Positions 1 to 52,307 of a stretch of 52,307 nt of DNA are shown in pieces. The position numbers and the translations under genes are program-made. Source of the stretch: a virus (lineage: Duplodnaviria > Caudoviricetes); the IMG/VR virus record IMGVR_UViG_3300034980_000365, positions 1-52,307 of that record. One strand, written 5' to 3'. Within the stretch, counting starts at the first letter, position 1, and the number at the start of each line of letters is the position of its first letter. The notes under the pieces were generated by a model, which ran no database searches, was not told the DNA's origin, and saw only the letters and a program-made list of their open reading frames with translations.

Positions 1-775
1 CCTCGCTATATTTTGGTAAAATTCCCCAATCCTGAATTTGTCCAAGCACAGCGGCATTTTGTTCATCAATACTTAGAGAAGCATTATCAAGCACACAATC
101 ATACTTATCAATAAATTCACTGGCTTTTTCACTATCATGGGAATCTTCTGATTCTGAGTTCCTGGTAAAGTAAATAACCTTACCGCCATTGTCGTGGACT
201 TCATCAATTTCGTTTTCAAACCGGCAGTCGCCAATTAGTGTCAGTTCGGGGGTTTCTGCTTTAATCTGATTCATGGTAGCATCTATCCAAACTCTATCAT
301 GAATCCTTCGGCAGATGTTTGTGCCATAAAATTGCATAAACTCGCGAGCAGTCATATACCCACCTGGATCTAAACCTCTTTGTCCATCGTTTGAAACATT
401 ATCCCACAGAATATCGGTCAGGCTGTTCTTTTCTTCTTCAGTACCAAAGCACTGTTCTTTTGTAAGACCAAATAAACTCATACAGACTCGCTTTAGCGGG
501 TCCGCGAAGTTGTAAGCTTTTACAAAAGACCAAAAGGTGCTTGACGCATAATTTATAAACGTGTCATTTTCTTGTGTTAGATCAAACACACCCATTGACT
601 CAAACTCTTTGTCGTTTTCATCTCTATACAATGCATTGACTACAAGGTCGCCATTTTCACTAATATCAAACTTTTTGATGAAGCCGTGACGTTTCATTTC
701 ATAACCGTGAATGAAATTAACGGCTGTGGTTTTCCCACTTTGTTTTTTACCGGAAAAGGCTACGATGTTCGTCAT
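1..775 (-). CDS. Deoxynucleoside monophosphate kinase (T4 gp1-like), 3'-truncated by window edge
   Basis: Not in ORF track; my translation from ATG at 775: MTNIVAFSGKKQSGKTT (P-loop)...FADPLKR...AREFMQFYGT...IGDCRFENE, the typical dNMP kinase motifs; open to position 1. Confidence 0.85.
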   Translation of the reverse strand, partial: MTNIVAFSGKKQSGKTTAVNFIHGYEMKRHGFIKKFDISENGDLVVNALYRDENDKEFESMGVFDLTQENDTFINYASSTFWSFVKAYNFADPLKRVCMSLFGLTKEQCFGTEEEKNSLTDILWDNVSNDGQRGLDPGGYMTAREFMQFYGTNICRRIHDRVWIDATMNQIKAETPELTLIGDCRFENEIDEVHDNGGKVIYFTRNSESEDSHDSEKASEFIDKYDCVLDNASLSIDEQNAAVLGQIQDWGILPKYSE

Positions 776-1878
776 CAACAATATCCTTGAATTTGCGGCT
801 TGATCATTTCATCTACTTCTTTTATCGTCAAATCACCTATGTCATTAGAAGGCATGGTAATCTGGATGATATTGAAAATTTTACTGTACTTATCTACAAT
901 ACTCTTAATTCCTCTTTGTCCTGCTTCATCACCGTCTAAAGCAAGAATGACATTATCTACCGAAGCTTCCTCCAGCAGAATCGACTGTTGCTCTGTCATC
1001 TTACAACCAAACAGACCCACACAGTTCATTATATCTGATTCGTACATCCTAAGTACGTCACCTTGTCCCTCAACCAAAATAATTGAGCGATTTTTCTTTA
1101 TGTGGGAAAAAGCTTTGCCGTAACCATACAGAGAATTACCGCTATGAAAACCTTTTGAATTTATCCATTTCTTGGCTGGATTCTCTTCAATTGATCTTCC
1201 GACAGCACCGACCATGCTCGTGTTGGTTCTGTCGTACACCGGAAAAACCGTTCTGTTGAACATGGGTTTTTGGGGCGAGCTACAAAATCCCACATCGAAT
1301 TCCTTTAGCACCTCAGCGGAAAATCCTCTCTTCAAATAATATGGGCAGGGAATTTCCAGCCCCATCTTGACAACTTCTCTAGAACAGATTAAAGTCTCTT
1401 CTTTGTTCTCATGGAAAATCTTGGTTATTAAGTCTTGGTTGTCAGTCAGATCTAGATTTGTTTCATATCCTTCAATGAACTGATTTATGTAATTGACAGT
1501 CTTTTGAAATGATACGTCTTCGTCTAGGCGTTTTTCTAACATAGCTCTAACAAATCCTATCATGTCATTATTATGGTCTTCATGACATTTTCTGGAATTG
1601 CAAAACCAAGAGCCAAAATAATTACATGTCTTATCTACGTTGATATTAAAGGCAAATGCATTATCACCATCATGAATGGGACATGGACCCACCAGTTTAT
1701 CGTTCAACAAAAATAGATTGTCAATATTGAAAGACTCTAGAATCTTTTCTATATTAGCCGCCGCCTTCTTGTTGATTGCTATCTTCTGGCTCTGCGTTAG
1801 CAAAACCCTCGTCCCTCTCTGCCCTTTGACGTTGGACTTCTCTAATTGTACCGAGTTCTTCAATCTTTGATACCTCAC
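775..1878 (-). CDS. dnaG: DNA primase (Zn finger + Toprim); true start probably near TTG at 1803
   Basis: CPIH...C..C zinc finger, YYLKRGF, LVEGQGD and LALDGDEAG Toprim motifs; adjacent to helicase. Confidence 0.9.
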   Translation of the reverse strand: MRYQRLKNSVQLEKSNVKGQRGTRVLLTQSQKIAINKKAAANIEKILESFNIDNLFLLNDKLVGPCPIHDGDNAFAFNINVDKTCNYFGSWFCNSRKCHEDHNNDMIGFVRAMLEKRLDEDVSFQKTVNYINQFIEGYETNLDLTDNQDLITKIFHENKEETLICSREVVKMGLEIPCPYYLKRGFSAEVLKEFDVGFCSSPQKPMFNRTVFPVYDRTNTSMVGAVGRSIEENPAKKWINSKGFHSGNSLYGYGKAFSHIKKNRSIILVEGQGDVLRMYESDIMNCVGLFGCKMTEQQSILLEEASVDNVILALDGDEAGQRGIKSIVDKYSKIFNIIQITMPSNDIGDLTIKEVDEMIKPQIQGYC

Positions 1879-3244
1879 CTAACATGTTCATACATATGTA
1901 GCCGTTTTCCAAACCCGGCCCGTGTCTACTAACTACTGGTATTAGTTTTCTGTTTCCTCCTACAGTAGCACCGCCATCTGCCGCGATCTCTTCTTCTGTT
2001 TTGTGCTTAAAAATAGAAAAAGATGTACAGAGCCAAATTAATCTGTCCGAACCAGAAACAGCGTCTTCTGTTTCTTTAGTAATTCCGTCGCGGTTCAATT
2101 GGACAAAAGACAGGCACGGTACATCATATTCTACACAGAAATTATGCAGTTGTGTAATTTGAAAACCTAAAGCTTGAAATTCCGCCAGATTATTATTGAT
2201 ACTTTCAGATGACATCAACTTCAAGTAGTCATAGATAATCAAGCAATCTTTCATTCTGCCATTTTCATCATACCCTACCTCTTTTAAAAGCCATCTACGT
2301 GCTATTGATAAGGTCTCTTCAAATGGCCTGCCGGAAATATTAATATAGTGAAATGGTGTAGCTTTTAACTTCTGAGCGGCATCATCAACTTTTTCAATTT
2401 TGTCTTCAGTGTCAGTAAATCTGCTGCTGGAGATATCATTGATGGGGATGTCGCTGATATTAGCTAGAAGACGGTTCCAGTGATCTTCAGTATTCATCTC
2501 AGTATCTAAAACCAGAACCGGAATTTCTCTAGTAGCTACTGATAAAGCAATATTATCCGCGATTGTACTTTTACCGGCTTTAGCTCTTGCCCCAATCAAG
2601 TCTACACACTGACGACGCAAACCACCCCCAATGGCTTTATCAAAAGTTGGGTATCCCGTGCTAATTCCGGGGTCTTTTACTTCGTTCTTTTTAAGGTTTT
2701 CAACATATTCAGATAAGTTTTTACCAATCAGTTGGGGTGTACTTCTATCTTCCCGAATGTACTTTAAAGCAATATTTTGTATTTTATTTTCTGGTACAGC
2801 CAGAATTTCAGACATGTTTTCATCACCATCAACCTGACCAAGCTCCAAATAGATGGTGCGAAGTTCTTCTTGAATTTCTCTTGAAAATTGAAGCCTGCGT
2901 ATTTTAACTGCGTGATTTCTGACATTCTCAAGCTCAACATTGTAATGCATCAAATGCTTGATGTGCTTAAGAACTTCTGCTCGTTCTATGTATTCATATA
3001 GATCTAACTGTTTAGCTGATGAAAGAATAGACGTTAGGTCAACTTTAGTTGATGTTGTCAATAATTTTTCTAAACATTTATAAATCACCTTGTTGTGATC
3101 TACAGTAAAGGTTTCTTCATTGATCAACGACTGAACATCAACATAAGCGTCTATCCCGTGTCTCATAATCCCAGAAATTACAGCTTTCTCAGAAGCCGTA
3201 TTACTTACTGTTGGGACACTTTTCTCCGAGTTTGATGAGTTCAC
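1754..3244 (-). CDS. dnaB: Replicative DNA helicase
   Basis: N-terminal SEKAVISG, GISTGYPTFD, Walker A GARAKAGKS, LDTEM, IYDYL, QLNR, SGSD motifs. Confidence 0.93.
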   Translation of the reverse strand: MNSSNSEKSVPTVSNTASEKAVISGIMRHGIDAYVDVQSLINEETFTVDHNKVIYKCLEKLLTTSTKVDLTSILSSAKQLDLYEYIERAEVLKHIKHLMHYNVELENVRNHAVKIRRLQFSREIQEELRTIYLELGQVDGDENMSEILAVPENKIQNIALKYIREDRSTPQLIGKNLSEYVENLKKNEVKDPGISTGYPTFDKAIGGGLRRQCVDLIGARAKAGKSTIADNIALSVATREIPVLVLDTEMNTEDHWNRLLANISDIPINDISSSRFTDTEDKIEKVDDAAQKLKATPFHYINISGRPFEETLSIARRWLLKEVGYDENGRMKDCLIIYDYLKLMSSESINNNLAEFQALGFQITQLHNFCVEYDVPCLSFVQLNRDGITKETEDAVSGSDRLIWLCTSFSIFKHKTEEEIAADGGATVGGNRKLIPVVSRHGPGLENGYICMNMLGEVSKIEELGTIREVQRQRAERDEGFANAEPEDSNQQEGGG

Positions 3245-3656
3245 AGTGATACGGATCTCTCTTAAATTGTGGATGAATTGTTATATTTTTTTTACAGTCC
3301 TGACAAAACACCTCAACATCTGTGTACGGTTTTCTTTTTCTTTCTACAGGTTTGATATCATCATCTACTGTATTGTAACCATCTTCTTTGTCCTCGTCAA
3401 GACCAGGATCAAAATTATTCACAAATTCTTTTTTTTCGCTTTCTACTTTATTTAGATTCATAGCAAATTCCATATCAAGAAGTTGCACATTTTCTGGTTC
3501 GGGTGTGTAAGTTTCTTCTATTGGTACTGATGCGGTAGATACGACAGGAAAACTAATTTCCTCACCCGTCAACAATATATAAGATTCTTCAATGAGACTT
3601 TGGTTACTGGTCTCGATTCCTTCTTTTAGCTTTTGTAGGGCTTGCAATAGTTTCAT
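3201..3656 (-). CDS. Hypothetical acidic protein with C-terminal CxxC/HC cluster
   Basis: ORF in tightly packed operon; CQDC...HC motif. Confidence 0.55.
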   Translation of the reverse strand: MKLLQALQKLKEGIETSNQSLIEESYILLTGEEISFPVVSTASVPIEETYTPEPENVQLLDMEFAMNLNKVESEKKEFVNNFDPGLDEDKEDGYNTVDDDIKPVERKRKPYTDVEVFCQDCKKNITIHPQFKRDPYHCELIKLGEKCPNSK

Positions 3657-4150
3657 TTAGTCCTCGCTAATTGATAAAGAATATCTATAATCTTTTTAAT
3701 AGAATAGAATTTATCATCATAGAGTTGAATTGTAGTTTCTATCTTCCTTAATAGTTCTCTAATTTTATGAACAATTTCATATTTTTCACAAATGATTTGC
3801 TCTTTAGTTTCTTTTGTGGTATACTGAGGAAACGATTCTGTCGCTAAATAATGATTTAAGGCATCCAAAAAAGCAGCTTTAACAAACGACATTTTTGCTT
3901 TTTCTTCATTGAAATAACTTGTAAGTTTACTGAGGTGGGTTGTTATTACATAGGAATGGTGTAAAACATCTTCCCCGCTCATTTCTGCCATTTGACCTCG
4001 TGTTAGATTAAGTGATTCACAAACCACCGGATTGATATCAACTAGATCTAAGTGCTTAGACATCTCATACTGTTTGATAAAACTTTCAATTTGTTCCAGA
4101 AGCTCTTGTTCTTCTCCAGTAACATTTATTCTTTTACTAAGTCTTTCCAT
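3653..4150 (-). CDS. Helical protein, possible UvsY-like recombination mediator
   Basis: Heptad-like helical C-half, size and position near recA; function is inference. Confidence 0.4.
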   Translation of the reverse strand: MERLSKRINVTGEEQELLEQIESFIKQYEMSKHLDLVDINPVVCESLNLTRGQMAEMSGEDVLHHSYVITTHLSKLTSYFNEEKAKMSFVKAAFLDALNHYLATESFPQYTTKETKEQIICEKYEIVHKIRELLRKIETTIQLYDDKFYSIKKIIDILYQLARTK

Positions 4151-4536
4151 TTGTCTTCTTTATTATAGGGTAGTATGACAATTTTTATTTCGTTTAGTTC
4201 GCACCATTCTATTTTCTGCTTGTCTCTTTTTTTAGATTTGTAAAAATCAGCTTTTGTTTTGTGAAAGAAACTACAGAACTTATAATGCTGTTCACCATGT
4301 ACTTCTACTATGAGATATTCTTTTGGTATGAAAAAATCAGCATATAAAGAACCGGTGTTTACGGTGTTTGAACCGGGGAGAAAGACCTCTTCAAACCTTG
4401 GTTGATACGGAAAAATTTTAGAGAGCAATTTTCTAGCTCGAAGATGGTATTGAGACTTTTTTTGTCTTCTTGATCTAGATTTGCTTTTGGAGAAATTTAC
4501 TGTATAATCATTTCCATCTAAACCAATAACATTCAT
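4126..4536 (-). CDS. Vsr/DUF559-like endonuclease
   Basis: YADFFIP...IVEVHGEQHY...RDKQKIEWC...IKIVIL pattern. Confidence 0.75.
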   Translation of the reverse strand: MNVIGLDGNDYTVNFSKSKSRSRRQKKSQYHLRARKLLSKIFPYQPRFEEVFLPGSNTVNTGSLYADFFIPKEYLIVEVHGEQHYKFCSFFHKTKADFYKSKKRDKQKIEWCELNEIKIVILPYNKEDKWKDLVKE

Positions 4537-5561
4537 TCCAAAAACTCTTTCATTTCTTCTTGTAGAATTTTCATAACTTTAGGATTGGCCTCTAAATATT
4601 TATACAAATTAGCCTGACCTTGGAACTTGTATTTCTTTTCGTCCCATTCTTTATCATGTTTCTCCATGAATGCACAAGTATACCATGCTCCAGATTTATC
4701 AATAACATTAAAATCATCAGCCAACATGATTAGCTCTTGTACAAAGTCAAGGCCCTTGTTGTATCGAAAGTAACTAGTGGCATCTGTTCCACTTGCTCCT
4801 AAAGAAGAGGTGGCAATCTCCCATTCTATAATCTGCCCAATCTTTCTATCACTTTCCAACCAAGGTTTACTTCTTTTAACTTGAATAACCGTGTCAGTCT
4901 GGTATTGTATCTTGATACCGCCATCTGGTAAGTTCTTTTTACCAAAGCCGCTGGTGTTGGCAATCAGGTGTGATATCATAACCACAATAGTTTTGGACCT
5001 TGGAATAACCTGTCCCATACGTCGGGTGAAATCACCCATGATCTTAGGTAGCCCAGCACGACGCTCACCATTAACCATAGTTTGTAGGTCGCGTGACGGT
5101 ATTAGACTGGAGACCGAGTCAATAATAACCACAGCACCTTCGTTTTCCGGTTTTTGAATCAGAATCTCTATGATACTTAAAAATTCTTCTGCACTTAAAA
5201 TTCTATCTTCCGGAGCATGGACAATATCCATAGCCTCAAGATTGAGACCCATGATGCCCACTAGATTATGCGTCTTCAACCGCCCTTCGCCGTCCAGATA
5301 GATCACCTTCCTGCCCTCTTTTTGAGCATTGGCGGCGATTTGAAGGACCGTAGAGGTTTTGCCGGTTTTAGGCAGACCAATAACCGTCAACCAAGACCCT
5401 TCTTGAACTCCACCATTTAAAGCAAAATCTAAAGCAGGGCAGATTGGCAGAGTTTTTAACTTCTGTTTCTCTTCAAGTATTTCACTACCTTTTGATATAC
5501 ATTTTCCCAGTTCCTTTGTAAGCTTCTTAAGACCGTCTTCTTTTTCTTTAACCTTTGCCAT
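4533..5561 (-). CDS. recA: RecA/UvsX-like recombinase
   Basis: LDFALNGG, Walker A GLPKTGKT, YLDGE, Walker B IIDSV, KSGAWY and FQG C-terminal motifs. Confidence 0.92.
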   Translation of the reverse strand: MAKVKEKEDGLKKLTKELGKCISKGSEILEEKQKLKTLPICPALDFALNGGVQEGSWLTVIGLPKTGKTSTVLQIAANAQKEGRKVIYLDGEGRLKTHNLVGIMGLNLEAMDIVHAPEDRILSAEEFLSIIEILIQKPENEGAVVIIDSVSSLIPSRDLQTMVNGERRAGLPKIMGDFTRRMGQVIPRSKTIVVMISHLIANTSGFGKKNLPDGGIKIQYQTDTVIQVKRSKPWLESDRKIGQIIEWEIATSSLGASGTDATSYFRYNKGLDFVQELIMLADDFNVIDKSGAWYTCAFMEKHDKEWDEKKYKFQGQANLYKYLEANPKVMKILQEEMKEFLE

Positions 5562-5975
5562 CTATAATTCACTCCATAGATTCTTTTTGCCGAATGGTTT
5601 TCTTGTTCCTGACGTTTCTACTTCAGTTGGTACAAACTCTTGTTCTGTCAACTTTTCATATTTTTCAATAATTGGTATTAGCTTTTTGTTTGTATACGAT
5701 AGCACATATTTTGCTTCTGGAGAATCAATAGCTTTAGATATTGCAATCATAGAATACTTTTGTAGTAATCTATTTGCGGCTATTACCTGACCTGTGTATG
5801 ATCCTTTGTATTTGGGCAGATTCCAAAAGTTTCGCGGAAGTGCGCCTTCATTACTAACATTAGCTCTTTTTTGAAATATCTTTTCACAAAGTCTATTTCC
5901 ATCATCAATTTTTGCCTCTTCGCCTTCTTTTTTAGAAAAGGCATCAAATTTACTATCGTATTTTTTTAATGGCAT
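5562..5975 (-). CDS. Hypothetical protein
   Basis: ORF abutting recA in operon. Confidence 0.6.
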   Translation of the reverse strand: MPLKKYDSKFDAFSKKEGEEAKIDDGNRLCEKIFQKRANVSNEGALPRNFWNLPKYKGSYTGQVIAANRLLQKYSMIAISKAIDSPEAKYVLSYTNKKLIPIIEKYEKLTEQEFVPTEVETSGTRKPFGKKNLWSEL

Positions 5976-6294
5976 TTTGATAATACTTACTTTTCAAACC
6001 TGCGCCTTTGGTTGCATCTCCCTGCATTGAAGCAGCCTGCGTCATGCTGACCGCACCATGTTTCTCATTCTTTATCATGAAATCATCGGTGGTCGTTGGT
6101 TTTTCTTGTTGTTCTTCTTCTTCTTCTTTTTTTTGCTCCCTTTTGATCTTCTTCTGATATCTATCAATGACGGCTTCCGGAATTCCCAACTCTATCGCTA
6201 AACTTTTTGCCTCTGTGTCTAAATGGTTATCTATATAGAATTTTTCCAATTTAGTCATTCTATATCTTGTATTCGCTGCTTTTTTCTTAGCCAT
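5953..6294 (-). CDS. Hypothetical protein, possible HTH-like N-terminus
   Basis: AKSLAIELGIPEAVIDRY resembles a helix-turn-helix; operon context. Confidence 0.5.
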   Translation of the reverse strand: MAKKKAANTRYRMTKLEKFYIDNHLDTEAKSLAIELGIPEAVIDRYQKKIKREQKKEEEEEQQEKPTTTDDFMIKNEKHGAVSMTQAASMQGDATKGAGLKSKYYQNAIKKIR

Positions 6295-6607
6295 TTTGTT
6301 TCCTCTGGGCTATTACTAGAAATCTTATATCTCTTGTTTTAAGATATTTTATGTAAGACTTTAAACATTCAGGACTTACTTTTTTAAATGAGCATTCGTC
6401 CAACTTTCGACGAGAGCAATCGTTTCCCCAAGGATCAATCATATTATTCATTCTAAATAATACGTAGTGACTTAAAACATCAATTTGATCTGATTTTTTA
6501 GACACAGTTTTGGCGAAACATTTCTCATCATCTAAACATTCTTTTCCTTTATCGTTATAGAATGTTTCAAAATATGTTACAGGTTTGAAGAATTCATCCA
6601 TTGTCAA
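6287..6607 (-). CDS. Hypothetical protein
   Basis: ORF with overlaps at both ends. Confidence 0.55.
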   Translation of the reverse strand: MTMDEFFKPVTYFETFYNDKGKECLDDEKCFAKTVSKKSDQIDVLSHYVLFRMNNMIDPWGNDCSRRKLDECSFKKVSPECLKSYIKYLKTRDIRFLVIAQRKQNG

Positions 6608-6935
6608 TATACCTATCTTTTTGCTCGCCAGTCATTTTTGCTATGCTTTTTAATTCTTGCCTATGTTCTTTCAGACCTTTATCTACCTGTTCATTTTTTA
6701 TAGCGTCTTTTTCTGATACGCCGTAGCTCCCCATCTTTTTACTGTTTCTATCAGCTAGTTGGCCTAATGTAGTTGGTTCGCCCCTTACAAATCCAAGAAG
6801 TCCACCAGATAAGATTCTATTAAGTGTCATCTTTGTGCATTTTGGACACTTCTTTTTAGGCTGTTCGTTTATTCCTTGGGACACATCTTCCCATAAAAAT
6901 CCACAGTTCGTACAAGAGTAATCATATGTTGGCAT
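6594..6935 (-). CDS. FmdB-family zinc ribbon protein
   Basis: MPTYDYSCTNCG...CPKC...LNRILS signature. Confidence 0.85.
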   Translation of the reverse strand: MPTYDYSCTNCGFLWEDVSQGINEQPKKKCPKCTKMTLNRILSGGLLGFVRGEPTTLGQLADRNSKKMGSYGVSEKDAIKNEQVDKGLKEHRQELKSIAKMTGEQKDRYIDNG

Positions 6936-7298
6936 TTATTGACCACCTAAGAAATAATCATTCATATATAAAAATAACCATACCTGAAAAGTAAATACAC
7001 CAAATGTAACTCTATGTACATTAAGTTTAGTTTTTTCTTTACCAAGTAAGAACGCATTTTGTAGAACACCTAAAACAATAACAGTTCCAGCTACTTTACA
7101 ACCAATAAACAATGAAACGTCACCACCAGCAATTTTGATCAAATATCTACCAAAAGGGTTTTCTTCCATCGTGGGTAGGCTTCTGCTGAATTTTATTGCA
7201 TAGTACACATCTATAGCAGAAATAAAACCAATCAGATACCACATCAAATTGAAGGTATATATTAAAGTGGGTGTTCTTCTGTTGTTGTAATTTCGCAC
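6936..7298 (-). CDS. Small membrane protein (DUF5658-like)
   Basis: Three hydrophobic segments, D...EENP...K pattern. Confidence 0.55.
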   Translation of the reverse strand: MRNYNNRRTPTLIYTFNLMWYLIGFISAIDVYYAIKFSRSLPTMEENPFGRYLIKIAGGDVSLFIGCKVAGTVIVLGVLQNAFLLGKEKTKLNVHRVTFGVFTFQVWLFLYMNDYFLGGQ

Positions 7299-7477
7299 TC
7301 TATTACCTTAATATCAGCGAACTTTAATTTTTCTCCTCTAGGTTTACGATTATTCCTATGTTTAACTATATTCTTTGCCGCAGTTTTTGCAGTACCTAAA
7401 GTTTTATAACACCAAGTCTTATTATATGTGACAATTTCATTACCGTCTTTATCTCTAACGAAGTATATCTTGTTCAT
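7262..7477 (-). CDS. Hypothetical basic protein
   Basis: Short ORF overlapping neighbours. Confidence 0.45.
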   Translation of the reverse strand: MNKIYFVRDKDGNEIVTYNKTWCYKTLGTAKTAAKNIVKHRNNRKPRGEKLKFADIKVIECEITTTEEHPL

Positions 7478-8138
7478 CTTCTAAAGCCATTAATACGGAT
7501 TTGATGATTGAGTTTCTTTGAATATCACCATGAGTGAATTCACAGATTCCAACACCACCAATATCGCCAAGCTTAGAAATACAAATCTTCAAACCACTAC
7601 CATCCTTTAAATCTGTTTGTTTTACATCACCATTGATGATAACTTTACTATCTTCACCAATCCTAGTAATAAACATCTTAATTTGATCTAAAGTACAATT
7701 CTGTGCTTCGTCAAGGATCATATATGAGTTATGAAAACTTGCACCCCTCATTAATTCAAGAGGCTCAAACTTTATTATATCCTCCTGAAGTAATCTATTG
7801 AACCTTTCATTGCCAAGAAAGAACTTTAAATTTTCCTCCATCGGCTTTAAATATGGCTTAACTTTATCTCCAACTTCACCGGGAACTGCTCCAAGATTTT
7901 TCCCGGCACAAACTAAAGGTCTAGTTACAATTATCTGTGACGTTTTATTTTGCATCAAATGTTCAGCAGCAATACCCGCCGCAACAAAACTTTTACCAGT
8001 TCCTGATGGTCCAAAACAAAACGTAATATCATTGTCTACAATAGAAAGTATATATTCTTTTTGATTCTTAGTCTTAGCTGTTAATGATTTTGTTTTATAT
8101 TCTTTTAAAGTTTCTGTCGTCTTCTTGACTCTCTTCAT
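7455..8138 (-). CDS. phoH: PhoH-family ATPase
   Basis: KTKNQKEY, GPSGTGKS, TRP, LGAVPG, MRGASF, ILDEAQN, TRIG, GDVKQTD; start moved to ATG 8138. Confidence 0.93.
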   Translation of the reverse strand: MKRVKKTTETLKEYKTKSLTAKTKNQKEYILSIVDNDITFCFGPSGTGKSFVAAGIAAEHLMQNKTSQIIVTRPLVCAGKNLGAVPGEVGDKVKPYLKPMEENLKFFLGNERFNRLLQEDIIKFEPLELMRGASFHNSYMILDEAQNCTLDQIKMFITRIGEDSKVIINGDVKQTDLKDGSGLKICISKLGDIGGVGICEFTHGDIQRNSIIKSVLMALEDEQDILR

Positions 8139-8139
8139 A

Positions 8140-8631
8140 TTATCTACCTGATGAACCAAAACCTGATGAACCACGGCTAGTGCCGTCCAGTTCCTCAGCT
8201 TCTATCAAGTCGAAGTGTGGTACTTCTTGAAATAGAATCTGCGCAATCCTGTCGCCTTTAGCTATAAGATAAGTATTGTTTACATCTCCACCAAAATAGG
8301 CAATGTGGCTACGACTATTAGATAAAGCTACTCTTACTTCTCCCCTATAACTAGAGTCAACAACTCCTGCGTGACGGTGTATCCCTTTACTACCAAGTCC
8401 CGATCTGTCCCATATCAACCCCGCATAACCATCTGGAATCGCAAAGGCAATACCGGTGCTGATCAATTTTGTTTCTTCTGGACAAATTGTCATATCCTCA
8501 TCTGCATATAAATCATATCCAGCATCTGTTTTTCTAGATTTCGTGGGTATTGTGGCGCTTTCTGTCAAGCGTTTTACCGAAATTCTCATACCATTTGTCT
8601 TGAAGATACTGTCCACAATATTGTTCCTCAT
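8140..8631 (-). CDS. dut: Trimeric dUTPase
   Basis: AGYDL, RSGL, GVVDSSYRGE, GDRIAQ, RGSSGFGSSG motifs I-V. Confidence 0.95.
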   Translation of the reverse strand: MRNNIVDSIFKTNGMRISVKRLTESATIPTKSRKTDAGYDLYADEDMTICPEETKLISTGIAFAIPDGYAGLIWDRSGLGSKGIHRHAGVVDSSYRGEVRVALSNSRSHIAYFGGDVNNTYLIAKGDRIAQILFQEVPHFDLIEAEELDGTSRGSSGFGSSGR

Positions 8632-10835
8632 AATTTAGTTATCTCACAAACACCACCAGCACAAGCTGACTCACCCTCAAAATTTGTATTGTCGTCTTTT
8701 TCAAAAACCTTTTTAAAATCAACGTCTACATATTCTTTTTTTAGCTCCGTCCACAATTTGTAATTGTAGACATCTTTCATACAGTAGGTAAGATTTCTAT
8801 TTTCTGAATCAAAATATTTTGTTGAAAACTTTTTGCATCTTTTGATCCAGTCTTTTTTAGCCTGACCTTTTGGATGTTTACCAATACCAAGTAAACTATC
8901 ACAAGCAGCCCATAGATTGTCTTCCCATAATTGTAAAGCAACTTCTATCAAACCTCCTACAAAAATTGCCCCATCGCCATAATGTGATACTATTTTACTT
9001 GGAAGATATATAGCGGTAAATGGTGCTTGGGGGTAGTCTTTATCACCTGTGACTGGGAGAAGAGAAATACCGCAAAACCACTTTCTGTTTTTATAGATAA
9101 AGTCTTCTACTTCTTCCCACTCATCGGCACGCACATTAATTGTATTACTGACATTATGAATCAGCCAAGGCTGGGTACATAAGCTCTTATTTGTTCCAGT
9201 AGACACCCAATTTTGTTGAGTAGATTTAACAGATTTCAAAAGCTCAATGGCGTCAATTTGGTTTTTAGTTTTTGATCCGGCAGGAACTTCAATACAAAAT
9301 GAAATAACATCATCTGTATCATTAGCCGACCAAACAGATTCTTCACAAGCTCTTGGATTAATTTCCTTGAAATACTTATAGATTTCTTCCATCTTATTAG
9401 CTTGTACACGCCTGATGTAGCGTTTAGCGTGGTGCGGGTGAATTCCGCTAGATGTGCCTAAAATACAACTCGCCGTACCTTCCGGTTTGACGCAAGTGCA
9501 TCGCGCTGCTTGACCTATGCCAATTTTTTGAGCTATTTCCTTATTGATCTGCTTAACTCGTTTTGCGGCTTCTTTCTGAAGCAATGGAGATAAACATATT
9601 TCATGTTGTTGCATAATGCCAGTCATGGACACACCAATGAGAGCCTCCCTCTCAATAATGTCTTTACTGGTATTTTCTAAATATCCAACATCAGTAAAAC
9701 CAGCTTGTAAAGTACCAATGATAGCCGCCGCTTTTGCCGCATCATAAAAATCCACTTCGTCTTCAATTTTGGAGCAGTTGATAGTAGATAGATTACAAGC
9801 CTGCCAACCAGACTTTCCGGTCTTTTCACAAACAGGCCAAAATGAGATCTCGACACAAGGATTAACTAAAAGCTCAGTGCTATCAGACCAAACAAAACCT
9901 GGCTCGCCAAATTCCTTTACAGATTTCATTAGTTCTGAGAATTGTTCCGTAGTTGTCTCATCACGTACTAATAAAGCGGAATTGTTGCTACGTCCTCGCT
10001 GCGGATTTTCTTTTAGCCAGTTACCAGTTTTAGCTTGGGCCATTTCCGTATCATCTGGTGAGAACACCGCGATAGTAGCCGACCTTCTAACACCACCAGA
10101 AATAACGGCGTCAGCACTGTGCATTACAATATCATAGCACTGAATTGGCTTTAAGCGTTTTTGCTCCTGCATACCGTTGTCCAGAACTTCTCTTATCTTA
10201 CCAAGAGCTTGTTTTAATGGTTCTGGTCCGGGAGCTTTACCACCATGTGATAGTGGTGTACCAGCTTTTCTAATTTCGCTATAATCAAAACTGATATTGC
10301 GTCCACAATATTGATCAGCGGTGTGGCAGTTGTCTTGCCAGTGCGGTTTTTTGGTATTGAAGTAAGACCCGACTAAAACACCAACCGCTTCAGACCAACC
10401 TTCAATTGAATCTGCTATGATCCACTTGCGTGACCCATCTTTTTCTTTTACTAGGGTTGGTAGATTTTTTACATGGTGACTTTGTACAGAAAAGCCTGTG
10501 CCACACCCGCAGAGGAGAAGATACATACATTCTTGAAAGAATCGCGGCCTATCACAAAAGGAGGAGATGCAATTAAACATTCGCATATTGTGTTTCAGAA
10601 TGGGGTCGCCGCCAAATTGCAAAGCTCTTTGTGACCCCAGTACACGACGCTTTCGCATCATTTCATACGCCCACTCAATGTCCTCATGAACATCCGGACA
10701 GTCAGCGTATTTTTTCAACATCATTTGTTTTACACGGTCAACTGTCTCATTCCAAACTTCTCTTCTATTTTTTTTAGGTAGATGGCGAGCATATTTAGAT
10801 ACAAAAGTATAATCTTGAAGGGATTTAAGTGACAT
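8628..10835 (-). CDS. nrdJ: Class II (B12-dependent) ribonucleotide reductase
   Basis: SQRALQFGG, FNC, GGVRRSA, GEPG, NPCVEI, CNL, KPEGT, C-terminal CAGGVC; no beta subunit nearby. Confidence 0.88.
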   Translation of the reverse strand: MSLKSLQDYTFVSKYARHLPKKNRREVWNETVDRVKQMMLKKYADCPDVHEDIEWAYEMMRKRRVLGSQRALQFGGDPILKHNMRMFNCISSFCDRPRFFQECMYLLLCGCGTGFSVQSHHVKNLPTLVKEKDGSRKWIIADSIEGWSEAVGVLVGSYFNTKKPHWQDNCHTADQYCGRNISFDYSEIRKAGTPLSHGGKAPGPEPLKQALGKIREVLDNGMQEQKRLKPIQCYDIVMHSADAVISGGVRRSATIAVFSPDDTEMAQAKTGNWLKENPQRGRSNNSALLVRDETTTEQFSELMKSVKEFGEPGFVWSDSTELLVNPCVEISFWPVCEKTGKSGWQACNLSTINCSKIEDEVDFYDAAKAAAIIGTLQAGFTDVGYLENTSKDIIEREALIGVSMTGIMQQHEICLSPLLQKEAAKRVKQINKEIAQKIGIGQAARCTCVKPEGTASCILGTSSGIHPHHAKRYIRRVQANKMEEIYKYFKEINPRACEESVWSANDTDDVISFCIEVPAGSKTKNQIDAIELLKSVKSTQQNWVSTGTNKSLCTQPWLIHNVSNTINVRADEWEEVEDFIYKNRKWFCGISLLPVTGDKDYPQAPFTAIYLPSKIVSHYGDGAIFVGGLIEVALQLWEDNLWAACDSLLGIGKHPKGQAKKDWIKRCKKFSTKYFDSENRNLTYCMKDVYNYKLWTELKKEYVDVDFKKVFEKDDNTNFEGESACAGGVCEITKL

Positions 10836-10843
10836 ACTGGCTT

Positions 10844-11353
10844 CTAATTTAGGTATGAAAAGAATTTCTTGTTATTCTTGACCAAGTCCATTAAGTCATC
10901 TATACCAAAATCAATGTATGTGATTTTCAAACCATTCATCAACAGAATCTGCAACAGTTCATTCTCTTCATCACTATAATTTTTAATTTTGGCTAGTTCC
11001 TCAACATTTATACAACTCTTTGGAACATACCAGTCTCGAATATTATTTTGCCACAAAAGTTTAGCACAGTTTAAACACGGCATCCTCGTGACATAAATTT
11101 TTGCTTTTTCTGGTTTTAGAGTCAAGTTCGAGACGGCATTCGTCTCGGCGTGGACCATATACTTGTACTTGCCGGGACGAGTTCTGTCAAGATCATTATC
11201 AGAAATTTCGGAACAAAAACCATTATATCCTCTGGCAATCTCCTTTTTCTCAGAATTCACAATTATTGCGCCAACTTTTGACTCTTCGTCGTGACTTCTA
11301 AAAGACGAAAGAAAAGCAGAAGCCATAAAAGTTTCATCCCAACCAGGTCTCAT
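10844..11353 (-). CDS. dCMP deaminase
   Basis: WDETFM, KVGAIIV, GYNG, HAETNA, PCLNC. Confidence 0.88.
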   Translation of the reverse strand: MRPGWDETFMASAFLSSFRSHDEESKVGAIIVNSEKKEIARGYNGFCSEISDNDLDRTRPGKYKYMVHAETNAVSNLTLKPEKAKIYVTRMPCLNCAKLLWQNNIRDWYVPKSCINVEELAKIKNYSDEENELLQILLMNGLKITYIDFGIDDLMDLVKNNKKFFSYLN

Positions 11354-11604
11354 TATCTATTTCCTCTAGAGATATTCAAAACCCTATACTGTTCAGTATA
11401 TTCGTGTCCATTTACAATAAGTTGTCTATTATTATATTTTTTAATAAAATCTTTTTCTTCTTCAGAAAGATGCTCACCTTTGGCGAGACTAGATAATTTC
11501 TTTAAAGAAAAACCTAAAACTTTATTCATTAGGGGGTCTTTTAAAAATCCTAAAATAGTTCCTATTGACCCCCCAAAACCCATTGAGATAATAAGGGATG
11601 TCAT
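11353..11604 (-). CDS. Hypothetical protein with N-terminal hydrophobic segment
   Basis: RBS AGGAG upstream; TM-like N-terminus. Confidence 0.55.
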   Translation of the reverse strand: MTSLIISMGFGGSIGTILGFLKDPLMNKVLGFSLKKLSSLAKGEHLSEEEKDFIKKYNNRQLIVNGHEYTEQYRVLNISRGNR

Positions 11605-11612
11605 AATAACTC

Positions 11613-13460
11613 CTATGCTTTAGGATTTGTAGTTAAAGTTTCTTTCTTTTCCTCCGCTTTAATTCCCAGTTTTTTCATAGCTCTGTTAGCTAAAAATCCT
11701 TTTATACCACCAGTAGCCTGACCAGCACCAACTAAAGCAAGAAGTCCAGCAATTAGTCGTTGGAAAATACTTCTTTCTTCATCATTTTCATCTTGAGTCT
11801 TTTTAAGCTCCTCAATTGCTGGTCCAAGATTTTCAAGGACACCAGATGTAATTTCATCTTTAGAAGGGACCACGATACTAGCCACATTACCCTTCAAACC
11901 GCCAAGTTGTTCTTTAACACCCGCTAGAATTTCTTCCTTGAGTGAAAAGTCTTTGTTGACGCCTTGGTCAGTGACTTTCATAGCTTCAGTAATTTTTAGA
12001 TAAGACTTTTTATGCACCCGCTCAAAAACAATTTCGACTGGAGTATCTTCTGGAATCTTATCTTTAATAGTCTTTTCAATCTTACCAGCAATTAAACCTT
12101 TTAGACCTAAACTTTGCTTTTTGATCAATACTATCACGTAAAGCGGATCGGGGTCTACACCAGCGGCTTCTGTAAATGCGGCGTATCTATTAGGTTCAGT
12201 TCTTTCTGGAACAAATATTAGGTTGGCTTTACCATCTAGAAGTTCTTCATTAGCTCTATTAAGTGGACCTCTAATAGCTTTTAAAGCAATCCTAGCGGCA
12301 ACGTCCCTTGAATAACCACTTAATACTTTTTTTACAGAAATAATTATTGAGACATTTTCCCAATCAATTTCTTCTGATGGTACTGGAGCTATTTCTTCTT
12401 CAGCACCAGGGGCTGGAGGCACATCAGATCCCTCATCTGGTGGTAGCGGTGTAAAATTTGGGTCTGGAATTGGAGTCGGAGTCGGAGGCTCATCGATAAT
12501 TTCACCACCTGGTCCGTTACCAAATAGTAGAACCCCAATACCTTTAAATACGCTTCCAATAAATCCAAATAGTGAAATTCTTCGTCCTGAAGTGTAACCT
12601 GTTTGATATTGATCAGTACCTCTTACCCAAATAGTGGGGAGCCCCGGAATATCATTTCCAGTTTTGGATCTAAACTCGTTAACTAAGTTTTTGTTTGACC
12701 AACCACTATTATCATTTTTAACCTTTATGACATTTAACCCTCTAGCCTTAAATTCTGAATCAGGTACTTCATTTGCTAGAGTTTGACAGCTAGAACACCA
12801 ATCCGCAGTAAAAATAACTACATCTCGTTTAGCTTTAGGGGTGGCTTTAGGTGGGCCTCGTGACCCATGAACTTTCTGTTTTGATTTTTCTAAAGCCGTT
12901 TTAATCAACCCCCACCCACCAAAATAAGAATTATTGCTATTGAGGGGTTCGTCTACAGCCTGTGCAATACCAACAATTTCACCAGATTCATTAATTAGTG
13001 GACCACCGGAATTACCCGGAGAAATTCGCATCTTAACCCTATTGAATGTCTCACCATCACCAGGCTGAACAGTTCCATATGTGACGGCATAATTTCCACC
13101 AGGGTATCCTATAGTATGAACAAGTGAACCAATATAAGGAGCTTTATCAGCTAACTTAAACGAAACATATGGCTTATTACCAACTGACGATATGTAATAA
13201 ACAATTGGACCATCATTTTTGTCTGTGACATAAACCAGTTCGGCTTGTTTTGAAGTTTTTCCATCTTTAGATTTTAGCAACAGAGTTTTTCCTAAGCCAG
13301 ATAAGCAATGTTTAGCGGTTACAATATAGTTCCCATCCATCATAAATCCGGTACACCCCGGCAGTTTCAAGACTCTAGAATCAGTTCTAATTACTTGTGC
13401 TGTTTGAGCTTGTGCATTAAAGCAGAATAATGCAACGATAGTAGCGAATAGTAGTCTCAT
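11613..13460 (-). CDS. Secreted trypsin-like serine protease fused to thioredoxin-like domain, Pro-rich linker and C-terminal hydrophobic segment
   Basis: Signal peptide; TAKHC, IGYP, GNSGGP; FTADWCSSC...GLPT; PPTPTPIPDP; LIAGLLALVGAG. Confidence 0.82.
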   Translation of the reverse strand: MRLLFATIVALFCFNAQAQTAQVIRTDSRVLKLPGCTGFMMDGNYIVTAKHCLSGLGKTLLLKSKDGKTSKQAELVYVTDKNDGPIVYYISSVGNKPYVSFKLADKAPYIGSLVHTIGYPGGNYAVTYGTVQPGDGETFNRVKMRISPGNSGGPLINESGEIVGIAQAVDEPLNSNNSYFGGWGLIKTALEKSKQKVHGSRGPPKATPKAKRDVVIFTADWCSSCQTLANEVPDSEFKARGLNVIKVKNDNSGWSNKNLVNEFRSKTGNDIPGLPTIWVRGTDQYQTGYTSGRRISLFGFIGSVFKGIGVLLFGNGPGGEIIDEPPTPTPIPDPNFTPLPPDEGSDVPPAPGAEEEIAPVPSEEIDWENVSIIISVKKVLSGYSRDVAARIALKAIRGPLNRANEELLDGKANLIFVPERTEPNRYAAFTEAAGVDPDPLYVIVLIKKQSLGLKGLIAGKIEKTIKDKIPEDTPVEIVFERVHKKSYLKITEAMKVTDQGVNKDFSLKEEILAGVKEQLGGLKGNVASIVVPSKDEITSGVLENLGPAIEELKKTQDENDEERSIFQRLIAGLLALVGAGQATGGIKGFLANRAMKKLGIKAEEKKETLTTNPKA

Positions 13461-13481
13461 TTTATAGTTCCCTATTTTGAG

Positions 13482-14096
13482 TTATGTTCCGTCTATTGTA
13501 AAAAGGTACTGAATTAGTGGACTCCTAGCTAGATCAGCAGGAGAAACCCTGTCATCTGCCAAATAGGGAACGGGGTCCATATAGTTCCGTCTCAAAGCCA
13601 CGGTAACGGCTGTGGAGCATACTTTCGCTTTTGCTACTTCGTCGTCGTTTACATTCTGTTTAAAGAGTCTAGCACCCGGAATAAAACGTAAAAACATTTT
13701 CCATATGTTATTCCAACCGTAGGGCTGACCCGTCCATTTAATTATATCCTCGGTCATCGCCTTAGCGACAGATTCATCATAGTTTTTTTCAATTAATTTC
13801 ATTTCTCCGTTTTCATCTATTTCTTCATAAGAAATAGATTTTGCTGGACGAAAAACATCAATACTCAAAGGTGCGCCATCAACTTGACTTTTTAGAGAAA
13901 CTGACCGACCTCCCATAAATTCCCTAAATTCTACACATTCTAGAATGTCTCCATCTTTATGAGCTAAAGCAACGTGACTGTGCAAACCGCCAGTATATCT
14001 TTTAATCAAAAATCCAATTACACCAGACCCACGAAATAAAAGTACATCACCTTCCTGAATTAAGTCCTTAGCCTGGTCATATTTGACTAAGATCAT
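13482..14096 (-). CDS. Permuted papain-like (YiiX/YebB, NlpC/P60) enzyme
   Basis: EGDVLLFRG, HSHVAL (His first), GQPY, VCS (Cys later), SPADL. Confidence 0.8.
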   Translation of the reverse strand: MILVKYDQAKDLIQEGDVLLFRGSGVIGFLIKRYTGGLHSHVALAHKDGDILECVEFREFMGGRSVSLKSQVDGAPLSIDVFRPAKSISYEEIDENGEMKLIEKNYDESVAKAMTEDIIKWTGQPYGWNNIWKMFLRFIPGARLFKQNVNDDEVAKAKVCSTAVTVALRRNYMDPVPYLADDRVSPADLARSPLIQYLFTIDGT

Positions 14097-14411
14097 TTAG
14101 TTCTCCAGTTTCTTTTCTATTCTCTCTAAGATATCGGCAATCCTTGTTTGATCATTAACAATCCTCTGCATAGCGTCTTTCATATCCTTCTGAGTTTGAC
14201 CCCAACTTCTGGGAACATAAACTAAAGGAATACCATCTAAATCCTTTTCTTTAGTGATATGGTACACATGGTTTAATTTTGCTCTCTCGTCTTCAGTTAA
14301 TGTAGAATGTTGTGGCATAAACTTAAGTAAAAGAATTTCACAAATTTTACCAAAAGCAACAATTACAAAACCAATAAGAGCTAATGTTGGAATTTGGACA
14401 ATAGCATCCAT
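14097..14411 (-). CDS. Small membrane protein with coiled-coil C-terminus (holin-like topology)
   Basis: One TM segment; start moved to ATG 14411 because the upstream ATG lies in a terminator hairpin. Confidence 0.5.
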   Translation of the reverse strand: MDAIVQIPTLALIGFVIVAFGKICEILLLKFMPQHSTLTEDERAKLNHVYHITKEKDLDGIPLVYVPRSWGQTQKDMKDAMQRIVNDQTRIADILERIEKKLEN

Positions 14412-14423
14412 AAAATTAACCTT

Positions 14424-14461
14424 AAAAATAAGCAGCCCCACAAGAAAACTCATGGGGCTAC
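14424..14461 (-). terminator. Intrinsic terminator after 14476-15096
   Basis: GTAGCCCCA/TGGGGCTGC 9-bp stem followed by TTATTTTT on minus strand. Confidence 0.7.
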
Positions 14462-14475
14462 TTTAAACACTTAAA

Positions 14476-15096
14476 TTAACCACCAGTTTTTTCTTTGTAG
14501 TCATCCTGTTTAGCATCAAGTGCGCCAAACATGTAAGTCAGTTCGCCAGGAACTGCTCGTGTACCAACCGCGCCATCAGGTACGGCAGTAGCAGAACCAG
14601 TAGCAGGATCAAGGAAGTTAGCAACATTCATAGCTGTAGGGGCTGTACTCCAGTTTGTGCGTTGGGCAGAAATCCCAAGTGGTTGCCAGAATCGTGCAGC
14701 AAAAGCTGTGAGAGTTTTACCTCCAATTGGCTTGACAGAAGCTCTGTCACCATCTCTAACACCTTCATGACCATTAAGAGTCAACGCCGTACTAGTGCTG
14801 TTGTTAATCTTGTTATTGGCCTGATTGCCAATAAAAATGAAAGCTGACTGATCATAAGCGAAAGTACCAGTAGCAGCACCTTTAGCTTCTATTGTAGAAG
14901 CAGTATCTTTAGGTGCAGTTCGCCTATCAACACCATCAGTACCTTGTGTTTTAAGATCAAAAACCTTGGTAATAGCACTGCCAGTTGTAACGGTAGTAGC
15001 ACTCGTGATGCCAATAGCTACGCCACCAATTTTTTCTGTTGGTGTAGTATCTGTGTTATCAGTTGTACTAAGCTTATAAGTTGAAGGAATAGTCAT
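14476..15096 (-). CDS. Thr/Ala/Gly-rich protein, probable virion component
   Basis: Composition typical of structural proteins; own leader and terminator; function is inference. Confidence 0.55.
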   Translation of the reverse strand: MTIPSTYKLSTTDNTDTTPTEKIGGVAIGITSATTVTTGSAITKVFDLKTQGTDGVDRRTAPKDTASTIEAKGAATGTFAYDQSAFIFIGNQANNKINNSTSTALTLNGHEGVRDGDRASVKPIGGKTLTAFAARFWQPLGISAQRTNWSTAPTAMNVANFLDPATGSATAVPDGAVGTRAVPGELTYMFGALDAKQDDYKEKTGG

Positions 15097-15171
15097 TATT
15101 TTTCTCCATGACTGAGCCTTCTGTCCTATGTCATCCTGAAATAAAAGTCCCGTTCCTACATATATTACACC
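15097..15171 (-). promoter_or_regulatory. Candidate promoter GGTGTAATATAT plus GGA-rich leader (CsrA-type sites)
   Basis: Motif at 15160-15171; five GGA within 15105-15156, including CAGGATG and CATGGAG over the RBS. Confidence 0.4.
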
Positions 15172-15172
15172 A

Positions 15173-15796
15173 TTAAGCTACATCTTCTGACTTTATTACT
15201 GTAAAGTCTTTGTCTTTTGTGAATTTAGCCAATTTTATATCATATTCCTGATCGTTATCCTCATCCGTCATGATATAATCAATGAATCCGTCTTTACTGT
15301 AGAAAATGGCCCATCTTTTAGAATCCATCAACTGTGATTGAATTAGACCAAGAATTTCTTCGTCTTGATAATTTGAAACTGTTTCAGAATTTGTATCTAA
15401 TGACTTCTGGATCTCTTCTCTAACATCTCTAAATGAGAAAAGCTTCGCCACCCCAATAAAAAATCTATATCTAGATATAACTCTAAAAGCTTCAATACCT
15501 GGAACCTCTTCTATTTTAGCACATAATCCATTTGTAATATCAAAATTTGTATGTCCCACCCAACAGTCAAACATGCTTGATGGTCTCATCGGATCATCTA
15601 TGCTGAATACGCCTAAAGGGGTTCGAACTTTTGGAGCAGGAAAACCTCCAATACCAAACATTTGAGCTTCTAAATTTGGTATCTCTTCTTCTTCAAATGA
15701 AGAAAATGTTAAATCTTCTGGTTTTTCTGGTTCTGGATGATCGTCCTGTAAAAATTCTGCTTCGTCCCACTTTTCCCATGCTATTTTACGGCTCAT
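15173..15796 (-). CDS. Hypothetical acidic protein
   Basis: Long ORF; CWVGHTNFDIT...GIEAFRVISRYRF looks like a conserved core. Confidence 0.65.
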   Translation of the reverse strand: MSRKIAWEKWDEAEFLQDDHPEPEKPEDLTFSSFEEEEIPNLEAQMFGIGGFPAPKVRTPLGVFSIDDPMRPSSMFDCWVGHTNFDITNGLCAKIEEVPGIEAFRVISRYRFFIGVAKLFSFRDVREEIQKSLDTNSETVSNYQDEEILGLIQSQLMDSKRWAIFYSKDGFIDYIMTDEDNDQEYDIKLAKFTKDKDFTVIKSEDVA

Positions 15797-15807
15797 ATCA
15801 AACCTTT

Positions 15808-16113
15808 CTAAACTTGAAATTCTGACGGTTTGATTACAGACCTTTCTGACAATTCACTCAAATTATCTTGTGACACCTTCATTAAAGTTGTCATAAAATG
15901 TTCTTTTGTCTCTTCATTGTCTATATTCTGTAATATAAGGCTTATGACTTTATCCGAAATAGCTCCGGAAACTATCATGATTATCATTTGTAAAAAGATG
16001 TCAATATCTTCTATACGAAACTCACAACTAACATCTTCTTCACCTTTATTTACATAAAATTTAATATAATCTGTACATGTAATATCAGATTCAACTAAAT
16101 CTGAATTAAACAA
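15808..16113 (-). CDS. Hypothetical protein
   Basis: Co-oriented ORF filling the gap. Confidence 0.5.
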   Translation of the reverse strand: MFNSDLVESDITCTDYIKFYVNKGEEDVSCEFRIEDIDIFLQMIIMIVSGAISDKVISLILQNIDNEETKEHFMTTLMKVSQDNLSELSERSVIKPSEFQV

Positions 16114-16135
16114 TGATTTAAAATTATGTAAAAAT

Positions 16136-16576
16136 TTAATTGTCTTTATCCTCTAATTTATCGATTTTATCCATCAATAATTTAAGTTGATGATCTTGTT
16201 GGTCAACTTCTTGCTTGATAACCTGTTCTTGACCATTAAAAGATTCAATTACAGTATTACCACCAACACTACCACCCATAACCAAAGCTATTACACAGCC
16301 AATATTTTTGGGGTTCAACATTTTCAAAACTTTTTTAGCACTTTCCACTTCTTCAATAAGATCTTCTACTGAAGTAACTCTCGCTTTAAGTTCTGAGGCT
16401 TTGTTTTTTAATTCATCTAGTTCAACAGAAATTTTAACTAAGTCATCTTTTGATTCTTCATTTTTTTCTATTCTATCTTCTAAATTTCTACAAAAGGTTT
16501 GTAGCTTACCAATAGAAACAGCTATTGATACAGGATCATTACCGTCAGAACTCCAACCCAAAGTTGAACCGCTCAT
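16136..16576 (-). CDS. Coiled-coil membrane protein
   Basis: Heptad-rich N-half, single TM (IGCVIALVMGG), short coiled C-terminus. Confidence 0.6.
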   Translation of the reverse strand: MSGSTLGWSSDGNDPVSIAVSIGKLQTFCRNLEDRIEKNEESKDDLVKISVELDELKNKASELKARVTSVEDLIEEVESAKKVLKMLNPKNIGCVIALVMGGSVGGNTVIESFNGQEQVIKQEVDQQDHQLKLLMDKIDKLEDKDN

Positions 16577-16617
16577 ATTGACACACCTTTTAAAGGGGTG
16601 AGGTATGTCCTAAGATA

Positions 16618-16884
16618 TCAATCCTTCTTTTTGTCTTTATTTTTCCGGTCTTTATTGTTGTCCACTATTTTTACTTCTTCAGTTGATGCTGTAATAATTT
16701 TTTCTTCAACTGGTTTACAGTTTTTTGCACACCAGTCTTCTAGATGTTTTGGTGTGGGTCCAGGCATCCACTCGCCATTGACCTCATGACCAGGAATTCT
16801 TTCTGTAAAACCCATCTGGTTACATTTCATTTGTGCTTGTTGTAGATTTGGAAACTTTAACTCTTGACATTTTTTACACAACAT
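16618..16884 (-). CDS. Small protein with G...H...WMPG module
   Basis: MGFTERIPGHEVNGEWMPG, shared with the neighbouring ORF. Confidence 0.55.
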   Translation of the reverse strand: MLCKKCQELKFPNLQQAQMKCNQMGFTERIPGHEVNGEWMPGPTPKHLEDWCAKNCKPVEEKIITASTEEVKIVDNNKDRKNKDKKKD

Positions 16885-16892
16885 TGTTATAC

Positions 16893-17672
16893 CTATTTCA
16901 TATGATCAGTAACAGATTTTTTAGATTCCCACATTTTACAAGACCAATATCTTGCCTTCCATTTTGGACCTGGGCTATCACACTTATGCCTCGCCCTGAA
17001 ACTTTTTCTTCTAGCTGGGTCATCTCGTTTAATCTCCATGTTTGGATCACCGAAATTAACTTTGACTACATTACCTTTTTCGTTTTTAACATAAACGGAA
17101 AACTTTTTGGGTCCATCTTTTGTTCTAAAGGGTTTATTCAACTGTACTTTTCTACCTTGATATTCCGCAGCTTCTGATTTTTCTCCAATATCAATATATT
17201 CAGATCTTGCTTTTTTAACAAAGACAAGTATCTTTCCATTCTTTTTGTATGTGCCTCTTCTTGAATAATGATATAATTCACCACTCTGTGGGTCTTCATA
17301 TATAAAAACCGCCGCGTTTGACTCGTCTTCATCTTTATTTTTTTTGTAGTGATAGGGGGCTTCTGTACTGTGCTTATCATACCAGGTTTGAAACTCATCC
17401 ATATTCTTCCCAGGCATCCAAACTGTTTTTCCGTCACCTGTTTTGTGTTGATGTACATCTTTCATTCCAAGTTTTATAGCCATTTTCATAGCTTCGTCCT
17501 TAGAATCAAAAGTGTATTTATTCATGGGTCCAGCAGAATGTGCTTCTGTTTGTGACATACACACCGCTAATCGTTGCTCATATCCATATTCTTCGCGCAT
17601 CTTTGAATTGGACATACAACGTGACATGAATTCTGTTTGTGATTCATCTTGTCTTTTATTAGGAACTGGCAT
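16893..17672 (-). CDS. Modular phage protein (MP..FMSRCM N-module, WMPG module, RRKSFRARHKC C-module)
   Basis: Three short modules of the kind recurrent in aquatic phage ORFs; function unknown. Confidence 0.65.
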   Translation of the reverse strand: MPVPNKRQDESQTEFMSRCMSNSKMREEYGYEQRLAVCMSQTEAHSAGPMNKYTFDSKDEAMKMAIKLGMKDVHQHKTGDGKTVWMPGKNMDEFQTWYDKHSTEAPYHYKKNKDEDESNAAVFIYEDPQSGELYHYSRRGTYKKNGKILVFVKKARSEYIDIGEKSEAAEYQGRKVQLNKPFRTKDGPKKFSVYVKNEKGNVVKVNFGDPNMEIKRDDPARRKSFRARHKCDSPGPKWKARYWSCKMWESKKSVTDHMK

Positions 17673-18747
17673 CTTCTAATACCTTAACTATTTTTTTGGC
17701 TGAATTTTCCCACGTAAATTCCTGCGCTGTTTTAATTCCTTCCTTATTTTCCCCTAACTCATTGTCCTGCTTCTTCTTATGAACAATTTTCATATACTCT
17801 GCAAGTTGATCAATATGCTCATCATTTAAACAGTACCAATCACCCTGCCCTGTAAAAAATTTACCGTCGTATGCTAATTCCATTTCATCAACTTCAATTA
17901 ACATACTATTATCTTGGTTGCAAAATTCAGTGTGTCCCGTACAATTTGTAGTAATAACAGATTTGCCACATGACATCATTTCCAGAAGTTCAAGGTTCCA
18001 ACCTTCTGCTCTTGCTGGAAAAACGCCACAATCCATTTCCGTCATAGTATTATACACCCCTTCCTGAGTCTCCTGACGTTTTATAAACCTAACCTTAGAG
18101 CCAAGTTCGGTATTTAAGTAGAAATCCACCCATTCTTTATGCTCATGTGGTTTTAGAAAAATATTTTCACATGACATAAATAGTTCTACATCATCATCTG
18201 AAGTGAAAGCTCTATTGAAAGCTTCAATTAAAATATCGTGACCTTTGCGCACTTCCCACTTGCCATAATTCACGAACCTTGTAGATTTGCTCTTGTTTTC
18301 ATTTGTTGCTTTAAAAGTTTGCCTATCAACTCCTAGTGGCACAACATGAACAGTTTCTTCTTTTCTATCTATATTAGACAATACTATTTGTTTCGCCCAG
18401 TCAGAACAAACAATTAAATGGTCTGGATATTCTAGATTGTGCTTTTCCACATCTGTGAATTTATTTAGCTCAAAAATAGGAAAACCTATAGTTCGGCCTT
18501 TCCCGGTAAAACCTGTCATGTCAAACTGATGCCAAATCTTCAAACACGGAGCGTCATAGTGAAAATTCAGATCAAATCTATCAGTTGATTCTTTAATGTA
18601 GTGGAATTTAGGTTCTGGAGAAAAAGTTGACCTGTGCGGAAAACAATGAGCGGATATGTCTAATAACTTACTTAATTCTTCAAATAGATAACATCCCACA
18701 TAACCATAAGATACGGTATTGAAAGGACTTATAAGATTTAATTTCAT
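17659..18747 (-). CDS. GT4 (GT-B) glycosyltransferase
   Basis: VPLGVD, GKWEVRKG, EGWNLELLEMMSCG (E-x7-E), FTWENSA. Confidence 0.88.
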   Translation of the reverse strand: MKLNLISPFNTVSYGYVGCYLFEELSKLLDISAHCFPHRSTFSPEPKFHYIKESTDRFDLNFHYDAPCLKIWHQFDMTGFTGKGRTIGFPIFELNKFTDVEKHNLEYPDHLIVCSDWAKQIVLSNIDRKEETVHVVPLGVDRQTFKATNENKSKSTRFVNYGKWEVRKGHDILIEAFNRAFTSDDDVELFMSCENIFLKPHEHKEWVDFYLNTELGSKVRFIKRQETQEGVYNTMTEMDCGVFPARAEGWNLELLEMMSCGKSVITTNCTGHTEFCNQDNSMLIEVDEMELAYDGKFFTGQGDWYCLNDEHIDQLAEYMKIVHKKKQDNELGENKEGIKTAQEFTWENSAKKIVKVLEDASS

Positions 18748-19031
18748 TGTTCATAATCCGGTATGAAACCAAGTTCACTAAGATGCAGGCAGATGATAAG
18801 GGCTATGTCACTTGGTGTATCAGTAACCTTACCATCTAATGTCACTTCATCAAACGGTGCTTTTTCATACATCGACAGAGCAATCTCAAAAGCTTCTGTC
18901 AGAAATTTTTCGTTTTGTGTTTTGTCAAAGTTTCTAAGCTTACCTATAAAATGAACCGCATCGGCTTGGGTCTGCGGGTTGTCATAAAATTCTGTTACTT
19001 CATTTATGTTTGCTTCTTGTGGTTGCACCAT
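18744..19031 (-). CDS. Hypothetical protein
   Basis: Overlapping ORF in operon. Confidence 0.5.
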   Translation of the reverse strand: MVQPQEANINEVTEFYDNPQTQADAVHFIGKLRNFDKTQNEKFLTEAFEIALSMYEKAPFDEVTLDGKVTDTPSDIALIICLHLSELGFIPDYEQ

Positions 19032-19575
19032 AAATATGGTCCATATCTAAAAATCTCCACCTGTTCATATGGTTAACTTCTTCGCTAGAGTTAATAAAAT
19101 AAAGGTAGGAACGTAATTCTGTCCAATTAGAGAACATCATCTCATGGGGAACGACCCCAAATAACCAATTTGGTATATTGTGTTTTCCTTGTTTGCACAT
19201 TATTAAGACAGGTTTCTTCTGATTGACAGCTAAAAATGCCTCATTGTAAGAACCCGCCATGTGTACATCTAAATCCAGATATAAAACTAAAAAATGTGCA
19301 ATATCGACCATTCTCAAGTCAATAGCACATATAGGTTTCATCATTTCTTGTATTTGATTATAGTCCTCTTTTTCTTTAAGGGCCTCAATATTTTCTCTTA
19401 TTCCTACATTTTCTACACCAAAAGAACAAGCTTTGTCACAAGGGTCTAAAATCCCAACATTCATGTTAACCAAAAAATCTTTTATTCTGTTTCGCCAGTC
19501 AGTTGCCTCCGTCCATGTTACTCGATCCATTGGGCCACTCAAGTAACATAACATGTCCTTTAATCTAGCTTTCAT
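19000..19575 (-). CDS. Nucleoside 2-deoxyribosyltransferase/N-glycosidase-like protein
   Basis: YLSGPM, LDP, DLRMVD, GSYNEA, KKPV pattern. Confidence 0.7.
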   Translation of the reverse strand: MKARLKDMLCYLSGPMDRVTWTEATDWRNRIKDFLVNMNVGILDPCDKACSFGVENVGIRENIEALKEKEDYNQIQEMMKPICAIDLRMVDIAHFLVLYLDLDVHMAGSYNEAFLAVNQKKPVLIMCKQGKHNIPNWLFGVVPHEMMFSNWTELRSYLYFINSSEEVNHMNRWRFLDMDHIYGATTRSKHK

Positions 19576-19705
19576 TCTTTTCCTTTAACTTCACAAGCTT
19601 TATAAACAACTCTGGATTATCTTGTTTGATTTTTAACCATTCTAATTTTCGCCAATAAGGTTCTATTTCTTGAATTCTATTTAATTCTTTTTGTAGATCA
19701 TCCAT
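19565..19705 (-). CDS. Small hypothetical protein
   Basis: ATG 19705 overlaps the upstream stop region. Confidence 0.4.
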   Translation of the reverse strand: MDDLQKELNRIQEIEPYWRKLEWLKIKQDNPELFIKLVKLKEKNES

Positions 19706-19961
19706 TATTTTTTTTCTCCAGTTCAATAACCCACTTGACATAATCCCCCATAACATCTTCTGAAGAATAAATTTCCTCATCGGATAATATTTCTAAGGGT
19801 TGGCGATCTAAAACAAAACCTCTCTCACTAACAACAAAGTTTGTACTGATAAGTATGTCTTTATGAAATGTCATATGTAATGATTTTAAACAAGATTCAA
19901 AAGGTTCTTTACATACAACTATTTGTTTTAAATCTCCGGACTGTACATAATACTTACTCAT
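19698..19961 (-). CDS. Hypothetical protein
   Basis: MSKYYVQSG...VSERGF; operon context. Confidence 0.55.
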   Translation of the reverse strand: MSKYYVQSGDLKQIVVCKEPFESCLKSLHMTFHKDILISTNFVVSERGFVLDRQPLEILSDEEIYSSEDVMGDYVKWVIELEKKNNG

Positions 19962-20370
19962 TGACTATGCCTTTATTAGTGGACCACCATATATTTTGAA
20001 GACCTATTTGGTTAAGAATGTTTTGACAATTTTCACAAGGTTTGCTGTTTTTGAGTTGACCGTCTTTGTTTATCCTAATAACCACCATAGAATAACTACG
20101 ATTAAGATGAATTTTACCCCAGCATTTTTGGATAGCATCTAATTCAGCATGAAGAAAGTTCCATTTCTTATACCTTTGAATATTGAACCTACTACCAAAG
20201 TATAAGACTTTTGCATCAGGCTTGCGTGGCTGATTCACGCCTTGAGAAATGAGCTTGTTACGCTTAAAGATAAAAGCAAAATGATAACATCTATAGCCGT
20301 TTTGAGGGTCATAGCAAGATGAAAATAAATCATGTGATATCTTTAGAGCCTTCTCCAGATTTTTTTTCAT
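19954..20370 (-). CDS. Zn-dependent cytidine/dCMP deaminase-like protein (second copy)
   Basis: HAELDAI...SKPCENC. Confidence 0.78.
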   Translation of the reverse strand: MKKNLEKALKISHDLFSSCYDPQNGYRCYHFAFIFKRNKLISQGVNQPRKPDAKVLYFGSRFNIQRYKKWNFLHAELDAIQKCWGKIHLNRSYSMVVIRINKDGQLKNSKPCENCQNILNQIGLQNIWWSTNKGIVNE

Positions 20371-20539
20371 TCCTAAACGGTTCTAATTTTTCTTGATTTT
20401 CTAACTGTAGCTTTTTAAGTTCATACCCTGTTCGCTTTTCTTCACGAATTAGTTCACGTTTTTTTCTCAACTTTAGCTTGACCTTATTAGCCCTATACTT
20501 CCGCTTCTGTTCTTTTCTTTTTTGTTTCATGTTAGTCAA
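20330..20539 (-). CDS. Small highly basic protein
   Basis: K/R-rich ORF in operon. Confidence 0.45.
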   Translation of the reverse strand: MTNMKQKRKEQKRKYRANKVKLKLRKKRELIREEKRTGYELKKLQLENQEKLEPFRNEKKSGEGSKDIT

Positions 20540-20723
20540 CCGTAGTATTAATTAGTGATTCCAATAAATCACAAAATTCCTTTAATTCGCTTGGGGTAAC
20601 TTCCTTACCTTGTTCCGCGAACATGTTTCTTATACCTGCTGGATCTTGTCTATAGTTTTCTAAAGCAATAACCAGAGATTCTCTGTTTTGTTTAATATAT
20701 TCTACAAGAGGCTTCATATCCAT
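20532..20723 (-). CDS. Hypothetical protein
   Basis: Co-oriented short ORF. Confidence 0.5.
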   Translation of the reverse strand: MDMKPLVEYIKQNRESLVIALENYRQDPAGIRNMFAEQGKEVTPSELKEFCDLLESLINTTVD

Positions 20724-20726
20724 ATC

Positions 20727-20948
20727 TTAACCTTTTAATTCTCTATAGGTGGCAACCCCACCGAGCATAGCTTCTAAATAGGTTTTATCTAAAGCTAAGA
20801 AATGATAATGTTCATTATCTTGAAATCTTGTTATTGGCTTATCCCAATTAACATTCATCAAGGTGTCTTCACTAAGTTCATCTTCTACAATATCAGACCA
20901 AAGCACTTCATCTTCCTCTTTTTTAACTATCAGACGATAGTATTTCAT
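20727..20948 (-). CDS. Hypothetical protein
   Basis: Co-oriented short ORF. Confidence 0.5.
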   Translation of the reverse strand: MKYYRLIVKKEEDEVLWSDIVEDELSEDTLMNVNWDKPITRFQDNEHYHFLALDKTYLEAMLGGVATYRELKG

Positions 20949-21114
20949 TTTCCAGTCTTTCTATTTTCTTTTCTAGATCATAAATTCCTAGAGCTTGTTT
21001 TTGTAAGTAGACACCAAAATAGAAAATCCCATAGAAGATGCAAAAAATAAGCATCCATCCCATAATGGTTCCCGCAAGGTGCCCAGCGGGACTATTTTTC
21101 TTTTGGCTTATCAT
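20923..21114 (-). CDS. Small membrane protein (may be fused with 21092-21211)
   Basis: One TM segment. Confidence 0.45.
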   Translation of the reverse strand: MISQKKNSPAGHLAGTIMGWMLIFCIFYGIFYFGVYLQKQALGIYDLEKKIERLENEILSSDS

Positions 21115-21183
21115 CCTTTTTTTCCTGTGATTTCTCTAATTCCTCTAATTGTCTCATCCTACCGAGTTGATCATGTGGAATTT

Positions 21184-21360
21184 CTAATGACACTTTTTTG
21201 TCGTCTGGCATTGCTTACTCTCTGATTTTGCCTGAGTGTAAATTATGTTTAGCTTTTCCATAATTTCATCCCCTTTGATGGGTGAACCGTCAAACTCCCA
21301 CCAATCAAGCACTTCGTTGATATTGTCAACCAACTTGTCAAAAGTGTCTCTCTGTATCAT
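21184..21360 (-). CDS. Small hypothetical protein (58 aa, MIQRDTFDKLVDN...)
   Basis: My translation; starts immediately after the thyX stop. Confidence 0.45.
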   Translation of the reverse strand: MIQRDTFDKLVDNINEVLDWWEFDGSPIKGDEIMEKLNIIYTQAKSESKQCQTTKKCH

Positions 21361-21361
21361 T

Positions 21362-22024
21362 CTACACCTTAAATGCTTCTATAGTGTGTTTAAAAGGCTT
21401 GTCCTGCAAATTTTTAACCAGATTCAACATTTTCTCAGCTAGTTCGCGGATTTCTAACTGGGCATCTTCTTTATTTCTTAAATTTAGAAAGTGGTAAAAA
21501 CTGCGCCAGTTAAACATTATATCCGCCGTGATCTGACTGTTGTATGTTTTGAAGAATCTTGCGGACTCTTTTGCTCGCTTGCGTCCCAAGATTGGTTCAA
21601 GGTCTTCGATACATCTATGGTATAGATCATTTCCTAGCTTGGTATATTCTTTCAATGCTGACATCCAATCGTCAGCAAATATTGAATGTGTTTCATCTGA
21701 AACTTTAATACCTTTCCAATCTTCCGGCAGGAAGTATTTATCTTCCTTTAATTCTTTATACCTAGCACTCTCCGCATTGATACTCACACCAATCCTGTGC
21801 TTTAAAAGCTGAATATGAGTAGCTATATCTGTAGTTACTAGAAAATGCAACCCCGTTTTTTCAAAAGGCGTGTGATGTCCTTGTGAAGCGAGCATATGTA
21901 GCAGTTTGCCAATTCGCTCACATTTTCCTTCTGTCATCTCTCGTGACGTAGAAGTCCAGGCAGATTGGGCTATAACCTCATCAGATCCATAATGCCCCAA
22001 TAGCTCAACTTCATTCACACTCAA
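21362..22024 (-). CDS. thyX: Flavin-dependent thymidylate synthase
   Basis: GHHTPFE, QLLKHR...SARY ThyX motif, NWRSFYHFLNLR, AQLEIRELA. Confidence 0.93.
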   Translation of the reverse strand: MSVNEVELLGHYGSDEVIAQSAWTSTSREMTEGKCERIGKLLHMLASQGHHTPFEKTGLHFLVTTDIATHIQLLKHRIGVSINAESARYKELKEDKYFLPEDWKGIKVSDETHSIFADDWMSALKEYTKLGNDLYHRCIEDLEPILGRKRAKESARFFKTYNSQITADIMFNWRSFYHFLNLRNKEDAQLEIRELAEKMLNLVKNLQDKPFKHTIEAFKV

Positions 22025-22505
22025 TACCTCCGAAAAAATCCATTTGTGACAATAATTTTTCTTGATTTCTATGTTTTAATAGCTTTTTTTCAAGATTCTT
22101 CATTTGATTCAAGTGACCGAAGGTGATACTATCAACCCCGGTACGAATCTTTTTCAGATCATCAATAATCTGTTCATGACTCGTGGGAACATCATCCGTG
22201 GGAAATTCATCCTGTTCAACAAAATATTCTTCGGCTATGCTGGTTTTACCTTCTACACACTCAGGACACAAAAGATGCTCACCGCTTTTTTTGTGATTAT
22301 CTGTGTAATGACTTAGTCTTAATAATAAATCAGAAACCGCGTTATTAGTTGCAGCACCACCACCAATAGCACTCATGATTTCTGTATTCTTTTCAATTAT
22401 TTCAATCTGATTATATATTCTGTATCTGTCGGATACATTATAACCAAGATAAAATGATCCAATAATCATCACTACACAGCACAAGAAAAGCTTAAAAGTT
22501 TTCAT
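22011..22505 (-). CDS. Membrane-anchored hypothetical protein
   Basis: N-terminal TM; CPEC; GGGAG RBS before ATG 22505. Confidence 0.55.
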   Translation of the reverse strand: MKTFKLFLCCVVMIIGSFYLGYNVSDRYRIYNQIEIIEKNTEIMSAIGGGAATNNAVSDLLLRLSHYTDNHKKSGEHLLCPECVEGKTSIAEEYFVEQDEFPTDDVPTSHEQIIDDLKKIRTGVDSITFGHLNQMKNLEKKLLKHRNQEKLLSQMDFFGGIECE

Positions 22506-22527
22506 TGTATACTCCCAATATAGAAAA

Positions 22528-22601
22528 ATCACCCCATTTTGAGATGACGATATGAATCTGGATAAAACCAGATGCCGCGCTGAATCTCAAAAATGGGGTG
22601 A
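22528..22601. repeat. Perfect 18-bp inverted repeat enclosing an inner hairpin
   Basis: ATCACCCCATTTTGAGAT (22528-22545) / ATCTCAAAATGGGGTGAT (22584-22601); inner ATCTGG-ATAAAA-CCAGAT. Confidence 0.9.
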
Positions 22602-22613
22602 TCTGAAAGATAA

Positions 22614-23213
22614 CTAATCTTCTTTTGTAATCTTGGCTTTAGCCTCGTCGATAATAGCTTTAACCTTCTTGTCAAATTCCGGTTCAATTGCTTCACGCAG
22701 TTTCGCCCTACCTTTAACCAATTCAGCTTTTGTGTGAGGCGTAAGTCCTTTATCTGATACGTCCTGAATCCTTTTTCGATCCACATATTCTGGATGCTCC
22801 ACTAAACCTATATCTCGTAGTGCATCATCCATTCCTGTATGATATCCATTTTCGTAGGAAGAAGCAGAAATGTCTTCAACAGTATATTCATTCTGCGCTA
22901 AACCCTGGTAGTAACCATCATGCCATAGTTGATGGTATTCATCAGTGACTGAAGGATCTTTAATAGCAACCAGAATTCCTTCAGACCGACCTTGGTTCTT
23001 AGCCAGTTCAAGATCATTTTCATGACCGCGATTAATTAAACTATAAGTAATATCTCGCATTTGATCATCATTAATTCGATTACGTTCAGTAGATACTGTA
23101 AACAGATGTTCTAACTCACTGATTTTGGAATTCTGGTAAATTCCATAATGAATCAGCACTGAAAAAGCCAAGACAATTGTGATGTCTACAATAACCTGTG
23201 TTCGCGTATTCAT
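22614..23213 (-). CDS. Membrane-anchored hypothetical protein
   Basis: N-terminal TM; repeated GY..G motifs. Confidence 0.6.
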   Translation of the reverse strand: MNTRTQVIVDITIVLAFSVLIHYGIYQNSKISELEHLFTVSTERNRINDDQMRDITYSLINRGHENDLELAKNQGRSEGILVAIKDPSVTDEYHQLWHDGYYQGLAQNEYTVEDISASSYENGYHTGMDDALRDIGLVEHPEYVDRKRIQDVSDKGLTPHTKAELVKGRAKLREAIEPEFDKKVKAIIDEAKAKITKED

Positions 23214-23324
23214 TTCAATCTTTCTGTGTAGCTTTTTAAAAGTGGTAAAAGTGTAATGTCATACCATATGACAAAGTTTTTCAAAATTTCAAATTCTTTT
23301 TTCGAGATTTCATCCTCTTCTAAG

Positions 23325-23636
23325 TTATCGTAGTCGATAAGGTGAGACAGTATAGACCGGATGGACATATAGGGGTTTATAGTAGTACGTCGGGACATAT
23401 ACAGGGTTCCTAAAAGGTGATGTAAGACCATCGTACAGAAAATCGAAAGTACCAATTACCCCTCGTCGCATGTGTTCTGGAACATTATAAGTTTTCCAAG
23501 TACGCCCACCTTTGTAGTAAGTAGTAGTCGCCGTTGCGGAATTATAACTAACATAGGTTGGTGGGTCATAAACTATCCAGTCAGCACTAGCTGATTTGGC
23601 AAATAAAAACACACACACAAATACTAGATACTTCAT
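23325..23636 (-). CDS. Small secreted Tyr/Pro-rich protein
   Basis: Signal peptide ending ASA; Y/P/T-rich body. Confidence 0.55.
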   Translation of the reverse strand: MKYLVFVCVFLFAKSASADWIVYDPPTYVSYNSATATTTYYKGGRTWKTYNVPEHMRRGVIGTFDFLYDGLTSPFRNPVYVPTYYYKPLYVHPVYTVSPYRLR

Positions 23637-23968
23637 GAAGACCCTCCACTATTTAGAGTTCTTGACGGATTTGAAAATTCTACATTATCCGCTATGATAC
23701 AATAGTCTTGTATTTTTTTACCTTCATATTCTCTTTCTCTTAAATCTAACCTTCCAGCAATATTAATCTGCGTGCCTCTCACAACATATTGGCAACAAAT
23801 TTCACACTGCCTACCAAAACATTTTACATCGATATAAAGGGGGTTATTTCGATTTAATCTTGTAGTACCTTTAAATCGAAAAACTCCCATACTTTCTGAT
23901 AATTGTTTAAAGTCACTAATAGCAACTCCACCAACTGAAATCATATTATGATCCACAATTTTCTCCAA
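23633..23968 (-). CDS. ssb: Single-stranded DNA-binding protein
   Basis: YIDVKCFGRQCE...RGTQINIAGRL...IIADNVEF OB-fold SSB pattern. Confidence 0.75.
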   Translation of the reverse strand: MEKIVDHNMISVGGVAISDFKQLSESMGVFRFKGTTRLNRNNPLYIDVKCFGRQCEICCQYVVRGTQINIAGRLDLREREYEGKKIQDYCIIADNVEFSNPSRTLNSGGSS

Positions 23969-24253
23969 TTAGGTTTTTCTTTTTCGTCTAGTTCGTTTTT
24001 TTACTGGTTCTGGTTCATCAGGCGCATAATAGGTTTCGATTTGTTTTATAGCACCTTCAATTACTGGGTCAATTGAATTCTTAATACGAGATACTTCATA
24101 CGAATTCGTCTTAATGTAGTTCGGGCAGTTCAGTAACTCTACCACATCCTGATCTATCACTTGCGCTTTAGACCTAGCTTCCGGTACTGAATCTGCCCTC
24201 ACTACATATTCAACGTAACATGTTTGTATCTCTTTTACGAGATAGTGTTTCAT
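23969..24253 (-). CDS. Hypothetical protein
   Basis: Co-oriented ORF, basic C-terminus. Confidence 0.55.
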   Translation of the reverse strand: MKHYLVKEIQTCYVEYVVRADSVPEARSKAQVIDQDVVELLNCPNYIKTNSYEVSRIKNSIDPVIEGAIKQIETYYAPDEPEPVKKRTRRKRKT

Positions 24254-24558
24254 GACATGCCAAGAGAACTCAGAATACGACCACGTACAACCTGAGCATT
24301 GCCACGGTTAGAAGTGCATAGTACAGATGATGCTGTACCAGAACTCAGACCGAGCCGAGACGCTGCCTGGGTTGTGCCACGCTTTGTGTTGGCGTAAGTA
24401 CCAGCCCGTGTGCTCCGAGCCACAGCGGTGACTGGGTTAAAAGTCTTGCCGCGATCCGAACCGTTGCGGGCTACTCCAACGATTCGATTACCTTCATACG
24501 ACCAGTTGTATGAGTTAGTGATCTGACTCAGTGACTGGAGAAATTGTTCCTGCTTCAT
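24250..24558 (-). CDS. Hypothetical basic protein (locally GC-rich)
   Basis: MKQEQFLQSL... with AGGAC upstream; FNPVTAVAR, AASRLGL. Confidence 0.6.
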   Translation of the reverse strand: MKQEQFLQSLSQITNSYNWSYEGNRIVGVARNGSDRGKTFNPVTAVARSTRAGTYANTKRGTTQAASRLGLSSGTASSVLCTSNRGNAQVVRGRILSSLGMS

Positions 24559-24775
24559 TCTGCTGTCCTTGAAAAATTGAGATTCGCTCCTGCTGGGCAG
24601 GAGTCTTACTTGGAAAATCTGGCATATCAATACCATAGCGATCAGATATGGATTTCGTCAGCATCATAAGGTGTTGTGATTTCACGCCGTGTAAAGCTTT
24701 TTTAAGTTCGGGTGATACATCACCTAACACCTTCTGCACTGCCGAAACGTAATCTGATTTTTCCTTTATACGCAT
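24515..24775 (-). CDS. Hypothetical protein
   Basis: GAGGA RBS upstream. Confidence 0.5.
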   Translation of the reverse strand: MRIKEKSDYVSAVQKVLGDVSPELKKALHGVKSQHLMMLTKSISDRYGIDMPDFPSKTPAQQERISIFQGQQNEAGTISPVTESDH

Positions 24776-24786
24776 AATTATATCCT

Positions 24787-25044
24787 CTATTCAAAATAGT
24801 TGGCGGGTTTTCTTCCATTTTTAATAAAAGTTTGAGCAACTTTTTCTTTTTCGGTTAGTTTTTGTTCACTGTACTCCTTTGTAGTTTTGTTATAATTCAT
24901 ATGATAAAGCCAACAGTCATAATCAGATCCAGATAGATCTCTACCAGTCAGCGGGTCTTTGGCTAGTTCCCACCGTCTGGTGTACAACTCAATCCTTTTT
25001 TCTTTTTCAGCGAGATACTGTTCCGCAGGAGTTAAATTTTCCAT
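24787..25044 (-). CDS. Hypothetical protein
   Basis: AAGGA RBS before ATG 25044. Confidence 0.55.
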   Translation of the reverse strand: MENLTPAEQYLAEKEKRIELYTRRWELAKDPLTGRDLSGSDYDCWLYHMNYNKTTKEYSEQKLTEKEKVAQTFIKNGRKPANYFE

Positions 25045-25086
25045 AATTTTTTCCTTTATGAGGACCGGGTCTCCGGAATGCAATCA

Positions 25087-25159
25087 TCCGGCAGGTGGGA
25101 ATCGAACCCACGACCAGCACTTTATAAGAATGCGACTCTAACCACTGAGCTACTGCCGG
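25087..25159 (-). tRNA. tRNA-Ile (anticodon UAU), CCA not encoded
   Basis: CCGGCAG/CTGCCGG acceptor stem, GCTC-AGTGGTTA-GAGT D arm, GCATT-CT TAT AA-AGTGC anticodon arm, GTGGG-TTCGATT-CCCAC T arm, discriminator A. Confidence 0.93.
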
Positions 25160-25255
25160 TGACAGCGGTTGGCATCCTAATTACCCATCGCCTTTTATCC
25201 TAGATAAACGAACTCTTAGGATGAGCAGTACAGTCTCCGAACATACTGTAACATA

Positions 25256-25813
25256 TTATTCTGCGGATGTCAAGACCAATTTCTGAATATTTTCCAATTC
25301 ATTTTTTTTCACAATGTAATTTACTGGTCCAGATTTTCCGGTTCTACTATTTTTTATTGGGTCGCTTGGCTTACGATTTTTTAATGTGGCTTTATCGACC
25401 CATCCCCACACACGAACTGTTCTTTTTGTGTCATAGCTACAGCAGATAAAGATATCAGACTTCTCTAATTTGTCTTTGTCTTTTTTTGAGCCGCAGGGGA
25501 CTTTGAGCCAAGGGTTATATTGTGCCGCAGGATGAGTGGCAACTTTAATGTCTGCCTTCATACCCATAATGATCACATCATATCCTTCATCGCCGTGATC
25601 GCTGTATATGGTTTCATCTAGCGGAATATCAAGATATTTACATATTGCAACTTCACCAGCTAAACCGTAAAAATGAGATTGTTCTGAACTATCAGTAAGT
25701 TTCCCATGTCTACCGCTACCAAATTTTGATTTCTTTGCATCTCTAGCTTTTGCTAAAGATTCTACTTTTCTTATATCTGTACTACTCAGTATTATTTCTG
25801 TAAATTTATGCAT
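25256..25813 (-). CDS. Putative PD-(D/E)xK nuclease-fold protein
   Basis: GLAGE...GDEGYD...ADIK spacing. Confidence 0.5.
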   Translation of the reverse strand: MHKFTEIILSSTDIRKVESLAKARDAKKSKFGSGRHGKLTDSSEQSHFYGLAGEVAICKYLDIPLDETIYSDHGDEGYDVIIMGMKADIKVATHPAAQYNPWLKVPCGSKKDKDKLEKSDIFICCSYDTKRTVRVWGWVDKATLKNRKPSDPIKNSRTGKSGPVNYIVKKNELENIQKLVLTSAE

Positions 25814-25889
25814 GATAAATAATCATTCCTATACAGAGTAAAATAAAACTAAACACCATAACTGTTTCTAGCTTTTCCTGAAAATTCAT
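25806..25889 (-). CDS. 27-aa membrane peptide (MNFQEKLETVMVFSFILLCIGMIIYHA)
   Basis: My translation; ATGA-coupled to the upstream ORF; single TM. Confidence 0.4.
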   Translation of the reverse strand: MNFQEKLETVMVFSFILLCIGMIIYHA

Positions 25890-26044
25890 TTAATGTCTAA
25901 AACCTTTCTAATATTTATCAAATCCTGACCATGTAATTTTTTAAGGTGGTTATATATTTTTTCACCTTCTTTTAATTTTATAATAGCCTTCTTATGTTTG
26001 ATGTTTTTATTTTCCCAAATAAAATATGAAACTGTGTAAGTCAT
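25886..26044 (-). CDS. Last cassette ORF, 52 aa (MTYTVSYFIWENK...)
   Basis: My translation; starts at the ATG of the 16-bp repeat at 26041. Confidence 0.55.
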   Translation of the reverse strand: MTYTVSYFIWENKNIKHKKAIIKLKEGEKIYNHLKKLHGQDLINIRKVLDIK

Positions 26045-26232
26045 TTATCAACTCCTTCAATCTCTATTTTATAAAGACCTTTTATCAAGTCCATATGCTT
26101 GCCTTCACGAATAAACCATTCTTCTGTGAGGTCTACAATGACCTCTGAAAGATCGTCAGCATAAAAAGGATGACCGGCGAACCAAGCTAGGCAATCTGCT
26201 GCTTTGTTTGAAATTTTAATTTTCTTACTCAT
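26041..26232 (-). CDS. Cassette ORF, hypothetical, ends EGVDK
   Basis: Bounded by two repeats. Confidence 0.7.
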   Translation of the reverse strand: MSKKIKISNKAADCLAWFAGHPFYADDLSEVIVDLTEEWFIREGKHMDLIKGLYKIEIEGVDK

Positions 26233-26420
26233 TTATCAACTCCTAAAAAATTTCTACCTGCTGTAGACCAATTTTCTATTCCCATGCAAATAACCTCGCC
26301 ACCGACCTGAATACCAATTATTCCGTCTTTGGTTACATGTATTGAGGGCGAATAAAAGTCTTCGTTGTCCTGCCTCCAAAGTTCTATATCACTATTGGCT
26401 TTAGGTTCGTCAGAACTCAT
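26229..26420 (-). CDS. Cassette ORF, hypothetical, ends LGVDK
   Basis: Bounded by two repeats. Confidence 0.7.
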   Translation of the reverse strand: MSSDEPKANSDIELWRQDNEDFYSPSIHVTKDGIIGIQVGGEVICMGIENWSTAGRNFLGVDK

Positions 26421-26893
26421 TTATCAACTCCTTCAAAGATATTACCCACCACTTCGTAGTGATACCAGTTTGGATCATGCAGGTTTGTTATCTCATAAGG
26501 TTCCATAATGTCTCCCTCTTTTAGATTAACATCATCTCCTGTGCTTTCAAGATAAAACCCCGGATATTTGTAAGTCCCGCCATCAAATTCTCCAGTGCCA
26601 TATTTTACAACAGCATGTACGATGTAGTCTTCCATGCTATCTTTTGGAAACGAGAGAATATCCCCCTCATAAATCTCAACACCGTTCTTGTCTTTGAGTC
26701 CAGTGTATTGCATTTTCTTAAATTGTCTACGGCAACCGTAAGAATCTTCAATTAAACTTATTTCAAGACTACCATCCCCGTAATGGATAATCTCTGACTG
26801 CTCAAACCATAGTCCCGCCAAGTCTGCTAACTCTTTGGGTGAATACATCTTCTTTTCTTTTTCATCCCATCCCCGAAATTTAATATTTCTCAC
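26417..26893 (-). CDS. YopX-family protein
   Basis: MRNIKFRGWD, MQYTGLKDKNGVEIYEGDI, EVVGNIFE. Confidence 0.9.
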   Translation of the reverse strand: MRNIKFRGWDEKEKKMYSPKELADLAGLWFEQSEIIHYGDGSLEISLIEDSYGCRRQFKKMQYTGLKDKNGVEIYEGDILSFPKDSMEDYIVHAVVKYGTGEFDGGTYKYPGFYLESTGDDVNLKEGDIMEPYEITNLHDPNWYHYEVVGNIFEGVDK

Positions 26894-26928
26894 TTGTTAA
26901 CTCCTAAGAAAAGTCAAGTTTAACAGTT

Positions 26929-27150
26929 TCAATGGTTTCCTTTTTCGTCACCATTGTGAATTGTGGAGTGTCCGTCAATATTCACATACCACATAATTTC
27001 ATCTTCTGTTAGATACATATCAATCGCTAAATGCTGAAACAGATATTTCCGATTTCCCAAATTCACTTCACCAATATACTGGAATCTACCTTTAATGAAT
27101 GGGGTCTTTACAAGATAGAATGTGTTCTCTTTTAGTTCTTCAGAACTCAT
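26929..27150 (-). CDS. Cassette ORF, paralogue of 27912-28154
   Basis: Shared ELKEN...IKGRFQY.G...KYLFQ...D.YLTE. Confidence 0.75.
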   Translation of the reverse strand: MSSEELKENTFYLVKTPFIKGRFQYIGEVNLGNRKYLFQHLAIDMYLTEDEIMWYVNIDGHSTIHNGDEKGNH

Positions 27151-27512
27151 TTATCAACTCCTTCAAAGATATTACCGATTACTTCGTAATCGCTATTGGG
27201 GTTCATGGTTTCTGGATCAAAATTAAATCTAAAGCCACAAGCGTTTCCCCAGTAAAAATCTTGATCAATGTCGTCATCCCAACTCACAATCGCTGTAGAG
27301 AATCCAGACCTGACAATATCACCCTCATAAATCTCAACATCATTCTTGTCTTTAAGTCCGGTGTATTGCTGACGTTGCCAAAAGTATTTTGGAGGAATGG
27401 TGGCATAAAATTCATTTCGCATTACGGAACATAGGACTTCTTTGTCTTTAGTAATATCTTCCCAGTTCCACATGTTTGAACCATCCCATGCCCTAAACTT
27501 AATCTCTCTCAT
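27147..27512 (-). CDS. YopX-family protein
   Basis: MREIKFRAWD, QYTGLKDKNDVEIYEGDI, EVIGNIFE. Confidence 0.9.
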   Translation of the reverse strand: MREIKFRAWDGSNMWNWEDITKDKEVLCSVMRNEFYATIPPKYFWQRQQYTGLKDKNDVEIYEGDIVRSGFSTAIVSWDDDIDQDFYWGNACGFRFNFDPETMNPNSDYEVIGNIFEGVDK

Positions 27513-27901
27513 TTATCAACTCCTTCAAAGATGTTCCCTATAATCTTAGCAGTAGAAAGCGATTTTCGTGTCATCAGCCATTTAACATTGTGTTCGGGCT
27601 GTACAAAATGATAGCCGTTTTCAACCCACTGAATCTCTCCATTCATTTCGGGGTACATCCATCCCTGTTCCCATAGAAGGATATCCCCCTCATAAATCTC
27701 CACCCCGTTCTTATCTTTAAGTCCAGTGTATTGCATTTTCTTAAATTGTCTACGAACACCATAAGAATCTTCAATCAGACTTATTTCCAGGCTTCCGTCT
27801 TCTGCCTGTTCAAACCATAGTCCCGGCAAGTCCGCCAATTCAACGGGAGGATACATCTTTTTCTCTTTTTCGTCCCATCCTCTAAACTTAATCTCTCTCA
27901 T
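27509..27901 (-). CDS. YopX-family protein
   Basis: MREIKFRGWD, MQYTGLKDKNGVEIYEGDI, IIGNIFE. Confidence 0.9.
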   Translation of the reverse strand: MREIKFRGWDEKEKKMYPPVELADLPGLWFEQAEDGSLEISLIEDSYGVRRQFKKMQYTGLKDKNGVEIYEGDILLWEQGWMYPEMNGEIQWVENGYHFVQPEHNVKWLMTRKSLSTAKIIGNIFEGVDK

Positions 27902-27911
27902 TTATCAACTC

Positions 27912-28154
27912 CTAATATCCCATATCTAAATCTTGTGCTTGTTTTGTAAGTTCATCAAGTGCTTTTTCTCGTTTATCAACTCCTACACAAGCTACTAATT
28001 CGTTTTCTGTTAAATATAGATCAGTGGCGAAACATTGAAAAAGATATTTCTTGACGCCCTGAAAATCTACTTGCCCAGTGTATTGGAATCTTCCTTTTAT
28101 GTAATTGGTCTCAATACTATACCAGATGTTTTCTTTTAGTTCGTCAGAATTCAT
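27912..28154 (-). CDS. Cassette ORF, paralogue of 26929-27150, reads through a mutated repeat
   Basis: Internal GVDK followed by CGA instead of TGA. Confidence 0.75.
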   Translation of the reverse strand: MNSDELKENIWYSIETNYIKGRFQYTGQVDFQGVKKYLFQCFATDLYLTENELVACVGVDKREKALDELTKQAQDLDMGY

Positions 28155-28157
28155 TTA

Positions 28158-28817
28158 TCAACTCCTTAACTTTTCACAATATAGAATTTGCGCAATTTTC
28201 ATTTCTTCTTCTGTGTCTATATCAATATACGGACCTTTAGCAAGCCACATGGTTGAGTTAGGTGAATAAGTATAGTGATATTTACTATAGACTGCTGGAG
28301 TAGAAACCCCCATTGGGGTGACGTAGTAACACTTGGGTAAGTCCTGTGACGGCACATGCCAACTTCCCGGCCCAAAATTCATCCCCTGCATATTTTCATC
28401 TACCAAGTAATCAGCAAATTCATATACGGGGACCACTGATTCATACTGCCCTAATTTTTCTTCCGCAAAAGATAAAAAATCTTGGATGTCGTTGTACAAC
28501 CAAAAGAGTGGTGTAATACACTGCCATAAGCAAATAGGCTCATCAGGTCCAAAAGACCTAATTAAACTTTCAGATAAATCAATTACTACCTCACTCCAAT
28601 TATTTGAAGTATTATTGAGAGGTATATGATTTACGCCGTACCTTTTTATTAATTGATCAGTTTGCGTACCATCAACACAAACTAGACTTACGTGATGACC
28701 GTGTTTTAGAAAGTTTTCAACCGTTATGTCCAGTAGAGATTTACCATCAAAGAATTCCCTGACGTTCTTTTTGTGGCATCTGGAGGAATCAAATTTAAAC
28801 GGTATTATTACCTTCAT
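28158..28817 (-). CDS. CMP-nonulosonate synthetase-like (NeuA/KdsB family) cytidylyltransferase
   Basis: IIP...SSRCHKKN..FFDGKSLL, QCITPL, SQDLP, IDIDTEEE. Confidence 0.8.
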   Translation of the reverse strand: MKVIIPFKFDSSRCHKKNVREFFDGKSLLDITVENFLKHGHHVSLVCVDGTQTDQLIKRYGVNHIPLNNTSNNWSEVVIDLSESLIRSFGPDEPICLWQCITPLFWLYNDIQDFLSFAEEKLGQYESVVPVYEFADYLVDENMQGMNFGPGSWHVPSQDLPKCYYVTPMGVSTPAVYSKYHYTYSPNSTMWLAKGPYIDIDTEEEMKIAQILYCEKLRS

Positions 28818-29502
28818 CTAATTCCAGTATATTTATTTTATTTTGTTTGTGAAGTTTATTTAACCAAATTATATCTGTGTTAATCTCATGAGGTAATGCC
28901 ACTAGCTTTTTTTCTTTATTAGTATCCCAATAATGATAAAATTCTTCTTGCATACCATTTGACGGATGCCCAAATCCGGCTATATTGACTCTACCATAAA
29001 ACTTTCTGTAATAATCTACAACTAATGATCCATTTGTGGGAACCGTACTGAAGCCTCTTTTTTTCCATTTTTTCATACCATTAAACGAATCAATAAAATG
29101 AATTATGATACTATCATCAATAAATGGACTAATGTCTCTATAAAAGCGATGAAAGTCATAATTCAAACCAAGGAAAAGTTTAGACTTTGATAATACAACT
29201 GCGCCCTGACCTTCTTCGTTTCTTAATCTTTCAAAACAATCTTTTTTTACAATTGATTTATCTAAAGTTTTACGGTTTTCTATTTTCTTATCACAAATAG
29301 CACATACGCTGCTTCTTATAACCCATCCAGCAATCTGCCAATTTGCTATGAAAGAATGGGTTACTCTTGAACCTACATCTTTTTCAAATCCAGAAATCTG
29401 GGGCTGATTGATTCTTACAATTATATCGTGACTGTCTATCTTTTCCCCAAGACCTTTACCTGTGAGACTGTCAGCACTTCCCACAATACAGATCCTGCTC
29501 AT
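28795..29502 (-). CDS. GT29 sialyltransferase-like protein
   Basis: Sialylmotif L (CIVGS...LGEKIDSHDIIVRIN...FEKDVGSR), S (PTNG...IAGF), III (HYW), VS-like (HEINTD). Confidence 0.82.
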   Translation of the reverse strand: MSRICIVGSADSLTGKGLGEKIDSHDIIVRINQPQISGFEKDVGSRVTHSFIANWQIAGWVIRSSVCAICDKKIENRKTLDKSIVKKDCFERLRNEEGQGAVVLSKSKLFLGLNYDFHRFYRDISPFIDDSIIIHFIDSFNGMKKWKKRGFSTVPTNGSLVVDYYRKFYGRVNIAGFGHPSNGMQEEFYHYWDTNKEKKLVALPHEINTDIIWLNKLHKQNKINILELDEGNNTV

Positions 29503-29505
29503 TTG

Positions 29506-29700
29506 TCAATTCCTACCAAGAAACTTTTTCTTAATAAACCAAAATAGTGTTCTAAAGATATTTCTGTATCTTACTTTACCGTCTTTTTCAACAAGACCAA
29601 AATGATCTAGAGAACAGTCTTCACATAAATATTCTTTGCAGATACGACACCGATAACTATCTTCATATGTTATCTGCTTACCACATTCACATTCTACCAC
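29506..29700 (-). CDS. Small Cys/His zinc-finger protein
   Basis: CECG...CRIC...CEDC...H. Confidence 0.6.
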   Translation of the reverse strand: MVECECGKQITYEDSYRCRICKEYLCEDCSLDHFGLVEKDGKVRYRNIFRTLFWFIKKKFLGRN

Positions 29701-29709
29701 ATAATACCC

Positions 29710-29904
29710 CTAAAATAACCCCGGTTGGTCTCTGGGTGCATACAACGTATTCAACATCAAAATAGACTGTTTAACAGAATCATTATCTGTTACATTTGCA
29801 ACTTCTTCCACCAACTCGGAGAACATTTCTTTAGCATCTTCTGGGCTGATGTAGGAGTTAACAATATCTTTGATAATTCGCGCTTCGCTATTTGTAATTG
29901 GCAT
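29710..29904 (-). CDS. Hypothetical protein
   Basis: Co-oriented short ORF. Confidence 0.5.
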   Translation of the reverse strand: MPITNSEARIIKDIVNSYISPEDAKEMFSELVEEVANVTDNDSVKQSILMLNTLYAPRDQPGLF

Positions 29905-29906
29905 TT

Positions 29907-30116
29907 TTATTTTCCATAATACTTACCAAGAATTTCGATACGATCTTCCGCATCTACGAGAGTATCTAAAGCTTCGTCTAAATTCTTATGGAAATCACCA
30001 GTAGAATGATCTCCGATACCTACGGCATTTTCAGTTAAAAGCTTCAGTGACATTAAAGCCTTGTCTCTATCTGATAAAGCTTTATTTCTTAAATAAGCCA
30101 GTGCTAATTCTTTCAT
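29907..30116 (-). CDS. Hypothetical protein
   Basis: LTENAVGIGDHS motif; ATGA overlap. Confidence 0.6.
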   Translation of the reverse strand: MKELALAYLRNKALSDRDKALMSLKLLTENAVGIGDHSTGDFHKNLDEALDTLVDAEDRIEILGKYYGK

Positions 30117-30307
30117 AAATAAACCTTTGCCTCGTCGAGTGATAATTCATGTAAAGTAGGAATGCTATGCCCGTCGTCAAATTCGCGCATAGCGTCGTCT
30201 GCCATTTCCTTGTTAGTAAAAACTCCTACAATTCCATCAAAGCCAAAACTGTCGTTGATCAAATACACGACCCAAGCAATTTTCTTTTTTTTGAAATTCA
30301 TACTCAA
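30113..30307 (-). CDS. Hypothetical protein, first gene of left arm
   Basis: IVGVFTNKEMA pattern; AAGGA upstream. Confidence 0.55.
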   Translation of the reverse strand: MSMNFKKKKIAWVVYLINDSFGFDGIVGVFTNKEMADDAMREFDDGHSIPTLHELSLDEAKVYL

Positions 30308-30326
30308 TCCTTTTTCAGAATTCGTG

Positions 30327-30355
30327 TTGACAAGAGGGTCAGAGCGTGGTAGCCT
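30327..30355 (+). promoter_or_regulatory. Sigma70-like promoter
   Basis: TTGACA - 17 nt - TAGCCT with TGn extension. Confidence 0.5.
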
Positions 30356-30358
30356 ATC

Positions 30359-30431
30359 ACATTATATCGGAAGATTCAAGGGAATTTTCCAGAAATTCTG
30401 GGATTTTTCCAAAATTCTTCGGATATAATGT
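30359..30431. promoter_or_regulatory. 73-bp dyad with divergent TATAAT boxes
   Basis: Arms 30359-30374 and 30416-30431 match 15/16; inner CCAGAA-A-TTCTGG shares the same centre (30395). Confidence 0.7.
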
Positions 30432-30432
30432 A

Positions 30433-30641
30433 CTGTCGGCTAACTGGTCGGCACGAGAAGAAGTCAGTTTGCTTCTCGCTAAAATACTGGCCTGAGATAT
30501 TGTGCCACCAAAGACGCTGATAGAGGTCAGGGACCAGGCGGAATATTAAGCTAAAGAACCTGAGACGGTAATTGTACCCCTTTTTAGGGTTGGGAGTAGT
30601 CCCGGAAATTATATTGCCAAACTGACAACTACATTTTTTTT
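30433..30641 (+). ncRNA. Candidate structured, pseudoknotted ncRNA of unknown family
   Basis: Nested stems found by eye plus a 9-nt loop-to-3' pairing (30463-30471 with 30618-30626); follows TATAAT and ends in T8. Confidence 0.55.
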
Positions 30642-30776
30642 ATTTAATAGCGCTGGATATGCCTCTGACGCTAAATTTACAGTAAAGTATTGGTTTTGTA
30701 AGTCTTTGATAGATCAACACTTTAATATCTATTGCAAGTCCCGTGAGGGATTTGCTTATAAAGGGAAAATTAGTAT

Positions 30777-31130
30777 ATGTTCCCCGGAAAACCAAAGATA
30801 GTATACAAAACTTGGGGCCGCGAGATTTGGTATGCGAATAATCAGGACAAAGATTATTGCGGCAAAGTGTTAGAGATAAATTCCGGACAGAAACTCTCTA
30901 TGCACTTTCACCTTTTAAAAGATGAAATGTTTTACGTGTTAGAAGGTGATTGCGACGTTGTTACCATAGACACCGTGCAAGCTAAAGAGATATCCTGCCA
31001 CCTATCTCCCGGTGATAGCTACCATATTAAGCAGGGATTACCTTACCGGCTTATTGCTATTACGGACTGCAAAATACTAGAAGCCAGCACATTCCATAGA
31101 GATAGTGATAGCTATAGGGTTTATAGATAA
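30777..31130 (+). CDS. Cupin (sugar-phosphate isomerase-like)
   Basis: KTWGREIW, YCGKVL, SMHFH..KDE.FYVLEG, EAST.H.D.DSYR. Confidence 0.8.
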   Translation: MFPGKPKIVYKTWGREIWYANNQDKDYCGKVLEINSGQKLSMHFHLLKDEMFYVLEGDCDVVTIDTVQAKEISCHLSPGDSYHIKQGLPYRLIAITDCKILEASTFHRDSDSYRVYR

Positions 31131-32029
31131 TGGACTTTTCATTGATAGAGGATAACGAAATATCACTTGCCGGTGATAGTGGGAAAAGTTATACGTTCAC
31201 TTTTCGATCAGATATAAAGAAGTCTGACAAATTGCCAGTACTAATGCCGACAAAGGATCACCTTGCTTTATTAAAGCATAACCTTAAAATTTTGAAAAGT
31301 TCCGGAGTTATAGAAGACATACAATTAATTATTATAGACGATAGGTCAACAGAAGATATATGTGGATTTTGTTCTTCTAATAACCTGGGCTATATAAGAA
31401 TTGATAATGATTACGGTTTTAATTATTCCGTGAGTATGAACATCGGCGCTTGGTTTCTTTATAATCTTGGATTTCACACATGTATGTTTTTAAACAATGA
31501 TTGTTATATACACAATAGAGACTTCTTAAAAGAGTTTTTAAAAAGGCATTATGATACCGAGTCTGATTTGTCTGGGATTAAATTATTGTATCCTGAGTTT
31601 AGACTGGCTTTCCACAAAAAAATTAACAAACTTATGGGTAAAGTTCAATTTGGTGGTGGGGATTTTTTTGATCGCGCAACTTTAATGCAGCCACGGCATT
31701 ACGCAAGAGGGGCATTTTCTTCACATCCCTATGCCAATAGAGATAGTGATGAACTTTTCGTAACAGGTGCTTGTAATATTGTAGACTTAGAAACCTTTAT
31801 AGAGCATGGTGGTTATAATGAGAAAATGCCAGCCTCTTACCAAGATGTATGTTTATCTTTAGAGTACAGACGTAATAATAAAAAAATTTCATACTTTGGA
31901 AAAGATATTTTCTTCTATCATGAAGAGACTTTAAGTAGACGTGGTGAGAGTCAGCTTGAAAGATATTCGCTTTTAAATTATCAAAGAATGGTGAAGGAAC
32001 TAAATAGTGAAGATATCGGCATCGTATAA
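31130..32029 (+). CDS. GT2 glycosyltransferase
   Basis: IIIDDRS, FNYS..MN.G, FLNND, VTGAC, YQDV. Confidence 0.85.
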   Translation: MDFSLIEDNEISLAGDSGKSYTFTFRSDIKKSDKLPVLMPTKDHLALLKHNLKILKSSGVIEDIQLIIIDDRSTEDICGFCSSNNLGYIRIDNDYGFNYSVSMNIGAWFLYNLGFHTCMFLNNDCYIHNRDFLKEFLKRHYDTESDLSGIKLLYPEFRLAFHKKINKLMGKVQFGGGDFFDRATLMQPRHYARGAFSSHPYANRDSDELFVTGACNIVDLETFIEHGGYNEKMPASYQDVCLSLEYRRNNKKISYFGKDIFFYHEETLSRRGESQLERYSLLNYQRMVKELNSEDIGIV

Positions 32030-32780
32030 TGTATTTGACGGAGAGGAACTTTTAGAAAAATCTATTTCTTCTATAAGAGATTCGGTTGACTTTATATCAG
32101 TTGTTTATCAAACTAAATCTAATTTTGGAAACAAATGCTCACCTGACCTAGAAGGTATTTTGTATGACTTGAGAGACAAAGGCGATGTGCAGGAATTAGT
32201 AAAATACATACCTAAACTCAATTTAAAACCACATAGTAATGAGTTGATAAAAAGAAATATAGGTTTAAATTTAGCAAAACAAAATTCATGCACGCACCAT
32301 ATGTCTTTAGATTGTGATGAGTTTTACATACATAAAGAATTTGAAAAAGCAAAACAAATCATATTAGATGAAGACATAGACTGCGCCATATGTGGTATTC
32401 AATCTTACTATAAAGAACCAACAATAATAATAGATCCACCAGACCCAACACTTGTTGCGATGATATATGAAATAAATAGTTATTCAGAATTTAAACTAAA
32501 TCAAGATCTTGGATATGATAAAATCGACCCCACAAGAAGAATAAAAAGTACGAAGGTCAAGAAATTTGAAAGAGAGGAGTTGTTGATGCATCACATGAGC
32601 TATATCAGAAAAGACATAAGATCAAAAGCTGAAAATTCTTCAGCAAGGTGTAATTTTGAAAATGAAATAGATATTTTTGTTGATTACTTTAATAACTATA
32701 AAGAAGGAGACGCGATGATCCTTGGATTACCGTGCTTATATTATAAAACTAAACAATCAAAAAATATATTCGGACTATAA
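32007..32780 (+). CDS. GT-A fold glycosyltransferase-like
   Basis: YNVFDGEELL, ELIKRNIG, SLDCDE (DxD), HHMSY. Confidence 0.75.
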   Translation: MKISASYNVFDGEELLEKSISSIRDSVDFISVVYQTKSNFGNKCSPDLEGILYDLRDKGDVQELVKYIPKLNLKPHSNELIKRNIGLNLAKQNSCTHHMSLDCDEFYIHKEFEKAKQIILDEDIDCAICGIQSYYKEPTIIIDPPDPTLVAMIYEINSYSEFKLNQDLGYDKIDPTRRIKSTKVKKFEREELLMHHMSYIRKDIRSKAENSSARCNFENEIDIFVDYFNNYKEGDAMILGLPCLYYKTKQSKNIFGL

Positions 32781-32781
32781 C

Positions 32782-33669
32782 ATGAAAATACTGTTTATTT
32801 CAGATTTTTCTTTGGATCATTCGCCTGGAGGCGCGCAGAGAAGTAATGACATCATAGTAAAAACCGGGGTTGAATTAAAGCATGATGTTCATAGTATGTA
32901 TCATGATAGCAACTTAAAGATTATCGATCTAATAAAACTTATTGGGGATCATAAATATGATTATATCATTTCTTCAAATTTAGAATTGTTATCAAGACAA
33001 GAAGGACTTATCGATCTACTATATATGATGCCGAATCATATTAGGTTAGAACATGATATGAACCTATATCTAGACGATGAATCAAGGTTTAAACTATTTT
33101 CTAATTGCCATAAGACGTTTTTTCTTACAGAGTATCACCATCAAAAGTTTCGTGACTTCTACGGTGACTACTTTCAAAATGTGGAAATTGTGGCCGATCC
33201 TATTGACATCTCTGTTTTCTATGATTTCGGTAAATACAGAGAGGATGTTACTCTATACACTGGATTTATGCATAATTTTAAAGGCACAAATGTATTTATA
33301 AACCACGTAAAGGAAAACCCAGGTAAAAAGTTTATAGTCGCGGGGTGGGGTCCGGATCATTTGATGAACCAGATAAAAGATTTAGAGAATGTGGAATATC
33401 TTGGGAAGATAGAGTATGAACAAATGCCCGAAGTTTACAACAGGGCGTCCTCTGTCTTTTATAAGCCTAATATGTATGAACCCTTTTGTCGGTCAGTTGG
33501 TGAGGCTATTCTCTGCGGTGTTCCAAATCTAGTTGTGAATGATATTATTGGCTGTGTTCATGAAGAATCTAGATTAGGATTTGATGAATTTAAGAGTGCG
33601 TGTAATAATGCTGCCGATAACTTTTGGGGGATTATAGAAAATGATTTCAATAGTATGCACCTATCATAA
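32782..33669 (+). CDS. GT4 glycosyltransferase
   Basis: GGAQ, KG, EPFCRSVGEA; start at ATG 32782. Confidence 0.82.
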   Translation: MKILFISDFSLDHSPGGAQRSNDIIVKTGVELKHDVHSMYHDSNLKIIDLIKLIGDHKYDYIISSNLELLSRQEGLIDLLYMMPNHIRLEHDMNLYLDDESRFKLFSNCHKTFFLTEYHHQKFRDFYGDYFQNVEIVADPIDISVFYDFGKYREDVTLYTGFMHNFKGTNVFINHVKENPGKKFIVAGWGPDHLMNQIKDLENVEYLGKIEYEQMPEVYNRASSVFYKPNMYEPFCRSVGEAILCGVPNLVVNDIIGCVHEESRLGFDEFKSACNNAADNFWGIIENDFNSMHLS

Positions 33670-34468
33670 TAGAAAAAGTCAGTTTATTACAACCCTCAAT
33701 ACTATTAAATTTCAGATAGAGAATAGTGATTTAGAAGATGTGGAAGTTATATGCGTAAATCACAATAGTAGTGAAGAAAATAATATAGATGATTTACAAA
33801 AAGACTTTAATTTTCTAAAAGTAATAAATTTAGATACAAATACTAAAAATCCATGTATACCATACAATGTTGGTTTTAGTAATGCTGTTGGTGATAAAAT
33901 CATAATTCAAAACGCTGAATGTTGTCATATCGGAAATATCATACAAAAAACTTCTGAACGCCTTAAGGAAGACAATTACTTATCATTTGCTTGTTTTTCT
34001 GCTGATCTTATGACATCAAATTTAATAAAATCTATAATAACATCTCGTAATGAAAGTTCAGTTGAGGTTATAAAAAATAAAGTCTACTCTTTACCCCAGA
34101 CAGGCCCAGGGTTTTTAAGTAACTCTTGGTATAACCACTCTAGATTTTCGCCCAGAAATTTGCATTTTACAACAGCCATAACAAAAAATAATTTAGACAA
34201 ACTTAAGGGCTTTGACGAGAGGTACGCTATTGGGATGGACTATGATGATGACGATTTCATCATGCGTGTTAATAGATTGAATCTAGAAATAGTCAATATA
34301 GACGATCCATTCTCTGTACATCTTCACCATTCCAGTTCGTATAATAATTTTATAATTGAGGGCAAAGCATATTCCCCGAATGACTTAAGAATTATAAACC
34401 TTCACGTATTTAATAAGGCGAAGGGTGAGTCATTAGTTACCGCTGAATGGAATCATTTCTATGGCTGA
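33641..34468 (+). CDS. GT2 glycosyltransferase with GT7-C-like motif
   Basis: ISIVCTYHNR, YNVG, GFDERYAIGMDYDDDDF, HLHH. Confidence 0.82.
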   Translation: MISIVCTYHNRKSQFITTLNTIKFQIENSDLEDVEVICVNHNSSEENNIDDLQKDFNFLKVINLDTNTKNPCIPYNVGFSNAVGDKIIIQNAECCHIGNIIQKTSERLKEDNYLSFACFSADLMTSNLIKSIITSRNESSVEVIKNKVYSLPQTGPGFLSNSWYNHSRFSPRNLHFTTAITKNNLDKLKGFDERYAIGMDYDDDDFIMRVNRLNLEIVNIDDPFSVHLHHSSSYNNFIIEGKAYSPNDLRIINLHVFNKAKGESLVTAEWNHFYG

Positions 34469-35318
34469 TATACCTAAAAACTTTAATGTGTTCTGGGGTG
34501 GCGGAACATTATCTTTTATGAATCTTTTGACTGTTATAAGTTTTCATGAACATAATCCAGATTGGAAAATAAATCTTTTTAGACCAAAAGTATTAAAAAG
34601 TTTTTCATCAGTATTGTGGACAACCAAAGAACAGTCTCATAAGCTAGAATGTAAAGATTATTTTAATGAGTTAGTAAATTTAGATTTTGTGGATGAAATA
34701 GAATTAGACTATGATTTTTTAAGTTATAGTTATCATCATCCAGTAATAAAGTCAGACATGGCGCGGTATAAGATAATGAGTACATATGGAGGGCTATGGT
34801 CTGATTTTGATATAATTTATTTAAATTCAGTAGATAAACTAATAAAAACCAACGACAAATGTAATTTGTTTGTTAGTTATAGTTCTTGTCGGGAAAAATA
34901 TCACAGTATAGGATTCTATATAGCCACTAAGGATAACCCATTTTTTTTAAATTTAAGTGCCGCAGTAGAAACCTATAAAGACGCAAAGGCTACAGACTAC
35001 CAGTATTTTGGCAGATTGTTTGTTGAGAGCTTTTTTAGAAACTTTGAATCCTTAAGTTTACTCGAAGGCTGTATTGCATATAATTTAAGTAGTGATATAG
35101 TCTATCCAATCAAGTATAACGATTTGTCAAAAATTACAAGTGTAGATTACGAATTAGTAAAAGAAGATAGTTTAACCGAAGACACTGTAGGAATACATTG
35201 GTTTAATGGCGGCAATTCTGTTAGGCGAAAGATTGACGAGATAGATAAAGAATATAAATCAGATAAAACCTTAATGGGATATTGTTACAATAAGTATGAA
35301 GAATATATTAACAATTAG
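34461..35318 (+). CDS. GT32-like DxD glycosyltransferase
   Basis: IPKNFNVFW, KSDMARY, GGLWSDFD, GIHW. Confidence 0.82.
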   Translation: MADIPKNFNVFWGGGTLSFMNLLTVISFHEHNPDWKINLFRPKVLKSFSSVLWTTKEQSHKLECKDYFNELVNLDFVDEIELDYDFLSYSYHHPVIKSDMARYKIMSTYGGLWSDFDIIYLNSVDKLIKTNDKCNLFVSYSSCREKYHSIGFYIATKDNPFFLNLSAAVETYKDAKATDYQYFGRLFVESFFRNFESLSLLEGCIAYNLSSDIVYPIKYNDLSKITSVDYELVKEDSLTEDTVGIHWFNGGNSVRRKIDEIDKEYKSDKTLMGYCYNKYEEYINN

Positions 35319-36372
35319 TGGAATTAGACCTGACTTCATAAGAATGTCGGAGGTCTTTCGTCGATTAGATGAATGCTCCAATATAGATCATCAATTGATA
35401 CATACGGGTCAGCATTTTGATAAGATGCTATCCGATATATTCTTTGACGAATTAGATATTAGATCTCCAGATTTTAATTTAGAGATAGGTGGTCCCGGCA
35501 AGGAGCATTTTCACCAAAACGCGGAGTTGACTGTCAAACTTATAGAGCTTATAAGAAAACAAAATCTAGATCCTGATTTAATTTTATTCTTGGGTGACTC
35601 TAATTCTGTTTTGGTTGCGCCATCCTTAGCCAAAGAAGGGTATAAGGTTGGTCATATTGAAGCTGGTATGAGATCATACGATAGGAGGATGCTAGAAGAA
35701 ATAAATAGGACGGTTTGTGATCATTCTAGCGAACTATTGTTTACATATCATGATGATTATACGGAGAATTTAGTTCGTGAAGGTATACCAAGACACAAGA
35801 TATATAATGTCGGGAACACAATAGTTGAAGTTGCAAATAAGTTTAAGGAAGATATTACCAAGATAGAGAAAAAAAGAGACCACATACTGCTGGATATTCA
35901 TAGACCTGAAAATTTTAAATGCCCAAAAAGACTACAGAGAATATTTGATATTGTAAACTATCTAAGTAGAAGTTATTCAATACCATGTATTTCTTTAAGG
36001 TTTCCACGAACTTATGATTTTATATCCAAATTTGGTATAAATACACACTCTATTGAACCAGTAGAGCTTATGTCATATAAAACATATCTACAGACAGTAT
36101 ATGATTGTAAGTTTATAATTTCTGACTCAGGAACCGCTCAAGAAGAACCCGCCTTATTTAAAATACCTGTTTTAGTTCCAAGAGATTTTACTGAAAGACC
36201 TTTATCATATCATACATTTTGTTCAAGGAAGCTGTGTTTGGATAGTGCTAGTATGTCTAATGATACAATTGATTATCTAGATACTGCGGAACAAAAAATG
36301 AACCCTAAATGGTTAGGGGTTGGTGATACATCGGACAAAATAATATCTATACTGGACAATAAACTTAAATGA
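35296..36372 (+). CDS. wecB: UDP-GlcNAc 2-epimerase (non-hydrolysing type)
   Basis: GIRPDFI, HTGQH, LGD.NS, HIEAGMRS, EEINR, HRPEN, DSGTAQEE. Confidence 0.9.
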   Translation: MKNILTISGIRPDFIRMSEVFRRLDECSNIDHQLIHTGQHFDKMLSDIFFDELDIRSPDFNLEIGGPGKEHFHQNAELTVKLIELIRKQNLDPDLILFLGDSNSVLVAPSLAKEGYKVGHIEAGMRSYDRRMLEEINRTVCDHSSELLFTYHDDYTENLVREGIPRHKIYNVGNTIVEVANKFKEDITKIEKKRDHILLDIHRPENFKCPKRLQRIFDIVNYLSRSYSIPCISLRFPRTYDFISKFGINTHSIEPVELMSYKTYLQTVYDCKFIISDSGTAQEEPALFKIPVLVPRDFTERPLSYHTFCSRKLCLDSASMSNDTIDYLDTAEQKMNPKWLGVGDTSDKIISILDNKLK

Positions 36373-37130
36373 CTCAAAAATCTATTAAAATAGTAGTGCC
36401 TGTATATAATTGTGAAAAGTGGATTTCTAAAACCATAACCAGTATAAAATCGCAAACACATGAAGATTTTGAATGTTGCATTATAAACGACATGTCTACA
36501 GATAATACGGCAGATGTAATACAAGATTCTATTGATCTTGATAGAAGATTTAAATTTATAGATAATACAGAAAAGAAATATGCATTGAAAAATATATATG
36601 ATGGCATTAAATTTATAAGTAGTAATGACGAAGATATTTTAACAACGGTTGATGGTGATGATTGGTTGGCTCACGATCATGTTTTGGAAACTGTATATAA
36701 TGTCTACGAATCTACCAGTTGTTTGATAACATATGGCAATTTTTGTGAATATCCCTCTCAAAAAAAACACTTGGCATTCTCTACACCATATGATCAAGAT
36801 ATTATAGATAATAACACCTTCCGGAATACAGAATGGAAAGCTTCTCATTTGAGAACTTTTAAAAAGAAATTATGGGATAGAATAGATGTAGACGACCTTA
36901 TTAATCCAAAAACAAATGAATTTTATGAAGTGGCTTGGGACTTAGCTTTTATGTATCCCATGTTGGAAATGGCAGGTAATAGAAGTGAAAATATAAGTGA
37001 AGTTTTATACATATATAATAAAGAAAATCCTTTAAGTGATATGTACATAAAAACACAAGAACAAATTTCTATTGCCGATGATATAAGAAATAAAAATAAA
37101 TATTCAAAGGTAGATTTTGATGATAAGTAA
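36369..37130 (+). CDS. GT2 glycosyltransferase
   Basis: VVPVYN, INDMSTD, VDGDD, SHLRTF. Confidence 0.88.
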   Translation: MTQKSIKIVVPVYNCEKWISKTITSIKSQTHEDFECCIINDMSTDNTADVIQDSIDLDRRFKFIDNTEKKYALKNIYDGIKFISSNDEDILTTVDGDDWLAHDHVLETVYNVYESTSCLITYGNFCEYPSQKKHLAFSTPYDQDIIDNNTFRNTEWKASHLRTFKKKLWDRIDVDDLINPKTNEFYEVAWDLAFMYPMLEMAGNRSENISEVLYIYNKENPLSDMYIKTQEQISIADDIRNKNKYSKVDFDDK

Positions 37131-38358
37131 ATTGTTTAAATGGAATAGATTTGATTTACCAGCCAAATATCTATATGCTAAATTTAGACAAAATAAGATT
37201 AATTCTGATTTTGGTTTAGAAATATATAAAGAACATTTGAAGTTATGGAACGGATTTAAGGAATTTGATAACCCAAATAAAAATACATTTGAAGCTTTTA
37301 AGTTGGATTTTGATAATTTAATTGATGATATTAATTCTTTTGGATTTGATGGTGATAAGTCTAAAATTGTAATAGATGAAGATGGTTATTTAGTGAATGG
37401 TGCGCATAGAACTGTAGCTTGTGTGGTTAATAATGAAGAGGGCGTATTTCAAGTGGGGGGCGTTGGTCAAAAAGTGTGTGATCATAATATGTTTAGAAAT
37501 ATGGGCCTATCAGAATTTTATATGGACGCTATGGCATATGAACTTTCTAAATTGAATACAAATATGTTTGTAGTTTCTATATTCCCCAGAGCAGTTGGTT
37601 CTGAAAATGAAGTTGAGAATATTTTGGATGACTGTGGTAATATAGCTTACAAGAAAATTGTTAAGTTAAATCCCAATGGGGCTTTTAATTTGATGAGGCA
37701 AATGTATTATGGTGAAGAATGGGCAGGTGAGGCACATAATAATTGGCCGGGACTTAGAAGTAAAGCTTCTCTTTGTTTTACTAATGATAACCCTCTGAAA
37801 GTTTATTTAGTTGAATTTGATAATGTTGATATAGCACAAGAAACAAAATTAAAAATTAGAGATATATTTAAAATACAAAATCATTCAGTACATATTAATG
37901 ATACACACGAAGAAACTATTAGATTAGCTAGAGTTTTATTAAATGATAATAGTATTCATTTTATGAATAATTCTGATTCACCCCCATATCAAAGTTTTCA
38001 AGAACAATTAAATTATTTTAAGAATTGGATTATACAAAATGGGTTAGATATTGAAGATTATTGTGTCTCTGCTAGTTCTATATTATCTATGTATGGTCTT
38101 AGAGAGGGTTATGATTTAGATTATCTTCATAATGGTTTAGTGATACAAGGTCATAATATGGTTCATAGCCATAATGAATATGGAATTGATAAATACCATA
38201 CGCATAGAGATGATATAATTTATAATCCGTCCAATCATTTTTATTATGATGATATTAAATTCGCATCATTAGATGTTGTCAAACAACTAAAACAAAAAAG
38301 AATGGAACAAAAAGATATTAAAGATATAAAATTAATTGATGGGGTAATTAATGTTTGA
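37117..38358 (+). CDS. Multidomain protein: ParB/Srx-like N-terminus and nucleotidyltransferase-like C-terminus
   Basis: LVNGAHRT; HSVHIND; SSILSMYGLREGYDLD. Confidence 0.5.
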   Translation: MMISKLFKWNRFDLPAKYLYAKFRQNKINSDFGLEIYKEHLKLWNGFKEFDNPNKNTFEAFKLDFDNLIDDINSFGFDGDKSKIVIDEDGYLVNGAHRTVACVVNNEEGVFQVGGVGQKVCDHNMFRNMGLSEFYMDAMAYELSKLNTNMFVVSIFPRAVGSENEVENILDDCGNIAYKKIVKLNPNGAFNLMRQMYYGEEWAGEAHNNWPGLRSKASLCFTNDNPLKVYLVEFDNVDIAQETKLKIRDIFKIQNHSVHINDTHEETIRLARVLLNDNSIHFMNNSDSPPYQSFQEQLNYFKNWIIQNGLDIEDYCVSASSILSMYGLREGYDLDYLHNGLVIQGHNMVHSHNEYGIDKYHTHRDDIIYNPSNHFYYDDIKFASLDVVKQLKQKRMEQKDIKDIKLIDGVINV

Positions 38359-39118
38359 TTTAAGTAAATATGTAACTATTTCTATGACGACTCACATATT
38401 ACCATCGACTGATATAATAGAGGAATGCATTGCATCTATTCGGGATAAATTTATAGGCATAGATGATTGTAAATTTGTAATTTATTGTGATAGTAGAATA
38501 GTTGACTCAACTAAAATATCATATGTAGAAAATTTAAATAAGTTAGAAAATGTAATAGTAGAAGACATATCTCACAGTGGTTTACAATCAAATTATATTA
38601 AAGGAATAGTTGATTCTTCTACACCTTTTGTATTTTGTTGTGAACACGATTGGATTTTTCTCAGAGAAATTGATTTATCTAAACTCATAAAAACTATGTT
38701 GGAGTATGATTTTATAAATTTTGTTAGATTTAATAAAAGAGATAATAAATATGCGCATATAAATAATCCCGAAGCAGGCGATACTTATTTTTGGGAAACT
38801 TATATAGAAGATGAACCCGATGTTAAAGAACAACAACTTATGAAAACTGATGCTATTGCTACCCACCCACATATAATAAGGGTTAGTAAATTTATGAATG
38901 ATTGGTTTGATATAGCAAGTAAACCAGGGCCGATGACTGGACAAGTAGAAGTCAATCTATATAATAGATATACAAGTATTATAAAACGAGATGGTTTTAC
39001 AAAAGCACAGAAAGATTGGGGTATCTACAATTATGGTGGTAGAAATGAAAAGAAAATAATAACACACTTAGATGGAAGTAATCATTATGTAGTAAATACA
39101 TTAGACAAGGAGTTATAA
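38351..39118 (+). CDS. GT-A fold glycosyltransferase-like
   Basis: TPFVFCCEHDW, VRFNKR, HLDG. Confidence 0.6.
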   Translation: MFDLSKYVTISMTTHILPSTDIIEECIASIRDKFIGIDDCKFVIYCDSRIVDSTKISYVENLNKLENVIVEDISHSGLQSNYIKGIVDSSTPFVFCCEHDWIFLREIDLSKLIKTMLEYDFINFVRFNKRDNKYAHINNPEAGDTYFWETYIEDEPDVKEQQLMKTDAIATHPHIIRVSKFMNDWFDIASKPGPMTGQVEVNLYNRYTSIIKRDGFTKAQKDWGIYNYGGRNEKKIITHLDGSNHYVVNTLDKEL

Positions 39119-39979
39119 ATGATTAAAATAGAAAATGGTAAAAAATATTTAGTAACTGGTGGTAGTGGATTTTTAGGTGAAGAATTAATTAAAAGAATTA
39201 TATCAAAAGGTGGTGAAGTTGTTACTATCTCAAGAGATGAAGGAAAGTTAATTAAGTTAAAACAGAAATATCCATCTATTGAAATATTAACAGGTGGTAT
39301 ATGTGATGAGTTTGATGTTCATCAGTCTATGAGTGGAGTTACTGGAATATTTCATTTAGCAGCATTTAAGCATGTTGGATTAGCAGAAACTCAATCAAGA
39401 GAATGTACTAAATCAAATGTTATAGGTTCTATTAATATTTTAGAACAAGCTGTTAATAATAATGTAGAGTTTGTATTAGGTATAAGCACTGACAAAGCTG
39501 CTCAAGTAGCAGGTGTATATGGTGCCACTAAATACATTATGGAAAAATTATTTCAACAATTTGAAAGAAATTATCCAAATACAATATTCAGAATAGTTAG
39601 ATATGGTAATGTTTTATACTCAACAGGTTCTGTTTTATGTAAATGGAAAAAACTTCTTGAAGAGGGAAAAGAAGTTGTTGTTACTGAACCAGAAGCTACA
39701 AGATATTTTTGGACAATAGAACAAGCTGTTGATTTGATAGAGCAGTGCATGTCAGAAGCTACTGATTCATATCCATTTGTACCAGAAATGAAGTCGATGA
39801 GTGTTAGAGATTTATTAACAGCTATGTCTGAAAAATATTTGTTAGAAGGAGCCGAACTTAAAATAAAAGAAATCGGTTTACAACCAGGTGAGAATTTACA
39901 TGAAAAAATATTAGAAGCCGGTAAGTATTCAAACGAAGTTGAAAGATTTACAATAGAAGAAATTAAGGGGATGATTTAA
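39119..39979 (+). CDS. NDP-sugar 4,6-dehydratase (PseB/CapD-like)
   Basis: TGGSGFLG, SRDEGK, AAFKHV, STDKA, YGATK, RYGNV..S.GSV, GE.LHE. Confidence 0.88.
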   Translation: MIKIENGKKYLVTGGSGFLGEELIKRIISKGGEVVTISRDEGKLIKLKQKYPSIEILTGGICDEFDVHQSMSGVTGIFHLAAFKHVGLAETQSRECTKSNVIGSINILEQAVNNNVEFVLGISTDKAAQVAGVYGATKYIMEKLFQQFERNYPNTIFRIVRYGNVLYSTGSVLCKWKKLLEEGKEVVVTEPEATRYFWTIEQAVDLIEQCMSEATDSYPFVPEMKSMSVRDLLTAMSEKYLLEGAELKIKEIGLQPGENLHEKILEAGKYSNEVERFTIEEIKGMI

Positions 39980-40701
39980 TGAATATTTTGATACCAATGG
40001 CTGGAGCGGGTTCAAGATTCCAAGAGCAAGGGTATGAGTTACCAAAACCACTAATTGATGTTTGTGGTAAACCAATGATTGAAAGAGTAATTGAATCTTT
40101 AAGTAGTGAAAAAATTGAAACTAATTTTATTTTTGTAGCACAACAAGAACATCTGGATATAGGATTGAGAGATTATTTACAAGATAAAGGTTCAATAATT
40201 ACAATTAATGAAATGACTGAAGGTGCAGCTTGCACTACATTGTTAGCACACGAGCTTATTGATAGTGATTATGAATTGGTTATTGCAAATTGTGACCAAT
40301 ATTTACAATGGAGTTTTTATGATTACATAACATATTCACGATTGTATGATGGATGTTTAGTTACATTTAATTCCACTAACCCACATCATAGTTATGTCAA
40401 AGTTAAAAAATCATTAGTAACCGAAGTAGCAGAAAAAATTGTAATATCGGACAAAGCGTCTGCTGGTATTTACTATTTTAAAAAAGGTAGTGAATATGTA
40501 AAATCTGCAAACCAAATGATTGACAAGGACATTAGAACAAATAATGAATTTTATATTTGTCCTGTTTATAATGAGTTACTTGATGGTGATAGTAAGGTAT
40601 CCACTTATGAGTGTGATGTTAATAACAAACATATGTTGGGAACACCTGAAGAGTTAAGAATATTTTTAGATAAAATTGAAGATGAAGAGGTTAAGATATG
40701 A
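39979..40701 (+). CDS. Sugar-phosphate nucleotidyltransferase
   Basis: IPMAGAGSRF...PKPLI, GAACT, ANCDQ, NNEFYI, LGTPEEL. Confidence 0.85.
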   Translation: MNILIPMAGAGSRFQEQGYELPKPLIDVCGKPMIERVIESLSSEKIETNFIFVAQQEHLDIGLRDYLQDKGSIITINEMTEGAACTTLLAHELIDSDYELVIANCDQYLQWSFYDYITYSRLYDGCLVTFNSTNPHHSYVKVKKSLVTEVAEKIVISDKASAGIYYFKKGSEYVKSANQMIDKDIRTNNEFYICPVYNELLDGDSKVSTYECDVNNKHMLGTPEELRIFLDKIEDEEVKI

Positions 40702-41363
40702 ATAAAAAAATATTAATTTTTGGTGGGGAAAGTGATATTGCTACAGCAGTCAAAGATATGAATTCTGATACTATTCAAATTCCATATAAAGAATGTGATG
40801 TTAGAGATTCTGAACAAATATCAAAATGGTTAAGAGAACATAAACCTGATGTTGTTGTTAATTGTGCTGGGGTATCAAATGTTCAATTGGTAAAAGATTC
40901 AAATATAGACAAGTGGATACAAGAGATTGATGTTAATTTAGTTGGTAGTTATAGAATAGCTAGAGAGTGTGTTCAATTAGGTATCAACACTATGATATTT
41001 ATAGCTTCGGTAGCTGGTAAGTATGGAAAACCAGAACACAGCGGCTATTGTGCTTCTAAAGGTGGAACTATATCATTGGTTCAATCTTTGGCTTTTGAGG
41101 GCTACGATGCCTATTCTATTAGTCCTGGTAGAGTGGACACCAAAATGAGAGAAATGGACTATCCAGGTGAAGACCCAAGAACAAGACTGACTACAGATGC
41201 AACAGCTTCGGTTATATTTGATTGCATTAATGGTAGATATGAACCAGGTGATAACATCATTTATCGCAAAAGAGGTTTTAGAACTTTAAGAAGAATAGAT
41301 AAAGGTCAGCCTTGGAAAAAATATTTAAATGTTCAACCATACGGAACACCGAAAGAAATATAA
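40698..41363 (+). CDS. SDR-family oxidoreductase
   Basis: VNCAG, IASVAG, YCASK, SPGRVDT. Confidence 0.88.
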   Translation: MNKKILIFGGESDIATAVKDMNSDTIQIPYKECDVRDSEQISKWLREHKPDVVVNCAGVSNVQLVKDSNIDKWIQEIDVNLVGSYRIARECVQLGINTMIFIASVAGKYGKPEHSGYCASKGGTISLVQSLAFEGYDAYSISPGRVDTKMREMDYPGEDPRTRLTTDATASVIFDCINGRYEPGDNIIYRKRGFRTLRRIDKGQPWKKYLNVQPYGTPKEI

Positions 41364-42004
41364 TGAAAATAGCTGTCTGTTTACAAGGATTATCAAGTGG
41401 TAAAAACCATATAGGTCATGAGGTTAAATTTACAAATTCTTACAAATATCTAAAACAAAATATTTTAGATAATAATTCTGTGGATATTTTTCTACACACT
41501 TGGAATGAAGATTTAAATACAATTGATGAAATAACAAATATTTATAAACCAATTTCCTCAATTTTTGAAAAGCAAATCATCTTTGATGAAAATACTAAAT
41601 TACATATTACAAAAAGTCGTTGGTATTCTCATATGAAGTCTGTTGAATTAAAACAACAGTATGAAAAAGAAAATAATATTATTTATGATTTTGTAGTAGT
41701 TACTAGGTTTGATAATTGTTTTTTTATACCATTTTCATTTTCGGAATATGATAGTAATTGTTTTTATTCTTCTAATTGGGATTACCCACATAATCTTATT
41801 GGATTTTTAGATTACTGGTTTTTAGCGGATTCAAAGACAATGGATAAATTTTCAAATCTATATGATAAAATTGATGATTATTTAACATATATAGAATTAT
41901 CTAGTCATGTGTTGTCTAAACATCATGCTAATAAATTAAATTTGATACAAAAATATATTTTCAACGAACATAGTGATTTTGGACTGGAAAGACAATTAAA
42001 ATGA
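41363..42004 (+). CDS. Hypothetical glycan-locus protein
   Basis: MKIAVCLQG, FLHTW, YDFVVVTRFD pattern. Confidence 0.6.
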   Translation: MKIAVCLQGLSSGKNHIGHEVKFTNSYKYLKQNILDNNSVDIFLHTWNEDLNTIDEITNIYKPISSIFEKQIIFDENTKLHITKSRWYSHMKSVELKQQYEKENNIIYDFVVVTRFDNCFFIPFSFSEYDSNCFYSSNWDYPHNLIGFLDYWFLADSKTMDKFSNLYDKIDDYLTYIELSSHVLSKHHANKLNLIQKYIFNEHSDFGLERQLK

Positions 42005-42447
42005 TATTAATAAGTCATAGAGGAAATTTAGAGGGTAGAAATCCAGAACAAGAAAATAATCCATTATATATTTATAATGCATTAAATAAAGGTTTTGAAG
42101 TAGAAATAGATGTCTGGTATATGAATAATAGATGGTATCTTGGACATGATTCACCTGAACATGAAATAACTCTAGACTACTTAAAAAATAATAAATTTTG
42201 GTGCCATGCTAAAAATATAGACTCTTTAAATAGGATGTTAAAAGAGGGTGGCATTCATTGTTTCTGGCATCAAGAAGACGATGTGACACTAACATCTAAC
42301 GGTTTTATGTGGACCTATCCAGGTAAACCATTAACTGATAAGTCTATTTGTGTTTTACCAGAGGAAAATAATCAAATTCCTAAAAAGGGTCTTGGAATTT
42401 GTAGCGATTGCGTTGTATACTATAAAGAGATACAAATAGGAGAATAA
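42001..42447 (+). CDS. GDPD/PLC-like phosphodiesterase
   Basis: ISHRGN, EN, VEIDVW, LGHD, HAKN. Confidence 0.75.
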   Translation: MILISHRGNLEGRNPEQENNPLYIYNALNKGFEVEIDVWYMNNRWYLGHDSPEHEITLDYLKNNKFWCHAKNIDSLNRMLKEGGIHCFWHQEDDVTLTSNGFMWTYPGKPLTDKSICVLPEENNQIPKKGLGICSDCVVYYKEIQIGE

Positions 42448-42449
42448 TC

Positions 42450-43310
42450 GTGAAAAAAATATATTTTGCACCAAATTGGGGGATGACATCAGAACAAATG
42501 GTTAAAGATTACTCTAAACAATCTCCAAATAACTCCGGTGTATGGAAAAATATTTCAGTTACATTTGATGTGAATGAAGCCGATTATTTGATAATACAAG
42601 ATAATTGTGATGATAATTTATTAAATGAATTTACACCAGAAAAAATAATTTATTTTTCCAGAGAAGCTTTATCGCCAGAATTAATAAACCAATATCAACC
42701 CACATCAGTTAATAGATTTTCTTTTTGGGATGGTACTGGTTATTTGTGGACTAAGTGGAATTATCCAGGGTCTTATGGTGGTATAGGTATGACATATGAT
42801 GAATTGAAATCGGAAACTGAATCACCCGTCAAGAATAAAATTATAAGTTGTATACAGACTAATAAATCTATAACTGAACTTCATAAATTAAGAAAACTTT
42901 TTATAGAAACTTATTCTAAAAAATATGAAATTGATGTTTATGGGCCTATTTCTTGCTCTAATAGTATTCTGGAGAATAACAATAAAGTCAATGCGTTAGA
43001 TGCGTATAGATATACATTCGCTTTTGATAACCAACTTCATATAAAAAATTTCGTTGGCACACAAGTTACTGATGCTTTATTGAGATGGGTTGTACCAATT
43101 TATTGTGGTGGTGGGGATTTGAATAAATATTTTCCAGAAAAATCATTTATACAAATGGATAAAAGTGATTTGAATGATATTGATAAAATGAATCATATCA
43201 TAAATAATGATGATTTTGAAAGTAGATTAAATGATATTACTGAGGCTAGAAGACTTATAATGGATAAATATAATTTATGGCCAACTATTTGGGGAATAAT
43301 AAATGGATAA
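42450..43310 (+). CDS. GT10 (alpha-1,3-fucosyltransferase)-like protein
   Basis: IDVYG, YRYTFAFDN...TQVTDA...VPIYCG, YFPEKSFI. Confidence 0.7.
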   Translation: MKKIYFAPNWGMTSEQMVKDYSKQSPNNSGVWKNISVTFDVNEADYLIIQDNCDDNLLNEFTPEKIIYFSREALSPELINQYQPTSVNRFSFWDGTGYLWTKWNYPGSYGGIGMTYDELKSETESPVKNKIISCIQTNKSITELHKLRKLFIETYSKKYEIDVYGPISCSNSILENNNKVNALDAYRYTFAFDNQLHIKNFVGTQVTDALLRWVVPIYCGGGDLNKYFPEKSFIQMDKSDLNDIDKMNHIINNDDFESRLNDITEARRLIMDKYNLWPTIWGIING

Positions 43311-44085
43311 AATATATAGTTGTTTGTATTGTGGTTCGGAAAAATATGATATTGTTTATGAATTTAATAAATTACCAAAGTTTAAACAAATAGGTAGTAA
43401 AAAAGATATAGTTAAATGCAAAAATTGTTCATTACAATATTGTTATCCCAGAAATTCAAATGAATCAATGTTGGATGTATATGAAAATAATTATTGGCAA
43501 GAATTTCAAACAGAAGTAGGGGAACTTCAAATAAAGGATAGAATTTCTGATTTTGAATATATCTCTAAGGAGAGAATTTCTTATATAAAAAAATTTAAAA
43601 GTGGTGGAAAATTTCTTGATGTAGGATGTTCTTGTGGATTTTTAGTTAATGAAGCCAATAAAGAAGGTTTTGATGCTTATGGTATAGATTTGAATATTAA
43701 AGATATAGAAATGGGTAAAGAAACATATGGTGTGAATTTGGCTAAATCTTTTTTGGGAGATTATGAATCATATGACTTTGATGTTATAACTACTTTTAAT
43801 GTTATTGAACATGTATCAAATCCGATTAAATTGTTATTGGAAATGAATGAAAGATTGAATGATGGTGGTATATTAGTTATAGGTACACACGATGTAGATT
43901 GTAAAAATCACTTAATGGAAAAGGAAAATTGGAAACACATAATCCCAAATGAACATTTATATTTTTTTAATCAAAATACTTTAAACAAAATATGCTTTAA
44001 GACTGGTTTTGAAGTGATTTATAACAATAAACCTATTGAAAATAGTATAGTCGGTTATTATAGGAAGAGAGGACTTGATTTTTAA
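43303..44085 (+). CDS. SAM methyltransferase with N-terminal Zn-binding motif
   Basis: CLYC...CKNC, LDVGCSCG, NVIEHV, EHLYFF. Confidence 0.88.
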   Translation: MDKIYSCLYCGSEKYDIVYEFNKLPKFKQIGSKKDIVKCKNCSLQYCYPRNSNESMLDVYENNYWQEFQTEVGELQIKDRISDFEYISKERISYIKKFKSGGKFLDVGCSCGFLVNEANKEGFDAYGIDLNIKDIEMGKETYGVNLAKSFLGDYESYDFDVITTFNVIEHVSNPIKLLLEMNERLNDGGILVIGTHDVDCKNHLMEKENWKHIIPNEHLYFFNQNTLNKICFKTGFEVIYNNKPIENSIVGYYRKRGLDF

Positions 44086-44507
44086 TGAAAAAGATATATT
44101 CAAAAGTTAAAACAGATTGTTTATTATTAACATTAAATAGAAAAGAACATATAAATACAAACAGAACAGATTTAAGTCCTGAAGAGGAATATTTACAATG
44201 TGCTACGAAAACACTTACAAAAGGCATGAAATTTAAACCTCATAGACATAATGAATTAATTAGAACTACTGACATAACGCAAGAAGCCTGGGTTTTCTTA
44301 AGTGGTAGAGTTAGAGCTAAATTTTATGATTTAGATGACTCTCTTATATTAGATACAGAATTAGGGGCTGGCGACTGTGCTATAGTTTTTAAAGCTGGAC
44401 ACGGATTTGAGGTACTGGAAGATGATACTATGATATATGAGTTTAAGACAGGTCCGTATTTTGGGCAAGAAGCTGATAAAAGTTTTATAGAGGATACAAA
44501 TGATTAA
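44085..44507 (+). CDS. Cupin (WbuC-like)
   Basis: PHRH, QEAW, GHGFEV, EFKTGPY. Confidence 0.78.
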   Translation: MKKIYSKVKTDCLLLTLNRKEHINTNRTDLSPEEEYLQCATKTLTKGMKFKPHRHNELIRTTDITQEAWVFLSGRVRAKFYDLDDSLILDTELGAGDCAIVFKAGHGFEVLEDDTMIYEFKTGPYFGQEADKSFIEDTND

Positions 44508-45156
44508 ATACGATGTTAAGAAATTTCCATTTAGAAAAATGGTTAAAGACATTTTCCAAGTGGATGATTTAGAAAAAATACATACTCATTATACATATCC
44601 AACTGATATGTGTACTATGGCAGATAATTCTAATTCAATATATCATCAGAGATTTTATGATAAACTGAGAGAAGGTTGGCGTGATTTTATAAATGTATAT
44701 GAAAATTTTATTAAAGAAGTGGTAGTAGAATCTATTGATGAGGAATTTATTTTTCAGAAAACACCTACGCTCAGACTTCATTTGGTTAATAATTGGGCTA
44801 CACCAGAGTTTCATTGTGATTCACAAGATGGCTATAATCATCCAGACGGTGAGTGGAATTTCATCATACCATTGACTAAATGTTATGGAACAAATAGTGT
44901 ATGGATAGAATCAGAACCTGGTAAAGGAGATTATAAACCTGCAATTATGGATAATGGAGATTTATTAAAATTCTATGGTAATAAATGTAGACATGGAAAT
45001 AAAGTAAATAAAACAAGTAGAACAAGGGCGAGTTTTGACTTTCGTATACTACCATTAAGTAAATATAAACCAGAAAATTACACACAATCGGGAACACGAA
45101 ATATGAAATTTGAAGTAGGTTCTTATTATAAGGAGCTAGAAGGACGTGAAAGTTAA
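44500..45156 (+). CDS. StrG-like 2OG-Fe(II) oxygenase-fold protein
   Basis: FQKTPTLR, FHCD (HxD), HGNKVN, RASFDFR. Confidence 0.72.
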   Translation: MIKYDVKKFPFRKMVKDIFQVDDLEKIHTHYTYPTDMCTMADNSNSIYHQRFYDKLREGWRDFINVYENFIKEVVVESIDEEFIFQKTPTLRLHLVNNWATPEFHCDSQDGYNHPDGEWNFIIPLTKCYGTNSVWIESEPGKGDYKPAIMDNGDLLKFYGNKCRHGNKVNKTSRTRASFDFRILPLSKYKPENYTQSGTRNMKFEVGSYYKELEGRES

Positions 45157-46255
45157 TCAATTTCAACCATTTATTGGCGATGAAGAATATAAAGCAATAA
45201 AATCTTGTTTTGATAATAATTGGATAACAGAAGGTCCAAAGACTAAAGAATTTTCTGATCGGCTTTTGGAGTTAACAGGCGCAAAATATGGCGTGTTCAC
45301 ACCGAATGGAACACTAGCGTTATATCTTGGTTTAAGAGCTATTGGTGTGTGTAGTGGTGATGAAGTTATAGTCCCAAACTTTACATTTATAGCATCAGCC
45401 AACGCAGTTGAAATGTGTGGCGCTAAACCAGTATTCGTTGATATAAATAAAGATGATTTACAAATCAATATAGAAGATTGTAATAGGGTTTTAACCAATA
45501 ATACAAAGGCTATAATGCCGGTCCATATATTTGGTTTATCTGCTAATATGGATGAAGTTATGGATTTTGCTAATAAAAATAATTTAAAAGTTATTGAAGA
45601 TGCGGCTCAGGCTATTGGAATAAAATGGGGTGGTAAGCACTGTGGAACATTTGGTGATGTTGGTTGTTTTTCTTTTTTCGCAGATAAAACTATAACTACT
45701 GGCGAGGGTGGTTTCGTAACGACTAGTGATGCAGATGTATATAACAAATTATTACTTCTACGGAATCAGGGTAGATTAAATCGTGGTTCATTTGTTCACC
45801 AAGCAATAGGTTATAATTTTAGGATTACTGATATACAAGCCGCTATGGGCTTGGTTCAATTAAATAAATTGGATGATATTATTGATAGAAAATTAAATCT
45901 GTTAAAAATGTATAAAGAAAAATTAGAAGGTGTTAGTGGTATTAGAATAATAGAACCAGATTCTAAATCTAATCATATTCCATTTCGTGTAGTTTTGATG
46001 TGTGATGAACCAGCAACTGATTTGATGGATGTATTTACAGATAATGATATAGAAATACGAACTGTGTTTTACCCATTACACAAACAACCTTGTTATAAAA
46101 ATTTAGATGAGAGCCAAGATTGCATTTATGATAAAATATTTTCTAATTCAATTCACGCTTATAATCATGGCGTGTGCTTGCCATCATATCCAGAATTGGA
46201 TGAAAACCAAGTTGACTATATTTGTAATGTTATAAAGGAATATTTTAATGTATAG
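45146..46255 (+). CDS. DegT/DnrJ/StrS PLP aminotransferase (perosamine synthase-like)
   Basis: NGTLAL, FTFIAS, IEDAAQ, SFFADKTITTGEGG, GYNFR, LPSYP. Confidence 0.92.
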   Translation: MKVNQFQPFIGDEEYKAIKSCFDNNWITEGPKTKEFSDRLLELTGAKYGVFTPNGTLALYLGLRAIGVCSGDEVIVPNFTFIASANAVEMCGAKPVFVDINKDDLQINIEDCNRVLTNNTKAIMPVHIFGLSANMDEVMDFANKNNLKVIEDAAQAIGIKWGGKHCGTFGDVGCFSFFADKTITTGEGGFVTTSDADVYNKLLLLRNQGRLNRGSFVHQAIGYNFRITDIQAAMGLVQLNKLDDIIDRKLNLLKMYKEKLEGVSGIRIIEPDSKSNHIPFRVVLMCDEPATDLMDVFTDNDIEIRTVFYPLHKQPCYKNLDESQDCIYDKIFSNSIHAYNHGVCLPSYPELDENQVDYICNVIKEYFNV

Positions 46256-47000
46256 CGGAAAGCTGGTAAAATATTACGATGATTTATATCATAATAAAGA
46301 TTATACTATTGAATCTACATTTATAGAAAATAATTCTAAAGTAAATAAAGTTTTAGATATAGGATGTGGTACAGGAGCCCATATAAAGAATTTATATAAA
46401 GATGGTAGAATATTTTATGGAATTGACTCCGAGCATAAAATGTTAGATATAGCAAGTATTAAGTTCAGAAATCATTCTAATGTTTTTCTTAAAGGCTGTT
46501 ATATAGAAGAATTTACAGAGGAGAAAGATTTTGATACTATTATTAGTATGTTTAATATTGTGAATCATATTTTAAACAGAAAAGATTTAGAATCATATTT
46601 CAAAACAATATCAGAATTATTATCATTTGATGGAACTTTTATATTTGATTGTTTTAATTCTGACACAGTTGTTGATGATGAAACGAGAGAGACGTTGAAG
46701 GAAATTGTTTCATCTGTAATAGGTGGAAGGTATCTCATAAAAAATAAAACCGATTTCGACTGTGATACTGGATATATGAAAATGTTTAATAATGTTAGAG
46801 TCTTTCATTTAGATGAAGAAGTAGATTCTTTTGATTACATATTAGAGCATAAGATATGGCTATCAGATTTTTTAAAAGAATTAATTGAGAAGTATAGTAT
46901 GAAGGTAGAGAAAGTAGTTTCCAATTCCGATTATAATATGGAAGCTTCTACTGATGATTTAAAAATTACATTTGTCTGTAAAAAACAGCAGGGTAGATAA
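46248..47000 (+). CDS. SAM methyltransferase (sugar N-methyltransferase-like)
   Basis: YYDDLY..KDY..E, LDIGCGTG, MF..VNH, GTFIFD. Confidence 0.82.
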   Translation: MYSGKLVKYYDDLYHNKDYTIESTFIENNSKVNKVLDIGCGTGAHIKNLYKDGRIFYGIDSEHKMLDIASIKFRNHSNVFLKGCYIEEFTEEKDFDTIISMFNIVNHILNRKDLESYFKTISELLSFDGTFIFDCFNSDTVVDDETRETLKEIVSSVIGGRYLIKNKTDFDCDTGYMKMFNNVRVFHLDEEVDSFDYILEHKIWLSDFLKELIEKYSMKVEKVVSNSDYNMEASTDDLKITFVCKKQQGR

Positions 47001-47001
47001 T

Positions 47002-48000
47002 ATGAAAAGAAAAGCTTTTATAACAGGAATTAACGGTCAAGATGGTAGCTATCTTGCAGAACATTTATTAGAAAAAGATTACCAGGTTTATGGAATAGTT
47101 AGACGAAATTCAGTTGCTGAGAATCAGGATAGTAGAATATATCATCTAGATAATAATTCAAATCTTAATATTGAATATGGTGACTTACTTGATGTAAGTT
47201 CATTAGAAAGAATTTTGGGAAATATTAAACCTGATGAGATATATAATATCGGCGCACAATCACATGTAAGAATTAGTTTTGATATACCACAATTTACAGT
47301 ACAGACAAATGCATTGGGTGTGTTAAATTTATTAGAAGCTTATAAATTCCATTGTCCTGAAGCTAAATTCTATCAAGCGTCATCATCTGAAATGTTTGGA
47401 AGGTCTGTTGAAGAAGATGGGTATCAGAGAGAAACTACACGAATGGAGCCAACGAGTCCTTATGGTTGTGCTAAAGTATTTGGTTATAACATAGTTAGAC
47501 ATTATAGATTCGCTTATAATCTATTCGCAGTAAATGGTATTTTATTCAATCACGAATCACCAAGACGAGGTTCAAACTTTGTAACTAGTAAGGTTGTAAA
47601 GGCCGCTGTTAAAATTAAACTGGGTTTACAAGACGGTTTAGAACTTGGTAACATGGATTCGTATCGTGATTGGGGTCATTCAAAAGATTATGTTAGAGCG
47701 ATGCATATGATCATGAATCATACAGAACCTGATGACTTTGTAGTATCTACTTGTGTTACTCATTCAGTTCGTGAAATGTGTGATTATGTATTTGGTTTAT
47801 TAGATTTAGATTATAAAGACTATGTTACACAGAATGCTAAATTTTTAAGAGCGGAAGAACTTAAATATTTAAAAGGTGATTCAACGAAATTGAGAAATAC
47901 TTTTGGGTGGGAACCTGAGTATACGTTTGAGACTATGATGAAAGAAATGACAGATCATTGGATGGAAATTTTTAAAACAGAAGCACCTAGTAAGGTCTGA
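47002..48000 (+). CDS. gmd: GDP-mannose 4,6-dehydratase
   Basis: ITGINGQDGSYL, AQSHV, YQASSSE, SPYGCAK, FNHESPRRG, RDWGH. Confidence 0.95.
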   Translation: MKRKAFITGINGQDGSYLAEHLLEKDYQVYGIVRRNSVAENQDSRIYHLDNNSNLNIEYGDLLDVSSLERILGNIKPDEIYNIGAQSHVRISFDIPQFTVQTNALGVLNLLEAYKFHCPEAKFYQASSSEMFGRSVEEDGYQRETTRMEPTSPYGCAKVFGYNIVRHYRFAYNLFAVNGILFNHESPRRGSNFVTSKVVKAAVKIKLGLQDGLELGNMDSYRDWGHSKDYVRAMHMIMNHTEPDDFVVSTCVTHSVREMCDYVFGLLDLDYKDYVTQNAKFLRAEELKYLKGDSTKLRNTFGWEPEYTFETMMKEMTDHWMEIFKTEAPSKV

Positions 48001-48001
48001 T

Positions 48002-48937
48002 ATGAATATTTTACTTGTCGGCGGTGCTGGATATATAGGTGGTAAAACTACAGATACACTTATAGAGAATGGCTTAAATGTAACGGTTTATGATTCATTG
48101 GTTTATGAGGATCGTTTTTTAAAACCAGTAAATTTTATTTATGGTGATGTACGAGATACTGAAAAACTCGTTACAGCAAGTGAAAAGTTTGATGTCATCG
48201 TATTGATGGCAGCATTAGTCGGTGATCCAGCTTGTAGTATAAACTATGAACTAACAAATGAAATTAACTACGAATCTATTAAGCGATTCTGTCAAAAGGT
48301 TGACAAAAATAAACATTTAATTTTTATATCAACATGTTCTGTATATGGTGCTCAAGACGGCTTTTTGAATGAAGATAGTGATACCAACCCTTTATCATCT
48401 TACGCTACAACTAAGCTTAATGCAGAGAAGTATATTCTGGATAATGGCGGGACAGTATTTAGACTTGGTACAGTTTTTGGTGTTGGAGATAGTTATTCTA
48501 GAATCAGGATGGATTTAGTCGTTAATGTTTTAACCATGAAAGCGGTCAAGTATGGCAAGATAAATATAAACGGCGGTGAGCAGTGGAGACCTATAATAGC
48601 TGTTGAAGATATATCATACTATATATTAGAAGAATGTAATAGTAAGAATGGTGGACTTTATGTTCTTTCAAAGGAAAATGTAGTTATTAAAGATTTGGGT
48701 GAAAGAGTAGCGTCCTTGATACCGAAAACTAAAATTGAGTATAATGAAATATCATTCCAAGATGCTAGGAACTACAGAGTAGATAATTCAAAATCTTTAA
48801 ACACATTCTCGTACAGACCAAAGATAACAGTGGAGGATGAAGTTCAAAAAATCTCATCTATCATCAGAGAATCTAGAGTAAAAAATGCTGAGTCTTCACT
48901 CTATAACAATGGTCAGTATATAAAGGGTATTTTATGA
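48002..48937 (+). CDS. NAD-dependent sugar epimerase/dehydratase
   Basis: GGAGYIG, AALVGDPAC, STCSVYG, YATTK, RMDLVVN. Confidence 0.88.
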   Translation: MNILLVGGAGYIGGKTTDTLIENGLNVTVYDSLVYEDRFLKPVNFIYGDVRDTEKLVTASEKFDVIVLMAALVGDPACSINYELTNEINYESIKRFCQKVDKNKHLIFISTCSVYGAQDGFLNEDSDTNPLSSYATTKLNAEKYILDNGGTVFRLGTVFGVGDSYSRIRMDLVVNVLTMKAVKYGKININGGEQWRPIIAVEDISYYILEECNSKNGGLYVLSKENVVIKDLGERVASLIPKTKIEYNEISFQDARNYRVDNSKSLNTFSYRPKITVEDEVQKISSIIRESRVKNAESSLYNNGQYIKGIL

Positions 48938-49353
48938 TACCAAAAATAATAAATGGTGACAAATCTGTGGATGACCGTGGAATCGTGTCATACATAAATG
49001 AGTTTAAACTAAACGATGTAAAAAGATTTTATCAAATAACAAATCACAAAGTTGGTTTTGTGCGTGCTTGGCATGGTCATAGGAATGAATCTAAATTTCT
49101 TTTGTGTAATTCTGGATCGTTTAGAATTGGTGTTGTTGATTTAGAAACTGAAGAAATATATCAATTTTATTTAACTTCTACTAAACCACAAGTCTTGTTT
49201 ATTCCATCTGGTTATGCGAATGGTATACAAAATTTAACATATGAAAATCTTGTAACCGTATTTTCAACATCTTCTATAGAAGACAGTTTAGATGATGATA
49301 TTAGATTTGATTGGGATAAGTGGAATATATGGCAAATGGAGGACTTTAGATGA
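48934..49353 (+). CDS. RmlC-like sugar 3,5-epimerase (cupin)
   Basis: DDRG, VRAWHGH, LFIPSGYANG. Confidence 0.82.
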   Translation: MIPKIINGDKSVDDRGIVSYINEFKLNDVKRFYQITNHKVGFVRAWHGHRNESKFLLCNSGSFRIGVVDLETEEIYQFYLTSTKPQVLFIPSGYANGIQNLTYENLVTVFSTSSIEDSLDDDIRFDWDKWNIWQMEDFR

Positions 49354-50135
49354 TACATGTACTAGGAATTAATGGAATGCTTGGTAACTATGTTTACAGT
49401 TATCTAAATACACAATCCGACTGTAAGGGATACACTAGATCAGAGTTTGACGTTCTTGAAGATATTGCGGAGCTAGATAAATTAAATGTTTGCGAGAACG
49501 ATGTTGTAGTAAATTGTATAGGGGTTATAAAGCCGCAGATAGAAAAAATTGGTGAAACTAACTCGTTTATCATTAATAGTTATTTTCCAAATGTTTTAGC
49601 TGATCACTGCGAAAATAAAAAAGCAAAACTAATACACATAACAACTGACTGTGTGTATTCTGGAAAAACTGGAGATTACGATGAGAATTCATTACCTGAT
49701 GAATTCGATACTTATGGTTTAAGTAAGAAACTAGGTGAACCCAACAATTGCTGTGTTATAAGAACATCAATTATTGGGGAAGAAAAACATACCAAAAGAT
49801 CTCTATTGGAATGGATAAAGAGTAGTTCGGGTAAAGAGATAAAAGGGTTCACGGATCATTTATGGAATGGTGTAACATGTCTAGAACTATCTAAAGTAAT
49901 TCAAAAAACAATCTGTGAAGATTTGTTTTGGCGCGGCGTAAGACACATTCATTCACCAAATTCAGTTTCAAAATTTGAATTACTAAACCTTGTAAATCAA
50001 GTGTACGACCTAGATATAAAAATTGCCCCAGTTACTTCAAATAGTTGCTGTGATAGAACTTTATCTAGCATACACGATACATCATCTGAGTTATGCTCAA
50101 AAGAAATAAAAGAACAAATAAAAGAAATGGTATGA
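49350..50135 (+). CDS. RmlD-like NDP-4-keto-sugar reductase
   Basis: GINGMLG, NCIG, ITTDCVY, YGLSK, RTSIIG. Confidence 0.85.
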   Translation: MIHVLGINGMLGNYVYSYLNTQSDCKGYTRSEFDVLEDIAELDKLNVCENDVVVNCIGVIKPQIEKIGETNSFIINSYFPNVLADHCENKKAKLIHITTDCVYSGKTGDYDENSLPDEFDTYGLSKKLGEPNNCCVIRTSIIGEEKHTKRSLLEWIKSSSGKEIKGFTDHLWNGVTCLELSKVIQKTICEDLFWRGVRHIHSPNSVSKFELLNLVNQVYDLDIKIAPVTSNSCCDRTLSSIHDTSSELCSKEIKEQIKEMV

Positions 50136-50587
50136 TTAGAACAATTAAAAAGACAGATCTAGATAACCCCTTTAAAGGATTAATAGCTGGATGTTTTGAT
50201 ATAATCCATCCGGGTTATATAAGAATGTTTCAGGACGCAAAAACGGTTTGTGATCATTTGATAATTGCATTACAGTCCGATCCAACTATAGACAGGCCGG
50301 AAAGCAAGAATCCCCCCATATATTCTGTAGAAGAAAGACTTTTAATTATTTCAAGCATAAAGCATGTAGATGAGGTGGTTCAATATTCTACAGAAAAAGA
50401 TCTTTATGATTTATTGAAATCATTAAAAGAAAAAAAACGTATAGATGTTCGGATACTTGGCAGTGACTACATCAACAAATCTTTCACTGGAGATGACTTA
50501 CAAATACCTATTCATTTTCATAACAGGGATCATACTTGGTCTGTGTCTAATATTAGAAGACGTATCATAGAGACAACAATATCATGA
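50132..50587 (+). CDS. Glycerol-3-phosphate cytidylyltransferase-like (TagD-like)
   Basis: GCFDIIHPG, LQSDPTIDRP, ILGSDY, R.H.WS; start at ATG 50132. Confidence 0.82.
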   Translation: MIRTIKKTDLDNPFKGLIAGCFDIIHPGYIRMFQDAKTVCDHLIIALQSDPTIDRPESKNPPIYSVEERLLIISSIKHVDEVVQYSTEKDLYDLLKSLKEKKRIDVRILGSDYINKSFTGDDLQIPIHFHNRDHTWSVSNIRRRIIETTIS

Positions 50588-51489
50588 AAGCAATAGTAAC
50601 TGGCGGTTGTGGGTTCATAGGTTCTAACCTTGTTGATTCACTTGTGGAAAAAGATGTTGAAGTTATTGTTATAGATAATGAATCGGCAGATTGTCATGAT
50701 CAGGTTTACCAGAATAATAATGCATCATATTATAAGTATGATATAAATGATTATGATTTGATAGAACCATTATTTGCAGATGTTGATTATGTGTTTCACT
50801 TAGCGGCAGAAGCCAGAATACAACCAACTATTGAAAACCCAAGACTTGCAATGCAAACAAATGTTCTTGGCACATGCAATGTTCTAGAAGCCTCTAGAAA
50901 ACATAATGTCAAAAGGGTAATGTACTCATCTACTTCTTCAGCTTATGGATTAAAGAATGATCCACCGCTTATGGAAACTATGGCTAGAGATTGTTTAAAT
51001 CCATATTCAGTTTCAAAATGTGCAGGGGAGGATTTATGCAAAATGTATCACAGTCTTTATGGACTAGAAACTGTTATATTTAGATACTTTAATGTGTATG
51101 GGGAGAGACAACCAACAAAAGGTCAATATGCGCCGGTAATTGGTATTTTTCAAAAGCAATATGCGAATGGTGAGCCGATGACCGTCGTTGGTGATGGGTT
51201 GCAGACTCGTGATTATGTTCATGTCTCAGATGTTGTAGAGGCTAATATCCTTATGGCTTTACATGAAGATAAATCTTGCTTGGGTGAAATTTTTAACGTG
51301 GGAACCGGTAACAACTATTCAGTTCTGGATATAGTGTTTATGATTGGCTCTGAAGATGCAGACTATGCACATATTCCAAATAGATCCGGTGAGGCGAGAC
51401 ATACACTAGCCGATAACAAAAAGTTAAAATCTTTTGGGTGGAATTCTAAAGTCAATCTTAAAGAATGGGCAAGGGGTAATTATGATTAG
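50584..51489 (+). CDS. NAD-dependent NDP-sugar 4-epimerase-like
   Basis: TGGCGFIGS, YSVSK, RYFNVYG, GDGLQTRDY. Confidence 0.9.
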   Translation: MKAIVTGGCGFIGSNLVDSLVEKDVEVIVIDNESADCHDQVYQNNNASYYKYDINDYDLIEPLFADVDYVFHLAAEARIQPTIENPRLAMQTNVLGTCNVLEASRKHNVKRVMYSSTSSAYGLKNDPPLMETMARDCLNPYSVSKCAGEDLCKMYHSLYGLETVIFRYFNVYGERQPTKGQYAPVIGIFQKQYANGEPMTVVGDGLQTRDYVHVSDVVEANILMALHEDKSCLGEIFNVGTGNNYSVLDIVFMIGSEDADYAHIPNRSGEARHTLADNKKLKSFGWNSKVNLKEWARGNYD

Positions 51490-51913
51490 AGGAATAAGAA
51501 AAACAGATCTCAATAACTCTTTCTTTTCTTTATTAGCCCAACTATCTGGAGAAGTTACGTCTTACGACGTAGATCATTTATGGAATGAATACACTAAACA
51601 TTCAAACTATATTACATTTGTTGATGAGGTTAAAGAAACGGGTCAGCAGGGGAGAATAGCCGCGACATCCAGCGTGCTGATCGAGGACAAGTTTCTTCAC
51701 TGTGGTAGTCGCGTCGGTCACATCGAAGATGTTGTGGTAGACAAGGATGCTCGTGGGACTGGATTGGGTCAGAAGATTGTTCAGCACTGTATAGATTACT
51801 GTCGTGGTGCCGGTTGTTATAAAGTTATTCTAGACTGTTCAAACAAGAATGCGCCATTCTATATCAATTGTGGGATGTATCTGAGCGAAAACTGTATGAG
51901 AATAGATCTGTGA
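51482..51913 (+). CDS. Glucosamine-6-phosphate N-acetyltransferase (GNA1-type GNAT)
   Basis: LLAQL, IEDKFLH, GHIEDVVV, RGTGLG, GCYKVILDC, PFY. Confidence 0.88.
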   Translation: MIRGIRKTDLNNSFFSLLAQLSGEVTSYDVDHLWNEYTKHSNYITFVDEVKETGQQGRIAATSSVLIEDKFLHCGSRVGHIEDVVVDKDARGTGLGQKIVQHCIDYCRGAGCYKVILDCSNKNAPFYINCGMYLSENCMRIDL

Positions 51914-52307
51914 GATTTAAAACTTATGGGATAGTTTCTGGTTATTTTAACCCCGTTCATCGCGGTCATATAGACTACTTTGAAGAAGCACAAAGAAATT
52001 GTGACTACCTCTTTGCCATCATAAATAATGATGAACAGGTGAAGGTTAAAGGTTCCAAACCTTTTATGGATGAGCTTGAAAGACAGAGGATCATATCATC
52101 CATAAAGTACGTTGATGAAGCTATTGTTTCTATGGATACAGATTCGAGTGTTTCTAAGACAATAAAATTTATCACAACTATAGTAGAGAGGAAGGACGGT
52201 GATTACATTATCCGCTTCTTCAATAGTGGTGATAGAGACTCGAACAATTACAATTTTTCTGAACAGGATATTTGTGAGAAGTACGGGGTGATACCGTTCT
52301 TTCTGGA
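51910..52307 (+). CDS. Cytidylyltransferase (HxGH family), 3'-truncated by window edge
   Basis: My translation from GTG 51910: SGYFNPVHRGH...NNDEQ..KG.KPFM...ER...NSGDR. Confidence 0.82.
   Translation, partial: MRFKTYGIVSGYFNPVHRGHIDYFEEAQRNCDYLFAIINNDEQVKVKGSKPFMDELERQRIISSIKYVDEAIVSMDTDSSVSKTIKFITTIVERKDGDYIIRFFNSGDRDSNNYNFSEQDICEKYGVIPFFL

Follow-up and report, generated by a model that had tools for sequence, protein, structure and literature searches.

The region at 25886–29514 on the minus strand of the window (the whole stretch of DNA analysed, 52,307 nt of IMG/VR record IMGVR_UViG_3300034980_000365) is probably a hyperplastic accessory-gene operon of a large uncultured marine phage, in which a repeated 16-nt junction sequence, here called the connector, serves as a short-homology crossover patch. 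The connector, AGGAGTTGATAAATGA, is present in seven exact copies within 26041–28166, all on the minus strand (Table 1), and none of 100 dinucleotide-preserving shuffles contained any match. When up to three mismatches are allowed, 12 sites are found in the window (shuffles: mean 1.2, largest 4); 11 of them fall in 25911–29514 and correspond to the 7 exact and 4 degenerate copies, and the twelfth, at 3117, is probably due to chance. The seven positions named in the original prediction were all recovered, as were the variants at 26890 and 27969 and the 13/16 relic at 25911, and one variant at 29499 has been added.

The connector unites three signals, a ribosome site, a stop, and a start. As predicted, every exact copy is a gene junction, in which the ATG of the next gene stands 7 nt after AGGAG and the stop and start overlap as ATGA. 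Within the window it is read in three frames of the upstream gene: the first gives GVDK followed by TGA at five junctions, the second KLRS followed by TGA (28151), and the third GY followed by a TAG that overlaps AGGAG (27898); the connector is therefore conserved as DNA and not as peptide. The five proteins listed as ending in GVDK are indeed the three YopX proteins, B, and C. An AGGAG located 5–9 nt before ATG precedes only 10 window ORFs of at least 40 aa, 7 of which are array junctions; since the other three (11614, 32575, and 39108) have just AGGAGTT in common with it, gene junctions in this genome do not generally take the form of the 16-mer, and the claim that no other junction of the window is so stereotyped holds. 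Copies differ in how much sequence they share around the 16-mer (from 16 to 37 nt): those at 26041 and 26229 have only 16–20 nt in common with other copies, and exact patches of 25–37 nt belong to some copy pairs only. Regarding these extended identities, the 32 bp reported between 27493–27524 and 27882–27913 were found as described, whereas the identity given as 36 bp from 26411 and 27141 actually covers 37 bp (26410–26446 vs 27140–27176). Promoter signals were not found in the connector (19 promoter-like sites in comparison to 24.0 +/- 5.0 in shuffles, none recurring at connectors), nor were terminator signals (4 terminator-like sites vs 4.1 expected, none at a connector), and conserved -35 or -10 hexamers were not found around it in 67 distinct junction contexts from 14 loci.

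The array is transcribed in the order A1, YopX, YopX, A2, YopX, B, C, D, which is the order originally proposed. All three YopX cassettes pass the PF09643 cut-off, while A1, A2, B, C, D, and a 185-aa neighbour have no match in Pfam or PHROGs. The A-family core of A1 has an orthologue in L131 that ends with GVDK and a stop at an intact connector; in A1 both the start and the stop of the internal connector are lost because of the change of ATG to ACG.

Table 1. Location of the connectors, the array genes, and the RecA-family gene in the window.
Feature	Position	Strand	Remarks
RecA-family recombinase	4533..5561	(-)	PF00154 67.1 bits (cut-off 27); RecA_C 32.5 bits (cut-off 27)
Connector variant AGGAATTGACAAATGA	29499..29514	(-)	2 mismatches; upstream edge of array, precedes GT29-like gene; missed in the original prediction
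Glycosyltransferase family 29 (sialyltransferase-like) gene	28795..29502	(-)	PF00777 82.6 bits (cut-off 23); first of a two-gene unit between connector-like sites
Cytidylyltransferase-like gene, weak match	28158..28817	(-)	PF02348 19.7 bits, below 22.6 cut-off; ends KLRS-TGA within connector, frame other than GVDK
Connector copy 1, exact	28151..28166	(-)	
A1, 80 aa	27912..28154	(-)	Read-through fusion: A-family core and 19-codon tail from another gene family
Degenerate connector inside A1	27969..27984	(-)	1 mismatch, ATG to ACG; fusion point of A1
Connector copy 2, exact	27898..27913	(-)	Upstream TAG stop overlaps AGGAG
YopX paralogue 1, 130 aa	27509..27901	(-)	PF09643 66.5 bits (cut-off 22.4); C-terminus GNIFEGVDK
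Connector copy 3, exact	27509..27524	(-)	32 bp exact identity with copy at 27898
YopX paralogue 2, 121 aa	27147..27512	(-)	PF09643 59.4 bits (cut-off 22.4)
Connector copy 4, exact	27147..27162	(-)	37 bp exact identity with copy at 26417
A2, 73 aa	26929..27150	(-)	5' 184 nt 97% identical to L027 cassette
Connector variant AGGAGTTAACAAGTGA	26890..26905	(-)	3 mismatches, GTG start; precedes YopX3
YopX paralogue 3 (YopX3), 158 aa, chimera	26417..26893	(-)	PF09643 66.1 bits (cut-off 22.4); C-terminal half (about 26420-26665) 94.5-98% identical to L061/L105, N-terminal half not
YopX core box QYTGLKDKNG.EIYEGD	26655..26710; 27312-27369; 27677-27734	(-)	Repeat family D5, 90% identity
Connector copy 5, exact	26417..26432	(-)	
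Cassette B, 63 aa	26229..26420	(-)	Identical to L039 at all aligned positions, connector to connector
Connector copy 6, exact	26229..26244	(-)	
Cassette C, 63 aa	26041..26232	(-)	94.6% identical to L040, connector to connector
Connector copy 7, exact	26041..26056	(-)	
Cassette D, 52 aa	25886..26044	(-)	Last gene of array; reads through relic at 25911
Connector relic within D	25911..25926	(-)	13/16, ATG to ATA

The same 16-mer is found in 99 IMG/VR stretches, 16 of which hold same-strand clusters of at least two sites, the largest being those of L025 (18 sites), L105 (11), and L061 (9). In all five whole records scanned, every copy with at most one mismatch belongs to one same-strand cluster, and no site matched the reversed pattern used as control; a metagenome scan for two connectors 170–200 nt apart returned 20 stretches. 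At least two sites are present in 41 of the 130 loci examined, and the cassette pool of these loci consists of 165 instances in 92 nucleotide clusters, with 59 protein families among 155 cassette proteins. In the 67 junction contexts the information content drops to background right outside the 16-mer; the upstream stop is located at +13 in 49 of them and at +6 in 10, four others use a TAG at -1 and one a TAA at -5, 3 have no long upstream ORF, and the ATG is present in 64. A fixed gene order in relatives and a 16-mer equally common at ordinary junctions had been indicated in advance as observations against a shuffling system. Relatives differ both in gene content and in order, and neighbours differ for 10 of the 12 cassette clusters common to distinct lineages (a count made after manual collapsing of duplicate contigs and near-identical lineages); the 16-mer, in turn, is confined to one cluster in each of the five records. 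Searches beyond the lineage gave little: by blastn the array matched only at the YopX box in 50,697 phage records (at most 4% of the query), the lineage helicase is at most 29.5% identical to the phage records searched by tblastn, a search of genome contigs for bacterial hosts or prophages, with a 24-nt pattern made of the YopX end plus connector, gave 0 matches, and no array of ribosome-site/stop/start junctions was found in a limited search of the phage literature.

The original proposal, in which self-expressing single-gene cassettes enter, leave, or change places by crossover at the repeat, is supported by near-identical cassettes with unrelated flanks. Backbone genes are strongly diverged, with a nucleotide identity of 68–73% for thyX and 67.6% for RNR and an amino-acid identity of 39–53% for the RecA of four related records, whereas B, C, A2, and half of YopX3 in the window are 95–100% identical to cassettes in those diverged contigs. 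In particular, B and L039 are identical between both connectors and unrelated in the flanks on both sides (98.2% over 219 nt by blastn, equal for L039, L070, and L091). C is 94.6% identical to L040 between its connectors, again with unrelated flanks, and for both B and C the two limits of the homology fall inside the repeat. The homology of A2 with L027 begins at the connector and stops within the gene near 26981, and that of the C-terminal half of YopX3 (98% identity) terminates at the connector. Overall, a connector is present within 20 nt of 22 of the 39 homology ends (null expectation: mean 9.4 of 42, maximum 18 in 2000 randomisations). The other 17 lie more than 20 nt from any connector, and ends are found also inside genes and in the conserved YopX core box, which appears to be a second crossover site within genes. 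Crossovers located beyond the 16-mer, in the YopX box and in gene interiors, point to homology-driven rather than site-specific recombination.

In the explanation that we favour, every small gene of the region carries the same portable 16-nt connector, in which AGGAG is the ribosome site with the ATG 7 nt behind, TGA/TAA/TGA close two of the three incoming frames, and a TAG overlapping AGGAG closes the third. Because it is identical before unrelated genes, within the genome and across the lineage, the connector is a patch of exact homology, 16 nt in length and extending to as much as 37 nt where adjacent codons also match. When co-infecting relatives or sister genomes recombine there, whole genes would be swapped, inserted, deleted, or duplicated, and a recombinant would be expressed at once, since stop, ribosome site, and start are all restored in each product. 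Among enzymes that could act on the connectors, the most likely is the RecA-family protein of the phage, the sole recombinase recognised, a homologue of which is present in five of five records; the original suggestion that RecA could act on the repeat is thus compatible with the data. Template switching at the same patches may be an alternative, and 16 exact bases are fewer than the length usually said to be needed for RecA-type recombination. We infer that the connector is a substrate of recombination, not merely a survivor of it, and that the array genes lie on one transcript and are coupled in translation; any statement on what the cassettes do has the same standing.

Conservation of the connector and breakpoints at gene borders could also derive from selection on expression instead of crossover use. 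In this case the connector would be kept solely as the best translation or coupling signal, or because a translational regulator of the phage binds to it; illegitimate recombination would take place anywhere, and selection would keep the joints at gene borders, so that the connector marks joints and does not make them. This is unlikely, but several observations agree with it: the 16-mer is unpaired in seven of seven minimum-energy folds (z-scores -2.14 to +0.82), as an accessible ribosome site should be, it is the sole strong AGGAG-N7-ATG form in the window, 17 of the 39 homology ends lie elsewhere, and the prefix MSSDE is common to twelve unrelated cassette protein families, which implies joints downstream of the connector formed without evident homology. 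As for a regulator, the one hit to the RegA family (PF01818), located in G004, fell below threshold (19.4 bits vs cut-off 25) and contained one internal stop, and RegB (PF10715) gave no matches, its control also matching nowhere. However, illegitimate joints predict heterogeneous intergenic sequence, while those of B and C are seamless, with homology ending in the repeat on both sides; furthermore, the spacer TTGATAA, which is not needed for translation, varies no more than the ribosome site or the start do in the 67 contexts, and the second crossover site, the YopX box, is also conserved, as expected for homology-guided exchange.

A dedicated site- or structure-specific enzyme, integron-like or encoded in an unsequenced part of the genome, could instead recognise the 16-mer and excise or insert cassettes, perhaps as circles. 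The very sharp boundaries of the conserved block, the single array of one direction per genome, and the incompleteness of the window record (CheckV estimate 21%) are compatible with it, and a weak 'goes back 1019' joint in run X1 (28165 to 27147, depth 13.5, side 38), to which no weight is given, could equal a circle or a tandem duplicate. Such an enzyme is nevertheless improbable: tyrosine (PF00589) and serine (PF00239) recombinases were unmatched in five records (the window, G001, G002, G004, and G005, of which G004 is 94% complete and the other four are fragments), with positive controls, that of PF00589 matching 14 of 14 genomes, so the absence of an integrase noted for the window extends to all five. 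RecT and ERF were likewise not found in the five records, nor SSB among the 10 neighbouring ORFs scanned. No hairpin or palindrome was found at the connector in the window folds or in the conservation profile of the junction contexts, in agreement with the predicted lack of a palindromic attC, paired arms being absent because nothing is conserved outside the 16-mer. The YopX box and gene interiors also serve as crossover points, and a shared extent of 16 to 37 nt is unlike a fixed cut site.

The data consist wholly of metagenomic assemblies, the read-level data being Logan contigs and unitigs, and assemblers jumping between co-occurring phages at 16–37-nt repeats could have generated the cassette contexts as chimeras. 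In X1 the unitigs are interrupted at the connectors extended by at least 30 nt and at the YopX box, and the depth of the middle cassettes (about 1250–1490) is about twice that of the flanks (590–870), which means that identical cassettes co-occur in at least two contexts in one sample. The interruptions (k=31) are due to the internal repeats of 32–37 nt and are therefore no sign of population variants; 15 joints have sides of 20–40 nt, could be caused by other organisms or by the same repeats, and are given no weight, and stretches left uncovered in runs X2, X6, and X9 do not count as evidence either. Nonetheless, an artefact is very improbable, and the D-C-B block is not one: a single unbranched 31-mer unitig (25325–26439), at flank depth and with no differences, runs in X1 from the 185-aa flanking gene through D, C, and B and spans the two connectors located at 26041 and 26229. 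B occurs in its second context, F9 - B - YopX, in four separate contigs of different samples (L039, L070, L091, and L125), and the arrays of L061, L105, and L127 are mutually consistent. A history of plain tandem duplication followed by divergence inside a single lineage, without inter-genome exchange, is scarcely credible: the window does hold an old duplication of the A and YopX pair (repeat families D4, D6, and D7, ~1004–1023 nt apart, 76–88% identity), but this rival is already contradicted by connectors that join 59 unrelated protein families and by cassettes 95–100% identical between genomes whose RecA is 39–53% identical.

Short-homology exchange at connectors is best read as working like the shuffling of PeSL (promoter-early stem-loop) cassettes in T4-type phages and only loosely like an integron. 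PeSLs are short repeated expression signals found in hyperplastic regions, where they flank small genes that are mostly ORFans; insertions, deletions, and replacements among relatives are explained by recombination from one repeat to another, no site-specific recombinase being involved, and each gene is its own transcription unit owing to a sigma-70-type promoter and a stem-loop terminator between genes (Arbiol et al. 2010, PMC2839356; Comeau et al. 2014, PMC4122927). Connectors likewise stand on both sides of variable genes, and the insertions and deletions that distinguish relatives terminate in them. In contrast, the connector has neither a sigma-70-like early promoter nor a stem-loop terminator or attenuator, being a 16-nt translational joint that overlaps the upstream coding end inside one operon, and the helicase of its lineage is at most 30% identical to that of any phage record searched; mini-circles have been shown for PeSLs.

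The likeness to an integron holds as an analogy: the arrays are one-directional, are made of promoterless single-gene cassettes with a repeated site at each border, and contain the same cassette in different arrays and orders. It fails for the integrase, as no IntI or tyrosine recombinase is found in the five records, and for a fixed crossover, 17 of 39 ends being more than 20 nt away; in addition, the connector is unpaired in all seven folds, with no attC-like imperfect palindrome, and supplies translation signals, which attC does not. More tentatively, the connector may be a lineage-wide standard plug by which at least 90 small genes are freely exchangeable among phages with 39–53% identical core proteins, a functional counterpart of the integron that does without an integrase and whose exchange site is at once its expression signal. 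The boldest form of this reading would be active cassette mobilisation via circles or connector-primed template switching, not occasional passive recombination.

With ordinary ATGA translational coupling the connector shares the stop/start overlap and a ribosome site in the end of the upstream gene. Ordinary junctions, however, vary from gene to gene, as ~90 others in the window do, whereas the 16 nt of the connector are identical, in three frames and before unrelated genes. Phage mosaicism is an old open question, in which recombination at border sequences is opposed to random joining followed by selection; the boundary-sequence model originates from papers on lambdoid phages and, to our knowledge, conserved border sequences have rarely been found. 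In the 'short conserved boundary sequence' model, phage modules are exchanged by general recombination at gene borders (Pope et al. 2011, PMC3029335); phage recombinases that carry out homeologous recombination are described in another study (Martinsohn et al. 2008, PMC2327257). Here, unlike in that model, one identical sequence stands at dozens of borders across the lineage. Recently exchanged genes that end exactly in the connector represent a clean natural and bench-testable case for the border-sequence model, and the connector shows how a phage can try new small genes without expression cost; it also suggests a compact natural design of stop, ribosome site, and start that works for any upstream frame.

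The connector AGGAGTTGATAAATGA, a 16-mer that unites ribosome site, stop and start, is found seven times without mismatch in the window of 52,307 bases, each time on the minus strand, and has no match in 100 shuffles; when up to three mismatches are allowed, 12 sites are found against 1.2 expected from the shuffles, 11 of which lie within 25911-29514. The original prediction had named these seven copies, two variants and a relic, all of which were recovered together with an additional site at 29499. As it had also proposed, each exact copy is a gene border in the minus-strand reading. AGGAG serves as the ribosome site 7 nt ahead of the next ORF's ATG, whose overlap with the upstream stop has the form ATGA. 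The genes follow in the order GT29-like, cytidylyltransferase-like, A1, YopX, YopX, A2, YopX, B, C, and D, and the longest exact identities between connector copies span 37 and 32 bp. Junctions elsewhere in the window are indeed not so stereotyped: about 90 other predicted gene starts are heterogeneous, of the ORFs with 40 aa or more, just 10 have AGGAG 5-9 nt ahead of an ATG, seven of them in the array, and the whole IMG/VR record, which is the window itself, holds no connector copy outside the array.

Location of the connector sites and of associated features in the window and in other sequences
Feature	Position	Strand	Observation
Cassette array	25886-29514	minus	
Exact connector copies	26041, 26229, 26417, 27147, 27509, 27898, 28151	minus	
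Connector variants	26890, 27969, 29499		up to three mismatches
Connector relic	25911		13/16, inside D
YopX core boxes	26655-26710, 27312-27369, 27677-27734		
Two-gene unit	28158-29514	minus	GT29 sialyltransferase-like gene and weak cytidylyltransferase-like gene, between connector-like sites 29499 and 28151
tRNA-Ile (anticodon TAT)	25087-25159	minus	immediately downstream of the array
Large sugar/surface-polysaccharide gene cluster	32722-51489	plus	beyond the two-gene unit, opposite strand
Strong ribosome site	11614	minus	begins AGGAGTT
Strong ribosome site	32575	plus	begins AGGAGTT
Strong ribosome site	39108	plus	begins AGGAGTT; 16-mer minus one base
RecA-family gene, related record G004	C1:124182-126245		two match pieces (query residues 5-72 and 66-341) in one 691-aa open frame
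Match to RegA (phage translational regulator family), related record G004	C1:78413-78691		sub-threshold, 19.4 bits vs cut-off 25; one internal stop
Connector pair, locus L060 (35% G+C contig)	6604-6983		two exact copies 364 nt apart, frame ..KELIN.., preceding two paralogous genes

In the window the upstream genes enter the connector in three frames, ending in G-V-D-K-stop at five junctions, in ..R-S-stop at 28151, and in a TAG that overlaps AGGAG at 27898. In a set of 67 distinct junction contexts, drawn from 14 loci, the stop of the upstream gene is located at +13 (the GVDK frame) in 49, at +6 in 10, at -1 (TAG) in four, and at -5 (TAA) in one, a long upstream ORF is absent in three, and the ATG is retained in 64; the connector by itself closes two incoming frames. 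These sites were picked by 16-mer similarity, so that the height of the signal is uninformative and its sharp edges alone are informative; the information content falls to background level directly beyond the 16 bases. The use of three frames and the sharp 16-base edges therefore indicate conservation at the DNA level and not of the peptide. Promoter-like and terminator-like sites show no excess in the 24.5-31.5 kb region and the connector is unpaired in 7/7 folds, from which the array looks like one translationally coupled operon.

The observation extends well beyond the window, both in IMG/VR and in metagenome loci. A search of IMG/VR with the 16-mer yielded 99 stretches, 16 of which carry at least two connector-like sites, always on a single strand; metagenomes, scanned for pairs of connectors at a spacing of 170-200 nt, added 20 stretches from several projects. 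At least two sites are present in 41 of the 130 loci examined, and from these 165 cassette instances were counted, which form 92 nucleotide clusters; 155 cassette proteins fall into 59 protein families. The ORF behind a connector has a median length of 74 aa. The richest arrays are those of loci L025 (18 sites in about 5 kb), L105 (11), and L061 (9). Whole-record scans of five relatives at no more than one mismatch gave one cluster per record (9, 3, 3, 4, and 4 copies), the reversed pattern giving no match in the same records; in G004, which is 94% complete, the cluster is found at both record ends. The arrays are located near thyX in all four loci with thyX in range, and the runs holding the region are marine. 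No close relative of the lineage was found among the phage records searched, helicase identity being at most 29.5%.

Cassettes are shared between phages whose backbones are diverged, with 68-73% (thyX) and 67.6% (RNR) nucleotide identity between the window and the retrieved loci and 39-53% amino-acid identity of the RecA-family protein to homologues in four related records. B is identical to its counterpart in L039 at every aligned position from the first to the second connector, and C is 94.6% identical to that of L040 from connector to connector, both flanks being unrelated in each case; L070 and L091 match B through the same 98.2% blastn segment as L039. A2 shares 97% with L027 from the connector to a point within the gene, and the C-terminal half of YopX3 shares 98% and 94.5% with L061 and L105, respectively, from the conserved YopX core box to the connector. 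The 21 short high-identity segments shared between arrays have 39 scorable homology ends, of which 22 are no more than 20 nt away from a connector-like site; under random placement (2000 trials) the mean was 9.4 of 42 and the maximum 18. Duplicate or near-identical loci (L025=L119; L040=L117; L039=L108=L122; L070=L109=L126; L091=L110; L061/L105/L127; L118/L121) were collapsed by hand, using the cassette table and contig names, before shared clusters were counted; 12 clusters are common to distinct lineages, and in 10 cases the neighbours differ on one or both sides.

B has homologues in unrelated phages, at 50-63% amino-acid identity, and these carry neither the connector nor the MSSDE start nor the GVDK end; B has hence been fitted to the connector format in this lineage. 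Otherwise unrelated families in the 41 array loci share the starts MSSDE (12 families), MTDKS (5), and MSSEE (3); joints therefore also arise a few codons behind the ATG, and the connector can be accompanied by extensions of 5-6 codons that move with it. The YopX genes are mosaic, since N- and C-terminal halves of different paralogues meet at the core box, as in YopX3 versus L105; the YopX gene of L128 joins a window-like N-half to an L025-like C-half.

Two sites are decayed. One, at 25911, is the 13/16 relic within D. At the other, 27969, ACG stands in place of ATG, and A1 continues through the site into a 19-codon tail, which corresponds to the C-terminus of unrelated proteins in L061 and L027; an A1 orthologue in L131 stops at an intact connector.

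Assembled contigs and unitigs of run X1, possibly the source sample, were compared with the window. The 185-aa gene, D, C, and B follow one another in a single unbranched unitig, which supports this order, and unitigs break at the long-extension connectors because of internal repeats. The middle cassettes are covered at about twice the depth of their flanks, so that identical cassettes occur in at least one further context in the X1 sample. The joints listed were too short to count as evidence, and no product of recombination was observed directly.

Regarding the mechanism, tyrosine and serine recombinases, RecT, and ERF were not found in five records in which the controls gave matches, and each of these records carries a RecA-family gene. 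Crossover points vary among connector, YopX box, and gene interiors, and the sequence shared around the connector ranges from 16 to 37 nt, a pattern that fits exchange guided by short homology and not a fixed-site enzyme. Sixteen bases are short for RecA-type exchange, and conservation of the connector for translation alone, with selection retaining only joints at gene borders, could produce the same pattern. Two features of G004 are also of note: the split RecA match points to an inserted element, for instance an intein, and the RegA-like match is a lead to a possible connector-binding factor.

The sugar cluster on the plus strand includes UDP-GlcNAc 2-epimerase, DegT aminotransferase, GDP-mannose 4,6-dehydratase, several epimerases, and GT1 and GT10-like transferases. 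L061 holds a stretch similar to the tRNA-Ile of the window (88% over 60 nt).

The proposal that the connector is an integron-like crossover site is supported in its core by near-identical cassettes that lie in diverged backbones and end at the connector; the likeness to integrons is by analogy only. Modular shuffling mediated by promoter-early stem-loop (PeSL) cassettes was described in T4-type phages (PMC2839356, PMC4122927) and is the nearest described system; in contrast to it, neither of the PeSL parts, promoter and stem-loop, is present in this array. The finding is placed with a known kind, recombination at conserved border sequences of the PeSL type. What is rated as new is the putative exchange patch itself, a 16-nt translational connector that would serve in any frame and is common to a diverged lineage.

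Follow-up and report, generated by a model that had tools for sequence, protein, structure and literature searches.

Genomic Context of the Element

The window, that is, the whole stretch of DNA analyzed here, is an IMG/VR virus record of 52,307 bases with a CheckV completeness of 21%. To the left of ~30300 the minus strand encodes a primase, a DnaB-type helicase, RecA, PhoH, and a class II ribonucleotide reductase. To the right of 30777 the plus strand carries first a gene for a 117-aa cupin (30777-31130) and then a series of glycosyltransferases; a family-29 glycosyltransferase gene is also found near the strand switch. The divergent spacer at this switch (30308-30776, 469 bp) houses the element described here. 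A structured RNA had originally been predicted from the sequence at the strand switch, upstream of a glycan operon, and this location is confirmed. The operon downstream of the element extends over at least 21 kb, and terminator-like and promoter-like sites within it are no more numerous than in shuffled sequences. The element is also richer in G+C than the operon, as had been noted (0.47 in its 3' half versus 0.26-0.35).

The product of the first downstream gene, which heads the glycan island, matches Cupin_2 (E = 1.9e-8), and its similarity to PF01050 (E = 0.0012) falls under the cut-off. Its ortholog at locus L136 scores 30.5 bits with PF01050 (cut-off 23.6), passing the cut-offs of both PF01050 and PF07385, which are of the mannose-6-phosphate-isomerase and lyxose-isomerase type, respectively. 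All eight relatives whose DNA extends far enough downstream have an ORF of 112-119 aa 3' of the element, and we take it to be the same cupin throughout, one of these (L136) having been scanned. The genes beyond the cupin vary in number and size among relatives, with glycosyltransferases and B12-binding radical SAM proteins among the island genes. Thus, the island varies behind a head that stays constant, made up of the element and the cupin gene, and the element marks the border between a conserved replication module and a glycan-synthesis island that differs among close relatives. The carriers are a small clade of uncultivated marine phages. Since the nearest cultured phages are too distant (less than 47% identity for the reductase, at most 30% for the helicase), no host can be named.

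Homologs and Their Distribution

Homologs of the element were found in one IMG/VR contig (G001), 69% identical over positions 30373-30642 of the window, and in 10 metagenome contigs. The latter were retrieved with a three-anchor pattern that returned 12 stretches, two of them chance matches. A covariance model of the 3' domain gives 185-193 bits to nine of the 10 metagenome homologs and 145.9 bits to the remaining one, which is cut by the contig end; the two chance stretches, and two others from a later viral scan, receive no score.

Several searches were directed at viral and cellular sequences. A blastn comparison of the intergenic region with 50,697 phage records gave no match, an exact 34-mer is absent from the viral contigs, and the element was not found in the genomes of the 185,579 species scanned. 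Three single-block patterns returned 1, 48, and 34 stretches from the viral contigs, of which only that of G001 is homologous; the 47 other stretches of the second scan are coding sequence, and both matches of a fourth, gapped pattern are due to chance. We also sampled 45 viral loci with a neighboring 69-aa gene and one with a cupin relative. By nhmmer and blastn, the element is present in these neighbor-gene loci only in G001, and the covariance model finds no convincing match beyond the window in the 45 loci with the 69-aa gene. The matches at L011 (18.5 bits, E = 0.22, on the wrong strand and side) and at L009 and L010 (E = 9.1) were rejected. In the 17 mapped loci with the 69-aa gene, as well as in L002, this gene belongs to a co-directional array that has no divergent spacer.

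The homologs amount effectively to three lineages, namely the window, which is an outlier, and two sub-groups ~90-95% alike. On neither strand do the homologs share an ORF of at least 40 aa across the element, in line with the original prediction, which had listed none. A protein-coding reading was discarded, as no frame of the six stays open in every lineage; a minus-strand frame of 72-74 aa in the relatives changes phase from one sub-group to the other and is not open in the window.

Fold and Structural Parts of the RNA

As a whole, the RNA covers ~270 nt of the plus strand (30362-30633), its 5' end being placed from the promoter P1 described below and its 3' end set where conservation and the contigs from RNA libraries stop. 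The plus strand of 30359-30633 folds better than all of 200 shuffled sequences (z = -5.23), and its minus strand reaches z = -2.79. The interval originally proposed (tested as 30430-30645) folds no better than shuffled controls on the plus strand (z = -1.51, with 13 of 200 shuffles as good) and has a similar value on the minus strand (z = -1.31). The fold becomes significant because the upstream 73 nt, omitted from that interval, are included. These 73 nt (30359-30431) alone have an MFE of -32.8 kcal/mol and z = -7.50 on the plus strand. Among the relatives, a stretch of 321 nt reaches only z = -1.82 and a badly cut one of 216 nt gives z = +1.51. Thermodynamic folds of the core disagree among lineages, and one covarying helix (30567-30572/30613-30618, described below) is absent from both the MFE and the centroid structure of the window.

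The 5' domain is an irregular hairpin of 73 nt (30359-30431, plus strand) with outer, middle, and apical stems, and its predicted topology is identical in all five sequences folded. The middle stem GGGAA/TTTCC (30380-30384/30406-30410) is paired in 41 of 45 alignment cells. The six pairs of the apical stem (30388-30393/30397-30402) are kept in 54 of 54 cells, with two pairs changed on both sides and one position passing from C-G through U-G to U-A across relatives. Column counts are lower in the outer stem (54 of 82 and 26 of 45 cells paired) because registers and closing sequences differ between lineages. A pairing of the 5' GNRA hairpin with 30579-30589 was also considered and rejected: it is predicted in one haplotype of the relatives and broken in the other.

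The conserved core contains a second hairpin, Hb (30454-30478, plus strand), with a stem of 7 bp (CGAGAAG/CTTCTCG) and a loop of 11 nt, which corresponds to the GAGAAG/CTTCTC hairpin of the original prediction. In the relatives the same place is occupied by CCAGATG/CGTCTGG with a loop of 12 nt, so that two pairs are changed on both sides. All 63 cells are paired in an alignment anchored by hand on the stems; the MAFFT alignment, which misaligns this hairpin, gives 55%. Further downstream lies a block of 20 nt (30489-30508, plus strand) that is invariant except for one transition among all sequences in two alignments. Its 3' part pairs with 30450-30454 in the window, and the relatives have no such partner. 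Two further blocks, 30527-30536 and 30550-30559, are likewise invariant. The second forms the conserved loop of a central hairpin (30527-30563, plus strand), for which there are two candidate registers. CAGG/CCTG (30535-30538/30559-30562) is 100% paired and includes one double change from G-C to A-U. TCAGG/CCTGA (30527-30531/30559-30563) is equally compatible, has two one-sided changes, and is the register preferred by RNAalifold.

The 3' part of the core is a three-way junction (30567-30618, plus strand) in which all cells are paired. Its closing helix (30567-30572/30613-30618) shows two double and three one-sided changes, G-U pairs included. The first hairpin (30579-30582/30586-30589) has one double change in addition to U-G/C-G/U-A variation, and the second (30592-30595/30600-30603) is invariant. 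For the 3' domain as modeled here on the MAFFT alignment, 184 of 184 cells are paired and four pairs are changed on both sides; none of 500 shuffles equals this, and slid controls are 21-50% paired.

All the complementary segments listed in the original prediction exist at their positions in the window, and the homologs now separate those that characterize the family from those that do not. On the MAFFT alignment of 11 sequences, CAGG/CCTG, GGTAAT/ATTGCC, and GGGA/TCCC are 100% paired, the first with one and the second with two double-changed pairs; ACCC/GGGT is paired in 77.5% of cells. Covariation among homologs had been proposed as a check, with particular regard to a pseudoknot; compensatory changes occur in Hb, in CAGG/CCTG, and in two of the three junction helices, but the relatives do not keep the pseudoknot or the two long-range stems. 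The latter (30433-30440/30516-30523 and 30445-30454/30502-30510, plus strand) belong to the MFE structure of the window and are well supported there (-24.0 kcal/mol, reached by 0.3% of 300 shuffles), but fail in the relatives: across the 11 sequences they are 31.9% and 40.7% paired, and the duplexes of the relatives are no better than shuffles. Similarly, the pseudoknot is strong in the window (-12.6 kcal/mol, 0.7% of shuffles) but is 47% paired overall, and in eight relatives its duplexes reach -0.7 to -4.2 kcal/mol, no better than shuffles. The long-range stems and the pseudoknot may therefore be real in the lineage of the window and are not features of the family.

Four helices contain G-U pairs that become A-C mismatches on the opposite strand, and the RNA must therefore be read from the plus strand, as had been argued from the window alone; the promoter and terminator of the relatives are oriented the same way. 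In total, the kept helices hold eight compensatory double changes, with G-U intermediates, to be read with the qualification that the structure was partly derived from the same sequences used for counting and that one alignment was anchored by hand on stems. Moreover, with three lineages only, each such change corresponds to one or two events, and a statistic of the R-scape type is impossible. Helices kept through compensatory changes bear out the central claim of the original prediction, a structured non-coding RNA of the plus strand. We conclude that the element is a structured non-coding RNA of ~270 nt, and probably a discrete one.

Predicted Promoters at the 5' End

Upstream of the RNA, the hexamer TTGACA (30327-30332, plus strand) is invariant in the 10 sequences that cover it (the window and nine loci), amid otherwise variable sequence. 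It represents the -35 hexamer of a rightward promoter, P1. Promoter scans of the element strand list TTGACA-16-GATGAT at L147 and TTGACA-17-AAGAAT at L144, each with 10 of 12 matching positions. By homology with L147, the -10 of P1 in the window would be TAGCCT (30350-30355, plus strand), which matches at three of six positions; this weakness explains why the scan does not list P1 in the window, where we can only infer the start at ~30362. On the minus strand, the scan of L147 calls TTGACT-17-GATCAT in the homologous place. The -35 of this leftward promoter is the reverse complement of a conserved TCAAGGG, which is kept in 10 of 10 covering sequences, and its -10 overlaps the rightward one. 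The counterparts in the window would be a -35 TTGAAT (30374-30379, minus strand), overlapping TCAAGGG, and a -10 TAGGCT (reverse complement of 30352-30357), placed by homology with L147. From their sequence, we read the overlapping -10 hexamers as a putative bidirectional promoter pair. In addition, two to three copies of the motif TTTTCCARAA are found upstream.

At the other end of the element, the scan calls no sigma-70-like site in the spacer between the T-tract T8 (30634-30641) and the cupin gene, either in L147 or in the window. Candidates read by hand in this spacer are weak and were set aside. The alignment does reveal a conserved block (30661-30671, plus strand) within it, possibly an unrecognized promoter or another signal.

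Representation in Marine Metatranscriptomes

A query of 481 nt from L147 is partly represented in 20 public sequencing runs, 12 of which are recorded as RNA. The share of sampled query words is 0.16-0.33 in the RNA runs and 0.47-0.71 in the runs of unstated kind. In four marine metatranscriptome runs, each from a different study, we recovered one contig per run along a 701-nt stretch of L147. These contigs, of 259, 157, 245, and 260 nt, align with L147 at 5509-5766, 5556-5711, 5513-5753, and 5513-5771, respectively, and leave no loose ends; none of the four runs yielded a contig on the flanks (5300-5508 and 5772-6000). The interval L147:5509-5771 is equivalent to the window from ~30378 to just past 30633. 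This is evidence that the stretch of the element is over-represented in RNA, coming from contigs with a depth of 2-4.2 that are silent on strand, true ends, and level. Three of the four contigs have starts that fall within a 4-nt span, 16-20 nt past the start expected from P1; the ends of these three scatter over 18 nt where the conserved core closes, ahead of the terminator hairpin of the relatives. Such ends may reflect assembly breaks where variants diverge, and we take them as a weak hint at the ends of the RNA.

The contigs also bear on the hexamer TATAAT (30424-30429), which the original prediction had placed just ahead of the element. The hexamer is present, but three of the four contigs run through its equivalent, starting ~45 nt upstream, and in the window it falls within the 3' strand of the 5' hairpin. 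Thus, it is probably not a promoter, and the RNA is ~270 nt long rather than the ~200 nt originally supposed.

An alternative reading puts the conservation mainly at the level of DNA: the blocks and inverted repeats would serve the divergent operons as promoters and operators, and their transcription would be incidental. The leftward -35 falls within the first 70 nt of the RNA, a region that contains the TTTTCCARAA direct repeats as well as long inverted repeats. However, the compensatory changes proceed through G-U intermediates, which in DNA are mismatches, the conserved blocks reach 270 nt downstream of the promoters, and the contigs from RNA libraries are restricted to the element. We thus regard a DNA-level control region as very unlikely.

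The 3' End and a Variable Predicted Terminator

The RNA core is followed by a 3' tail and T8 (together 30619-30641, plus strand), with T8 kept in all 10 sequences that reach it. In six of the nine metagenome relatives reaching this site, a hairpin of 81 nt (-31.9 kcal/mol) is inserted exactly between the tail and T8, which together with the U-tract makes, as judged from the sequence, a putative strong intrinsic terminator. The hairpin is absent from the window, from G001, and from the three other metagenome relatives. T8 had been taken as the end of the RNA; the tract itself is conserved, but with no hairpin before it in the window it is no canonical terminator there. Complementarity between the terminator arms and the core is not above chance (28-31% of shuffles are as good).

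A further reading is that the divergent promoter region is an origin of replication, in which a transcript processed near the A+T-rich T8 would prime DNA synthesis or open the duplex. The element, together with the strand switch, coincides with the minimum of the cumulative GC skew, and it heads the arm that encodes the primase, the DnaB-type helicase, RecA, and the ribonucleotide reductase. The RNA contigs stop just before the T-rich tract, and the two to three upstream copies of TTTTCCARAA would also suit such a role. Nevertheless, the switch in gene orientation predicts a skew minimum by itself, no iterons or DnaA-type boxes were identified, and nothing ties the 3' end of the RNA to DNA synthesis. 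Furthermore, six of nine relatives have the 81-nt hairpin at the supposed transition point and retain the element. An origin transcript is therefore highly improbable in our view.

Possible Roles of the RNA

We tentatively favor an independently made, stable early RNA, with a confidence that stops somewhat short of even. In this scenario, the host sigma-70 RNA polymerase would start at ~30362 from the promoter with the invariant -35, whose -10 would overlap that of the leftward early/replication operon in a bidirectional pair. The 73-nt hairpin at the beginning of the transcript might shield its 5' end. The conserved core would come next, with the hairpin at 30454-30478, the invariant single-stranded blocks, the central hairpin, and the three-way junction. 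In most relatives transcription would then reach the strong intrinsic terminator, and in the window T8 alone. The RNA would build up separately from the flanking mRNAs and to far higher levels, with a 3' end close to where the conserved core stops, probably as a result of processing. The invariant unpaired blocks may contact a conserved protein of host or phage origin, so that the RNA would act as a decoy or sponge, or as the RNA part of a ribonucleoprotein particle, and would not switch the genes downstream. Matches that could serve as base-pairing targets in the rest of the window are at chance level (E of at least 0.69).

For a stand-alone RNA speak a predicted promoter of its own, a putative terminator in six of nine relatives whose arms show no switch-like complementarity to the core, RNA contigs confined to the element, and a downstream spacer with a conserved block of its own. 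Against it, the RNA contigs end before the terminator hairpin, which an RNA that is simply terminated would include.

In an alternative scenario the element would act in cis as the 5' leader of the glycan island, with P1 serving as the promoter of the operon. The core would either sense a metabolite, as riboswitches do, or modify RNA polymerase, as in antitermination of the put/EAR type; transcription would pass the terminator or T8 and proceed through the 21-kb operon, and the short RNA would be a terminated or processed leader. The sole sigma-70 promoter that can be recognized and the cupin gene flank the element, both in the window and in each of the eight relatives whose DNA reaches far enough downstream. 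As no other sigma-70-like site was called in the spacer, read-through from P1 is favored. The terminator precedes the operon in six of nine relatives, yet the island genes need to be expressed, and in the window, which has no terminator hairpin, transcripts from P1 should enter the operon. Moreover, a conserved structured core with covarying helices upstream of genes is what is expected of a riboswitch, the first gene encodes a cupin with matches of the mannose-6-phosphate-isomerase type, and manA, wcaG, and epsC offer precedents (PMC2864571). On the other hand, complementarity of an antiterminator to the terminator arms is not above chance, and the terminator appears dispensable, being absent from three of nine metagenome relatives, from G001, and from the window. 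Additionally, the start codon lies 135-200 nt beyond the element, across a gap that has its own conserved block, the RNA contigs contain neither the terminator hairpin nor downstream sequence, and the covariance models of manA and wcaG, like those of the other Rfam families, find no match in the element. Synteny says little on the matter, because all carriers are close relatives. We consider a leader possible, if rather less than likely.

A more specific proposal is that the element represents a new class of phage riboregulator for the hypervariable glycan-modification island, either a riboswitch for a nucleotide sugar or related metabolite or a put-like RNA conferring resistance to terminators. 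The invariant blocks of 20 and 10 nt would then form the putative surface that binds the ligand or the polymerase. We hold this to be doubtful.

Large multi-domain structured RNAs that keep invariant blocks amid diverging DNA and are highly abundant in environmental RNA have repeatedly turned out to be ribozymes, riboswitches, or parts of ribonucleoproteins. If the element regulates the island, it would link an RNA sensor to the remodeling of glycans on the phage surface or the host envelope. If it acts in trans, as in the independently made RNA that we favor, an abundant early phage RNA would join the few non-coding RNAs of host takeover or counter-defense. In either case, it constitutes a defined object of ~270 nt with natural variants that have or lack a terminator.

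Comparison with Known RNA Families

The RNA matches no catalogued family of Rfam 15, as the original prediction had anticipated when it called for such a scan. At gathering scores, a tRNA at 25087-25159 is the only hit that passes in the whole window. Permissive scans of 30200-30900 and of L147:5400-5900 give 11-22 bits versus cut-offs of 34-114. Likewise, the models of manA (RF01745, 192 positions) and wcaG (RF01761, 98 positions) have no match in the window at E up to 10, three candidates having been scored in the case of wcaG. A literature search with motif strings and by topic returned no paper on the element among those covered. A 2023 survey reports over ten thousand candidate RNAs from IMG/VR spacers (PMC10690425). 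The element shares with these candidates its IMG/VR source and its nature as a structured intergenic RNA, and may already be listed among them.

In terms of setting, the nearest counterparts are manA and wcaG. To our knowledge, these two candidates have no known ligand. In its account of these motifs, PMC2864571 describes manA and wcaG as structured orphan RNAs that are nearly confined to marine metagenomes and T4-like cyanophages, where they precede genes for mannose/fructose metabolism or exopolysaccharides, and considers them riboswitch candidates; it places the epsC motif in the 5' UTRs of exopolysaccharide genes. Our element resembles manA and wcaG in its setting: its carrier is a marine phage, glycosyltransferases and a cupin of the mannose-6-phosphate-isomerase type are encoded downstream, and the cupin puts it in a context of the manA type, 5' of a gene of mannose/fructose metabolism. 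It differs from them in size (~270 nt versus 192 and 98 positions), in its large 5' hairpin, and in that the element of most relatives has its own terminator and shows no sign of a switch.

IMES RNAs, which are abundant orphan RNAs of marine metatranscriptomes with uncultivated carriers, provide a second comparison. Like them, the element shows up in ocean RNA libraries as a short, apparently abundant species and belongs to uncultivated carriers. Unlike them, it has no match in Rfam 15, a library that presumably includes the IMES families, and its carrier is identifiable as a phage with a clear promoter context.

Finally, the put RNA of phage HK022 and EAR of Bacillus, the latter being the same as the epsC motif, are RNAs of processive antitermination. 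The element has no similarity to either in sequence or by model and is two to four times larger. Nevertheless, it shares with them the position of a promoter-proximal structured RNA that precedes terminators and a long polysaccharide or early operon, the order here being P1, the element, a terminator in the relatives, and an operon of at least 21 kb.

Variation within and beside the RNA element

In an alignment of the element's homologues that includes the window (A3), the 3' domain, which includes a three-way junction closed by the helix 30567-30572/30613-30618, falls into two haplotypes, set by three linked differences (window 30579-30612 and homologous positions). These affect a hairpin stem, a tetraloop and a base adjoining the closing helix. 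Each haplotype is found in both upstream sub-groups of relatives, a distribution which, judging from the alignment, implies probable recombination inside the RNA gene of these relatives.

Another polymorphism maps to the site corresponding to the junction between window positions 30633 and 30634, where six of the nine metagenome relatives reaching it carry an 81-nt hairpin cassette (positions 5765-5845 in the metagenome-contig locus L147). Its presence or absence varies among otherwise near-identical relatives, the junction being exactly identical, and in a second contig locus, L136, a compensatory change is found within the inner hairpin. On sequence grounds, the cassette looks like a terminator module open to gain or loss.

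Promoter region and neighboring genes

Upstream, the rightward promoter P1 and the leftward promoter seem to be arranged as a symmetric, bidirectional pair (window 30327-30379), with outward-facing -35 hexamers spaced by 41 nt and -10 hexamers that overlap on opposite strands. The motif TTTTCCARAA(A)TTC is present in two to three direct-orientation copies (30312-30324, 30385-30399 and 30405-30419), one of them immediately 5' of the TTGACA hexamer in the window, and TTTTCCAAAA is retained in relatives at two of these places. The copies may represent binding sites of a putative regulator.

On the arm opposite the glycan island, the phage encodes a protein with a match to glycosyltransferase family 29 (sialyltransferase; E = 4e-23), and a weak cytidylyltransferase match adjoins it; this gene and its neighbor occupy 28795-29502 and 28158-28817, both on the minus strand. 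The same strand encodes a 615-aa protein with a trypsin-like peptidase domain and a weak thioredoxin match (11613-13460), as well as the sole tRNA gene, a tRNA-Ile with anticodon TAT (25087-25159). Within the cupin gene's 5' untranslated region, the sequence TCCC-GTGA-GGGA (30739-30750) forms a small hairpin whose loop is of the GNRA type; near this place, the relatives have a different hairpin with a TTCG loop. In the island 3' of the cupin gene, gene number and size vary between close relatives (window 30777-52307; contig loci L136, L142 and L144-L147), and the islands of L136 and L147 include genes for B12-binding radical SAM proteins, each about 500 aa long.
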